A DNA stretch of 52,652 nucleotides, from NCBI GenBank assembly GCA_003559575.1, contig PWKZ01000080.1, forward strand, positions 1-52,652, read 5' to 3'. The notes under the pieces are model-generated. The model had not been told where the DNA came from. It saw only the letters and a list, made by a program, of their open reading frames with translations, and searched no databases. The stretch comes from Bradymonadales bacterium (GTDB lineage: Bacteria > Myxococcota_A > UBA9042 > PWKZ01). This document shows positions 1 to 52,652 of the stretch, piece after piece; the stretch's first letter is position 1, and every line of letters starts with the position of its first letter. A program made the translations under genes and the position numbers.

Positions 1-135
1 GCGTGCATGTGCAAGGAAACAAGCCGAATTAGGCGCAGTCGTAGCAGCGCTACGTCGAGCACTAATTCGGTGCAGGTGACGCCGCAGATGTGCGTGAATC
101 CGCGCGCGAATACCAGGATGGACCGACGATTATGG
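1..135 (+). repeat. Palindromic intergenic repeat, subfamily 1, copy A (left part cut by window edge)
   Basis: Aligns nearly base-for-base with 47948-48082 and 52574-52652. Contains the core TGCAAGGAAACAAGCC, the inner stem CCGAATTAG/CTAATTCGG, the apex GTAGC-AGC-GCTAC and the right terminus CCGACGATTATGG (123-135). Confidence 0.85.
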
Positions 136-278
136 ACCAAGCGCAACCCTCCGGACTCCCGTTTCAGACCGAGTGCCGAGCGCGCCGGGACGGGGGGCGA
201 GCTAAGACGGTCAAGCTGACGCGGTGGATGGCTCGTATTGGCTAAGCTACTGCCGGTGCAGGTGGAAAAAAAGGGTGT

Positions 279-1265
279 TCAATCAAAGCCCAGTAAGAGC
301 TTGATGTACTGCGCGCGCTCATAGGCGGTGGGGTCGGCGAGCTTGCGCTGGCTCAGTTTGCCGCGGAACTCGTCGAGAGTCCGGTAGCCCTTCCGGTCCA
401 TGAAACCCGCGAGGCCGGCATTCATGGGTTGGAGGTGTTCGATCTTGTTCTTGTAGAGCACCGAGGCCACCTGCACCGCGCTTGCGCCGGCCAGGATCAT
501 CTTGATGGCCCCGTCGGCGTCATGCACTCCGGTGCTGGACGCCAGGTCGGTCTTGACGCGGCCGTGCAAAATACCCAGCCAGCGGAGGGGCAAGAGCGCC
601 TCGGAAGGGTCGCTGAAGACCAGCTTCTGGACCATCGTCTCGCTACTGGTGTCGATGTCCGGTAGGAAAAAGCGGTTGAACAGCACGACCCCTTCTACGC
701 CGAGCTTGTCGAGTTCGGCGACAAAGTGCCCGAGCCCGGTTATCTGCGGGCTGAGTTTCACCGAAACCGGGAGCTTGATCTTGTCCTTGACCTGCCCGAC
801 TATCTCGAGCATCTCACTCTCGAGTCGGCCCGAGTCGCGCTCGGCCGAGCTGCCCAATGTGTAGATGTTGAGTTCGATCCCATCGACACCCACATCGCCA
901 AGCTGGCGGGCCCAATCGATCCATGTTCCGGGGCGGGTCGCGTTGAGGCTCGCGATGAGCGGCATTCGCACCGCTTTGCGTGCTTTCTCGAGCCAAAACA
1001 GGTGCTGCTCGGGGCCTGCGTGTTCGATGTCCGGGAAATAGCTTTGCGCCTCCTGGTAGTAGTCGGCTCCAACCTCGAGCGCCTCCTCGAACTCCTGGCG
1101 TTCGAGGTCGATCTGCTCTTCGAACAGGGATTTGACTACAAGCGCGCCGGCACCGTTGTCTTCAGCCTCCTTGATGCGCTCGATTTGCTTGGAGAGTGAG
1201 CACGCCCCGACCACGAGAGGGCTGTCGAGCTTGAGGCCCATGTAGGTCGTCGAAATATCGGCCAT
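279..1265 (-). CDS. Dihydroorotate dehydrogenase-like FMN TIM-barrel protein (DHOD/DHPD family)
   Basis: 328-aa ORF. ATG at 1265 is preceded by AGGAGG (aaacaggaggacagATG). Blocks LDSPLVVGA, GIELNIY, VSVKLSP, VLFNR and STGVHDADGAIKMILAGASAVQV are typical of class-1 DHOD-like proteins. Confidence 0.8.
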   Translation of the reverse strand: MADISTTYMGLKLDSPLVVGACSLSKQIERIKEAEDNGAGALVVKSLFEEQIDLERQEFEEALEVGADYYQEAQSYFPDIEHAGPEQHLFWLEKARKAVRMPLIASLNATRPGTWIDWARQLGDVGVDGIELNIYTLGSSAERDSGRLESEMLEIVGQVKDKIKLPVSVKLSPQITGLGHFVAELDKLGVEGVVLFNRFFLPDIDTSSETMVQKLVFSDPSEALLPLRWLGILHGRVKTDLASSTGVHDADGAIKMILAGASAVQVASVLYKNKIEHLQPMNAGLAGFMDRKGYRTLDEFRGKLSQRKLADPTAYERAQYIKLLLGFD

Positions 1266-1417
1266 CTGTCCTCCTGTTTAGAACGGCTCGGTCCTCTAGA
1301 GCCGAGCTTTGGCATGTTCGCGCCTTCGGTGGGCGCCGATAAGGCGCCTGTCGCGCAAAGGCACAGGAGTGCTTAATAGCACAAGCCCCCGAGAGGCGCC
1401 AAGGCTCGTCGGCCCTC

Positions 1418-3151
1418 CTAGCCAGAATCGTCGGTGCCGGGGCGATGGCGCTCGGGGGGAGCGAGACGCTCCAGATCCCACCAGCGTTCAAAAGGCCGCT
1501 CGCGGCGCTCGAACAGCACCCAGCCCCGGTTGGCGCTGATCTGGCGCAGCCAAGGCCGCATGGACTCGACCCGGCCGAGCTCCGAGCGTTGGACCAGGAA
1601 ATAGTCATAGTAGTGGAAGCGGGTCGAGCGCCCGGGCTCGTAGGGCAGTGTCGGGGGCACTTTGCCCGGGCGATAGCGCACGGGACAGGTGACGAACTCG
1701 GCGAACTGCACGTCGGTGACCCCTCCATGCCAAAGCATGAAGTTGTAGTGCAGGTGCCAGAACACATTTCCGTTGGCCACTTCGCTGAACAGGTGACTCC
1801 CCGAGACCTTATAGAGTCGTGACCAGGGGCGCATCTCGTCGAAGAGCGCCGGGTAGTCGTCGAGCTCCCGATCGTAGGCAAGAAACCGGTTGCCCACATA
1901 GACCCCTTGGGCGATTATCAATGTCCCCAGCGCCAACGCGAAGACGACTCCAAGCACTCGTCCGCGGAACCAGCCCATCCAGGTGACGAGCATGATCGCG
2001 AACAGAGGAATGTGGCGCGCCGAGATCACCGCCTGGTTGCGAATGTGGACCGGCAGCAGGAAGACGGTGGCGCCGACGACGATGGTCAGCACCTCCGGCA
2101 GAAATCGCGCGGACCAATGGCGCCCGTGCGCTTTATCTGCGGCCACTCTGCTCGTCTGCTGGAGCGCTTCGGGCTGGCCGCGGGCCATCAACCCGACCGC
2201 CATGCACAGCAGGGTCAAGAGCAGCAGGACCTCGTCGCCTGAGTCCCTGAAATAGTCGAGCAGGTAGGTGAAGACGCGCTCGAGGGTTTGGCTGGGGGGG
2301 CGATACGCGGCGCCGAACCCTTCGCTCGGGGGGGCGAAGGTGTGGACCTCATCGTGGTCCTCGTACAGCAGGAAGAAGCGGATGAACCAGGGTACGAAGA
2401 GGATTAACGAGGCTCCCGGCACGAGCAGGTTCCGGAAGGTACGTCTCAAGCCCGCCCACAGGAGGAGTCCCATGATCCCCGCGAGCAACATGTAGAGGAG
2501 ATACATCTGCGCATGGGCCAGAAAAATGAGGCAAGCCAGGGCGATCACCCCGAACCCGCGTCCCACCCCACCGTTCCGCAGGAAGCGATAAAACAGGCCG
2601 AGCGCAAAAAAGAGCAGCGGCACCGAGATCAGATAGCCCGCGAATCCGGTCCGAAACAGGCCGCTGAAGAGGAACAGGAAGCCGAACAGAGCGAGCCGCC
2701 GTGGGCGTCCAAAGGAGTCGAGCAGGTACGCGAGGCTGAGCGGTACGAGCAATACGTACAGCGTCAGGAAGATCTTGTTGGCGGTCTCGAGCGGCACCGC
2801 TGTGGGCAGCACCAGCGCCAACCAGTGCACCGTGTAGTAGTATAGCAGGTTCGGCTTGATGAAATCGGGGAGCTTGAACAGCTCGGGGTAGATGCTACCC
2901 GGCGTGTGGTAGTTGTGGATTATCTCGGCCACCGCGAGGTGTTGATAGATGTCTCCCTGGGGCAAGATACGGATGAGCCAGATAGGAATCGCCTGGGCGA
3001 GAAAAGCTGCCACGAAGAGTACGGTCAGGAGCGGGTGGCGCTCGATTGTTCGCCACAGCGCGCGGAGACCACGGGCTGCGGGCGGGGAGAGCGAATGGTT
3101 TGCCGACAGCGTCGGCTCGTGATGGTTTGAGTTGCCCATGACCTCGCACAT
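1418..3151 (-). CDS. Polytopic integral membrane protein, function unknown (possibly GT-C-like)
   Basis: 577-aa ORF with many long hydrophobic segments followed by a soluble tail of about 150 aa. ATG at 3151 directly abuts the TAA stop of the upstream gene (TAAATG). An alternative ATG at 3139 is preceded by GAGG. No catalytic motif recognised. Confidence 0.6.
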   Translation of the reverse strand: MCEVMGNSNHHEPTLSANHSLSPPAARGLRALWRTIERHPLLTVLFVAAFLAQAIPIWLIRILPQGDIYQHLAVAEIIHNYHTPGSIYPELFKLPDFIKPNLLYYYTVHWLALVLPTAVPLETANKIFLTLYVLLVPLSLAYLLDSFGRPRRLALFGFLFLFSGLFRTGFAGYLISVPLLFFALGLFYRFLRNGGVGRGFGVIALACLIFLAHAQMYLLYMLLAGIMGLLLWAGLRRTFRNLLVPGASLILFVPWFIRFFLLYEDHDEVHTFAPPSEGFGAAYRPPSQTLERVFTYLLDYFRDSGDEVLLLLTLLCMAVGLMARGQPEALQQTSRVAADKAHGRHWSARFLPEVLTIVVGATVFLLPVHIRNQAVISARHIPLFAIMLVTWMGWFRGRVLGVVFALALGTLIIAQGVYVGNRFLAYDRELDDYPALFDEMRPWSRLYKVSGSHLFSEVANGNVFWHLHYNFMLWHGGVTDVQFAEFVTCPVRYRPGKVPPTLPYEPGRSTRFHYYDYFLVQRSELGRVESMRPWLRQISANRGWVLFERRERPFERWWDLERLAPPERHRPGTDDSG

Positions 3152-5551
3152 TTAGGAGCGATTTGTCCGTCGCGCGCGCGCGCCCAGGAGGCGTTCTCGA
3201 ATAATCGTCAAGACCGTTTTTTCTCGATCGAGGATTACGCCCTGCTCGTTGAAGCGCGCCGTGCTCTCCAAAGCGAGGTTGCGCATGATCGCGAACATCT
3301 CTTCGGCCTTGATCCCGGCTTGCAGTAGCCTGTCCTTGCCGACCGCTTGGACCACGCCGGAGACGTGACGGCTCAGCGCGTCGAGGATCTCTTGGAGCTC
3401 CTCCTGGCGGCGTCGGCTATGCTCTCGAGTCTCGTCGAGCTCCCTTACTCTGCGGTCGCTGACTGCCAGCGCCGCCGAGATCGCCTTGTCGTCCTGATCG
3501 GTCGGCTCGCCGTTCAGGTTCGCGACCGCTCGCTCGACCTCGGAGGGCCCGGAGTGTGATTCGTTCGGGGCGCTTTGGAGCTTCTCGTTGTCTGCGCTCA
3601 GCCGTTGGCAAAGCAACTCGAGGCGCGCCACCTCACGTCGCAACCTGGTGATCTCCTCGTTCTCTCGTTGCCCAAGCGCCACTAGCCTGGTGACCGTGAG
3701 GGCGTGGTCCTCACTGTCGGACGAGATCGCCGCATCGGCCTGCCACATTGCCTCTTCCAGTTCTCCTCCGACGTCGAACGCCAGGGCGTCGGCGTGTGTA
3801 GAGTCGGCGATCTCTTCCACGGGAGGGGACGGTCTTCGTTCGGCCAGCGCTCGTTCGAATTGCACGAGCTTTGCGACCGCTTGCGCCTCGCGCTCGGCGG
3901 CGCGCTTTTCTTTGAGCTTGGCAGTCTTGACCGCCTCCATCAGTCGTTTGCGCTCCTCACTCCACGATCTGCTCTCGGCCCGCGTGACCTCCAGCGCCGC
4001 CACCAAGCGAGAGGCTTTTGTCTCGGCGCGCTTGACTTCTTCCGAAGCCGCGGCGAGTTGTTTTGCCAGAAGCTCGTTGCGCTCGTGCTGCTCTCTCGCG
4101 GCGCGCTCGAGCGAGTCACGCTCCGTGTGCAGCCGGGCGCGCTCATGCTTGAGGCGACTCCGCTCCTTTTCCAGTCTGGCGTGTTCGGTTTCGGCCTCGG
4201 CGAGCTTCGCGGCGATCTCTTGCAAGCGGCCATCGAGATCCCCGGAGGTCGCCGCGCGCTCCTCATATTCGCGCTTCAAGGTCGCGAGACGTTCTTCGGT
4301 TGCCGCGAGCTTTGTTGCGAGCGCCGCTTTCTCTTGGCTGAGCGTCTCGAGGGGTTGTTTTTGGGCGTCGAGGCGCCGATCCAGCGCGCGCGTTTCGATG
4401 ATCGCTTGGCGGCGCGCTTCCTCCGCGGCCAGACGTGCCTCTTCTAGTTCCTTGCGTTTACGCTCGGCCTCATCGGCTTCAGCGCGGGCGTTCTCCAATG
4501 CCTCCTCGAGATCGGCGAGCTGGACCGTCAATTGATCACACTCGCTCCAGGCGCGGTCAGCCTCTTCCTGAGCCTCGGCGAGCTTGCTCTCGAGCCCCAC
4601 GAAGGCCTCCGGCGGCAGCTTGGATTCGGATTCGGATTCGGGTTCGGGTTCGGGCTCGGGCTCGGGTTCGTGTTCGGGCTCGGGTTCGGGTTCGGGCTCG
4701 GGTTCGGGCTTGGGCTCGGGTTCGGGCTCGGGCTCGGGCGCCGCGACGGGCTGGGTTTCCAAGGCTTCGGCGGCGTGAAACATCTCTTTGAGGCGAAGTA
4801 GCTCGCGCGACTCGACTTGAAGCTCTGCGACCGCCTTCTTGCGCTCGCCGTCTATCACGATCGCCTTTTCGCGCAACCGCATGAACGCATCCCGCGCCTT
4901 GTCCCGCTGTGCGCGGCAGAGGCTCAACTCTTCCTCTCGGAACACCAGCGCCCGTGCCAGCAGGCGAATGTATGCGTCGGTAGAGAGCGGTTGTTCGGAC
5001 TCGTGGGGTTCGTCCGGTAACGGCGGCGGAGTCACTTTGACGCTCCTCTTGCGAGTCGCTTCCGGCATTTCTCGGGGCTTGCGGCGAGCGTGTGGATGGG
5101 CCTTTGCGATCTCCGGCGATTGAAACTCCGCCGGGTCTAACGGCCGCGAGCCGGGCTGCAAAAGCGCCGGGTCGCCAAGCAGCGCATGGACGGCGCTCAA
5201 GCGCTCGATGGTCTCTTTGAAGACTTGCTCTTCGCCTCGCAGCGGCAGTAGTCGGCAGTCGTCGATCAGATCGTTGTCAGTCGCCTTTTGGGCCTCGGAC
5301 GGTGAGGCGCACAACGCGAGACAAGGGATCCCGGCCAGGCGCTTCTGTTTCTTTGTCGCGCGGAGGACCTGGTTGATGCGCGCGATGGTCTCCTCGCAGA
5401 TCACGACGACTCGAGGGATCTCGGCGTCAAGCGCCGCCGGCAGCTCTGTCACACCTGCGACGCGGCGGCAACCCCACCCGATTTTTTTTAGCTGCCCTGC
5501 CACCTGCGCGCTGAGTGCCGCTTCAGAGCTGATGATGATAGCCGAGTCCAT
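3152..5551 (-). CDS. FrzS/AglZ-like protein: N-terminal pseudo-receiver domain, (PE)n linker and long coiled coil
   Basis: The N-terminal 120 aa or so have a response-regulator-like alternating pattern (AIIISSE...VVVICEE...IPCLALC), but the phospho-acceptor Asp position reads C/E. The rest is E/A/R/L-rich heptad-like sequence. An internal PEPEPEPEPKPEPEPEPEPEPEHEPEPEPEPEPESESES tract is present. The track start at 5572 is TTG, so I prefer the ATG at 5551 (MDSAIII). Confidence 0.65.
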   Translation of the reverse strand: MDSAIIISSEAALSAQVAGQLKKIGWGCRRVAGVTELPAALDAEIPRVVVICEETIARINQVLRATKKQKRLAGIPCLALCASPSEAQKATDNDLIDDCRLLPLRGEEQVFKETIERLSAVHALLGDPALLQPGSRPLDPAEFQSPEIAKAHPHARRKPREMPEATRKRSVKVTPPPLPDEPHESEQPLSTDAYIRLLARALVFREEELSLCRAQRDKARDAFMRLREKAIVIDGERKKAVAELQVESRELLRLKEMFHAAEALETQPVAAPEPEPEPEPKPEPEPEPEPEPEHEPEPEPEPEPESESESKLPPEAFVGLESKLAEAQEEADRAWSECDQLTVQLADLEEALENARAEADEAERKRKELEEARLAAEEARRQAIIETRALDRRLDAQKQPLETLSQEKAALATKLAATEERLATLKREYEERAATSGDLDGRLQEIAAKLAEAETEHARLEKERSRLKHERARLHTERDSLERAAREQHERNELLAKQLAAASEEVKRAETKASRLVAALEVTRAESRSWSEERKRLMEAVKTAKLKEKRAAEREAQAVAKLVQFERALAERRPSPPVEEIADSTHADALAFDVGGELEEAMWQADAAISSDSEDHALTVTRLVALGQRENEEITRLRREVARLELLCQRLSADNEKLQSAPNESHSGPSEVERAVANLNGEPTDQDDKAISAALAVSDRRVRELDETREHSRRRQEELQEILDALSRHVSGVVQAVGKDRLLQAGIKAEEMFAIMRNLALESTARFNEQGVILDREKTVLTIIRERLLGARARRTNRS
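4622..4735. repeat. Tandem hexanucleotide array (about 19 units of GGNTTC/GGGCTC) encoding the (Pro-Glu)n tract
   Basis: Read directly: ggattc x3, gggttc, gggctc and variants in an uninterrupted run inside CDS 3152-5551. The minus-strand translation is PEPEPE... Confidence 0.9.
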
Positions 5552-5651
5552 CCCCCAAAAATCCTTCTTCAAGGTGCCGGTGAGAGCTCTGGTGCCGTCA
5601 CCGTTTGCGCCTCCATGTTAGCCTCGCTCGCGCTGTATGCGCCAGTTTCAA

Positions 5652-6986
5652 TTACTCCGGTTCCAATGGGCTGAGTGAGCGATGATCTAGTGGTGGATTG
5701 AAGTAGCCGAAGCGGAGCGTGGGCTCTTTCTCTCGTAGCGACTCCATGAAACCAGTGAGACCGATGGGCGGCGAAGTGTGCGCCGCTCCCCGAACACGGT
5801 GCTCAAAGAGCACCGGGTCGACGTTCAGGTTACGCATCTGGATCATGTCCACCCCCGGATCGGCGAGGAGCTGCGCCAGCGCCTCGACCTCCGCCTCGGT
5901 GTCGGTCACCCCCGGAAAAACAAGCATGTTCAGCATTAGATAGCCGCCTGCCCGCTTCACTTCTCGGCAGGCGTTGCGCACTTCGTCGAGACCGTAGCCC
6001 TGAGGGTTGTGATAGGCCTCGAACAACTCATTGCGGGCACTTATGATGCTGACTCGCAGGCTGTCAAGCCCGGCGGCCATGAGCCGAGCCACGGTTCGTG
6101 GCCGCGATGCGTTGGTGTTCAAGTTGATGGTGCCGGTCTCGGAGCGCTTACGGATGAGGTTGATCGACTCCTCGAGCAGCGCGCCGTTCAAAAGCGGCTC
6201 TCCTTCGCATCCCTGGCCGAAGCTCGCCACCGCCCGCGGCACCCTGCCGAAGTGGGTGAGCGCCACTTCCGCTACCTCCGGGGCGCTTGGAGTGAACTCG
6301 ATACGTTCGTGACTGGCGACACACGCGCCGCCGGGTTGCTTCGATATGCACCCAAGACAAGCCGCGTTGCATTGCCGGGCAGTCGGCAGCGGTGCTTCGA
6401 AGCGACGCAGGAAAAAGTTTTGCGCTGCCCGACAGCCATACTCCAGCGCACAGCGCCGGAGCTGGTGGAAGATTCGGTTTTGACGGTGTGCCGCGAGCTC
6501 GGTATGCACCGCCGCTTCGATCTCGGCGCGGTCGAACAGTGCCGGATCCTGGCGCCGCTCAGGATCGATCCTCAATGCGGTGGTCCAGAAGCGATCGTCG
6601 GCGAATCCGAGCGGCGCATAGGCGAAAGTGGGTAGCGCCGGCGCTTTCGAATGCGCTTGATAGGCCGGGTGGAGCAATCTCAGGTAGGCCGGTGCGATGA
6701 ACGCGGCGACCGCGGTGGCGGGAGTGGCTCTTCCGCCCGCCGAACGGACGGCGCGGATCGGGCGCACTCGGCCGGTGCGGGGGGCGCGCCCGAGCGGTGT
6801 GCGCCCGGGCAGAAGGTAGACGTCGCTGCCGTCGGGCAGCGGGATCAGCTCGTCTTTGCGCACCGCGCGAACATCGGCACCGTCGAAAGCCACTAACTCC
6901 TCGCGGGGGTGGTCAAAGATGCGCCCGCGCCGGTCGGCGTAGACCATCCGCGGTGTCTCGCTGGGACTCTCGATCGCCATCGTCAT
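5652..6986 (-). CDS. Radical SAM protein with an N-terminal domain of about 190 aa of unknown function
   Basis: Has the CxxxCxxC motif CNAACLGC, then GQGCEGEPLL, TINLNTNASRP and LNMLVFPGVTD (radical SAM TIM-barrel pattern). The track ORF extends to 7208 through Arg-rich sequence. I prefer the ATG at 6986 (MTMAIESP..MVYADRRGRIFDHP), with 6980 as an alternative. Confidence 0.7.
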   Translation of the reverse strand: MTMAIESPSETPRMVYADRRGRIFDHPREELVAFDGADVRAVRKDELIPLPDGSDVYLLPGRTPLGRAPRTGRVRPIRAVRSAGGRATPATAVAAFIAPAYLRLLHPAYQAHSKAPALPTFAYAPLGFADDRFWTTALRIDPERRQDPALFDRAEIEAAVHTELAAHRQNRIFHQLRRCALEYGCRAAQNFFLRRFEAPLPTARQCNAACLGCISKQPGGACVASHERIEFTPSAPEVAEVALTHFGRVPRAVASFGQGCEGEPLLNGALLEESINLIRKRSETGTINLNTNASRPRTVARLMAAGLDSLRVSIISARNELFEAYHNPQGYGLDEVRNACREVKRAGGYLMLNMLVFPGVTDTEAEVEALAQLLADPGVDMIQMRNLNVDPVLFEHRVRGAAHTSPPIGLTGFMESLREKEPTLRFGYFNPPLDHRSLSPLEPE

Positions 6987-7218
6987 GGCCCAAAACAAGA
7001 GCTGGTGGTTGACCCAAGCCGCGGATCCTCCGAGACGTCGGAAGGGAGTCGCAAGGAGCGCTGTCCTCCGGCGCGGGGCTGTCTGAGTGTAGCTCTTTGC
7101 ATGGGCTCTTCCCGGCCAAGCCGACGCTGAAAGTCGGCGCCTCGAGTGACGCAGGGGCAATTTTGCCCCCCAAAGAGTTTTTCGGCAACTCGTCCTGAGG
7201 CGGCCCAAGCCTTTAGGC

Positions 7219-7248
7219 TTGCAATTGGTCGTGAAGGTTTGCTATCAA
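7219..7248 (+). promoter_or_regulatory. Candidate sigma70-type promoter for tRNA-Ala
   Basis: TTGCAA (7219-7224), an 18-nt spacer, then TGcTATCAA (extended -10, 7240-7248), 64 nt upstream of the tRNA 5' end. Pattern match only. Confidence 0.3.
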
Positions 7249-7310
7249 CGCATTCCCACCTGGGGCGTGTTCCGCGGAGATCGTGGCGCGCGGTGAACGG
7301 CAAACTAGTT

Positions 7311-7384
<74 letters not shown>

Positions 7385-7386
7385 CA

Positions 7387-7398
7387 CCATAATCGTCG
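7387..7398 (+). repeat. Solo 12-nt copy of the subfamily-1 repeat terminus (CCATAATCGTCG)
   Basis: Exact 12-mer match to the termini at 26851, 52532 and (reverse complement) 124-135, starting 3 nt after the tRNA-Ala 3' end. The rest of the element is absent. Confidence 0.5.
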
Positions 7399-7627
7399 AC
7401 TCATCTTGGCAAACGCGCGGGGACCCAGGCGACGACTGCGGCGTTTCTCACCGTGGCGTCGTGTTATGTGGGTTTCGGCCTGCGCTGTCGCGTGGGAGGC
7501 CCAAAGCTTGCTGTGAGCGTCGTTTATCGGTAGTGTCTAATGCGTCTGGAGGTGATACTCCGACGCCGACGGCGCGGTGCTTTTCTCCTGCAGAACAATC
7601 TCCTCACCTGAACACTGGAGCCCCAGC

Positions 7628-9259
7628 ATGAAGTGGAAGCTTTCTCTGGGTATAGGGTTGCTCGCGTTGATTCTTGCAGGATGCGACCGACCCTCGAGTA
7701 TGGGAGGCACCGCCGCGCGAGGAGCTGCGGTGAAGGAGGAAGGAGCCCGCCCAGCGTTTCCCAGCCAAGAGGTGAGGTTCATCTATCCGCGTCCCGGAAC
7801 TCTGTATCCCGCAGACTTTCGTTCGCCGCACTTTCGGTGGGCGGCGCCCACAGAACAAGTTGCGAGTTGGCATGTGACCCTGAAGGTGCAAGGGCATGAA
7901 GAGGACGTGAGCACGACCACGGAGAAAGACATCTGGCGCCCTGATCGAGCGGTCTGGGAGAGCTTGAAGCAAAAGAGCCTCGAGTCTGGACGGACAATAG
8001 TGGCAAGAGTTGAGGGGTTGTCCGCCGAACCGTCACGGCAGGTCGTCGCGGTGGGCGAGGTTCGTTTTGGGGTTTCAGAGTTCCCCGTCGCCGCATCGAT
8101 TTTATATCGGCAAGTTCCGCTGCCCATCCCGGGGGTGGAAGGACATGAGCTGATCCGGTGGGATCTCGGCGATGTGGCGTCCGACAACGAGCCCAGGACG
8201 CTTCTCACGGGGCTGACTTCCTGCCTGAATTGCCACGCTTCGTCCTTGGACGGGCGGGTCGTCGGATTCGACATCAACTACGAAGATTTCAATCGGTCCC
8301 GTTTCGTAATTGCGGAAATGGCGGAGACGATCGAGTTGACCTGGGAACGCCATTTCAGTTGGAATGATGGCCTGGAATCCGACGAAAACGAACACGGCCA
8401 CCTGTTCGGCGCAAACACTGCTCGAATCTCACCAGACGGCAGATACGTGGTGGCCGGCGGTAAGACGGATGACGTTATTTTGGCGCCGCTAGACTTGCCC
8501 GAGTACTCTTTGCTTGGCGATCAGACCGCCGGAATTCTGCTCATTTATGACGTCGAGAGCGGCGAGATCACACCTCTCCCCGGAGCATCTGATGTCAATT
8601 ACAACCATGGATTTCCAGATTGGACTCCAGACGGAGAGTCAGTGGTTTTTTCACGCGCCAAGGTCGACCAAAGGGTAGTCGGGGTCCCAGACCAAGACGA
8701 CATCACCGAAGAGGTCTTGTCCAGCTTGGGACTCGGCGACGTCGACGCCATTGATCGTCATCTTGGGCTCGACAACGTGAAGTTCGACTTGTACAGAATT
8801 CCCTTCAACAATGGTGACGGGGGTGTCGCGAAACCCATCCCGGGAGGTGCCGGCGGAGGATGGAGCAACTACTCCCCACGTGTCTCTCCCGACGGAAAAT
8901 GGATCGTGTATACGAGAAGTAGAGCCGGGAGTTTCGTACGGCCCGATGCAAACCTGTACGTTCTGCCTCTGGAGGGGGGGGAGCCCCGCCCTCTCGCAAC
9001 GAATAGCTCGAGGATGGACACATGGCATTCATGGTCTCCTAATGGGAAGTGGCTCGTTTTTTCATCCAAACGAGATGGGAGCTTCACCAACATGTATCTT
9101 ACGCACATCGACGACGACGGGGACGCCTCGCCGGCCATCTGGCTGGCCGATTATCGAGCTCCCGGCCTGGCTGTCAACCTACCGGAGTTCTTTCCGGTTA
9201 GAGAGGGCGAACTACTGGAGATAAGGCTTGATCCACGCTTGGATGTATTCGAAGAGTAG
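7628..9259 (+). CDS. TolB-like (PD40 beta-propeller repeat) lipoprotein with a single CxxCH motif, paralogue 1
   Basis: ATG at 7628 gives MKWKLSLGIGLLALILAGC (lipobox LAGC). CLNCH lies at nt 8222-8236. PD40-like blocks are ISPDGRYVV, YSPRVSPDGKWIVYT and HSWSPNGKWLVFSSKRDG. Alignable along its full length with the product of 14214-15860. Confidence 0.75.
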   Translation: MKWKLSLGIGLLALILAGCDRPSSMGGTAARGAAVKEEGARPAFPSQEVRFIYPRPGTLYPADFRSPHFRWAAPTEQVASWHVTLKVQGHEEDVSTTTEKDIWRPDRAVWESLKQKSLESGRTIVARVEGLSAEPSRQVVAVGEVRFGVSEFPVAASILYRQVPLPIPGVEGHELIRWDLGDVASDNEPRTLLTGLTSCLNCHASSLDGRVVGFDINYEDFNRSRFVIAEMAETIELTWERHFSWNDGLESDENEHGHLFGANTARISPDGRYVVAGGKTDDVILAPLDLPEYSLLGDQTAGILLIYDVESGEITPLPGASDVNYNHGFPDWTPDGESVVFSRAKVDQRVVGVPDQDDITEEVLSSLGLGDVDAIDRHLGLDNVKFDLYRIPFNNGDGGVAKPIPGGAGGGWSNYSPRVSPDGKWIVYTRSRAGSFVRPDANLYVLPLEGGEPRPLATNSSRMDTWHSWSPNGKWLVFSSKRDGSFTNMYLTHIDDDGDASPAIWLADYRAPGLAVNLPEFFPVREGELLEIRLDPRLDVFEE

Positions 9260-9410
9260 TGCGGGCTACGAAGAGTCGGTGAGAGAGATTCCGCAAATTG
9301 AATTACCTCAGAGGTACTGCAGAGTTCCTGACTGGCCGTGATGCCCCAGAAACCGGCAAAGACCACTTATTATTGTGATTGTTTGGTATTCTGGCTTGGG
9401 AGTTGATTCG

Positions 9411-10628
9411 ATGGTCAATTGCTTGACGAGGTATACGTTCGGTGAAGCGACGCCGTCTTCCGATGCATCGGCGGAAGCTCCGCCCGCGGTCGCCCACGTT
9501 TCACGGTTCAGCCCCATTGGAGAAGGGGCGGACGAGTTCCACCTTTGTATCCGACCCTGTGGCGCAGGATCGTTCTCCTCGCAACTCCAGGCACTGACGA
9601 CGAGTTACCGGGCGGCTTGCCGAGAGCTCCAACTGGACGCGGAGAGCCTTGTCTTCCAGCACGTTTTTTTGAGCGACGCTGCCAATCAGGAGACTCAGCT
9701 GGAACGCTTCCCCTTCGAAAGTGGACCGACCGTGGCGGCCGCTTCTCTGATCCAGCAGCCACCTCTGCCGGCCGCCAAGCTCGCTCTCTGGGCGTATCAT
9801 GTCCGTGACTGCGCGTCGCTCAGGAAGCGCGCCGTGGGGCCCGGCGGCGTAGCACTCGAGAGGGGCGAACTGACCCATCTCTGGCAGCTCGGCCTCGTGC
9901 CGGTGAACCACCGTGGAGGAACGGTCGAGGAACAGACCCTCGAGGTTTTTGAGCGACTCCAGGCGTCTCTAAATGAATCGGGCGGCGACCTCGCGACGAG
10001 TATCTTGCGTACGTGGGTCTACGTTTCCGACATCGATCGCAACTACAACGCGATGGTCGTCAGTCGACGCAGCCTATTCGCGGCACATGGCTTGACACCG
10101 GAGACACACTTCTTCGCAAGCACCGGTATCGAGGGGCGTCGCGACGATCCGCAAGTCCTGGTGCAGCTCGGCGCCTACGCCGTCCTGGGCTTGGCTCCCA
10201 ATCGCCGGACGTTCCTCGAAGCCCCCCGGCAGCTCGGCCCGACACATGCCTATGGCGTGACCTTTGAGAGGGGAACTGCGGTGGATTATGGCGACCGCCG
10301 TCATGTCATCATTTCGGGCACCGCGGCCATCGATCCTGCGGGTGAGACTCTGTTCTTGGGTGACGTCGTGCAGCAGACCGAACGGGCGCTCGACAATGTG
10401 GCCGCGCTTCTCGACGCCGCCAATGCGGGCTTCGGCGATGTCGCGCAGGCGATTATCTATTTGCGGGACTCATCCGATCTTCCAGCGATTGAGGCGGTCC
10501 TGAAGCGCCGCGGGTTTCACACGCCCTACATTACCGTCCACGGTCGGATATGTCGGTCGGAGTGGCTCGTCGAGATCGAGTGCATGGCGGTAACACCGGC
10601 GGATGATCCCTCATTGGGAAGGTTCTGA
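9411..10628 (+). CDS. Tandem RidA/YjgF-fold protein, possibly an FkbO/Hyg5/XanB2-type chorismatase
   Basis: Two RidA-like modules: EEQTLEVFERLQASLNESGGDLATSILRTWVYVSDIDRNY and VVQQTERALDNVAALLDAANAGFGDVAQAIIYLRD...WLVEIECMAV. The start is uncertain (GTG 9375 or ATG 9411 preceded by GGGAG). The chorismatase assignment is tentative. Confidence 0.55.
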   Translation: MVNCLTRYTFGEATPSSDASAEAPPAVAHVSRFSPIGEGADEFHLCIRPCGAGSFSSQLQALTTSYRAACRELQLDAESLVFQHVFLSDAANQETQLERFPFESGPTVAAASLIQQPPLPAAKLALWAYHVRDCASLRKRAVGPGGVALERGELTHLWQLGLVPVNHRGGTVEEQTLEVFERLQASLNESGGDLATSILRTWVYVSDIDRNYNAMVVSRRSLFAAHGLTPETHFFASTGIEGRRDDPQVLVQLGAYAVLGLAPNRRTFLEAPRQLGPTHAYGVTFERGTAVDYGDRRHVIISGTAAIDPAGETLFLGDVVQQTERALDNVAALLDAANAGFGDVAQAIIYLRDSSDLPAIEAVLKRRGFHTPYITVHGRICRSEWLVEIECMAVTPADDPSLGRF

Positions 10629-10644
10629 CAGGACCCGACGCGTG

Positions 10645-12888
10645 TCAGTTGTGCCGGAAGATATAGGGCCCGCGGACCGAGAGGTCACTCTCTCTCTCAA
10701 CAAAGGAGTGCCAGACGAGAACGCGTTGCGCGAAGTCGTTGACTGCCTCGGCGACGGTCATTGGCCCCGGAAAAATGCGGAGGCGCAACCGCGACGAACG
10801 GCCCGTGACCCGGTCGATTGCTCCTGGAGTCGCCCACGCGTCCGGCGGGGGGCCCGTGATCTTGCCGATGAAGCGTGCGTAGCGGTGATGAAAGACATCG
10901 TGCGCCGGCGCCGTGTCGGGCCAGTGCCCGAAGATCAGTGTGAGCCCCGTCACTTCCGCGCGCCCCCCGCTCGTCAGAACGTTGAGTGGGACGTCTGCCC
11001 AGTCGGGTACCCTGATATCGGTGATGGCGAGCGGTGGGCCGGGCTGCGTGAGATCGATCTCCAGCACGTCGGGGCTGCCATCTCCGGTCGTATCCACTTC
11101 CCCGACACCCTCGGGGCAGGCTTGAGACACGCACTGGAGCGGTGTATCGAGGGCAGGTCCGACGTATCGCAGCCACTCGGATTCGCGGTCGAGAAGCCGA
11201 TGCGACAGGTCGACTTCGACCACCACCGGCGAACCATCAAGATCGACGCGTTCATCCACATGCCAGCCATAGGGGGGGCTGCTGGTGCGTGGCGCTCGAT
11301 TACGCAGCTCGTCGCCCAGGTCGACGAGGTTGCGCCATGGCTGGAAGGATAGATGGTCAGCCAGGCGTCCGTAGTTCGGCCAGGGGGCGACCGAGGTGAT
11401 CCGCGCGCGCTCCCATCGCACGTATTCGGCGTCCTCCGCGCGCTGGCCCGGATGGCGCTCGTGGTAGCGCGGGTCTACCGGCACGTTGACTTCGCGGATC
11501 GCCGTCACTCCACCCCAGCTCATGGCAGAGAGTAGCAGGAGCGCGAGGCCCCATCGCCGCGGGCTGCGGACTGCGGCTTCGATTCCCGCCGTCATCCAGA
11601 TCGCTATCGGTACGAAGATGATGATGATGATGCCCATCTTGTTCGGGACATCCCACTCCTCCTGCAGACTGAGGAACAGGTACGTCGGCGCGAACCAGAG
11701 CAAGAGGATCAGGCCCTCCGTCCTCTTGCGGAATGCCGCGAACACCCCGAGCAGCAGCGCCGCGAACAGCACGACGCCGAGCTTATCGATGAGATAGACA
11801 GGCCACATGAGGAACGTGGGGAAAGGATTCCAAGGTGTCCGAACGACAGTCTCGTAGAGTGGCCACTGCAGCATCCCTGGATACTCCCCAATGAAACGGT
11901 GCGGATTGAGGGAGGAGACGCGGTAGTTTTCGAAGTTCGTAAGCCCGCCCCACGCGAGGCAGTGATGGATATGGCAAATGAGGCTGACCATGTTGAATGG
12001 TATGAACGCGCGTAGGAAAGCCCGCCAGCGTGATCCTTCATAGCGCCATAACACGACGATCATTGCCGGCGCCGAGAGCAGCATGATGTGGCGGCTGAGC
12101 CAGATGAGCCCACATAATGCGCCAATCGTGAACCACGGCATCCCTCTGCGGCGCAGAAGGGCAAACAGCAGCGCCGAGAAGCCGAGCGTGATGAAGTTCT
12201 CATCCGTGATTGACAGGCTCATGACGTAGGGATTCAGCGGCAGCGCCGCCAGTACGAACCACCCCCACTCCCTTCGTCCGAGGAACCGAGCACCGGCGAG
12301 AAAGCCGCCGAGCGCCATCGCGAAGACGAGAAATCCGTAGATGACACGGGGGCCCAGGCTGCCGTGGAGCGCGACGAACGTCGTCATGAGGGCGATGTTG
12401 CCGAGGCGTTGGTCCTCTTCGTTGCTTCGCAGGAGGTCGTGCGACTCTCCTTCGAGCTGCAACACCTGCCCTGTTACCTGAAACATGCACGAATCATGGA
12501 AGTGCATGCGAGTGTCGTATCGCACGAACGCAAACAATCCGATCGCGAGCGCGACCAGCAGGACCGGCAATGCGCACCGCCACCCGCGGCGGAGATGAGA
12601 GGGGACACGTGCTCCCCGGCGGACGAAGATAATGAGCGCGGCGAGCGTCACGGAGGCTCCGCTCACCACGATGACGCCCGGTGTGAGTGGGGCGCCGGTG
12701 AACAACACATAGGCGAAGGCGATGACGGGGACGAGCCCCATTCCCCACACCAGCGCGACGATCACATGATTCAGCGGTCCACGTTCATCTTCCTCGGAGG
12801 TCACCGGGTGCCAATTCAAGGCGACCATGAGACCGGGGATCAGCATACCGGCGAGTGTGAGGACAACCTGGAAGATACCAATTAGCAT
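10645..12888 (-). CDS. Large polytopic membrane protein with a C-terminal soluble domain of about 270 aa (GT-C glycosyltransferase-like)
   Basis: 747-aa ORF starting at ATG 12888. At least 12 hydrophobic segments, a loop motif ITDENF, and a soluble tail. Architecture resembles ArnT/PMT-type enzymes. Assigned from topology, not from a diagnostic motif. Confidence 0.55.
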   Translation of the reverse strand: MLIGIFQVVLTLAGMLIPGLMVALNWHPVTSEEDERGPLNHVIVALVWGMGLVPVIAFAYVLFTGAPLTPGVIVVSGASVTLAALIIFVRRGARVPSHLRRGWRCALPVLLVALAIGLFAFVRYDTRMHFHDSCMFQVTGQVLQLEGESHDLLRSNEEDQRLGNIALMTTFVALHGSLGPRVIYGFLVFAMALGGFLAGARFLGRREWGWFVLAALPLNPYVMSLSITDENFITLGFSALLFALLRRRGMPWFTIGALCGLIWLSRHIMLLSAPAMIVVLWRYEGSRWRAFLRAFIPFNMVSLICHIHHCLAWGGLTNFENYRVSSLNPHRFIGEYPGMLQWPLYETVVRTPWNPFPTFLMWPVYLIDKLGVVLFAALLLGVFAAFRKRTEGLILLLWFAPTYLFLSLQEEWDVPNKMGIIIIIFVPIAIWMTAGIEAAVRSPRRWGLALLLLSAMSWGGVTAIREVNVPVDPRYHERHPGQRAEDAEYVRWERARITSVAPWPNYGRLADHLSFQPWRNLVDLGDELRNRAPRTSSPPYGWHVDERVDLDGSPVVVEVDLSHRLLDRESEWLRYVGPALDTPLQCVSQACPEGVGEVDTTGDGSPDVLEIDLTQPGPPLAITDIRVPDWADVPLNVLTSGGRAEVTGLTLIFGHWPDTAPAHDVFHHRYARFIGKITGPPPDAWATPGAIDRVTGRSSRLRLRIFPGPMTVAEAVNDFAQRVLVWHSFVERESDLSVRGPYIFRHN

Positions 12889-12971
12889 GGGGCCTCAGCC
12901 TTGTCGCGGCACCTCGGCGGAAAGGTCGCCCGACCAAACGGTTCTGGTTATTGCGCGCACCGTGTCAAATC

Positions 12972-14198
12972 TCACGGAGTCTCCTCCGCCGGCGACTCAA
13001 ACCCCTCCCAGTGCGCGCGGAGAAAGGCGGTGAGTTGCCGCCCGATGAGCAGGTGTCCTCTCGGATTGGGGTGGATGATGTCGTGGAACAGTGCGTGGTA
13101 GGGGATGACGCGCGCAAGCAATTCGTAAGGCACGCCGAGATCCTTTGCGCTCTCGCGCAACCAGGGATAACCACGAGGATCATCGCCCGTCTCCGGGGGG
13201 AGCGCGTCGGGAATCCAGCCGGCCAGGTCATCGAAATCGACGTCCAGGACGCCGAGGCACACGTCGGGCCTCGCGCGACAGCGCATGGACATGTGCTCAC
13301 CATGGCGAGGCCCGTCGGCGCGAATCAGAGAGAGCACCACCGCCTTCGCGCCGCGCTGTTTGACAAGATCGATGAGCGCGTCCATGTCGTCTCCGTAGAA
13401 GTGGGCCGCATGTGCCGATGTATCTTCGAGTTGGTGCCGATAGGGGTTGCCGAAGAGCGTCCGCGAGATTCGTTGCGCCAGGAATGATCGGTGCAGCAGC
13501 TCGAGAACGAGGTGATTCACCAAGGACGGCTCGTCGTGCCCCGAGATGCGCCAAAGCACTTGGTCGTAGTCGTTGGCGGGGGTCTGAATGACGACGAGAT
13601 CGGGGGAGACATCACCGAACTCCTCAAACAGCAGGCGGAGTGTTTCCGACGTGCATCCCCTGAGCGCGAGGTTCCAAACCTCGACATGCTCCGGCGCCGC
13701 CGCGCGCATGACGCTCGAAAATCGTTCTTCCTCCACGATTCCATAGCCGAACCCAGTAGAGTCCCCGAGTATGAGGATGCGCCGGCGGCCAGGCTCTTTC
13801 CCGGGCTCGAACGGGCCATCCCGAAAGCCCATCGCGTTCATTGCCTCGTGAATGGGGATCATGATGCGGTCGTAGGGAGGTGCACTCTTGGCCGGCGCCT
13901 GGATCCATTCGGAGTTGGGCTTGTGTGGCCAGCAGATTGTCAGTAGTTCATCGCGGTGCATCCGCAGGAACTTCCAGCGCCAGCGGTTGAGTGCCGTGTA
14001 GAAGCGGAAGGCGACGGACTCCTCGGTGGGCTGATGAGCTAGCCGATAGCCCAGCTCGACGAGCCCCAGCACCATGCACGCAAGGACCGTGGAAGAAAGG
14101 AAGATGAGGAGTTTGGCACCTAGTCGTCGAGCTCGCCTCTCAGGGCGGTCATGCGCCGACACCGCGAGATCTTTGCTTTGAACCGGCGGGTTTCCCAT
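12972..14198 (-). CDS. Membrane-anchored SGNH/GDSL-family hydrolase
   Basis: N-terminal TM segment LLIFLSSTVLACMVLGLVEL. SGNH blocks: ILILGDSTGFG (GDS), ALRGCT (Gly), QTPANDYD (GxND-like) and HDIIHPNPRGH (DxxH). ATG at 14198 lies 15 nt after the upstream stop. Confidence 0.75.
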   Translation of the reverse strand: MGNPPVQSKDLAVSAHDRPERRARRLGAKLLIFLSSTVLACMVLGLVELGYRLAHQPTEESVAFRFYTALNRWRWKFLRMHRDELLTICWPHKPNSEWIQAPAKSAPPYDRIMIPIHEAMNAMGFRDGPFEPGKEPGRRRILILGDSTGFGYGIVEEERFSSVMRAAAPEHVEVWNLALRGCTSETLRLLFEEFGDVSPDLVVIQTPANDYDQVLWRISGHDEPSLVNHLVLELLHRSFLAQRISRTLFGNPYRHQLEDTSAHAAHFYGDDMDALIDLVKQRGAKAVVLSLIRADGPRHGEHMSMRCRARPDVCLGVLDVDFDDLAGWIPDALPPETGDDPRGYPWLRESAKDLGVPYELLARVIPYHALFHDIIHPNPRGHLLIGRQLTAFLRAHWEGFESPAEETP

Positions 14199-14213
14199 TC
14201 GGCATCCCCCGGC

Positions 14214-15860
14214 TCAAAGTGACGAGGGTCCCCAGCGCGGCCGGTCGCTGGAGTCTTCTTCGTTCATGAGGTAGACGTCGAGTGCTTCGTCGAGGTGTAG
14301 TCTCTGAAGATCGCCGGGCTGGATCGGGAAGAACTCGGGCAGATTGACCGCCAGTGATTCTTTCCGGAAGTGGGACAGCAGGATCGCTGGAGAATCGTTG
14401 CCATCTTCGTCGATGTGCGTCAGGTACAGGTTTGTGTATGGGCTGTCGCGCTTTGAAACGAACGCCAGCCAACGGCTGTTTGGTGACCAGGTGTGACCGG
14501 AGTCAGTGGTGTCGCTGCTGCAGGAGAGGCGGCGGGCCTCGCCTCCTTCGGCTGGAATTATGTAGAGGTCGGAATCCGGCGGAACGAATGTGCCGGTCTC
14601 GCTCTTCCGAAACACGATCCATTTGCCGTCCGGCGAGACCCTCGGAGCGTAGTTGTTTTTACCGTTGTCATGGGCGCCGGGAAGCGGCTGAGGCACTCCG
14701 CCGCGCCCCTCGTTGAAGGGCATCGTGTAAAGATCGAGTTGGAGATGCTGTGCCTTTAGGAGATCGTCAAGGTCCAACGAGAGCATTTTCTCCCTACGCT
14801 CATGGGTCCAACCGAGCAGCTCCTCACGCACGGGTGCGCGAGCCAGCACGATCCTTTCGCCGTCCGGGAAGAACCAGGGGAAGGCGTGCACGTAATCCGG
14901 GGAGTCCGCCCCCGGCAAGGGGGTCACCTCACCGGTGGTCGTGTCATAGAACGCCAAAATACCGAGAACGGTTGCCCCCTGAAGGGAATGCCACTTGTCC
15001 GCGCGCGGCGAAATGACGTTGTCGTCCACCAGAACTTCGGAGATGAAGTAGCGTCCGTCAGGCGAAGGCATCGTCGCTCCCGCGGTGCAGAGACTCTCGC
15101 TCGGGCAAATGGGCCCCCCGCGGAACTCGTTCCATGAGAAGGTGTTCGACTTGGAGAGATGCACTTCGGGCCCCACCTCGGCGATCACGTAGTGGGATCG
15201 GTCATGATCGTCGTAGTTGATGTCGAAGGCGAGATGGCTGCCATCCGCCGACACGGAGTGACAGTTCAGGCACGCGTTGAGCCCGGTCAAGAGCAGATCG
15301 GGTTCGTCGTAGGAGGAGACGGTGCCCTTGCGCCACTCGACCTCGTCGTAGCGACTCGGTGGCGGCAAGGGGAGCGGAACCAGCCGGTACACGAGCGGCG
15401 CGCCGACCGGGTGGGCGGAGATTCGGAAGGAGACGGTGTCGGCCGCGAGAACACGTGCCGGAGAGCGCCGTGAAATTGCCACGACGCTCAAAAAGGCTTC
15501 CTCGTTCGTGCCCGCCAAAGCCTCAATAATCGCGGTCCAATCTTCCCTGCGCGGAGACCATTGTGTCTCCTGCGGGCGTGCCGTATAGCGAGTGTCCATG
15601 GAAGGCACCCGAATCGTCACGAACCAGTGCGGCTGAGAGCGTCTCTCCCACTCCCAATCGACAATCGGGGAGCGCATATCCGCAGGATACACTGTTTCCG
15701 GTAGTGGGTAGCGAATCAACAGGGGCGGGGTTGTCGGCTCCGACAAAGCCTTCCAGGAGGCGAAAACCTCTAGGAGCTCCGGATCTTCCGCCTCGCGACA
15801 CGAGCTGAGCGCCAACAAGAGCAGACACATTGCGCAACTCGCATTCGCTGTCTTCAGCAT
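14214..15860 (-). CDS. TolB-like (PD40) lipoprotein with a single CxxCH motif, paralogue 2
   Basis: ATG at 15860 is preceded by GGGAGAG and gives MLKTANASCAMCLLLLALSSC (lipobox LSSC). CLNCH is encoded at 15258-15272. PD40-like blocks are YAPRVSPDGKWIVF and HTWSPNSRWLAFVSKRD. The C-terminal block LAVNLPEFFP is shared with paralogue 1. Confidence 0.75.
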   Translation of the reverse strand: MLKTANASCAMCLLLLALSSCREAEDPELLEVFASWKALSEPTTPPLLIRYPLPETVYPADMRSPIVDWEWERRSQPHWFVTIRVPSMDTRYTARPQETQWSPRREDWTAIIEALAGTNEEAFLSVVAISRRSPARVLAADTVSFRISAHPVGAPLVYRLVPLPLPPPSRYDEVEWRKGTVSSYDEPDLLLTGLNACLNCHSVSADGSHLAFDINYDDHDRSHYVIAEVGPEVHLSKSNTFSWNEFRGGPICPSESLCTAGATMPSPDGRYFISEVLVDDNVISPRADKWHSLQGATVLGILAFYDTTTGEVTPLPGADSPDYVHAFPWFFPDGERIVLARAPVREELLGWTHERREKMLSLDLDDLLKAQHLQLDLYTMPFNEGRGGVPQPLPGAHDNGKNNYAPRVSPDGKWIVFRKSETGTFVPPDSDLYIIPAEGGEARRLSCSSDTTDSGHTWSPNSRWLAFVSKRDSPYTNLYLTHIDEDGNDSPAILLSHFRKESLAVNLPEFFPIQPGDLQRLHLDEALDVYLMNEEDSSDRPRWGPSSL

Positions 15861-15915
15861 GGCCACTCTCCCGATGCGCCAGCCGCCGGGCTCACCGGCT
15901 TACACCTTAACTTCT

Positions 15916-24362: not shown

Positions 24363-26107
24363 CCCGACTTTCGATTGTATTGCTTGTAGATGGGGTCGGC
24401 CTCCTGCAGCACGCGCCGGAGCACCTTGCCCACAGGGGTCTTGGGCAGCTCCGGCACGAACTCCACCGCCCGCGGGACCTTGTAGTGGGTGTAGTTTTCG
24501 CGCGCCCACTCGATCAACTGCGCGGGAGTAACCTTGCCCGCGAAGCCGTCGCGCAAGACGACCCAGGCCTTGACGATCTCGCCGGCCTCCGGGTCGGGCA
24601 AGCCGGCCACCGCCGCCTCGCTGATCGCCTCGTGAGCCATCATGTTGGTCTCGATCTCGGTGGGATAGACACTGTAGCCGCGGAACTTGATTAGCTGCTT
24701 CTTGCGGTCGTGAATGGTTATGCGACCGTGTTCGTCCATGCTGCCGATATCGCCCGTGAGCAACCAGCGGCGCCCGTCCTCGTCCTCGACAATGGTCTCT
24801 TTGGTCTCTTCCTCATTGTGGAGATAACCGACCATCACTTGGGGGCCGGCTACGGTGATCTCGCCTCGCTCGCCTATCGGAAGCTCTCTGGCGGGATCAT
24901 CCGAGTCGACTATCTTCCAGTCGGTGCCGGGGAACGGCAAGCCGATGGTGCCAATCTTGCGGTTGCCCCAAAACGGCCCGGCCGATACGACCGGGGATGT
25001 CTCCGAGAGACCGTAGCCCTCCACCAATCGGGCTCCGGTGGCCTTTTCAAACGCTTCTTGCACCGGGCGGTGGAGCGGCCCGGCGCCGCTCACGCACAAC
25101 ACGAGCTTGCCGTCGAGGTCGTAGTTCTTGATCTCCGGCCACTCGGCGAGGCGTTTAAACAGGATCTCGGCCGCGGGATAGAGGGTCCCCTCCGGCGGCG
25201 AGACTTTCATCAGGGTATCGATCAGCGGCTTGTTTTCAGGTGGTCGCGGGAACAGGATCATAGTCCCGCCGAAGCAGACGCAGATGTTCATCACACAGGT
25301 CATCGCGAAGCTGTGGAACAGCGGCAAGACCCCGAGCGCAGCCGAGCCCGGTTGGGTCTTCCACAGCCACAACCGGGATTGTGTCGCGTTGGCGGCGCAG
25401 TTGAAGTGCGACAGCACGGCCGCCTTGGGGACTCCGGTGGTGCCTCCCGTCATGATGTAGGTGGCGATGTCATCGGGCTCGACCGTGACCGAAGGCAGGG
25501 CCGGTGCGGTGTCCATCATCTCCTTGAACGACAGCGCGCCGGGCGGCATCGGGGCCGAAGGAATCTTGCCGAGCATTTTGCCGAGGGTGCGTTTCAGGAA
25601 CGACATCTTGGCAAGATCAATGATGTTGGTCACGACCAAATGCTGAACACTCGTCTCTTTCAAGATGGGCGCCAGCATCGTCTCGTAGAGCGCGTCCAGT
25701 ACCACCACCGCCTTGGCGCCGGTCAAGTTGAGCTGGTGCTTGACCTCACCGGGTTTGTAGGTCGGGTTGATGCCGGTGACGATGAGCCCCAAGCGAGCGC
25801 ACGCGTAGTAGCCGATGACGTACTGGAAGCTGTTGGGCAGCACCAACGCCACCACGTCGCCGTGCCTGAGACCGAGATCGGTGAGCGCCGTCGCGAAACG
25901 GTCGACGTTCTCCTTGAGCTCGGTGAAGGTCATGTAGGTGTCCAAAAACCAGATGGCGTTTTTGGAGCCGTGGTCGACCGCGGTCTGGTCAAGCATCTGG
26001 CCAAGCGTCACTTTTTCGAACTCGTGATTCTTGGGCACTTCGTCGGGCCAGCCGGCTTCTTTCGAGAACCAGGGGCGGGATTCATCAACATGGTAAGGGG
26101 AGGTCAT
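24359..26107 (-). CDS. fadD: Long-chain-fatty-acid--CoA ligase (AMP-binding superfamily)
   Basis: YIMTGGTTGVPKAAVLSH (AMP-binding signature), GYGLSETSP, and TGDIGSMDEHGRITIHDRKKQLIKFRGYSVYPTEIE. ATG at 26107 is preceded by AAGGAG. Confidence 0.88.
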   Translation of the reverse strand: MTSPYHVDESRPWFSKEAGWPDEVPKNHEFEKVTLGQMLDQTAVDHGSKNAIWFLDTYMTFTELKENVDRFATALTDLGLRHGDVVALVLPNSFQYVIGYYACARLGLIVTGINPTYKPGEVKHQLNLTGAKAVVVLDALYETMLAPILKETSVQHLVVTNIIDLAKMSFLKRTLGKMLGKIPSAPMPPGALSFKEMMDTAPALPSVTVEPDDIATYIMTGGTTGVPKAAVLSHFNCAANATQSRLWLWKTQPGSAALGVLPLFHSFAMTCVMNICVCFGGTMILFPRPPENKPLIDTLMKVSPPEGTLYPAAEILFKRLAEWPEIKNYDLDGKLVLCVSGAGPLHRPVQEAFEKATGARLVEGYGLSETSPVVSAGPFWGNRKIGTIGLPFPGTDWKIVDSDDPARELPIGERGEITVAGPQVMVGYLHNEEETKETIVEDEDGRRWLLTGDIGSMDEHGRITIHDRKKQLIKFRGYSVYPTEIETNMMAHEAISEAAVAGLPDPEAGEIVKAWVVLRDGFAGKVTPAQLIEWARENYTHYKVPRAVEFVPELPKTPVGKVLRRVLQEADPIYKQYNRKSG

Positions 26108-26203
26108 CTTCGTCTCCTTGGTTTGGTGGGTCGCTCGCCCAACCTGAGTGGCGTTATCGAGAGAACGTGTCGCCCGAAAGATAACCCAAACGCGGTGGTT
26201 GTG

Positions 26204-26731
26204 CTACCTCTGTGAGCCGCGTCTTCGCGCTTTGCCGCGCTTGCCGCTTGCGCGCTTGGTGGCCGCCGTCGCTGCTCGCGCTTCCAGCACCTCCACCGCC
26301 TTGAGGTGGAGGACAAGCCGGCCGTCTTCACGCCGGACGCGGCCCTCGACCCTCACTCGGGCGCCGGGCAGAATAAGCTCCTCCTCGGCGCGGTAGTTGG
26401 ATCCATGCTGGCTCGTAAACTCCAGGTGGCCGGCCTGATCTAGTTCGGCGGGTTTGGGCGGCACCACCGGCAGCACCCCTCCCTCCATTTGCAGATCGAA
26501 CGGTCCATAACCTTCGATCTGTTTGAGCTTGTGGAGCGCAGGCTGGCGCCCGCCGGTTATCAAGAGGAACCCCTGATAGAAGAAAGCGACGCATCGCTGG
26601 CCGCGCACCGGCGAGCAGAGCGACTCCTCGGCGCGGACCACACCCTCCACGGTGTTGCGGCCCACCACCACCTCTTCAAACCGCCCGGTGGGGACAGGGA
26701 CACGTAAAAGACCTTTCAAAGACTCGAACAT
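26204..26731 (-). CDS. Hypothetical protein with a basic C-terminal tail
   Basis: 175-aa ORF. ATG at 26731 is preceded by GAGGAG. No motif recognised. C-terminus is KRASGKRGKARRRGSQR. Confidence 0.45.
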   Translation of the reverse strand: MFESLKGLLRVPVPTGRFEEVVVGRNTVEGVVRAEESLCSPVRGQRCVAFFYQGFLLITGGRQPALHKLKQIEGYGPFDLQMEGGVLPVVPPKPAELDQAGHLEFTSQHGSNYRAEEELILPGARVRVEGRVRREDGRLVLHLKAVEVLEARAATAATKRASGKRGKARRRGSQR

Positions 26732-26850
26732 CACACTCCTCACGGCACCCTTCCAAGCAAACGAGCATTGCGGCCACCCGCCCGGGAGAGGAGCGGACAG
26801 CGCGTCACCCCGGGCGAGGTTGTGCCGAAACAGCCCGGCGCGTCAAGCCC

Positions 26851-26949
26851 CCATAATCGTCGGCCCATCCTGGTATTCGCGCGCGTATTCACGCCCATAA
26901 TTGTGCCCGAATCGCTTCCCGAATCCCGGAAAAGGGTGGATGATTGAGG
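26851..26949. repeat. Composite half-element (copy F): inverted subfamily-1 arm joined to a subfamily-2 arm, core hairpin missing
   Basis: 26851-26895 is the reverse complement of the subfamily-1 right arm (CCATAATCGTCGGCCCATCCTGGTATTCGCGCGCG.ATTCACGC). 26896-26949 matches the subfamily-2 right arm (..GTGCCCGAATCGCTTCCCGAATCCCGGAAAAGGGTGGATGATTGAGG). Confidence 0.8.
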
Positions 26950-27052
26950 GGCTGGGCTTGCCGTTTGGCCGGTGGTGTGGCAAACGTGTAGGCTATTCTC
27001 CGCGGCGCCAAACGGCGCGCGGGTGCACTCTCGTGAATCCTCGGAGGAGTTC

Positions 27053-29911
27053 ATGCGTTGTCTTTTCCTCAAGCCTTCCGCCCTCGAAGCCGGGCCGCCC
27101 CTCGCTCGTGCGCTGACGGTCCTCGTCATGCTCGCCCTGCTGCCCCTCGGCTGTGATGGCGGCAGCTCGACCACACCTCTGCCGGTCGCGGACGTGGTGG
27201 ACGATCCCACCGATGTCCCACCCGGCAAAGGCGACACCCTCCCTGCCGACGAGGTCACCGACCCCGATGAAGCCGAGTGCTACTACCCTCGCGACTGTGG
27301 ACCGCTCCACGATTGTCGCGACGGACTTTGCATCACTACCATCGAGTGCGTCCAGAGGCGCGACTGCGGCGAGGGCGAGGTCTGTCTAGACGGGCGCTGC
27401 CTCGCGTACTGCAGCACCGATCTCGACTGCCATGAGGACGGCCACTGTCTTGACGGGGAGTGCTTCCCATATCCCGCCGATCTGTGGACGGCGCCGCCGT
27501 TCGAGCCCGCGGGAGATGGCCCGACCGGGCTCCGGGCGGGGGTCGGGATAGTCGACCTCGATTACCCGATCGGGGTCTCCCTGGCGGGCTATGGGGCGCG
27601 CGGGGTCGCCATCGAGAGCGAGTACAGGTGCTCGATCACCGGCTCGGATCGCCAACTCGAGCGACAGACCGTAAAGGCGGTGGCGTTCGACGACGGACAC
27701 GAGCGGGTAATTTTGATCCGCACCCCGACGAGCTGGGTCAACGACCACATGGTCTCGGGCGCCGCACACAAGCTGAACGAACTCAGAGGCAAGGATTACC
27801 TGGACCGGATAGTCTTGTTCGCCACCCACTCGCACAGCCAGCCGGCCCGCTATGAGATGTTGGCCACCGGCGAGGGGCTGGGCCAGATGGGCATGGGGGA
27901 CTTCTCGATCGAGGTTTTCGATAGACTCACCAAGAGCTTGGCGCACGCCGCCGATCTTGCCATCGAGGATCTCTCGCCGGCGCGCCTCTCGTTCGCCTCG
28001 CTCGGTTCCGCCGAGGAGAGCTACGACCCCGACGGACTGGTCACCTGGGATCGCCGCAAGGAGAGCCCGCCGTTCAAGTATCCGCGTCTGTCGATGGTCC
28101 GTGTCGACGATCCCGATGGTCACCCGCGGGCGCTCATGGTCCACCTGCCCATTCATGGGGTCTATCTTTTCCACGGAGCGGTCTCGGGCGATATCCCGGG
28201 GGCCATCGAGAGCATCACCGAATACAACCTCCGCCAGAGGCTCGGGCGCCATGTCCCCGTGCTGTACATGAACGGCCCGGCCGGCAACGTCTCGCCCGCC
28301 GGCGAGTGGTGGCCCGGACCGCTGTGGAACAAGGTGCTGCGGGTTGGATATCGAGCGTGGCCGTTCATCGAGTCGCTCTATGAGTCGCTCGAAGGGCAGG
28401 GCCGCGACGACATCACGCTGCGCCGGGGAATGCAGCGCGTGCCCCTCTCTTATGATCATTTGGGCTACGACCGCGACAAACCGCACCCCGACGGCGAGGG
28501 GAAGGGCGAGTTCTACGACGCCGTGTTCGGCAGCCATCGTGGTGAGCCCTACTGCATGGGCGCGCTCATGTGTGTCGGCGCCGGCGATGATGACTGGGAC
28601 AACTATTATCAAGACGGTGCGCTGCAGTGCTTGATCTCCGTCAAGGGCTACATCGGCTATCCGTTGACGCAGCTCATGAAGACCCGCCTGGCGGTGATTG
28701 GGCTCGGTGATCTCGTGTTCTTGACCCTCCCGGGAGAGCCCAACGCGCGCTACGGCGTCGACCTCGAAGAGCGGGTGCGAGAGGCCACCGGCTCCGAGCT
28801 TGCGTTGGTGCTGGGCTATTCGATGGACCACCTGTTCTATCTGATGGACGAAGACGACTGGTGGCGCGGTGGCTACGAGCCCTCCATGAGCCCGTGGGGC
28901 TGGAAGCTCGGCGACTACCTGGCCGACAAGAGCGCGGCGCTGGCGGACATGGTTTGGGCAGGCCAGTCGGCGCCGGCGACCGATCTGAAGCCCTCTTGGT
29001 GGGAAGATGCGGAAGAGAGACTCCGCGCCGCGGGGATCCTCAAAGAGCATCAACCCTGGCTGAGAGAGCCCGTCTGGCATGAGGTTGAATGGCGCCCGAC
29101 CGCCACCGAGGACGTGGGGCACGCGATCGACTCGCCGCCGGAGGAGGTCCGGCGGATGGAGGCGGTCGAGTTTACCTATGAGGGTGGCCATCCGGGGGTC
29201 GATCTTCCCGTCCCCACGCTCGAGCGCCGCGAAGGCGACGAGTTCGTGCCGGTACTCTTTGCCGACGGCGCGCCCTATGACAACTCATATTTCCACTTCG
29301 TGGTGCACTTCCGGGGCACCGAGCGTCAACCAAGCCCCCACGCCGGCCGGAATGTCTGGTCGATCCGCTGGCAGGAGGGACCTCACTTCCCGGCGGGGGT
29401 CTATCGGATGCGGGTCACCGGCCGTTACTACGACGGCACAACCCCCGGGGTCGCCACCCCCTACGAGACGAAGAGCGAGCCGTTCGAGCTCAGGCCGCGG
29501 GAAGATATAGTGGTGCACGAGGTCATTGAAGAGGGCGACGATCTGGTGGTCATTGCCACCTATCCGCCTCCTCCGACCACCGCTGATCGCGAGGGCCCGT
29601 TTGACGAGCTCATCCCCACCGGACACTTTGCGCCATTCCTGGATCGGGCGGGGTTCATCGGCGGCACCTTACCGCATGACCTCACGGTCAAACTCAACCT
29701 CGATTCGCAGGAGTTCGAGGCGGATGAGGTGGAGTTTGTCTATCCGTTCCCGGCCAAACGCGACGAGGAAGGGGAGATCACCGTGGAGACGATGGAGGTC
29801 ACCGTCACTCGCCTACGCCTGGCCCACCCCGGCCCCGGCCTTCATACGTTGCAGATAGTCGATCCTCATGGCAACACCGGGACGCGAGATCTGGATTTTC
29901 TGGTGCGCTAG
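27053..29911 (+). CDS. Lipoprotein with an N-terminal Cys-rich module and a neutral/alkaline ceramidase-like domain
   Basis: ATG at 27053 is preceded by GGAGG. Signal and lipobox LVMLALLPLGC. Cys-rich stretch CYYPRDCGPLHDCRDGLCITTIECVQRRDCGEGEVCLDGRCLAYCSTDLDCHEDGHCLDGEC. Then LRAGVGIVDLDYPIGVSLAGYGARG ... FATHSHSQP, which resembles the ceramidase N-terminal domain pattern. Confidence 0.55.
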   Translation: MRCLFLKPSALEAGPPLARALTVLVMLALLPLGCDGGSSTTPLPVADVVDDPTDVPPGKGDTLPADEVTDPDEAECYYPRDCGPLHDCRDGLCITTIECVQRRDCGEGEVCLDGRCLAYCSTDLDCHEDGHCLDGECFPYPADLWTAPPFEPAGDGPTGLRAGVGIVDLDYPIGVSLAGYGARGVAIESEYRCSITGSDRQLERQTVKAVAFDDGHERVILIRTPTSWVNDHMVSGAAHKLNELRGKDYLDRIVLFATHSHSQPARYEMLATGEGLGQMGMGDFSIEVFDRLTKSLAHAADLAIEDLSPARLSFASLGSAEESYDPDGLVTWDRRKESPPFKYPRLSMVRVDDPDGHPRALMVHLPIHGVYLFHGAVSGDIPGAIESITEYNLRQRLGRHVPVLYMNGPAGNVSPAGEWWPGPLWNKVLRVGYRAWPFIESLYESLEGQGRDDITLRRGMQRVPLSYDHLGYDRDKPHPDGEGKGEFYDAVFGSHRGEPYCMGALMCVGAGDDDWDNYYQDGALQCLISVKGYIGYPLTQLMKTRLAVIGLGDLVFLTLPGEPNARYGVDLEERVREATGSELALVLGYSMDHLFYLMDEDDWWRGGYEPSMSPWGWKLGDYLADKSAALADMVWAGQSAPATDLKPSWWEDAEERLRAAGILKEHQPWLREPVWHEVEWRPTATEDVGHAIDSPPEEVRRMEAVEFTYEGGHPGVDLPVPTLERREGDEFVPVLFADGAPYDNSYFHFVVHFRGTERQPSPHAGRNVWSIRWQEGPHFPAGVYRMRVTGRYYDGTTPGVATPYETKSEPFELRPREDIVVHEVIEEGDDLVVIATYPPPPTTADREGPFDELIPTGHFAPFLDRAGFIGGTLPHDLTVKLNLDSQEFEADEVEFVYPFPAKRDEEGEITVETMEVTVTRLRLAHPGPGLHTLQIVDPHGNTGTRDLDFLVR

Positions 29912-29918
29912 CCTAGTG

Positions 29919-30497
29919 TTACCGAATCCAGTCCTCGCGGCGCGCGGTCCAGATCGCGTCCGGGGGCATCTTTTCAATCTCGCGGCGGATCTCGCCAATC
30001 TCGTCTCCCGCGCCCCCGTTGATCTCGGGCGATACCAGGCAGATTTGAAAGGCGCTCTGGAGCTTGGCGTAGCTCTTGGCGTTGAGTGGGAAGCGGTCGA
30101 AACAATCGACGCAGACCCATTTGGCTTTCCCTGCGAGCATCATGGCGGACTCGAGGGGCTCATAGTCCGAAAACCGCGCCGCGAACTGAGCGATTCCCAG
30201 CCTGGCCATCTGAACGGACTCGGCGCCGGTCAAGTTGTGGAAGAGATATTTTGTGATGTTGAAGCGGTGCAGTAGTTCGCGGGTGGGGGGGATGAGACCG
30301 CTGCCGTGGACGTTTATCAGGAGCTGCGCGTGGCGAAATTGGCTCAGGAATTCCATCAGCACCTCCCCGGACTCGAAGGGCTCGTGCGCGATCCGCAGCG
30401 AGCCGTCATAGTCGCGGACGTCGATGGCCACTCCGTGGCTGGTGGGTGTCCGTCTGAGATCGGCGAGCGTCTTGATTCCGTGTTCGATAAAAAGCAT
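29919..30497 (-). CDS. Small PLC-like/GDPD-like phosphodiesterase candidate (tentative)
   Basis: 192-aa ORF from ATG 30497 (the track start at 30515 is TTG). IEHGIKT...HGVAIDVRDYDGSLRIAHEPF loosely resembles the HR..ENT / E.D.....DG..V..HD pattern of GDPD/PI-PLC-fold enzymes. Weak assignment. Confidence 0.35.
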   Translation of the reverse strand: MLFIEHGIKTLADLRRTPTSHGVAIDVRDYDGSLRIAHEPFESGEVLMEFLSQFRHAQLLINVHGSGLIPPTRELLHRFNITKYLFHNLTGAESVQMARLGIAQFAARFSDYEPLESAMMLAGKAKWVCVDCFDRFPLNAKSYAKLQSAFQICLVSPEINGGAGDEIGEIRREIEKMPPDAIWTARREDWIR

Positions 30498-30719
30498 GGT
30501 TTCACCCAATTCCAATGAGATGGTTAGCAGACTTTTTTACGGTTCGCGTCTCTAATCCGCCATTGCGCCGGCGGACTGCCCCGAGCATGCACCCGTGTAC
30601 GCCCCAAAACAAAGACCTCCAAACTCTAACAATCCCATCCGTGAGCCGCAACGGGTTGCGACGCGACTCTGAGGATCATAGCATCTGGAGGGGTGCGCAA
30701 ACGGGCCAGGAGGATCTTC

Positions 30720-33700
30720 ATGGCTGCCAGAACTTTTTCCTTTGCTTCAACCTTGGTGCTTGTGTCTCTCTCAGTCTCTTTCGCCGGATGCGGCTCTGAG
30801 ATAAGCGATCCTCGGTCCTCCGATGTCCTCTCGCCGGACACGGCGGGGGTGAGCGACATGTTTCCGAGCATTCCCGATCTGGGCCCCGGCACGCCGGATG
30901 ATATTGCGCACAAGGAGATCCTCGTGCCCGACGCACCGGCGCCTGAAGACGTTGTCGACGAGAGCGACCTCGTCCTCCCTCCTCCGGCGTGTCTCGACGA
31001 TTACGAATGCGATGACGGCGACTATTGTACCTTCGGCTACTGCGATGACGAGGGGGTCTGTCAATATGAACCCAAGGAGGGGTTTTGCCACATCGACGGC
31101 GAGTGCTACGAGGCCGGCGAGACCGATCCCGACAACCCGTGTCGCGCCTGCCTGCCGCTTTCCGCCGGCGACGAGTGGACCCCTGATGACACTTTGGACT
31201 GCGCCGAGGACGATCTGTGCGCCACCTGGTCGTGCCGCGACGGCGAGTGTGTCGCGCACCCGATTCTTCACTGCGAAGACAATAACCCTTGCACGACGGC
31301 GTACTGCGACGGTGATGTCGGCTGCGTCTTCGAGCCGCGCGAGGGGGCGTGCGACAATGGCGATCCCTGCACGATCGGCGACTACTGTGAAGGCGGGGAT
31401 TGCGTCGCGGGCCCCGACCGGCTGGTCTGCGACAATGGCGACCCCTGTACCGTCGACACCTGCGAGCCCGGGCGCGGCTGTGTTCACGAGCCCCGCGATG
31501 GGCCGTGCGATGACGGCGACGCCTGCACCGTGGACACCCACTGCGTCGACGGGCAATGTCTCGGCACCCCCAAGGAGTGCGACGACGGCGATCCCTGCAC
31601 CGACGCGTGGTGCGATCCGGTACACGGCTGCCTCTACCGCGACAACGAAGCGCCGTGCGACGACGGCGATCCCTGTACGGTGGGTGATCGCTGTGTCGGT
31701 CGGGTTTGTGTCGGCGGCCCCGACACGCTCGTCTGCGACGACGGCAACCCTTGCACCGACGGTCATTGCGTCCCTTACGAGGGGTGCGTCTATACCGACA
31801 ACGACGATCCATGCGACGACGGCGACGCCTGTACGACGGGCGGCGTCTGTATGGGCGGCGAGTGCGTCGCCACCGGCGAGGTGGACTGCGACGACGGCAA
31901 CCCCTGCACCGCCAACGGCTGCGATCCCGACTTCGGCTGCTTCGAAGAGCCGCTCACCGGCCCGGAGTGCGATGACGGGCTGGTTTGCACGGTGGACGAC
32001 ACCTGCATCGACGGCGTTTGTCAGGGGACACCGAAGGACTGCGATGACGGCAACGACTGTACTCTCGACCGCTGCATCGAGCCGCACGGCTGCCGCAACG
32101 ACTTGATCGACAGCTCCGAGTGCGCGCTCGGGATCGTGATCACCGAGCCCGCGCGGGGAGTCACCCTGGACCATGGAGCGCTCGAAGAGGGGCTCGTCCC
32201 GGTGCGCGGCTACGTGGTGTCGCCGGCCGATCCCGCGCCGGCGCTGACGCTCGACGGCGCGCCGCTCGCGCTCGTGCCGCTCCCGAGCGAAGAGGCCGAT
32301 CCGGACCGCCCCAACCCCGACCAACCGCACCGGTTCGCTTTCGAGACGGCAGTGGTCCCCGAGCACGCCATGAACATGCTGCGGCTCAAGGCCACCGACT
32401 CGTTCGAGCAGGAAGCGAAGCGGGTCCAGTCGTTCTACTACTCGACCGTCTACTACCCCATGACCGAAGACGACTTCGATGCGACCAAGGTGCCGGCCGG
32501 CGTCGCGATTGGGCTGTCGCAGGAGTTCATGGACGATCCCGACGCGACCAGTCTGGCCTCGCTGGTGGATTTGATCTTCGGCAACCTCGACATCATGGAC
32601 TTCATTGACAACCCGGTGGCGAGGGTCGACGAGCTGGGGTGCAGGTACGATCTCAACATCACCAGCGCCTCGTTCAGCGGGACGAGCACCACTATTCGCA
32701 TCACCGACGACGGGCTGGCGCTGAATCTGACCTTGTCCGACCTCGACATCCGCTTCCGCCTGAGACGCACCAGTGGCGGGTTCTGGTGCCCCGGCAGTCA
32801 AAACGGTAGAATCACCGCCGACAGCGCTCGAATCGAGACCCGGGTCCGCGTCACGGTGGTGGACGGCGCCCTCAGTGTCACTCTCGACGAGGACGCCACC
32901 CAGGCCTCTTTCTCCAACTTCGACGTGTCGGTCGACGCCTGGTTCGACTTCCTGGTCGGCTGGTTCCGGGGCATGATCCAGGACACGCTCGAGGAGGCGC
33001 TCGAGGACATCATCAGCGATCAGGTCGGCCCGCTGCTGGCCACCGTGTTCGACGCCCTGTTGCTGGAGCTCGACATCGAGATCCCGCCGCTCATGCCGGG
33101 CGCCGATCCGGCGATGGTGGCCTTCCGTACCCGCATCTCGGACGCTCTCTTCGCCGCCGACGAATACATGCACCTCGAGATGGACGCCGCGGTGCTGACG
33201 GCGCGCGGGGTGCCCTATGAGAGGCTCGGCTCGCTCGGCTACGCCAACTGCCTCGAGTCCCCCTTCGGGCGCAACGCGGTCGATTTCACCCCCTACGAGC
33301 CCCTCAACGTGGGTTTGTTCGACGACGTCGCCAACCAGATCCTCCACGCCGCCTGGCGCACGGGCGCCTTCGAGCTCAATCTCGGCTCCGACGTGATCCC
33401 GGTGGACGAGCTCGAGCAGTTCGGCGTCAGCGAGTTGGATCTCGAGATTTCACTGCTGCTGCCGCCGGTGCTCACGAGCTGCAAGGACCTCCCGGCGCAT
33501 GAGGAAAACCCTGACGCGATCCTGCTCGAACTAGGTGACCTCGAGGTGCGTGCGGAGTTGGTGCTCAACGGCGTGCCGGTGGAGCTATTGATGTACACGA
33601 GCGCCGCCGGTACGGCGACGCTCGGGATCTTGGAGGACGAGGAAGAGGGCAGCAGCGGCGTCGGGATCCAGCTTTTGGGCTTTGATCGAGTGGAGACCGA

Positions 33701-33962
33701 TCTGGTGGAGGTCGTCTCACCCGATCCCGCCGTGGGCGCGATGGTCGGGGTGCTCATCGAGCAAGCGTTGCTGCCGATCCTTCTCGACGAGTTCGCCATG
33801 GATGAGCCCATCGGGTTCGAGCTGCCGGTAATCGATCTCAGCAACCCGGAGGCCGGTATTCCGGAGGGGACGGCGCTCGTGATCGAGCTCACCGAGGTGC
33901 TCCGCAGCGCCGACGCCAACACCATCATGAAGGGCCGCGCCAACCAGATCGCCGCGCCCTGA
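30720..33962 (+). CDS. Giant lipoprotein with about 12 myxobacterial-type cysteine-rich repeats and a large C-terminal domain
   Basis: ATG at 30720 is preceded by AGGAGG. Signal and lipobox LVLVSLSVSFAGC. Twelve C(D/E)(D/N)G(D/N)xCT modules occur at a period of about 26 aa. The C-terminal domain is about 600 aa and Cys-poor. Confidence 0.8.
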   Translation: MAARTFSFASTLVLVSLSVSFAGCGSEISDPRSSDVLSPDTAGVSDMFPSIPDLGPGTPDDIAHKEILVPDAPAPEDVVDESDLVLPPPACLDDYECDDGDYCTFGYCDDEGVCQYEPKEGFCHIDGECYEAGETDPDNPCRACLPLSAGDEWTPDDTLDCAEDDLCATWSCRDGECVAHPILHCEDNNPCTTAYCDGDVGCVFEPREGACDNGDPCTIGDYCEGGDCVAGPDRLVCDNGDPCTVDTCEPGRGCVHEPRDGPCDDGDACTVDTHCVDGQCLGTPKECDDGDPCTDAWCDPVHGCLYRDNEAPCDDGDPCTVGDRCVGRVCVGGPDTLVCDDGNPCTDGHCVPYEGCVYTDNDDPCDDGDACTTGGVCMGGECVATGEVDCDDGNPCTANGCDPDFGCFEEPLTGPECDDGLVCTVDDTCIDGVCQGTPKDCDDGNDCTLDRCIEPHGCRNDLIDSSECALGIVITEPARGVTLDHGALEEGLVPVRGYVVSPADPAPALTLDGAPLALVPLPSEEADPDRPNPDQPHRFAFETAVVPEHAMNMLRLKATDSFEQEAKRVQSFYYSTVYYPMTEDDFDATKVPAGVAIGLSQEFMDDPDATSLASLVDLIFGNLDIMDFIDNPVARVDELGCRYDLNITSASFSGTSTTIRITDDGLALNLTLSDLDIRFRLRRTSGGFWCPGSQNGRITADSARIETRVRVTVVDGALSVTLDEDATQASFSNFDVSVDAWFDFLVGWFRGMIQDTLEEALEDIISDQVGPLLATVFDALLLELDIEIPPLMPGADPAMVAFRTRISDALFAADEYMHLEMDAAVLTARGVPYERLGSLGYANCLESPFGRNAVDFTPYEPLNVGLFDDVANQILHAAWRTGAFELNLGSDVIPVDELEQFGVSELDLEISLLLPPVLTSCKDLPAHEENPDAILLELGDLEVRAELVLNGVPVELLMYTSAAGTATLGILEDEEEGSSGVGIQLLGFDRVETDLVEVVSPDPAVGAMVGVLIEQALLPILLDEFAMDEPIGFELPVIDLSNPEAGIPEGTALVIELTEVLRSADANTIMKGRANQIAAP
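30990..32123 (+). repeat. Intragenic array of about 78-bp periodic Cys-rich modules (TGCGACGACGGCGAYCCCTGCAC...)
   Basis: Recurrent DNA motif tgcgacgacggc(g/a)a(t/c)ccctg(c/t)ac encoding CDDG(D/N)PCT. Coordinates derived from residues 100-477 of the track ORF. Confidence 0.8.
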
Positions 33963-33979
33963 GGTTCGAGGAGACGACC

Positions 33980-36115
33980 ATGCGACGCGCCCAATGCGGC
34001 CATCCTCAAAAAGTTTTGTTTCGGTGGATCCCCGTGGTGCTGTTGGTAACGGCCTGCGCGACGGGTGTCGACGACCAGGCGCTCGAGGGCGACGCGGTGG
34101 GCCGCGACGTTACCGTGGGGCTGCCCGATACCGTCGACGAACCGGGAAGCGACATCTCCAAGCCGGACGTGGACTTTCGCGAGGAAGTGGTCGACCGGCC
34201 GGACGTGGATGAGGGTGAGGTGAAGCCTCCCTCGCTCGCTTGCGACGACGGCGATCCTTGTACCTATGGCGATCGGATGGTGGACGGTGTCTGCGTGGGG
34301 ACGCCGTACACATGCGATGACGGCAAGGATTGCACCGCGAATGTTTGCGACGGGCTCGGCGGCTGCAAGTATAATCTCAAGGACGGCTACTGTCTCGTGC
34401 GGGGCGTGTGCGCCGAGGACGGCGAGTCGCCCGCCTGGGCGCCGTGCCTCGTTTGCGACGTCTCAGCGGCCACCGACGAGTGGACCGAGCGCGACGGCGA
34501 GTGCGACGACGGCGATCCGTGCACCGCCAACAATCTCTGCGAGGCGGGGGTCTGCGTCGGCGAGCCCGTGGTCTGCGACGACGGCAACCCTTGCACCACC
34601 GGCTGGTGCGATCCCGCTGAGGGCTGCGTCTTCACCCCCAACGCGCTCTCGTGCGACGATGGCGACGCCTGCACCGTCGGCGACTACTGCCACGACGGGG
34701 AGTGCCGGTCGGGGGCCGCGCGCCTCGACTGCGACGACGGCAACCCCTGCACCTCGAACGACTGCGATCCCGCAATGGGCTGTCTTGCAACCGACCTGCC
34801 CGACGGCGACGAGTGTGACGACGGCGACGCCTGCACGGTCGGCGCGTTTTGTCTGGACGGTATCTGCCAGGGGGCGCTCACCAAAAATTGCGACGACGGC
34901 AACTCGTGCACCTTCAACTGGTGCGATCCGATAAGCGGCTGCCAGGCGGAGTTGGATGTGGACAACCCTTGCTGTACTTCCGGCACCAACCCCTGCGACG
35001 ACGGCAACCCCTGCACCTTGAACGAGTGCAACCTGGAGGATGGTTCCTGCGAGGACATCCCGCTCGACGGCGAGCCGTGCGACGACGGCAACATTTGCAC
35101 CGCCACCGGGATCTGCGACGACGACGTCTGCGTTCCCGGGCCGGAGGTCGATTGCGACGACGGCAACCCCTGCACCTTCAACTGGTGCGATCCCGACCGC
35201 GGCTGCCGCAGTGAGCCGCTCGACCCCGGCAGTCCCTGCGAGCACCCCGACGAGTGTGTCGTGGACGCCGCCTGCGTGGACGGCGCCTGTGTCGGGGAGC
35301 GGCTCTCGTGCGTCGAGTGCCCGCCGCCGTTCTACAACCCGCTCAACATCGCGACCTCACTGGCGATAGGGACCGACGGGCACCCGGGCAGCGGACTTGA
35401 TGTGGACGGTGATCCCGACACCTGTGCCCCGGCGGCCAATTGCAGCGCCGGCGTCGACAACCAGTTCGCCCAGTCTCTAGGGATCCTCAACTCATTCATC
35501 GATGTGAACCAGACCCTGAGTGAGGCGGTCGCCGACGGGGACGTCAACATCTTGTTCGAGCACCGCGCGCCGGTGTTCGACGGCGGCGCCTACGAGCTGG
35601 CGGTGGTCATCGGTGAGCGGGCGCAGCCCGCCTGTGACCCTCTGGTCGAGCTGTGCCCCTACCTGGTGCTCGACGGGAGCTTTGTGGACGATCCTCCCTG
35701 CGAGGCGCTCATCAGGTTCGGCGACACCCGAATCGAGGACGGGGTGTTGACGGCGGGGGGGCCCGGATCGCGGTTTGGCATCTCGTTGCCGTTCATGGAG
35801 GGGGTCATGCTCGAGTTGACTCTCTACAACGCGCGCCTCGAGGCTCAGGTGACTGAGGAGGACGGCGCCGTGGTCGCCATGGCGCAAGGGCTAATCGGGG
35901 GCGCCATCCGCCGGCAGGACGTCGTCGATCTGGTCAACGCCCTACCGGACGAGGTGTTTGAAGACCTGCCGGTCACCCGCGAGTTGATAGTCGGGCTGCT
36001 GCCCTCGGTCTTCGTGACCGACATCGACACCACCGGCGACGGTGACCCCGACGCCACCTCGATCGGCCTCGAGTTCGAGGCGCGCGCCGCCCAAGTCACC
36101 GGCGTGGCGCCGTAG
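33980..36115 (+). CDS. Second cysteine-rich-repeat lipoprotein (paralogous N-terminal architecture, different C-terminal domain)
   Basis: ATG is preceded by GAGGAG, 17 nt after the upstream stop. Signal and lipobox IPVVLLVTAC. About 11 CDDG(D/N)xCT modules. Shares with the upstream protein the segment G.C...GE....PC..C.....DEWT. The C-terminal domain of about 265 aa is distinct. Confidence 0.8.
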   Translation: MRRAQCGHPQKVLFRWIPVVLLVTACATGVDDQALEGDAVGRDVTVGLPDTVDEPGSDISKPDVDFREEVVDRPDVDEGEVKPPSLACDDGDPCTYGDRMVDGVCVGTPYTCDDGKDCTANVCDGLGGCKYNLKDGYCLVRGVCAEDGESPAWAPCLVCDVSAATDEWTERDGECDDGDPCTANNLCEAGVCVGEPVVCDDGNPCTTGWCDPAEGCVFTPNALSCDDGDACTVGDYCHDGECRSGAARLDCDDGNPCTSNDCDPAMGCLATDLPDGDECDDGDACTVGAFCLDGICQGALTKNCDDGNSCTFNWCDPISGCQAELDVDNPCCTSGTNPCDDGNPCTLNECNLEDGSCEDIPLDGEPCDDGNICTATGICDDDVCVPGPEVDCDDGNPCTFNWCDPDRGCRSEPLDPGSPCEHPDECVVDAACVDGACVGERLSCVECPPPFYNPLNIATSLAIGTDGHPGSGLDVDGDPDTCAPAANCSAGVDNQFAQSLGILNSFIDVNQTLSEAVADGDVNILFEHRAPVFDGGAYELAVVIGERAQPACDPLVELCPYLVLDGSFVDDPPCEALIRFGDTRIEDGVLTAGGPGSRFGISLPFMEGVMLELTLYNARLEAQVTEEDGAVVAMAQGLIGGAIRRQDVVDLVNALPDEVFEDLPVTRELIVGLLPSVFVTDIDTTGDGDPDATSIGLEFEARAAQVTGVAP
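34241..35317 (+). repeat. Intragenic array of Cys-rich modules in the second lipoprotein gene
   Basis: Same tgcgacgacggcaacccctgcac-type motif recurring about 11 times. Coordinates derived from residues 88-446. Confidence 0.8.
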
Positions 36116-36188
36116 CGGTCTGGAATCGGGACCGAACTCCAGCCAGGGCGGACAAGGAGCCGCTTTTGTAGCGCGGGCCCCGGTTCGT

Positions 36189-36211
36189 GCCCGAGCCCGA
36201 GCCCGAGCCCG
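36189..36211. repeat. Short intergenic (GCCCGA)n microsatellite, about 3.8 units
   Basis: gcccgagcccgagcccgagcccg read directly. Its CCCGAG unit is the reverse complement of the CTCGGG-type units in the 4622-4735 coding array. Confidence 0.8.
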
Positions 36212-36489
36212 TCCGAAACGACTCCTCAGGGTTGGCACCTCCTCCGCCCGGGCAGAATAAGGCGATCACGACAACGATCACGACCAGAAGACGGCGGTCC
36301 CGTGACCGTGTCCTGAGGCGCGGAGCGCCGACACCCTCTGTGACATGATCGCGCGGAGCCTGGCCGTGGTGGCGTCGGCGGATTGTTTGGCGGAGCCCAG
36401 GATCTTGGCCCACCGATTGCACGCCGATTGCGATCGTTGTCTCCCGTGAGAATGTTGCCGATGAAGCTCGGTGGCACCCCGGAGGATCC

Positions 36490-37638
36490 ATGAGCACACC
36501 CCGAGACAGTACGAGCGCCACCGCTGAGCTGGAGCGCGAGCGGGTCGCCCGAATCGAGTTGCTGCGGCGGGCGGGGGGCGCTCCGGCGGCGCTTCGCGCC
36601 GCGGTGGCGCGCGGCGGCGTGGCGCGCGCGGCGCCAACCGTACAGTGCGGACCCGAACACGTTGCCGCCGAAGCGGCGCGGCCATTGGACCTCGAGCAAA
36701 CGCAAGCGCTCATTCCGGGAGATCCCGGCTGGCCGGAGCAGCTTTGTCACCTGCGGTCGCCGCCCGCGCTACTGTTCGTGAGAGGGTGTTGGCCTCTCTC
36801 GGGCCGCGCCCTCGCGGTCGTGGGGTCGCGCGAGATCGACCCTTACGGTGAGTGGGTGACTCGTTCGTTGGTGCGCGCGGCCGTCGGCGCCGGGTGGATC
36901 ATCGTGAGTGGCGGTGCCCGGGGAGTCGACACCCTGGCCCACGAGGTCGCCCTGGATTGTGGCGGCGCCACCGTGGTGGTCCTCGGCGCCGGGGTGCTGC
37001 GCCCCTATCCGCGTGAAAACTACGACCTCTTCGAGCGAGTCCGGAATGGCGGGGGAGCGTTGATCTCCGAATACCTCCCGCGCCACGCGCCCCGACCAGC
37101 GCAGTTCCCGGAGCGCAACCGAATCATCGCCGCCCTGGCCGACACACTCCTCGTGACCCAGGCCCGCCGGCGGAGCGGGGCACTGATAACGGCCCGCCAC
37201 GCCCGCCAACTTGGACGCCCGGTCCTCGCCGTGCCGGGCGACATCGATCTGCGACTGACATCCGGCACCAACGCCCTGCTGGCGAGTGGTGCTCACGTGG
37301 TGACGGGGCCGATTCACCTCGCGACTCTCCTGGGGCGGGCACCGCTCGGCGACCGGCGGGCGCTCGACCACTGGCCCCGCGACCCCGAGCCGGAGGGATA
37401 TAGGGGGGGCGATCCCCGGCGCGAGACCGCTTTTCGCGACGCGGGCCGAGTGGTGGCGGGACCGCCGGAGCTCGAGTGGCTCTGGCGGCCGTTGGCGGAG
37501 CAGCCGAGGATGCCGGTGGACGATCTGGTGGCAGCGACCGGACGACCGACCCCCGAGGTCCTTCGCGCGATAGTCGAGTTGGAGCTTGGCGACGTGCTGC
37601 GGCGATTGCCGAACGGTGAGGTCCAATTGATAAATTGA
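36490..37638 (+). CDS. dprA: DNA-processing protein DprA (Smf)
   Basis: ATG is preceded by GGAGG. GSREIDPYG, IVSGGARGVDTLAHEVAL, VVVLGAGVLRPYPREN and QFPERNRIIAALADTLLVTQARRRSGALITARHARQLGRPVLAVPGDI form the canonical DprA Rossmann-like core. Confidence 0.88.
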   Translation: MSTPRDSTSATAELERERVARIELLRRAGGAPAALRAAVARGGVARAAPTVQCGPEHVAAEAARPLDLEQTQALIPGDPGWPEQLCHLRSPPALLFVRGCWPLSGRALAVVGSREIDPYGEWVTRSLVRAAVGAGWIIVSGGARGVDTLAHEVALDCGGATVVVLGAGVLRPYPRENYDLFERVRNGGGALISEYLPRHAPRPAQFPERNRIIAALADTLLVTQARRRSGALITARHARQLGRPVLAVPGDIDLRLTSGTNALLASGAHVVTGPIHLATLLGRAPLGDRRALDHWPRDPEPEGYRGGDPRRETAFRDAGRVVAGPPELEWLWRPLAEQPRMPVDDLVAATGRPTPEVLRAIVELELGDVLRRLPNGEVQLIN

Positions 37639-37659
37639 CAGCGCTGTGAGCCCCGGTCT

Positions 37660-38898
37660 ATGGTTTTTCAAGCGTCTCGCGGCGTGAGCATGCGCCACAT
37701 GGAGTCCCAATCGATGGCTCTCGTGCTACGTTCGACAGCGTTTTGGGTTTTGGCGTGTTGGCTTTTCTTGACGCCGGGCCACGTCGCGGCCGGCACCACC
37801 GGCTCCCAGAGCGAGGAGGAAGCCGACCTCATCCTGCGTGTCCAGGCGCTCTATGATCGGGGCAGCCGACTCTACGCCGAGCGAGCCTACGCCGAGGCGG
37901 TGATCTTCTTCGAGCAGGCGCTCGAGCTAATCCAGGTGCCCGATATTCACTACAACATCGCGCGCAGCTACGAGCGGCTGGCCCAGTATGGGCGCGCCAT
38001 CGAGCATTTTGAGGCTTACTTGGCGCTCCACATGGAGCAAGAGGGGCGCGCGGCCCCCGACCTGGCGGACGTGGAGCAGGTGTTGCGCGACCTCAGGCGC
38101 CGCGCGGCGCCGCCCGAGGTCAAGCTGAGCGTCGTCACCGAGCCGCCGGGGGCCGACGTCTATCTCGACAGCCGCGACACTGTGCGGGGCCAGACCCCGT
38201 TCGAGATCGAGCTCGAGCACGGTGTCTATACCGTCATTCTGGAGGCCGAGGAGTATGAGCCGGTCGAGCGGCAGATCGAGCTGAGGCGCGGCGAACCTCA
38301 GAGCTTGACCTTCAGGCTGCGGCGGCGGACCGATTTGGGGAGGCTGCTGTTCGACATCAACGTCCGCGGCGCTCGCATCTATGTCCAGGGGCAGGTCAAG
38401 GGGCTCACCCCCTACCCCGAGGAGATCCCGGTGCCGGCCGGTCGCCGTCAGGTGACGATCGAGAAGGACCGCTACACGACCCTCAGCCGAGTGGTCGAGG
38501 TGACCGCGGGCGAGACCAAGGTTGTCCGCGAGAATCTACATCTGGACAGCCCGCCCTATTCGTGGCGCGGCTACCTCGGCTGGACCTTCGTGGGGTTCGG
38601 TCTCGCCGGCATCGGCGGCGGAGTGACCATCAAGCTCGTGGGCGACGGCCGTTACTTCCGGGACGAGTCGGCGTTCAAGGATTTGCAGCTTTATCAGAAC
38701 CTGTCCTTTGGTCTCGGCGGAGCGCTCATGGGGCTCGGGACGGCGCTCGTTATCTGGGAATACGCCCGCGACGCGGTGGACTCCGACGATCTCGTGCCGC
38801 GCTCCGAGCGCATTCGCGCCGGCAGTGAGCCTCCGCCGGTGGCGGTGCACGTCACGCCGGGGGGCGGCGTTGGGCTGAGCGGTCAATTCCTGTTCTGA
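37660..38898 (+). CDS. Secreted TPR plus tandem PEGA-domain protein with a C-terminal membrane anchor
   Basis: Signal-like MALVLRSTAFWVLACWLFLTPGHVAAG (the true start may be an internal ATG at 37690-37714). TPR-like YAEAVIFFEQALELIQVPDIHYNIARSYERLAQYGRAIEHFEAYL. PEGA motifs PPGADVYLDSRDTVRGQTP and RGARIYVQGQVKGLTP. C-terminal TM segments. Confidence 0.7.
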   Translation: MVFQASRGVSMRHMESQSMALVLRSTAFWVLACWLFLTPGHVAAGTTGSQSEEEADLILRVQALYDRGSRLYAERAYAEAVIFFEQALELIQVPDIHYNIARSYERLAQYGRAIEHFEAYLALHMEQEGRAAPDLADVEQVLRDLRRRAAPPEVKLSVVTEPPGADVYLDSRDTVRGQTPFEIELEHGVYTVILEAEEYEPVERQIELRRGEPQSLTFRLRRRTDLGRLLFDINVRGARIYVQGQVKGLTPYPEEIPVPAGRRQVTIEKDRYTTLSRVVEVTAGETKVVRENLHLDSPPYSWRGYLGWTFVGFGLAGIGGGVTIKLVGDGRYFRDESAFKDLQLYQNLSFGLGGALMGLGTALVIWEYARDAVDSDDLVPRSERIRAGSEPPPVAVHVTPGGGVGLSGQFLF

Positions 38899-38916
38899 GA
38901 AAGAGAGAGCTTGGGC

Positions 38917-40038
38917 ATGTGGAAGCCTTCACCGGCTCTTGAAATGATCCTAATCATCTCGACCGTTGCTCTCTTCGGTTGCATTGAGGGCAAGCCGACA
39001 CCGCGAGAGACTACGATGGTCGAGGTGACCGATGACCTCGTGTTCCTTTTCGGCGACGAAAAGATCTGCCACAACGAGAGTGTTGCGCCCCAGAACCGCT
39101 TTGACTGCGACAACTTGCAAGACGGAGTGATCATCAGCAAGGTCTACCCGGCCATCATGGTCAGTCTGGAGCCGTTTGCCATCGACGCCCATGAGGTCAC
39201 CAACCTGCAGTATCGCTATTGCGTCGCCATGGGCGGCTGCCGGCCGCCCGAGTTCTCCAACACTCAACAGATAACCGACTACTACAACAACAGCCGCTAC
39301 GATGACTTCCCTGTGGTCAACGTGACCTTCGAGGCCGCCCGGGAGTACTGCGAGTTCGTGGGTAAACGTCTGCCCACCGAGTACGAATGGGAGCGAGTGG
39401 CGGCCGGCGGCGCGAGAGCGCCGGGCGCCAAACGCATCTATCCGTTCGAGGCCGATCCCTATTCCGTCAGCGCTTGTGTCGGCGAGGACGCGGCGATCTT
39501 CTACTGCAACCAGGATCGCAACCCCCGCCCGGTGGCAAGCTCCGACTACGACCGGGTCGCGGTGGGCGACGGCTATGTCTTCGATCTCGGTGGTAACGTG
39601 CGCGAGTGGGTGCTCGATCGTTGGCAGGAGGGGGTCACCTGCGAGCACGATTTGGCCGATTGTCGGGATTGTTTCGCGTGCGACCTCAATCTCGACTCGC
39701 GCTGCCTCATCGAGTGCAGGCTCTGCCCCGAGTGCGACGCCAACCCGGAGATCTGCTTCAGGCAGTGCGCCGGCCGCTCCACCGAAAAGCCGGAGGTGGT
39801 CTCGGGTTTCCCCATTTGTTTGAAATATGACGGTCACCGCTCCTGCGGCGTTTCAGACGACGGCGAGAGCACCTGCGCGCCGTCCACTTCGCCCCACCGC
39901 GCCGTGCGTGGCGGTAGCTACTTGACCGGTGAAACCCAGACTTGCCTGCTGCGGGCCACCGATCGCTCTCAGCGCCGGGTGGCCGATGAGATCAACAACG
40001 ACCTGGGCTTCCGCTGTGCCAGGTCATTAGAGCTCTGA
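38917..40038 (+). CDS. FGE-sulfatase (SUMF1/formylglycine-generating-enzyme family) domain lipoprotein with a Cys-rich insert
   Basis: ATG at 38917 (the track start is TTG at 38911) gives MWKPSPALEMILIISTVALFGC (lipobox). FAIDAHEVTNLQY, FPVVNVTFEAAREYCEFVGKRLPTEYEWE, GNVREWVLD, RAVRGGSY and FRCARS are typical FGE-domain blocks. Confidence 0.75.
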   Translation: MWKPSPALEMILIISTVALFGCIEGKPTPRETTMVEVTDDLVFLFGDEKICHNESVAPQNRFDCDNLQDGVIISKVYPAIMVSLEPFAIDAHEVTNLQYRYCVAMGGCRPPEFSNTQQITDYYNNSRYDDFPVVNVTFEAAREYCEFVGKRLPTEYEWERVAAGGARAPGAKRIYPFEADPYSVSACVGEDAAIFYCNQDRNPRPVASSDYDRVAVGDGYVFDLGGNVREWVLDRWQEGVTCEHDLADCRDCFACDLNLDSRCLIECRLCPECDANPEICFRQCAGRSTEKPEVVSGFPICLKYDGHRSCGVSDDGESTCAPSTSPHRAVRGGSYLTGETQTCLLRATDRSQRRVADEINNDLGFRCARSLEL

Positions 40039-40112
40039 GTCGGAAGTCGGCGGCAGGTTCGCTCCGACCCGCCTCGCCGGGCGCTCTCGACCTTGATGTC
40101 GCCGCAGCGTGC

Positions 40113-41219
40113 CTACACGATGGGGCTTGGGCGCGCCAAATAGGCTTCGAGATCCTCATCGGTCGCGTTCAGCGCGAGCCCGAAGCGAGGATCGGCCATG
40201 TTCCGCTGGAGGGCTTCTAGAAGATTGCGGGTGATGGGCCCCACCAGCCCATCTCCCACCGGCACCCCCTTGACCCCGATGACAGGCATCAAGCCGGCGC
40301 CGGTGCCGGTCAAAAACACTTCACGCTCCGCGCCCACCATGTCGATCGGCAGCATGTCGGGCACTTCTTCCACGCGGTAGCCCGCCCGGCGGGCCTCCAT
40401 CATTACTATATTGCGCGTAATTCCCACGAGACAGTACTCGGGGCTAGGGGTCTTGAGCGTCACCTGTGACGGGTCCTCGAGCCAGCCGGGCAGCCGCTCG
40501 ATGACGAAGATATTGTCGGCCGATGCCTCGGCCACCGCGCCGCCGGGAGTCAACATCAACGTCTCGAGCCTCTCCTGATCCTTGGTCTCGATGAGCGCGA
40601 AAATATTGTTGAGGTAGTTGTTGCTCTTGATGTTGGGGTCCACGAACTGCCGAGTGGCTCGCCGCGCGTTGCGCGCGATGCTGATTTCAATCCCGACCTC
40701 GTACTTCTCCGGGGGGTAGAGGCGGATGGTCGAGGCGATGCAGTAGAATGTCGGCGCGACGCACTTGCTCGGATGAATCCCGAGGTTGCCGAACCCGCGG
40801 GTCAGCACGGGGCGCAGATACCCCTTCTCCTCCTGCGAGAAGCCGACCGCCTGAACGGTGCGCAGAATGAACCGCGCGAGAGTCGCCATGTCGTAGGGGA
40901 TCCGGATCATCATCCGCTCGGCCGAGACGTACAGCCGCTCCAGGTGCTCCTTGAGTGTGAAGATCCGGCCGTTTATCACCAATATGCCCTCGAACACGGC
41001 GTCGCCATACAGGCCGCCGTGGTCGAGGGGCGAGAGCGGCGCTTCGTCCATTCTGAAAATGCCGTGTCGCCGCGGCACGCACTCGCCGCAATCAACGGCC
41101 TCGACCCGCTCTAGGTCGCCAAAAATGCGAGGTGTCAGGCCTTCGATATAGGGCATGCTGACAAAGACTCGGGCTTTCTCACTGATCTGTCGAAGCTCGG
41201 TTACGACGGGGTGCAACAT
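40113..41219 (-). CDS. Class IV (branched-chain/D-amino-acid) aminotransferase family protein
   Basis: ATG at 41219 is preceded by AAGGAG at ideal spacing (the track start at 41225 is GTG). GLYGDAVFEGILVINGRIFTLKEHLERLYVSA, YLRPVLTRG, ADNIFVIE, GITRN and EVFLTGTGAGLMPV match fold-type IV PLP enzymes. Confidence 0.82.
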   Translation of the reverse strand: MLHPVVTELRQISEKARVFVSMPYIEGLTPRIFGDLERVEAVDCGECVPRRHGIFRMDEAPLSPLDHGGLYGDAVFEGILVINGRIFTLKEHLERLYVSAERMMIRIPYDMATLARFILRTVQAVGFSQEEKGYLRPVLTRGFGNLGIHPSKCVAPTFYCIASTIRLYPPEKYEVGIEISIARNARRATRQFVDPNIKSNNYLNNIFALIETKDQERLETLMLTPGGAVAEASADNIFVIERLPGWLEDPSQVTLKTPSPEYCLVGITRNIVMMEARRAGYRVEEVPDMLPIDMVGAEREVFLTGTGAGLMPVIGVKGVPVGDGLVGPITRNLLEALQRNMADPRFGLALNATDEDLEAYLARPSPIV

Positions 41220-41344
41220 ATTCACTCTCCTTCGTCACTCGGCGCGGTTCGGCAAAGGCCGGGTAGCGAAACTTACTAACGGTCGCCCCACGGGTCAAGG
41301 CAGAGCGGCGAGACCTGCGATTGCTTCGATTTTTGGCTCTCGAT

Positions 41345-41522
41345 CCTCAATCCTCCACTCTGTCCGAGGACCGAGGGGAGTGAGGCGGGTGCAAGTGCAA
41401 GGAAACAAGCCAAATCGAGCGGAGGCGTAGCGGCGCTACGTCGAGCATCGATTTGGTGAAGGTGACGCAGCAGATGTGCCCGGATCGCTTCCCGAATCCC
41501 GGAAAAGGGTGGAGGATTGAGG
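41345..41522 (+). repeat. Palindromic intergenic repeat, subfamily 2, copy E (full length, 178 bp)
   Basis: Termini are CCTCAATCCTCCAC (41345-41358) and GTGGAGGATTGAGG (41509-41522). Core is TGCAAGGAAACAAGCC, inner stem CCAAATCGA/TCGATTTGG, apex GTAGC-GGC-GCTAC. Confidence 0.9.
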
Positions 41523-41627
41523 TGATGCCGGCGGTTGACGCGACTGCGCGGAGCGGGGATCATGCGGCTTGCGAATTGGCGCCTACCCGGCGCGGCGCAT
41601 TCATTCCACCCTCGAGGAGATGTCCCC

Positions 41628-43733
41628 ATGATCCGAAAGATATGGTTGCCCCAGCTCTCGGCGCTTGCTTTGCTGCTCGTCGCCGGCGCCTTCTCCCCGG
41701 TTGCCGCCGGCGATGGACATCCGTTCTCAGTCCACGACATGCTCGCCATGGAGCGCATCTCGGATCCGCGGGTTTCGCCCGACGGGAGCCTGGTGGCGTT
41801 CACGGTTCGCGCGACCGATCTCGAGGCCAACGCGGGGCGCTTCAATATCTATGTTGCGGGCCTCGACGGCCGGGAGGCCAGGCAGCTGACCTCCAACCCG
41901 GCCGCCGACCACAGCGCACGCTTCGCCCCGGACGGGCGCTCGCTGTACTTCTTGTCCGACCGCGGCGGATCCACTCAGGTCTGGCGAATCTCCCTCGAAG
42001 CAGCGGGTGGCGAAGCGACGCAGGTGACCGACCTGCCGCTTGATTTGGAGCATATGATGGTCAGCCCCGATGGCTCCAAGTTGGTGGTCTCCGCGCGAGT
42101 GTTTGCCGACTGCGATTCGCTCGCTTGCACGGCCGCGCGCCTCGCCGAACGCGCGGCGCAGAGCGCCAGCGGGCGCATCTATGAGCGTCTCTTCATCCGT
42201 CACTGGGATGAGTGGAAAGATGGTCGCCGCCGCCAACTCCTGGCGCTGTCGCTGGCGGAGGACGTGCTGGCGGGGGAACGCGCCGTGACGGCCTCGGAGG
42301 CGGTGTTGTTGATGAGCGGGATGGACGCCGACAGCCCCTATATTCCCTGGGGTAGCACGAGTGATCTGGCCTTCACCCCGGATGGCGCGGGGCTCGTGTT
42401 CGCGGCGCGTGACGTGGGCCGCGAAGAGGCCTGGTCGACCAACTTCGACCTGTTTCTGGTGCCGCTCGACGCGAGCAGTCCGCCGCGCAACTTGACCGCC
42501 GATAACCCGGCTTGGGATAAGGCGCCGGTGTTTTCGCCGGACGGCACTCGCCTGGCCTATCTGGCGATGGCGCGCCCCGGCTACGAATCCGACCGCTTGC
42601 GGGTGGTGGTCATGGACTGGCCGTCGGGTGAGCGAAGAACGCTCACCGAGGATTGGGAGCTGAGCCCCGGCAGCATCGCCTGGGCGCCCGACGGCCGGCG
42701 TCTCTACGCCACTGCGTTCAACCGCGGCCAGGTGAGCATTTTTTCGGTTGACGCGCGTCCCGGCCGGACTGCCGGTGAGGTCAAGTTGCTGATCGATCAG
42801 GGAACCAACAGGTCAGTGCGGCCGCATAAGGGGGGGATCCTGTTTACCCGCGACACCCTGGCCGGTCCGGTGGAGCTGTGGACCGCCGACGCCGAGGGGC
42901 GCCGCGAGCGCCGGGTGACCAATTTGAACACCGCCCGGATGGACGCTGTGCGCACCGGGGAGTTCGAGCAGTTCACCTTCGAGGGCGCCGGCGGAAACGA
43001 GGTCTGGGGCTACCTGGTCAAGCCGGTGGATTTCGATCCCGCGCGGCGCTACCCGGTGGCGTTTCTGATCCACGGCGGGCCCCAGGGCTCCTTCGGCAAC
43101 CACTTTCACTATCGCTGGAATCCGCAGGCCTACGCCGGGGCCGGTTACGCGGCGGTGATGATCGACTTTCACGGCTCGGTGGGCTACGGGCAAGAGTTCG
43201 TCGATGCGATTCGTGGGGACTGGGGAGGGGCGCCCTACCGCGATCTGAAGAAGGGGCTCGACGCCGCGCTCGAACGCTACCCGTTCCTGGATGGTGACCG
43301 GGTGGCGGCGCTCGGCGCTTCCTACGGTGGATACATGATCTTCTGGATCGCGGGACAGACCGACCGCTTCCGCTGCTTGGTCGCCCACAACGGCATCATC
43401 GACACTCGGATGGCCTACTTCGACACCGAAGAGCTGTGGTTCCCCGAGTGGGAGCACGAAGGGACCCCGTGGGAAAACCCCGAGGGCTACAGCCGCCACA
43501 ACCCCGTGCTGCACGTGCAGAACTGGACGACTCCGACTCTCGTGGTGCATAGCGCGCACGACTACCGAGTGGCCTTGACCCAGGGGATTGGAGCTTTCAA
43601 TGCGCTCCAACGGCTCGGCGTACCCTCCAGGTTTCTCTACTTCCCCGATGAGAATCATTGGGTGCTGAAACCCGCCAACAGCATCCTCTGGCATGAGACG
43701 GTGCTCGATTGGCTGGATCGCTTTACCGACTGA
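41628..43733 (+). CDS. Secreted S9-family serine peptidase (acylaminoacyl-/dipeptidyl-peptidase type: beta-propeller plus alpha/beta-hydrolase)
   Basis: ATG at 41628 is preceded by GAGGAG. Signal MIRKIWLPQLSALALLLVAGAFSPVAAG. PD40-like FAPDGRSLYFLSDRGGSTQVW. Catalytic blocks HGGPQG, GASYGGYM (GxSxGG), HSAHDYRV and DENHWV. Confidence 0.85.
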   Translation: MIRKIWLPQLSALALLLVAGAFSPVAAGDGHPFSVHDMLAMERISDPRVSPDGSLVAFTVRATDLEANAGRFNIYVAGLDGREARQLTSNPAADHSARFAPDGRSLYFLSDRGGSTQVWRISLEAAGGEATQVTDLPLDLEHMMVSPDGSKLVVSARVFADCDSLACTAARLAERAAQSASGRIYERLFIRHWDEWKDGRRRQLLALSLAEDVLAGERAVTASEAVLLMSGMDADSPYIPWGSTSDLAFTPDGAGLVFAARDVGREEAWSTNFDLFLVPLDASSPPRNLTADNPAWDKAPVFSPDGTRLAYLAMARPGYESDRLRVVVMDWPSGERRTLTEDWELSPGSIAWAPDGRRLYATAFNRGQVSIFSVDARPGRTAGEVKLLIDQGTNRSVRPHKGGILFTRDTLAGPVELWTADAEGRRERRVTNLNTARMDAVRTGEFEQFTFEGAGGNEVWGYLVKPVDFDPARRYPVAFLIHGGPQGSFGNHFHYRWNPQAYAGAGYAAVMIDFHGSVGYGQEFVDAIRGDWGGAPYRDLKKGLDAALERYPFLDGDRVAALGASYGGYMIFWIAGQTDRFRCLVAHNGIIDTRMAYFDTEELWFPEWEHEGTPWENPEGYSRHNPVLHVQNWTTPTLVVHSAHDYRVALTQGIGAFNALQRLGVPSRFLYFPDENHWVLKPANSILWHETVLDWLDRFTD

Positions 43734-43744
43734 TTTTCGGAGAT

Positions 43745-45223
43745 CTAATCACCGACCACTCCGATTTGCGCCGCGGTCTGGCTCGTGTCGCCCCGCGCCG
43801 CCGGCCAGCCGCCCGCGGCGAGCGCACCTACGTCGATCTCAAAGGCCGCCACCGCGCCGTCCCTGAATCCCACCGTCAAACCGCCGCCCGGCAGCGGCAG
43901 AATGTCGCCGCCGAAGCTCTCGGTGGGGGTCAGTTGCCAGAGGGGCTCAAGTGGTTCCGGGGCGGTGGAGTCCAGGCGATAGGCCGCCATCTCACCGTCG
44001 TTGGCGGCCAGCAAGATTTGGTCGCCGAGCCAGACGGGAGAAAGCGCGCTCCCCGCGGCGAAGATCTCGCGCGACCACTGCCGCTCATAGTGGCCGGGCC
44101 GAACGGAGAGCGCCACCAACGCGCCGGCGTTCGTCAGCGCAAAGACCGTCCCTTTGGAGGTCGCCACCAAACCGGCCACCGGACCTCCGAGAGGGAAACT
44201 CGCCGTCAGTACACCGGCTACCTCTTCATCGCGCACGATCATCAGGTCGTGATTCGCGGTGACGAGGAAGAGGTAGTCATCGAACAGCGCCGGTGCGATA
44301 CCCGCCAGTGGAGCAGCGTCGCTCTCCAGCGACCATTCGGTCAGGCCTGGGCGCGGCGATTCGCGCGCGATGGACACGGCGTGGATCCCTCCGGCGTCGT
44401 CGACCACATATAACCTCTCTCCGTACGTCTCTCCCGCAACCGGCGCCGTGAGGCTCACCCCGGCCGCGAACGACGGCCCGAGCGCGCTCGGCGCGAGGTC
44501 CTCGTCGAGCAAATGGACCGCCCCGTCGCGCTCAACCGCCACAAGGCGCAGGTCTCCCAAAAGCACCGGCGGAACGGCGACGGCCAATTCCACCTCGTGG
44601 CGACTCCGCCCGTCGTTGACGTCGATCAGCACCAGGTGTGTCTTGGTGGCGACGACGGCGCCTCCGTCCGGGCGCAGCACGGGGGCGAGTGGGGTTTCGC
44701 CGGGGCCCACCTCCTTCTCCCAGCGCAGCTCGCCGGAGGACTCGAGGCCGGCTGTATAAATCACCCGCACGCGCTCGGTGCCCGCCGGACGCGAGGTGTT
44801 GACTACGACGGCCGGTGCGTCGGCCCGTGGTTCGGCAAAGGTCGCCAGCCGGGGCGGTGTCAGGCTCTCGAGCGCAAAGCGCCACCGCAGGCAGTCTGGC
44901 TCTTGTGACAGGTCGCGCCCCCCCCAGGCGGGGCAACAGCCGTCGCCTTTGGAGGTGGGGTTGTCGGGGGAGCAGGTGGTGGGCGAGGACTCTCCACCGG
45001 AGGTCTCCGTCGAACCATACGGCGCCTTGGCGTCTTCGAGGTCGCCTGGGAGGGGGTGTTTGAAACAGTAGCCGTGATGACAAAAGCGATAGCCGGCGCT
45101 CAAATCGCAGTCGGCCGCCACCCGGCAGCGTGGTGCCGTCACTTCACCGATACAGCCGCTCAAGAACAGGATGACCGCCGGCCACATGACCGCTCGCGAA
45201 AGCCACGGTGTGCGGCGATTCAT
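43745..45223 (-). CDS. Lipoprotein with a PQQ/BamB-like beta-propeller repeat region
   Basis: ATG at 45223 overlaps the upstream stop as ATGA. N-terminus MNRRTPWLSRAVMWPAVILFLSGC (lipobox). Short Cys-rich segment CRVAADCDLSAGYRFCHHGYC. The remainder shows repeated G..hh.hD..G pattern blocks. Propeller assignment is tentative. Confidence 0.5.
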   Translation of the reverse strand: MNRRTPWLSRAVMWPAVILFLSGCIGEVTAPRCRVAADCDLSAGYRFCHHGYCFKHPLPGDLEDAKAPYGSTETSGGESSPTTCSPDNPTSKGDGCCPAWGGRDLSQEPDCLRWRFALESLTPPRLATFAEPRADAPAVVVNTSRPAGTERVRVIYTAGLESSGELRWEKEVGPGETPLAPVLRPDGGAVVATKTHLVLIDVNDGRSRHEVELAVAVPPVLLGDLRLVAVERDGAVHLLDEDLAPSALGPSFAAGVSLTAPVAGETYGERLYVVDDAGGIHAVSIARESPRPGLTEWSLESDAAPLAGIAPALFDDYLFLVTANHDLMIVRDEEVAGVLTASFPLGGPVAGLVATSKGTVFALTNAGALVALSVRPGHYERQWSREIFAAGSALSPVWLGDQILLAANDGEMAAYRLDSTAPEPLEPLWQLTPTESFGGDILPLPGGGLTVGFRDGAVAAFEIDVGALAAGGWPAARGDTSQTAAQIGVVGD

Positions 45224-47034
45224 TGGCGGCAGAGTTTTTCTCCGTAGTGGCGTGAACACCAGCGGCTCCAGTAGAAGAACGCGTCAGCGCGGCTCCACCC
45301 CTCGCTGCCCGGATCCCGGCCGGACAGCCGACTGAGGTCGCGACGGGCATTGTAGCTCACAAACGGCTGCTCGTCGCGCACGGCGGCCAACAACCGTCGG
45401 ATCTCGGCGGTTCGCCCTCGCCCCCGGAAGTGGCCGGCGGCCTCGAAGCCGGCTTCGATCCACCGGCGGCGAGGCGCGCGGCCGTTTGTGCGCCACCACT
45501 CGCGCCAGCTCTCCGCGGCGAACTCATCATCCTGCTCGAAGGCGTGATTGGTGAGATTTCGCAGCGCCCGGCGCAGCTCGGCCGGCGAGGCCGACGGGCT
45601 GGCGCCGGCGCCCTTCGTCGCGCGGGTCAACGCCGTGATGAGTGGCCGCACCACACCCCCGCGCTCACTGCGCCCCAGCAGATAGGCGGCTCGCATGCCC
45701 ACTGTGCTCTCGGGCAAATTCACCGGGGCCGGTCGCTGGGTCGGACGATCGTCATAGAGCTCCTGGATCAGCGCGCGCGCCGCCGCCGCGCCGCCGATTC
45801 GAGACAGGGCCTCGAGTAGCTCGTGGCGCTGCTGAGCGCTCCTCTCTCGCTGAAGGGCCGCGGCAATGGCCGGGACCGCGGTGCGGGTTCGTAACCGGCC
45901 GAGCGCCTCGGCGCTCGCGCGGCGCACCCCCTCGGCGGGGTCTCCAAGAAGGCGGATGAGCGCGCGGTCGCGTTCGGTGCTCTGCCCCAACCCAGCGACT
46001 CGATCAGGGTCGAGTAACGCGAGGATCTGGGCCGCTCCGGCGCGGTGGCCGGGATCTTCGGACCGGAGGAGCCGCGCGAGTTGCGCGACCCGTTTGGCAA
46101 AGTCGGCGCCCGGATCCGGGGCGCCGGAGCGCGGGATCCCGATGTTGCGGCAGCCCTCGAGAAGATCCTCGGTGGGGCAGTGGATGCGGATATGAAGGTG
46201 GTTGTCGTGGGGGGACGAGCCACGCGGCTGGTGCATCAGCAGTGCTGCCCGCATGAGGTCGCCCGGCGAAGCCCCGTGCTCTCTGCCATGATCCAACAGT
46301 GCGTCGCTGATGTGGCGTGCGACGAACAGCCATTGCACCGTCGCGCGCGGGTGTGCCACGAGCGCCTGGACAGCGCTCCAGGTGCGCGGGACGTCCAGGT
46401 GGCAGTCGGCCAGCTCGACACACCGCAGCTCGGAGTCGATTTGCACGAAATGCTCCGGTGTGATCTGGCGTCCTTGGCTGTCGCTGAGATAGAAGCCGAT
46501 GTCCGCATCGAGCCCGTTGCGGTGCGAGACGCTCCAGGGGAGTCGGCCGCCCCCCGGTCGCGCGAGGTTGCCCACGTGCAGCACGGCCCCCGGATGTTGC
46601 CTCGCGACGAAAGCGGCCGAGTCGGTGAGGAGCTGCACCAGCTCGTCGGTTCCAAAATTGGTTCGTCGCGGTAGGACGGCGGCCAGAATCTCGTGATGGG
46701 GGCCCAGCGGAGGCAGCTCGACGCCGTCGATCAGCACCCCGTCGACGGCGGATCCGACCGCGATGGTGCCGTGATCCGGGAAGTTGAGCCGGGGGTGAGC
46801 GCGCCGGACGAGAGGCATGGGTGGCTGGAGAACGCGAGGTTCAATGGTCAGCCGGTCGCGCCGTGTCGGGATCTCGCTCGGCGCGCGGGGTCGTTCAGCA
46901 CAGCAGTGGGGCGCCTCGGGGGCCGGGGCGTCGGGCCGACACGCGATCGTCGCGCAGGCGGCGGTGGCCACGGCCGGCAGCAGGGCTGCGAGGAAGCGCA
47001 GCGGCCCAAGCTTGAATGCGTTTCTACCGTGCAC
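45220..47034 (-). CDS. Penicillin-insensitive murein endopeptidase (MepA/M74-like) domain fused to C-terminal HEAT repeats
   Basis: WSVSHRNGLDADIGFYL and SSPHDNHLHIRIHCP match the M74 zinc-ligand blocks (H.SH..GLD.D and H..H.H.R). The C-terminal half has HEAT repeats (HRAGAAQILALLDPDR, GVRRASAEALGRLRTRTAVPAIAAAL). The start is uncertain. GTG at 47034 gives VHGRNAFKLGPLRFLAALLPAVATAAC, a signal-like N-terminus. The track ORF extends to 47373. Confidence 0.65.
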   Translation of the reverse strand: MHGRNAFKLGPLRFLAALLPAVATAACATIACRPDAPAPEAPHCCAERPRAPSEIPTRRDRLTIEPRVLQPPMPLVRRAHPRLNFPDHGTIAVGSAVDGVLIDGVELPPLGPHHEILAAVLPRRTNFGTDELVQLLTDSAAFVARQHPGAVLHVGNLARPGGGRLPWSVSHRNGLDADIGFYLSDSQGRQITPEHFVQIDSELRCVELADCHLDVPRTWSAVQALVAHPRATVQWLFVARHISDALLDHGREHGASPGDLMRAALLMHQPRGSSPHDNHLHIRIHCPTEDLLEGCRNIGIPRSGAPDPGADFAKRVAQLARLLRSEDPGHRAGAAQILALLDPDRVAGLGQSTERDRALIRLLGDPAEGVRRASAEALGRLRTRTAVPAIAAALQRERSAQQRHELLEALSRIGGAAAARALIQELYDDRPTQRPAPVNLPESTVGMRAAYLLGRSERGGVVRPLITALTRATKGAGASPSASPAELRRALRNLTNHAFEQDDEFAAESWREWWRTNGRAPRRRWIEAGFEAAGHFRGRGRTAEIRRLLAAVRDEQPFVSYNARRDLSRLSGRDPGSEGWSRADAFFYWSRWCSRHYGEKLCRQ

Positions 47035-47359
47035 GACGATCAGGCTTCCTCGGTTGACTGCGGTCTTAACGAACTCGAACAAATTTCGACGTCGCGACGC
47101 CGCGCTCGCTCTCGCGATCAAAATAAGCGAAACGCGCCCCCGAGGTCCAACTGTTGTGCGTGGTGCTTTGTGCGCGGTACTCTCTCTATCTCCGGGGGGT
47201 TTCATTCGGTGTGGCCGCCTTGTTTTGGAGGAACCGATGGACCACGAGATCGTGACTTGTACCTTGGCGGCGTTTTTTGCGTGCGAAGCGGTCCCGCGTG
47301 GGACGAGGCCGGTCTGCACCACCATTCCCTGATCTCCGTGCTTTTGGGAGGCCTTTCTC

Positions 47360-47902
47360 GTGACTGCCCGCAAGACTTATTATGGAGTGCGCGTCTCCAA
47401 AGAGTATTTGAACTTCGGCGCGGCTCACTTCCTGCTATTCGCCGACGGCAGCCGCGAGGCGTTGCACGGCCACAACTACCGGGTCGCGGTGACCCTTCAA
47501 GGGGCGCTCGACCAGGGCGGTGTGGTGGTGGATTTCCTGGTGCTCAAGCCGCTCGTCAAGGCGATCTGTGAGCGGCTCGATCACCGCACGTTGCTGCCCG
47601 GGGCGAGCTCCGCGGTCCAGATAGTGGAACGAGACGGTGAAGTCGAGGTCCGCCATCGCCGGCAACGTTTCGTCTTCCCCAGCAGCGACGCGCTAGTGCT
47701 GCCGCTCGAGAACATCTCGGCCGAACACCTCGCCCGATACATCGCCGATCATCTGCTTCGGGCGCTCAGCGAACATTGCTCGGGCGCGCGGCTGGAGATG
47801 ATTGAGGTCGAAGTGGAGGAGACCCCGGGTCAGGTGGCGTTCGTGCGGCGCCACGATTTTGATCCGGCGCCATGTCCGCGCAAAGGGGGAGGGGCACAGT
47901 GA
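47360..47902 (+). CDS. queD: 6-carboxytetrahydropterin / 6-pyruvoyl-tetrahydropterin synthase family protein (QueD-like)
   Basis: GTG start preceded by GGGAGG. AAHFLLF....EALHGHNYRVAVTLQG.....GVVVDFLVLKPLVKAICERLDHRTLLP is the PTPS/QueD signature. No other queuosine genes are in the window, so the symbol is tentative. Confidence 0.75.
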   Translation: MTARKTYYGVRVSKEYLNFGAAHFLLFADGSREALHGHNYRVAVTLQGALDQGGVVVDFLVLKPLVKAICERLDHRTLLPGASSAVQIVERDGEVEVRHRRQRFVFPSSDALVLPLENISAEHLARYIADHLLRALSEHCSGARLEMIEVEVEETPGQVAFVRRHDFDPAPCPRKGGGAQ

Positions 47903-47904
47903 TG

Positions 47905-48082
47905 CCGGTAATCGCCGGTTCGTTCTGAGGAGCGAGCGAGTGGAGGCGCGTTCATGTGCAAGGAAACAAGCCGAATTAGGCGCAGTCGTAGCAGCGCTAC
48001 GGCGAGCGCTAATTCGGTGCAGGTGACGCCGCAGATGTGCGTGAATCCGTCCGCGAATCCCTGGATGGGCCGGCGATTATGG
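47905..48082 (+). repeat. Palindromic intergenic repeat, subfamily 1, copy B (full length, 178 bp)
   Basis: Left terminus CCGGTAATCGCCGG (47905-47918) and right terminus CCGGCGATTATGG (48070-48082). The interior is nearly identical to copies A and C. Confidence 0.9.
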
Positions 48083-50089
48083 ACGACGGCACGCGCCTGG
48101 GGGCTCGTGGTTCTCCTGGCCTCTTGGGGGCTGTATCTCGTGACGTTGGCCCCGGGGGTGTTTTGGCTCGACAGCGGCGAGCTGGTGGCGTCCGCCCACA
48201 CCCTCGGGATCCCGCATCCGCCGGGCCATCCGGTTTATCTCATTCTGGCCAAGTTGGCCTCGCTGGTGCCCATCGCGAGCGTGCCCGTTCGGGTGGGGCT
48301 GCTATCGGCAGTGTTCGGCAGCGCAGTCGCGCTCTTGCTCTACGCGCTCGTGTTGTGGGTTTGGCGCGGGCGCGATGACTCTTGCGATCTCCTGCTGGCG
48401 CCGTCGGCAGCGTTGGGGGCGCTGGTGTTCACCGCCAGCCCGGCGCTGTGGTTCCAATCCATTCGGAGCGAGGTCTATACCCTCAACCTGGCGCTGATTT
48501 TGATTCCAACGCTCCTCTTGGTGCGGCTCCACGGCGCGACACCGGCGCCCGCGGCCTGCAAAAAACGCAATGGACAAGCTCTTGGTGCCGGAAATGTGGC
48601 CGTTGCCGTGTTTCTGGTGGGCCTTGGGCTCGGCAATCATCATTTGTTGGTCCTGCTGAGTCTCCCGGCGCTGGCGTGGCTGGCGCTCTCGCTCCCCTCC
48701 TTCAGGGCACGCCTGACCCTCGGGAGGTTCGCGCTGCTGTTCATGGTAGGGGTCGTGGCGCTCGCGCCTTATGCCGTCCTGCCTTTGCGCGCGCGCCTCC
48801 TGCCGGCGATGCACTGGGGTGACGCGAGTACTTTGGCAGGGTTCTTCGATCTGGTCAGCGCGCGGGTCTTCCACGGCGCCGTCGACCCGGCCACGCGCGC
48901 CTCGCTGGGGGCCAATCTGCTGGTGGCGCTGGAATTGTTCATGCGGCAGTTGACGGCCCCGGTTGTTCTGGCGGGGGTGGTGGGGTTGGTGTTGCTGGCG
49001 CGCCGCCGGCCTCTGCCGGCTGTGGGGTTGTTGCTGCTCCTGTTCGGCAGCTTGCTCTCCAAAGTGATGATGTTTTTGGATCCCGACAATCCAGACGATC
49101 ACGGCTATTTCTCGGCGGCGCTGGGGATGTTGGCGCTCGCCGCCGCCGTCGCCGTCGGCGCGGCGGCCGCTGCGCTGGCCCGGCGGTGGCCGGCGGCGAA
49201 GGGCGCCTTGGCGTTGGGCTGCGGCGCTTTGGCCCTCGGAGCGATGACAGTTCAGGTGACGAGAAATGTCGAGTCAAGCTCGTTGATGCGGTTTCGATCT
49301 CCCGACGTGGTGCTCGACGCGACGCTCGAGGGTGTCCCGCCGCGGACCGTGCTGATGCCCTATTATTACGCGCTGCATTTCACTTTGCAGTACGCTCAAC
49401 TGGTCGAAGAGCGGCGCCCCGACGTGGCGCTCGTCCACCAGACATTCATGGCCCATATCGACGGGGGGGAACCCTACCTGCGCCGGCTCGAGACGGCCCA
49501 TCCACGCCTAGGTAATCTGGCCGAGGCGTTTCGCCGCGAAGCCGCTGTGCCCACGAAGGCGGTGTTGGCGCAATCCAAGGAGCGGCCCGTCTACCTGGAG
49601 CCGTTTCGCGAGCGGGTCGTGCCGGCCGAAAACTTGGAGCCCCTCGGGATGCTGGCGCGCGTCCGGTTCGATCCGGCCGCGCTGCCCCAGGCCGGCAGCG
49701 AGGCCGAACGTGCCCAAAGCGCTTGGCGTGTGGCTTACTGGACCGAACTCGAGCGGCGCCTGGGGCACGAGCGGGTCCGTTACCCACACACCGGCGCGTT
49801 ACTGCTGTGGTACACCTATTTGGAGGCTCATCTGTTGTATGAGCGCGGCGAATATGAGGCCGCGCGGGAGGCGGTTCGGCGAGGGCTCTCGTGGCACCCC
49901 GACTCGCCGCGGCTCCGGCGACTGGAGACTCGACTCTTGACGACCGAGGGCCGCGCTTGTATCGAGGGGGGGGCGAGAGGTGAGCCTCTCGTCCGCTCCT
50001 TTGTCGATGCCGCAGCCGTTCATGGGAAAGCGAAGCTCGCATGGCCGATCCGACGACTGACAAGCAAACCGCCGAACCGCCCCTCGTGA
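48065..50089 (+). CDS. DUF2723 (TMEM260-type GT-C) polytopic membrane protein with a C-terminal TPR-like region
   Basis: LAPGVFWLDSGELVASAHTLGIPHPPGHPVYLIL is the hallmark DUF2723 N-terminal loop. At least 10 TM segments. C-terminal YERGEYEAAREAVRRGLSWHP is TPR-like. The track start at 47954 lies in the repeat, so I place the start at ATG 48065 (MGRRLWTTARAWGLVVLL), which is itself inside the repeat terminus. Confidence 0.75.
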   Translation: MGRRLWTTARAWGLVVLLASWGLYLVTLAPGVFWLDSGELVASAHTLGIPHPPGHPVYLILAKLASLVPIASVPVRVGLLSAVFGSAVALLLYALVLWVWRGRDDSCDLLLAPSAALGALVFTASPALWFQSIRSEVYTLNLALILIPTLLLVRLHGATPAPAACKKRNGQALGAGNVAVAVFLVGLGLGNHHLLVLLSLPALAWLALSLPSFRARLTLGRFALLFMVGVVALAPYAVLPLRARLLPAMHWGDASTLAGFFDLVSARVFHGAVDPATRASLGANLLVALELFMRQLTAPVVLAGVVGLVLLARRRPLPAVGLLLLLFGSLLSKVMMFLDPDNPDDHGYFSAALGMLALAAAVAVGAAAAALARRWPAAKGALALGCGALALGAMTVQVTRNVESSSLMRFRSPDVVLDATLEGVPPRTVLMPYYYALHFTLQYAQLVEERRPDVALVHQTFMAHIDGGEPYLRRLETAHPRLGNLAEAFRREAAVPTKAVLAQSKERPVYLEPFRERVVPAENLEPLGMLARVRFDPAALPQAGSEAERAQSAWRVAYWTELERRLGHERVRYPHTGALLLWYTYLEAHLLYERGEYEAAREAVRRGLSWHPDSPRLRRLETRLLTTEGRACIEGGARGEPLVRSFVDAAAVHGKAKLAWPIRRLTSKPPNRPS

Positions 50090-52512
50090 GCGCTCCCACC
50101 GTGGAACACGACGCGGCCCCCGCCGCGAAGCTCCCCGAGCTACCCTTGCTCGAAGAGGATATGACCCGAATCGACGTCCACCGCCCCGAGCCGCGCGAGT
50201 GGCTGGTGCGACTGCTCATATTGCTTCTCGGTGTCGTCCTGTATCTCCCGCACCTCGGCGGGTTCGGGCTCTGGGATCCGTGGGAGACCCACTACGGCGA
50301 GGTCACCCGCAACATGATCGAGACTTATGACTGGATCGCGCCGTGGTGGGGCTTCAAGGAGCAGATTGGCACCGAGCGGATCAACGGCGATTGGTTTTTC
50401 TCCAAACCAATCTACACCTTCTGGGCGGAGGCGGTCTCGGCCCGCATCTTCGGGCTGTCCGACTTTGCGATAAGATTGCCCATCGCGCTCCTCGCCATTG
50501 CAGCGGTGTTCGGGGTGTACTTCACCTTCTCGCGCATCGTCGGCCGCAAAATGGGTGTCTTGGCGGCCGTGGTGATGGCCACCTCACCGCAGTTTTTCTT
50601 CATCGCGCGCCAGGCCCAGACCGACATGCCGTTCGTGGCCACGATGGTGCTCGCGATGTGCGCCTTCATCCTGGGAGTCTTCGGCCCGCGCCGGGCCATC
50701 AGCGACGTCCAGTTCCGGTGGCGCGCCGTGGCCTTCCTCGCGTTCTTGCTGCTGTCAATCGTGCCTCAGCTCATGATGCTCGCCACCGACCTCTCGCGCG
50801 ACGTCTCGGCCAGCCTCCCTCCCATGCAGCGTCTCTGGATGACCATTCGTGGCAATGGGATCTATCACGCGCTGATTTATGGCGCGGTGCTGGTGCCGGT
50901 GCTGCTGGCCATCATTGTGCCGCTGGTGCGCGAGACGCGCGCCTCGCGCGGCGTGGGCCTGAGCGACGAGCTCAAAGACCGCGCGCTACGTCGTTTCTAC
51001 ATCCTGGCGTTCTACATCTTGTTGGCCCACTCGACCCTGGCCAAGGGGCTGCTCGGCTTCCTGCTGCCCGGGTTCATCATCGGCGTCTTTCTGCTCTTGA
51101 CGCGACCCGGGCTGGCGGGGCGTCTGCTGCTGTTCTTCTCATTCCCACCGGTGACCTGGCCCGTACTACGTTCCATGCCCAAGTATCGCCCCGCAATGCG
51201 TTTCGAGCCGATCCTGGGGTTCATGTTGTTCTTGCTCACGGCGCTGCCCTGGTATCTCGCAATGTTCGCGCGCTTCGGCCGTGCTTACTACAACCGCTTC
51301 TTCATCCACGATCACTTCAATCGCCTCGAGTCGGGCGTTCATCAGATCGACACCGGAACATTCGAGCACTTCATCAAGTGGCTCGGTTATGGTGTCTTCC
51401 CTTGGGTGGCGTTTGTGCCGTTCGTGCTGCTCGGGCTGGCGCGCCTCCGCCTCTCGGATTGGCGCCCCAAGAACCAGTTGCGTCTGTTGTTGGTGTTGTG
51501 GACGTTTCTGTCATACGCGCTCTTTACACTGTCCGCCACAAAGTTTCATCACTACATCTTCCCGGCTCTGCCGCCGCTCGCGGTTCTCACGGGCTGGTTT
51601 CTTTTTGAGGCGCTCGCGGACCGTTCGCGGCGTATGCGTGTCGCGGCGGTGGTGGGCGGTGTGTTGCTCCTGGCCATCGCTTGGGATATCCACGAGGAGC
51701 CGCAGCAACTTCGCAACCTCATGACGTACCAGTATGAGCGGCCGCTGCCCGCTCACTTGCCGATCGATCCCGATGCCCCGATCTCAGCCTCCAACCCCGA
51801 TCCTTGGCGCGAGTCCACCTTCTTCAAGCACACCAGCGCGTCATTGCACTGGATACTGGCGCAGCCGTGGTTGCGCTACGAGACCTTCATTCGGTTTGTT
51901 TCGGTGGTGGCGCTGTTGGGGTTTTTGCTCTTCTTTTTCGTGCGCACCCGCGGCCCGGGTGTGGTGGTGGTCTCGCTTGCCGGGGTGCTACTGTGCCTCT
52001 GGAGCCTCAACTATTATATGCCGACTCTGTCGCCGCACTGGTCCCAAAAATACCTCTTCGAGGCCTATTACGAGGACTGCGAGCTACTCGAGAACCCACG
52101 GGAGATCGATGAGGCCTACACCCCGCTGATCTCTCGGATCGGCCTCGAGGGTCTGTTCAAGAGGCTCGGCGGCAACCGTAAGAGGGTCTGCCGGGAAGAC
52201 GTGATCTCATGGTTGCTGACCTGGCGCGGTGAGACTTACTACTCCTACAACGAGATTCGCCCCATCAACCGCGAGGCGACGCAGTTCGAGGCCTATCTCC
52301 GTGAGCACAACCGGGGGCAGCCGTTCTATCTGTTCATCGAACGCGGGCGGGTCGGTGGCATGGAGGCGCGTCTCAACAACTACACCCGCACCCTCAAGGG
52401 CAAAGATGTGCCCGAGTTCATGGAGATCGACTCGTGGGTGGTCGAGACGGTGCATGATGAAAATCAGTACTTCGTTTTGGCCAAGGCGACCCCAAACCGG
52501 AGGTCGCTCTGA
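50041..52512 (+). CDS. GT39/ArnT-PMT-like phospholipid-carrier-dependent glycosyltransferase
   Basis: LPHLGGFGLWDPWETHYGEVTRNMIETYDWIAPWW resembles the first-loop signature of GT39/ArnT-type enzymes. More than 12 TM segments and a soluble C-terminal domain. ATG at 50041 overlaps the upstream gene by 49 nt. Alternative ATG at 50161 (MTRIDVHRPEPREW). Confidence 0.7.
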   Translation: MADPTTDKQTAEPPLVSAPTVEHDAAPAAKLPELPLLEEDMTRIDVHRPEPREWLVRLLILLLGVVLYLPHLGGFGLWDPWETHYGEVTRNMIETYDWIAPWWGFKEQIGTERINGDWFFSKPIYTFWAEAVSARIFGLSDFAIRLPIALLAIAAVFGVYFTFSRIVGRKMGVLAAVVMATSPQFFFIARQAQTDMPFVATMVLAMCAFILGVFGPRRAISDVQFRWRAVAFLAFLLLSIVPQLMMLATDLSRDVSASLPPMQRLWMTIRGNGIYHALIYGAVLVPVLLAIIVPLVRETRASRGVGLSDELKDRALRRFYILAFYILLAHSTLAKGLLGFLLPGFIIGVFLLLTRPGLAGRLLLFFSFPPVTWPVLRSMPKYRPAMRFEPILGFMLFLLTALPWYLAMFARFGRAYYNRFFIHDHFNRLESGVHQIDTGTFEHFIKWLGYGVFPWVAFVPFVLLGLARLRLSDWRPKNQLRLLLVLWTFLSYALFTLSATKFHHYIFPALPPLAVLTGWFLFEALADRSRRMRVAAVVGGVLLLAIAWDIHEEPQQLRNLMTYQYERPLPAHLPIDPDAPISASNPDPWRESTFFKHTSASLHWILAQPWLRYETFIRFVSVVALLGFLLFFFVRTRGPGVVVVSLAGVLLCLWSLNYYMPTLSPHWSQKYLFEAYYEDCELLENPREIDEAYTPLISRIGLEGLFKRLGGNRKRVCREDVISWLLTWRGETYYSYNEIRPINREATQFEAYLREHNRGQPFYLFIERGRVGGMEARLNNYTRTLKGKDVPEFMEIDSWVVETVHDENQYFVLAKATPNRRSL

Positions 52513-52531
52513 AGGGCCAAATTAGGCTTGA

Positions 52532-52652
52532 CCATAATCGTCGGTTCGTTCTGAGGAGCGAGCGTGTGGAGGCGCGTGCATGTGCAAGGAAGCAAGCCGA
52601 ATTAGGCGGAGGCGTAGCAGCGCTACGTCGAGCACTAATTCGGTGCAGGTGA
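52532..52652 (+). repeat. Palindromic intergenic repeat, subfamily 1, copy C (right part cut by window edge)
   Basis: Starts with CCATAATCGTCGG 19 nt after the GT39 stop and continues TTCGTTCTGAGGAGCGAGCG.GTGGAGGCGCGT.CATGTGCAAGGAA.CAAGCCGAATTAGG..., as in copy B. Confidence 0.88.

Follow-up and report, generated by a model that had tools for sequence, protein, structure and literature searches.

Why should the two arms of a short intergenic repeat change together while its loop segments stay the same? This question is raised by a 178-nt unit at positions 41345-41522 (+) of the window, i.e. the whole stretch of 52,652 nucleotides that was analysed. The original prediction distinguished two subfamilies of this repeat, differing by compensatory changes in both stems, and proposed that a folded single-stranded form, either an ssDNA hairpin or an RNA, is under selection. 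It carried one caveat, namely that terminal inverted repeats bound by a protein, or conversion from arm to arm, can keep arms complementary as well. We describe here the copies of the repeat, their fold, their relatives and their insertion sites, and weigh the explanations that these data allow.

Results

Copies of the repeat in the window

The 52.6-kb window contains five core-containing copies and two fragments of a repeat of about 177 nt. All copies are intergenic, lie among housekeeping genes and are spaced 4-20 kb apart. The core pattern gave four matches in the window and none in shuffled sequence. Copy D, the flagged element, is a full 178-nt unit (41345-41522, +) placed between two divergent genes, one for an aminotransferase IV (40113-41225, −) and one for a peptidase S9 (~41629-43733, +). 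Copy E (22459-22635, −; 177 nt) belongs to subfamily 2 like copy D and is antisense to both of its neighbour genes. Subfamily 1 comprises copy B (47905-48082, +), with an altered left tip CCGGTAATCG, as well as copies A (1-135, +) and C (52532-52652, +), which are cut by the start and by the end of the window, respectively. Fragment F (26851-26949) joins a subfamily-1 right arm, in reverse-complemented form, to a subfamily-2 right arm; both arms are cut at an equivalent position, and the core is missing. Fragment G (7387-~7455, −) is a decayed subfamily-1 copy, preserved from the right arm through CTGCGGCGT, that starts one base past the 3' end of tRNA-Ala(CGC) (7312-7385). Further isolated termini were not detected in the window, nor was a gene flanked by such termini in the sequences examined.

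Pfam annotation assigned the 30 window ORFs to ordinary chromosomal genes. None of these 30 ORFs encodes a transposase, a recombinase or a reverse transcriptase, and no gene for the Y1 transposase RAYT is among them. The small related contigs described below did not yield a transposase either.

Some features of the neighbouring genes deserve mention in their own right. The longest ORF of a TMEM260-like glycosyltransferase gene (47954-50089) begins at an ATG that copy B carries in its conserved core; past the element, a GTG at 48107 offers the first start in frame. The ATG at the terminus of copy B was considered as a start codon for the downstream gene and discarded, being out of frame on direct reading. 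Two ORFs of 1089 and 711 aa (30693-36115) carry 14-17 copies of a cysteine-rich CDDGNPCT-type repeat; such repeats are characteristic of proteins secreted by myxobacteria and point to Myxococcota. At 4602-4763, consecutive TCGGGT/TCGGGC hexamers form a low-complexity tract in the ORF 3152-5572 (−), whose protein product has no Pfam match.

Subfamilies and conserved segments

All sequences quoted in the original prediction were recovered at their places, and the division of window copies A-E into two subfamilies is real. In subfamily 2 (D, E) the termini read CCTCAATC(C/A)TCCAC / GTGGAGGATTGAGG and the inner stem CCAAATCGA / TCGATTTGG; in subfamily 1 (A, B, C) the corresponding sequences are CCATAATCGTCGG / CCGACGATTATGG and CCGAATTAG / CTAATTCGG. 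The matched CGCCGG and CCGGCG of copy B are present as described. Identity amounts to 91-98% within a subfamily and to 71-75% between subfamilies, the termini differing at 6 of 13-14 positions. One copy on an 8.6-kb contig from the same organism (L128, see below) has a right terminus of a third type, GGTGGGGAATTAGGG. The segments TGCAAGGAAACAAGCC, GTAGC-NGC-GCTAC and GGTGACGC(N)GCA, said to be almost invariant, are indeed kept in all copies, with the exception of a single A>G in TGCAAGGAAACAAGCC of copy C and of one mismatch in the GTAGC segment of copy E.

In copy D, the left terminus CCTCAATCCTCCAC (41345-41358, +) pairs with the right terminus GTGGAGGATTGAGG (41509-41522, +), forming helix 1. 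The 5' side of the central internal loop, TGCAAGGAAACAAGCC (41396-41411, +), is invariant or nearly so in 12 copies, in L128a and in the divergent relative L002; on the 3' side, the conserved segment is GGTGACGCAGCA (41461-41472, +). The left arm of the inner stem, CCAAATCGA (41410-41418, +), pairs with TCGATTTGG at 41448-41456. The apical hairpin GTAGC-GGC-GCTAC (41427-41439, +) shows a G-C to A-U compensation in the relative L136. The right arm carries two direct GAATC-type motifs (GGATC ... CGAATCC; 41482-41499, +), 12 nt apart and in nearly invariant columns, the A residues of which are situated in small conserved internal loops. This motif is also present in L002.

Fold and covariation

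The compensatory change ascribed to the two stems was confirmed and proved to be wider than claimed, since pairing extends from the first base to the last. The whole unit is a single imperfect palindrome that folds into a rod-like hairpin of 70 pairs. This rod was derived from minimum-energy folds of the full-length copies and scored on an alignment of 12 copies, in which 94.4% of cells were paired, versus 30-38% when the partner was slid by 1-3 columns. With RNA parameters, the folding energy of copy D was −108.6 kcal/mol (z = −11), and those of the other full copies ranged from −89 to −105 kcal/mol. Twenty-three pairs of the 12-copy alignment had changed on both sides. In four of five measures none of 500 shuffles attained the observed values; the fifth, the occurrence of further pair types, was attained by 31 of the 500.

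Comparison of the subfamily consensuses gave a similar picture. Among the 70 pairs, 47 were unchanged, 18 doubly compensated, 3 turned into wobble pairs by a one-sided change and 2 broken. Altogether, 69 of 70 pairs were kept between subfamilies, as compared to a mean of 42.7 and a maximum of 53 in 5000 runs of a random-substitution null. Columns that differ between subfamilies made up 41 of 140 paired and 4 of 37 unpaired ones (Fisher p = 0.02), the unpaired loop columns thus changing at about a third of the rate of stem columns. In the inner stem, 4 of 12 pairs were doubly compensated between subfamilies, with more changes in L002 and in the sister genome L129. The terminal helix contains five compensated pairs, which indicates that the folded molecule includes both extreme ends. 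At one pair, most subfamily-1 copies have U-A, copy L128b has U·G and copy B has C-G, a series that reads as a stepwise path via a sense-strand wobble. The 50-nt left and right arms of copies D and L119 did not fold better than shuffled sequences when taken alone (z −1.5 to +1.1).

A pattern of this kind might be mimicked by only two clonal lineages. For the outer arms this objection holds in part, both arms being visible in two subfamilies only. It is countered by the 18 separate double substitutions, by the third arm type and by the compensated inner stems in L002, L129 and L136. Copies L120a (positions 336-513 of contig L120) and L128a (positions 1-140 of L128) differ in their outer arms but have the inner-stem variant GCCGTTCTTAGGC in common, by which a small internal loop is opened. 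This common lesion suggests either an exchange of segments between copies or a stem tolerant of damage.

Strand asymmetry

Mechanisms acting on duplex DNA are blind to the strand, so that G·T and A·C oppositions should occur alike. This was clearly not the case. On the sense strand, all copies together contain 76 G·U cells versus 6 A·C cells, four of the latter in the decayed copy L120a; counted by columns, G·U occurs in 18 and A·C in 5. The share of G·U is about 14% of pairs. The symmetric internal loops contain G·A and G·G oppositions and not hidden A·C. Folding of both strands, as the original prediction had suggested, showed the sense strand to be more stable than its complement by 25-35 kcal/mol in every full copy with RNA parameters, and by about 10 kcal/mol with DNA parameters.

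The caveat concerning protein-bound terminal inverted repeats or arm-to-arm conversion is largely set aside by this asymmetry. Moreover, wobble pairs and asymmetric loops are common to both subfamilies, which implies that each arm was inherited as a sequence of its own and that neither was copied from the other. Strand asymmetry, compensation and loop conservation support the proposal that a folded single-stranded form, be it an ssDNA hairpin or an RNA, is under selection.

Relatives and dispersal

Eight further copies or remnants were identified in soda-lake metagenome contigs and Myxococcota MAGs. A scan of a genome collection gave at least three loci and under-samples the taxonomic spread; among the matches listed were L003, a subfamily-2 copy at a contig end, and L002, a divergent copy in an Anaeromyxobacteraceae MAG. 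A metagenome scan gave four loci, the soda-lake sediment contigs L119-L122, whose flanks are unrelated. L003 and L119-L122 stem from Kulunda and Cock Soda Lake sediment data. The ribosomal protein S1 gene that lies beside two of the copies from the metagenome scan gave access to the 8.6-kb contig L128, from the same organism as the window, which carries three copies.

With a covariance model built on the core, weak, decayed relatives were found in sister lineages. In L129 the inner stem of 16 bp is compensated throughout and the loop blocks are shared with the other copies, L136 has the G-C to A-U exchange in the apical hairpin, and L127 is a weaker match to the model. In L123, a decayed copy from a sister lineage, a left terminus of the subfamily-2 type and the 5' loop are kept. 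Directly after this copy, at 4215-4400 of L123, there is a tandem repeat of about 62 nt (GGCTCATCCCCGGAGTCGGGCCCCTGTGGCGGGCTC...) in 3-4 copies.

About one copy is present in every 3-10 kb. The window and the contigs L003, L120, L121 and L128 terminate within repeat copies, as is usual where assemblies break at a high-copy repeat, and this implies a high genomic copy number. With decayed relatives in sister lineages and near-identical copies within each subfamily, the family is old in the clade and has recently expanded in the organism of the window.

Searches for known families were negative within their respective scopes. The Rfam scan of the window at gathering thresholds returned only a tRNA, and a permissive scan of copies D and B gave only spurious matches (E 2.6-9.5). 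BLAST with the element did not detect a match in plasmids or phages. The 115 viral-contig matches to a 15-mer did not extend past the seed in BLAST and were treated as chance.

Insertion sites and flanks

Comparison of filled and empty sites showed that the repeat inserts. In L002, a clean insertion of about 143 nt, consisting of core and right arm, lies between purA and a response-regulator gene. Three relatives of L002 (PurA identity 79-85%) have the same gene order without the element, with spacers of 53-124 nt. A conserved single-copy RNA gene in Anaeromyxobacteraceae, which L002 might have represented, was rejected on the grounds that these three syntenic relatives lack it. Between the HIT and TPR genes, L128 carries a copy where the sister genome L129 has a spacer of 4 nt, the sequences being too diverged to place the exact junction.

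Insertion did not generate a regular target duplication: among the seven copies with both flanks, a direct repeat was seen in one (L119, GGTTG). The flanks are unrelated between copies, and no shared motif was detected in the left flanks. The 17-mer GCACAGCGATGCCGGTA abuts copy E at 22636-22652 (+), and it recurs, with a T for the Y, at 47894-47910, where it abuts copy B. The exact 17-mer common to the flanks of E and B is GCACAGYGATGCCGGTA, and its last 9 nt, TGATGCCGG, abut copy D at 41523-41531. At copy B it overlaps the PTPS stop codon and looks preceded by a decayed subfamily-2 right arm. This 17-mer could be a target motif or a remnant of an older repeat. GGYTTG-like motifs occur in either orientation in the flanks of several copies. 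In L121 (123-138), the subfamily-2 right terminus GGATTGAGG runs straight into ATTATGG, the 7 nt with which the subfamily-1 terminus ends, an arrangement that suggests a nested or adjacent insertion. Together with fragment F, these flanks may hint, in a small sample, at a target preference or at insertion beside older copies.

We also considered whether truncations always keep the 3' end, as a signature of retrotransposition. This was rejected, given that L123 has only the left arm and that fragment G is the decayed remainder of a fuller copy. Truncated copies keep either end, the right one in L002 and F, the left one in L123.

Discussion

Our data are best accounted for by a non-autonomous mobile repeat that spreads via a folded single-stranded intermediate, probably ssDNA, recognised in trans. 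We assign this reading a probability of about one half. The rod formed by the sense strand combines a terminal helix with two small internal loops rich in G and A, a large central internal loop of conserved sequence, in which AAGGAAACAA stands opposite GNAGGTGACGC, an inner stem and the apical GTAGC hairpin. Propagation would require the fold of the sense strand. The stems would only need to pair and could thus drift by compensatory change, giving rise to subfamilies, and the loops would be kept in sequence if they are read by a trans-acting factor. The folded molecule would likely be ssDNA, for example on the lagging-strand template at the replication fork. An enzyme that recognises hairpins, possibly of HUH/Y1 or similar type and encoded elsewhere in the genome, would cut and re-join this molecule. 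Since the copies are young (91-98% identical), their structure should reflect that of their source copies, and selection would have acted on spread, that is on transposition competence, rather than on a function at each locus.

Some observations are difficult to accommodate in this reading of a mobile repeat. Neither the window nor the small related contigs yielded a transposase, and the reading assigns no role to the flanking 17-mer. The lesion common to L120a and L128a may mean that the inner stem is not essential or that segments were exchanged. Conserved loops combined with variable termini are furthermore the reverse of what is seen in REPINs and MITEs.

The nature of the folded molecule is where the main rival reading departs from ours. 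It would be an RNA, either a transcribed structured RNA serving as a protein-binding or processing element or a template for RT-dependent copying, comparable to a bacterial SINE. The G·U share with nearly no A·C is more typical of structured RNA, as are the possible tandem G·A loops, and both count against ssDNA. The conserved asymmetric internal loop is likewise typical of RNA-protein sites, and the strong fold of copy D with RNA parameters as well as the compensatory path via a U·G intermediate point in the same direction. We nevertheless favour ssDNA and regard RNA as possible but doubtful. The repeated unit starts and ends exactly at the first and last base pair, and neither an internal sigma-70 promoter nor an intrinsic terminator was found in or at copy D, so that a unit-length RNA would need precise processing. 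The five compensated pairs of the terminal helix, which place both extreme ends in the folded molecule, also favour ssDNA. Orientation relative to neighbour genes is mixed, with about 5 sense and 4 antisense copies. Rfam offered no family even at E = 10, the window ORFs do not include a reverse transcriptase, and truncations keeping either end do not follow a 3'-anchored pattern. On contigs with a clear GC skew, the sense strand is on the G-rich strand, i.e. the lagging-strand template, in 7 of 10 copies, a ratio of 7 to 3 that is not significant.

An ordinary MITE would be moved as duplex DNA by a DDE transposase binding the termini of 13-14 bp, the remaining complementarity coming from homogenisation of the palindrome. 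Inverted termini, a length below 200 bp, non-coding sequence and intergenic position are all in line with this idea; GGTTG does flank L119 on both sides, and subfamily-specific termini could match two related transposases. We consider it unlikely in view of the single target duplication among seven copies, of the excess of G·U over A·C, which is not expected of duplex mechanisms, and of the wobble pairs and asymmetric loops inherited across subfamilies, which show that the arms were not homogenised. The internal loops are also more conserved than the termini, and the sequences examined do not contain a gene-flanking element with these termini. Selection at each locus, finally, would apply if the host had adopted the repeat as a cis element acting in ssDNA or cruciforms, such as a priming or promoter-like site or a nucleoid-protein array. 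The repeat resembles ssoA-type origins (PMC5703833) in size, in strand specificity and in combining conserved loops with variable stems, and the two GAATC motifs are one helical turn apart. Young copies at non-orthologous sites, absent from the same sites in relatives, speak against such a role, and the decayed copies common in sister lineages fit a selfish burst and decay better. We judge this the least probable of the readings discussed.

There is one more speculative option, about as improbable as a MITE. The replicator may be a conserved folded core of about 80 nt with exchangeable outer arms, recognised by a class of enzymes that has so far not been linked to small repeats. This might be a reverse transcriptase acting on a processed rod-shaped RNA, again bacterial SINE-like, or a new hairpin-specific ssDNA recombinase. 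If true, this would explain the fixed loops alongside subfamily-specific termini and stems, as well as the occurrence of the core with different arms in L128a, L120a and L002.

The repeat family is previously undescribed and comes from an uncultured soda-lake myxobacterium lineage; such repeats are not known to have been described before in Myxococcota or in soda-lake sediment. It is a clean and statistically strong case of a genomic repeat in which evolution is constrained by one strand's fold and not by its sequence. Fixed loops with drifting stems and termini invert the pattern of REPINs and MITEs and point to a recognition centred on the internal loops. In practice, short-read assemblies break at the repeat, and gene callers may be misled into placing start codons inside it.

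Comparison with known systems

REPINs are built from a pair of inverted REP units, themselves imperfect palindromes of about 20-35 nt, have highly conserved ends and a variable spacer, and are mobilised by the Y1 (HUH) protein RAYT / TnpA-REP. The present repeat resembles them in being non-coding, intergenic and high-copy, in forming a hairpin over the whole unit in ssDNA or RNA, in the absence of a target duplication and in depending, as proposed here, on an enzyme encoded elsewhere. Compensatory changes on both hairpin sides, common in REPINs (PMC3116915), are shared as well. Several differences are, however, apparent. The arms alone do not fold and contain no REP-like sub-palindromes, the ends vary between subfamilies with the centre as the conserved part, the unit is about twice as long as a typical REPIN, and a RAYT was not found in the window.

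Dispersed intergenic repeats of 100-200 bp with terminal inverted repeats, a long imperfect palindrome and subfamilies are also known as bacterial MITEs. Correia/NEMIS in Neisseria, ERIC/IRU in enterobacteria, RUP, Nezha and Chunjie have regular target duplications, usually of TA, and termini as their best conserved part; their transcripts can fold. Our repeat shares terminal inverted repeats of 13-14 bp with these elements and differs from them by the lack of a fixed-length target duplication and by pairing over the whole unit with strong strand asymmetry. A parent IS with the same termini was not present in the window, and plasmids and phages gave no match.

With the ends of IS200/IS605 elements and of their miniature derivatives, the repeat has in common strand-specific imperfect ssDNA hairpins, the absence of target duplication and the link to the lagging-strand template. 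Those elements, however, have two distinct subterminal hairpins without inverted termini and integrate on the 3' side of a fixed tetra- or pentanucleotide. The LE/RE architecture with which the original prediction had proposed a comparison was not recovered here, where one end pairs with the other and no common motif occurs in the left flanks. Two other systems were considered and rejected. Integron attC sites carry R''/R' boxes (RYYYAAC ... GTTRRRY) and form a cassette array; the termini here read CCATAATCG.../...CGATTATGG and CCTCAATCC.../...GGATTGAGG, and the copies are not in an array. A retron msr/msd is at odds with the multi-copy nature of the element and with the lack of an RT gene beside any copy. 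Readings of the loops as a K-turn, a CsrA site or a Shine-Dalgarno sequence were weighed as well; the loop sequences do not match the canonical K-turn layout.

The closest conservation pattern is found in the ssoA-type origins, ssDNA folds of about 160 nt that work in one orientation only and contain a conserved unpaired RSB block (PMC5703833). They share with our repeat a strand-specific fold of the ssDNA type, conserved unpaired blocks and stems conserved in structure. They differ in being single-copy and located on plasmids beside rep and dso, whereas the present element is a multi-copy chromosomal repeat without sequence similarity to plasmids or phages. All in all, we class the element with the small non-autonomous hairpin repeats, a broadly known class, and do not assign it to any named family.

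Follow-up and report, generated by a model that had tools for sequence, protein, structure and literature searches.

A probable family of MITEs, about 178 bp long, in an uncultured soda-lake lineage of Myxococcota

In an uncultured lineage of Myxococcota from soda lakes, we identified non-coding repeats of about 178 bp that are likely to be a previously undescribed family of MITEs. The copies form a single family with terminal inverted repeats; a subset of the complete copies is flanked by short direct duplications; there are deleted and chimeric derivatives; and for one copy, the orthologous site in related genera is empty. The element has no coding capacity: six-frame translation gives short open stretches only, and these match just spurious extensions of neighbouring genes. 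Mobilisation in trans, the family of the transposase, and any effect of the repeats on gene expression are what we infer from these sequences.

The window (the whole 52,652-nt stretch of DNA that was analysed) contains seven copies, or one per 7.5 kb. Six of these (copies A to F) were in the original prediction, and repeat detection, blastn, and an nhmmer profile agree on all six and on their coordinates. The similarities are well beyond chance: the E-values from nhmmer range from 1e-40 to 1e-57 for the six copies, and with blastn, copies of one subtype match each other at 1e-47 to 1e-69 and copies of different subtypes at about 1e-26. Copy G, a partial copy, was absent from the earlier list. 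Within the PMT_2 gene, nhmmer also gave a weak match at 51823-51902 (7.7 bits, E = 0.065), which we judged to be due to chance. From left to right, the copies and the tRNA gene that adjoins one of them are:

1-135/136, + strand: copy A, type 1; its left ~42 nt are lost at the window edge
7312-7385, + strand: tRNA-Ala(CGC); copy G begins 1-2 nt past the 3' end of the tRNA
7386-7446, - strand: copy G, a diverged, truncated right-arm fragment of 61 nt (model positions 123-182)
22459-22635, - strand: copy D, type 2, full-length (177 bp), with 90% identity to copy E
26851-26949, + strand: copy F, a composite mini element of 99 bp
41345-41522, + strand: copy E, type 2, full-length (178 bp), with ends CCTCAATCCTCCAC...GTGGAGGATTGAGG
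47905-48082, + strand: copy B, type 1, full-length (178 bp), without a flanking duplication
52532-52652, + strand: copy C, type 1; its right part is lost at the window edge

The distances to neighbouring genes had been given correctly in the original prediction. Copy A is downstream of a dihydroorotate-dehydrogenase-like gene (279-1265, - strand), and contigs break inside this copy in other assemblies as well. Copy B begins 2 nt past the stop codon of the PTPS (queD-like) gene. Copy C starts 19 nt past the stop codon of the PMT_2 glycosyltransferase (GT39) gene, and it gains 20 nt from the contig L007. Copy D is in reverse orientation between two co-directional genes on the + strand, and copy E lies in the divergent gap between a class IV aminotransferase gene and an S9 peptidase gene.

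Full copies are 177-178 bp in the window and 177-183 bp across the family, and conservation ends precisely at the CC...GG boundaries. The inverted-repeat ends are 13-15 bp long and begin CCATAATCG or CCTCAATC, i.e. with 5'-CC. There are two subfamilies. Type 1 (copies A, B, and C) has the ends CCATAATCGTCGG...CCGACGATTATGG, with a perfect terminal inverted repeat of 13 bp and pairwise identities of 92-94%. Type 2 (copies D and E) has the ends CCTCAATCCTCCAC...GTGGAGGATTGAGG, with a perfect terminal inverted repeat of 14 bp and pairwise identities of 90-96%. Between the two types, identity is about 78%. Copy B has CCGGTAATCGCCGG, a variant, as its left end and CCGGCGATTATGG as its right end. 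Inside the termini there is an inner stem of 9-10 bp (GCCGAATTAG/CTAATTCGGT), and an apical hairpin, CGTAGC-AGC-GCTACG, closes the structure. Symmetry is only partial in the mid-arm regions, and overall the two arms share about 66% identity. This anatomy, with its length of 177-178 bp, its terminal, inner, and apical stems, and its partly symmetric middle, is the one that had been described from the sequence of the window.

We found about 15 more copies on other contigs from the same soda-lake population of Myxococcota. This brings the total to about 22 copies in the ~99 kb that was sampled, or approximately one copy per 5-8 kb. Extrapolating from this density, we would expect hundreds of copies per genome. 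Some loci are especially rich in the repeat: there are three copies in the 16.9 kb of locus L054 and three in the 3.3 kb of locus L062. Several of these loci were found by using the translated repeat as a protein query, which exploits the tendency of gene callers to pick an ATG within the element as a gene start. This query found five proteins, one of which was the window's own, and led to loci L054-L058 and L062.

Exact protein matches place the window in a population that has been assembled repeatedly from hypersaline soda-lake sediments, including the metagenome-assembled genomes GCA_007134265.1, GCA_007127155.1, and GCA_003566035.1, the ENA assemblies ERZ27301261-63, and several Logan runs. 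Contigs L006-L012 are 99.7-100% identical to the window over the compared stretch. We saw no presence/absence polymorphism among strains: every assembly that spans a site either has the copy or breaks inside it. The window and over 12 other contigs (L001, L003, L004, L006, L007, L010, L012, L054, and L057-L062), from several independent assemblies, have an end that falls within a copy, a hallmark of high-copy repeats that fragment short-read assemblies. A search with a 21-nt core pattern gave at least four contigs, all from one soda-lake sediment metagenome sample, and, among species-representative genomes, at least one contig: the end of PWNY01000287, which is labelled as Bacteroidales. The repeat probably helped this contig to be binned there. 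In viral contigs, there were no matches to the core pattern; an end pattern had 39 matches, all by chance and with no extended similarity.

The family had been called unnamed, and our searches agree. At Rfam's gathering thresholds, the whole window matched tRNA only, and copy B had no match at E-values up to 10. Searches with blastn in its distant mode found no match in a plasmid collection (copies B and E) or in a phage collection (copy E), and neither the end sequences nor the core sequences had a match in the literature search. A search of the literature for MITEs in Myxococcota or MITEs derived from IS1380 returned nothing relevant.

The clearest single case of insertion is copy B. In the window, the gap between the PTPS gene and the downstream glycosyltransferase gene is filled exactly by this copy. 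In related genera (loci L013 and L014), the same glycosyltransferase comes next to PTPS, across a gap of only 13 or 54 nt that is free of the repeat. The nearest relatives of the glycosyltransferase are 50-54% identical at the protein level, and one of them is on a contig labelled Myxococcota PWKZ01. Reconstruction of the empty site of copy B gives ...CAGTGATG^ACGACGG..., and excising 47905-48082 in silico gives ...GGGGGAGGGGCACAGTGATG^ACGACGGC..., which regains the arrangement GGAGG-N9-ATG. The regained ATG is in the reading frame of the glycosyltransferase and overlaps the stop codon of PTPS (TGATG). Also, the regained N-terminus, MTTARAWGLVV..., aligns with MRRPSASASWG and MRWPAPARAWG in the homologues. 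It looks like copy B lies immediately behind the ATG at which the glycosyltransferase originally started and severs this ATG from its reading frame, so the glycosyltransferase would now have to start at the ATG at 48065 or at the GTG at 48107. The corresponding features are:

47887-47904, + strand: putative ancestral ribosome-binding site (GGAGG) with ATG (47902-47904), from the empty-site reconstruction and the N-terminal alignment with homologues
48065-48067, + strand: candidate present-day start codon, an in-frame ATG in the right end of copy B (MGRRLWTTARAWG...)
48107, + strand: alternative candidate start of the glycosyltransferase, a GTG

Every copy was originally described as intergenic. 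This should be qualified for copy B, which lies directly after the likely original start codon of the glycosyltransferase.

To score flanking duplications, we set the boundaries of the element at the points where conservation ceases (CC...GG), and we scored the 11 complete copies. Three of them have exact, in-register direct repeats of 5 bp: GGTTG at L002, AGAGT at L054b, and ATCCC at L054a. A fourth, at L056, has a 4-bp direct repeat (AAGA). In the controls, mismatched pairs of flanks gave no matches (0/110), and an offset right flank gave one (1/244), which is the TTAGA around the mini copy at L057, two nucleotides out of register. By a rough estimate, the probability of obtaining three or more exact 5-mers by chance is below 1e-6. 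The other seven complete copies have no flanking duplication, and these include all of the full copies in the window (B, D, and E). Copy F has none either. The original prediction saw no target-site duplication because the copies that it had to work with (B, D, E, and F) do not have any; this holds for those copies and fails for the family, given the duplications of 4-5 bp at 4 of 11 complete copies. At copy B, the missing duplication is not attributable to recombination between copies, since both flanks are syntenic with the relatives. We saw no conserved target tetranucleotide or pentanucleotide, and no other flanking motif, beside the ends.

The family also includes derivatives that have lost or exchanged parts, and the deletion derivatives span 57-99 bp. 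The mini copy at L057 is 57 bp long: it retains 48 nt at the left end and the final 9 nt, with the interior deleted. Copy F joins the reverse complement of the right-arm end of type 1 (~48 nt) to the right-arm end of type 2 (~52 nt); the central ~80 nt are absent, and it can still fold as a hairpin. L054a and L054c are chimeras with one arm from type 1 and one from type 2. L062 includes a rearranged copy of 240 nt with an internal partial duplication, and at L003 and L004, copies adjoin fragments of other copies. Deleted, chimeric, and rearranged forms are typical of MITE families.

The mobile-element option of the original prediction is thus the one that we favour, given the duplications in a subset of copies, the derivatives, the empty orthologous site, and the restored junction of stop and start codons. 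If this is correct, a transposase encoded elsewhere would have acted in trans and spread the elements through the genome of one lineage. It would bind both ends and either cut out or copy the element, and insertion at a staggered cut would leave a target duplication of 4-5 bp. Within each of the two subfamilies, both ends and the arms would have co-evolved. Copies would then have recombined to form chimeras, lost their interiors to become mini elements, and landed side by side. The palindromy and the compensatory changes, which extend across the whole element, are not obviously explained by the binding of a transposase.

The terminal inverted repeats, together with duplications of 4-5 bp, point to a DDE transposase, which probably moves the family in trans. 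The original prediction reported that the window lacks a transposase or integrase, and this holds for the main open reading frames that we scanned: 31 reading frames with Pfam and 8 with NCBIfam, with some in both sets. Across the ~99 kb of the window and the fetched loci, we found no autonomous element and no transposase with matching ends. As a lead, the IS1380 family is the best fit to the CC ends, the inverted repeats of 13-15 bp, and the duplications of 4-5 bp. Elements of the IS1380 family generally have ends that begin with CC. Members of this family produce duplications of similar size (4 bp for ISPa33 and 5 bp for ISPsp9; PMC4133298), and their ends are about 14-21 bp. ISEcp1 has a 14-bp left end, CCTAGATTCTACGT, that also begins with CC, and it makes 5-bp duplications (PMC6061673). 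Compared with the left end of ISEcp1, the type 2 end has 8 identical nucleotides out of 14 and the type 1 end has 7 out of 14, which is a short and statistically weak match, too short to be decisive. The resemblance to IS1380 elements is in the size of the duplication, the short inverted repeats, and the CC at the start of the ends; no IS1380-type transposase with such ends was found in the ~99 kb.

Duplications of 5 bp are also made by Tn3-family transposases, so we considered whether the repeats could be Tn3-derived miniature elements (TIMEs) that are moved by such an enzyme. TIMEs resemble our repeat in several ways. They are non-autonomous, they form mosaic derivatives and long RNA hairpins (-70 to -115 kcal/mol), and many copies have no duplication, as duplications are often lost by recombination (PMC4133298). 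However, TIMEs have Tn3-type inverted repeats of ~38 bp and are usually single-copy, possibly due to transposition immunity (PMC4133298). Our repeat has ends of just 13-15 bp that start with CC, and it is present at about one copy per 5 kb sampled. One of its copies also has a duplication of 4 bp instead of 5. We consider a Tn3 origin to be very improbable. Tn3-family inverted repeats start with GGGG.

Another potential source of palindromic repeats is a Y1 transposase that moves single-stranded DNA hairpins, as in REPIN-like elements with RAYT or in palindrome-associated elements of the IS200/IS605 type. REPINs are REP doublets that are mobilised by RAYT transposases; they have no target duplication and no inverted-repeat ends of the DDE type. 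Like REPINs, our repeats are numerous and intergenic, and as imperfect palindromes they can fold into long hairpins; the arm-arm composite F and the solo arm of copy G recall REP doublets and single REPs. The strand asymmetry of the fold (see below), the GTAG tetranucleotide in the apical hairpin (CGTAGC), and the lack of a flanking duplication at most copies would also fit a Y1 enzyme. But the duplications of 5 bp or 4 bp at 4 of 11 copies are not made by such families, the terminal inverted repeats (CC...GG) are clear, and there is no conserved tetranucleotide or pentanucleotide target beside the ends. The unit of 178 bp is far larger than a REP of 20-40 nt, and REPIN units are shorter as well. 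Finally, a RAYT gene flanked by REPs would be expected, and we found no Y1 transposase or RAYT gene in the window or the fetched loci (~99 kb). On the strength of the duplications, the 178-bp unit with DDE-style ends, and the absence of a Y1 transposase from the ~99 kb, we rejected membership in the REP or REPIN families, and a Y1 mechanism of any kind seems quite unlikely. The earlier suggestion of a PATE-like element (IS200/IS605 type) is not supported either: there are terminal inverted repeats and duplications, and there is no fixed flanking motif.

We also considered a role for the folded element in the host. Each full copy forms one long hairpin, with RNA folding energies of -97 to -109 kcal/mol. 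For example, copy B folds at -97.1 kcal/mol (z = -6.5 against dinucleotide shuffles) and copy E at -109.3 kcal/mol (z = -10.7). The consensus structure of nine full-length copies has 62 pairs, with 93% of the cells paired, and 17 of the consensus pairs are altered on both sides yet still paired. The covariation score is 0.264, as compared to 0.156 in shuffles (reached in 0 of 500) and 0.03-0.08 with slid partners. The canonical strand is more stable than its complement by 24-36 kcal/mol as RNA and by 9 kcal/mol with DNA parameters. Also, many copies are located 0-30 nt past stop codons. Together, these features could indicate a structured RNA or DNA hairpin that was selected by the host because it stabilises 3' ends, serves as a site of processing or insulation, or terminates transcription in an unconventional way. 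Its spread and conservation would then stem from this function instead of selfish transposition.

Several observations argue against host selection. Nearly all of the covariation is a single split between type 1 and type 2, which is one evolutionary event rather than many. The arms have G-T and A-C mismatches in ratios of 10:3, 6:5, and 7:4, which is a weak bias. Copies are found in both orientations relative to the neighbouring genes (D is antisense, while B and C are sense), and E and F are in divergent promoter gaps. We do not take the strand asymmetry as proof of a function in RNA because of these weak mismatch counts and mixed orientations, and we did not adopt selection at the RNA level as its explanation. 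The duplications, deletion derivatives, and chimeras indicate mobile DNA, and relatives have the same gene junction without the element. Copies are placed in gene gaps or at the extreme ends of genes: besides B and C, which closely follow stop codons, the mini copy at L057 lies directly past one, and another copy, at the end of L057, overlaps the predicted 3' end of rsmB. We take this placement to reflect purifying selection against insertion within genes, and not as evidence of function.

Termination was one of the roles that had been proposed, and it finds no support here. No copy is followed by a T-tract (the following sequences are ACGACG, GTGATG, and similar), and a scan of copies E, B, and C found no terminator-like or promoter-like site inside them. 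The host lineage seems to be poor in classical terminators. Because copies B and D both lie between co-directional genes, transcription probably has to read through them. A transcribed element would form a very stable hairpin and could possibly affect mRNA stability or translation. Such effects have been reported for ERIC and suggested for TIMEs (PMC4133298). Overall, we consider it unlikely that a host function explains the spread of the repeat.

A related idea, to which we give a small chance, is that the hairpin is not just a side effect of two matching transposon ends: transposition might proceed through, or require, a hairpin that one particular strand forms when single-stranded, or the copies might have been recruited as RNA-level punctuation of operons, such as stabiliser or processing hairpins and start codons. 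This idea derives from the 17 compensatory pairs along the 178 bp, the gap of 24-36 kcal/mol between the strands, and the lack of a duplication at most copies.

Returning to the interpretation of the repeats as MITEs, there are well-known bacterial counterparts. Correia elements in Neisseria, ERIC in enterobacteria, RUP in Streptococcus, and Nezha in cyanobacteria are MITEs of ~100-260 bp. Bacterial MITEs are high-copy and mostly intergenic, they form long hairpins and are co-transcribed with their neighbours, and they sometimes have deleted or chimeric forms. The soda-lake repeat is likewise small, non-coding, and high-copy, with terminal inverted repeats and a hairpin that spans the whole element. 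In contrast to these classical MITEs, it has no sequence similarity to a known family in our searches of Rfam, plasmids, phages, and the literature, and its duplication is 4-5 bp, while Correia-type elements duplicate TA. It also differs in its host, an uncultured lineage of Myxococcota, and in its very high density of about one copy per 5-8 kb.

As far as our searches show, then, the repeat appears to work like the classical bacterial MITEs: it would be an undescribed family of a kind that is already known, and it leaves the general understanding of transposons unchanged. Within the searches that we made, MITEs are hardly described in Myxococcota, and none are described in this uncultured soda-lake lineage. 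We know of no described MITE of the IS1380 family, so if the parent transposase is IS1380-like, the repeat would be a MITE from a family that is not known for yielding them. At about one copy per 5-8 kb, the repeat breaks up all short-read assemblies of the organism. Scaffolding and binning could be aided by a profile of the element, which could also flag spurious gene starts inside copies. For the host, copy B would be an example of an insertion that cut a gene off from both its start codon and its ribosome-binding site and supplied a replacement ATG.

Copy B of the element (47905-48082, + strand) interferes with the annotation of the gene that follows it. In the region 47887-48110 of the window, the TMEM260/GT117-like glycosyltransferase has what appear to be its original ATG and ribosome-binding site directly before copy B, and this ATG shares bases with the stop codon of the upstream PTPS gene (TGATG). 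Gene callers instead begin the glycosyltransferase at 47954, where an ATG lies mid-repeat. The called start adds about 37-42 residues to the protein, and these are spurious. The identical false start (MCKETSRIRR...) is found in an FHA-domain gene of another contig with element copies (L054).

Just upstream of copy B, the PTPS gene contains a hairpin that resembles a terminator and is trailed by a T-rich stretch (47834-47864; GTGGCGTTCGTGCGGCGCCAC GATTTTGATC); it falls within the final 70 nt of the coding region. A scan of window positions 40000-52652 gave 18 terminator-like sites, versus 8.4 expected, and the sites whose positions were compared with those of the genes are inside coding regions.

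The window also holds a fragment of the element and a stretch that faintly resembles it. The 3' end of the tRNA-Ala(CGC) gene is adjoined, 1-2 nt on, by a truncated and diverged element arm (window 7312-7446). This arm may be a remnant of an insertion beside the tRNA gene, or it may have some role at the tRNA's 3' end. Within the coding sequence of the PMT_2 gene, positions 51823-51902 weakly resemble the middle of the element, and the similarity is palindromic (7.7 bits, E = 0.065). This is probably a chance similarity; another reading is that it may be an old exapted fragment.

Two large neighbouring genes (30693-36115) encode many cysteine-rich repeats of the CDDGNPCT type, with a match to Dicty_CTDC in Pfam and DNA periods of about 150 nt; these genes are the source of most of the window's remaining families of direct repeats. 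A run of 6-, 12- and 18-nt repeats of GGGTTC/GGGCTC (4606-4767) lies within an 806-amino-acid open reading frame (3152-5572, - strand) and presumably encodes a low-complexity linker of the acidic/proline type. A similar array of 12- and 18-nt repeats is found at positions 5942-6211 of a locus from a related genus (L014).

Three element copies on L054 are interspersed with a series of genes (505-8824): phage-tail-like baseplate genes (GPW_gp25, Baseplate_J, and Tail_P2_I), followed by two FHA-domain genes. Together these genes may be a contractile injection system, or they may form a type VI-like locus, in the same organism. A 3.1-kb contig with 59% G+C (PWNY01000287.1), which ends in a type 2 copy, was deposited in a metagenome-assembled genome labelled Bacteroidales. 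It was probably mis-binned, and the element copy at its end possibly contributed to this. Another contig, the 3.3-kb L062, has both of its ends inside type 2 copies. It also carries a rearranged type 1 copy of 240 nt (1246-1484), which opens with the left 52 nt, continues with 43 nt taken from the right arm and then begins the element again from about position 32. This arrangement looks like a product of palindrome slippage or template switching.

The right arm of the element contains subterminal direct repeats of GAATC, about 12 nt apart (for instance, at window 41476-41500 and 48041-48062). These could be binding sites for a transposase or another protein.

Subterminal GAATC repeats of the right arm
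Type 2: CCCGAATCGCTTCCCGAATCC
Type 1: GTGAATCCGCGCGCGAATAC

Some copies have sequences resembling the element's ends just outside them.

End-like sequences beside element copies
Window 52515-52531, 5 nt before copy C: GGCCAAATTAGG, resembles an element end
L054 at about 9741-9760, directly before the type 1/type 2 chimera (L054c): GGCCGGAATTAGG, resembles an element end
L004 (another contig with element copies) 124-140, immediately after a type 2 end: ATTATGG, the final 7 nt of the type 1 end

These end-like sequences suggest nested or adjacent insertions, or else a preference for end-like targets.
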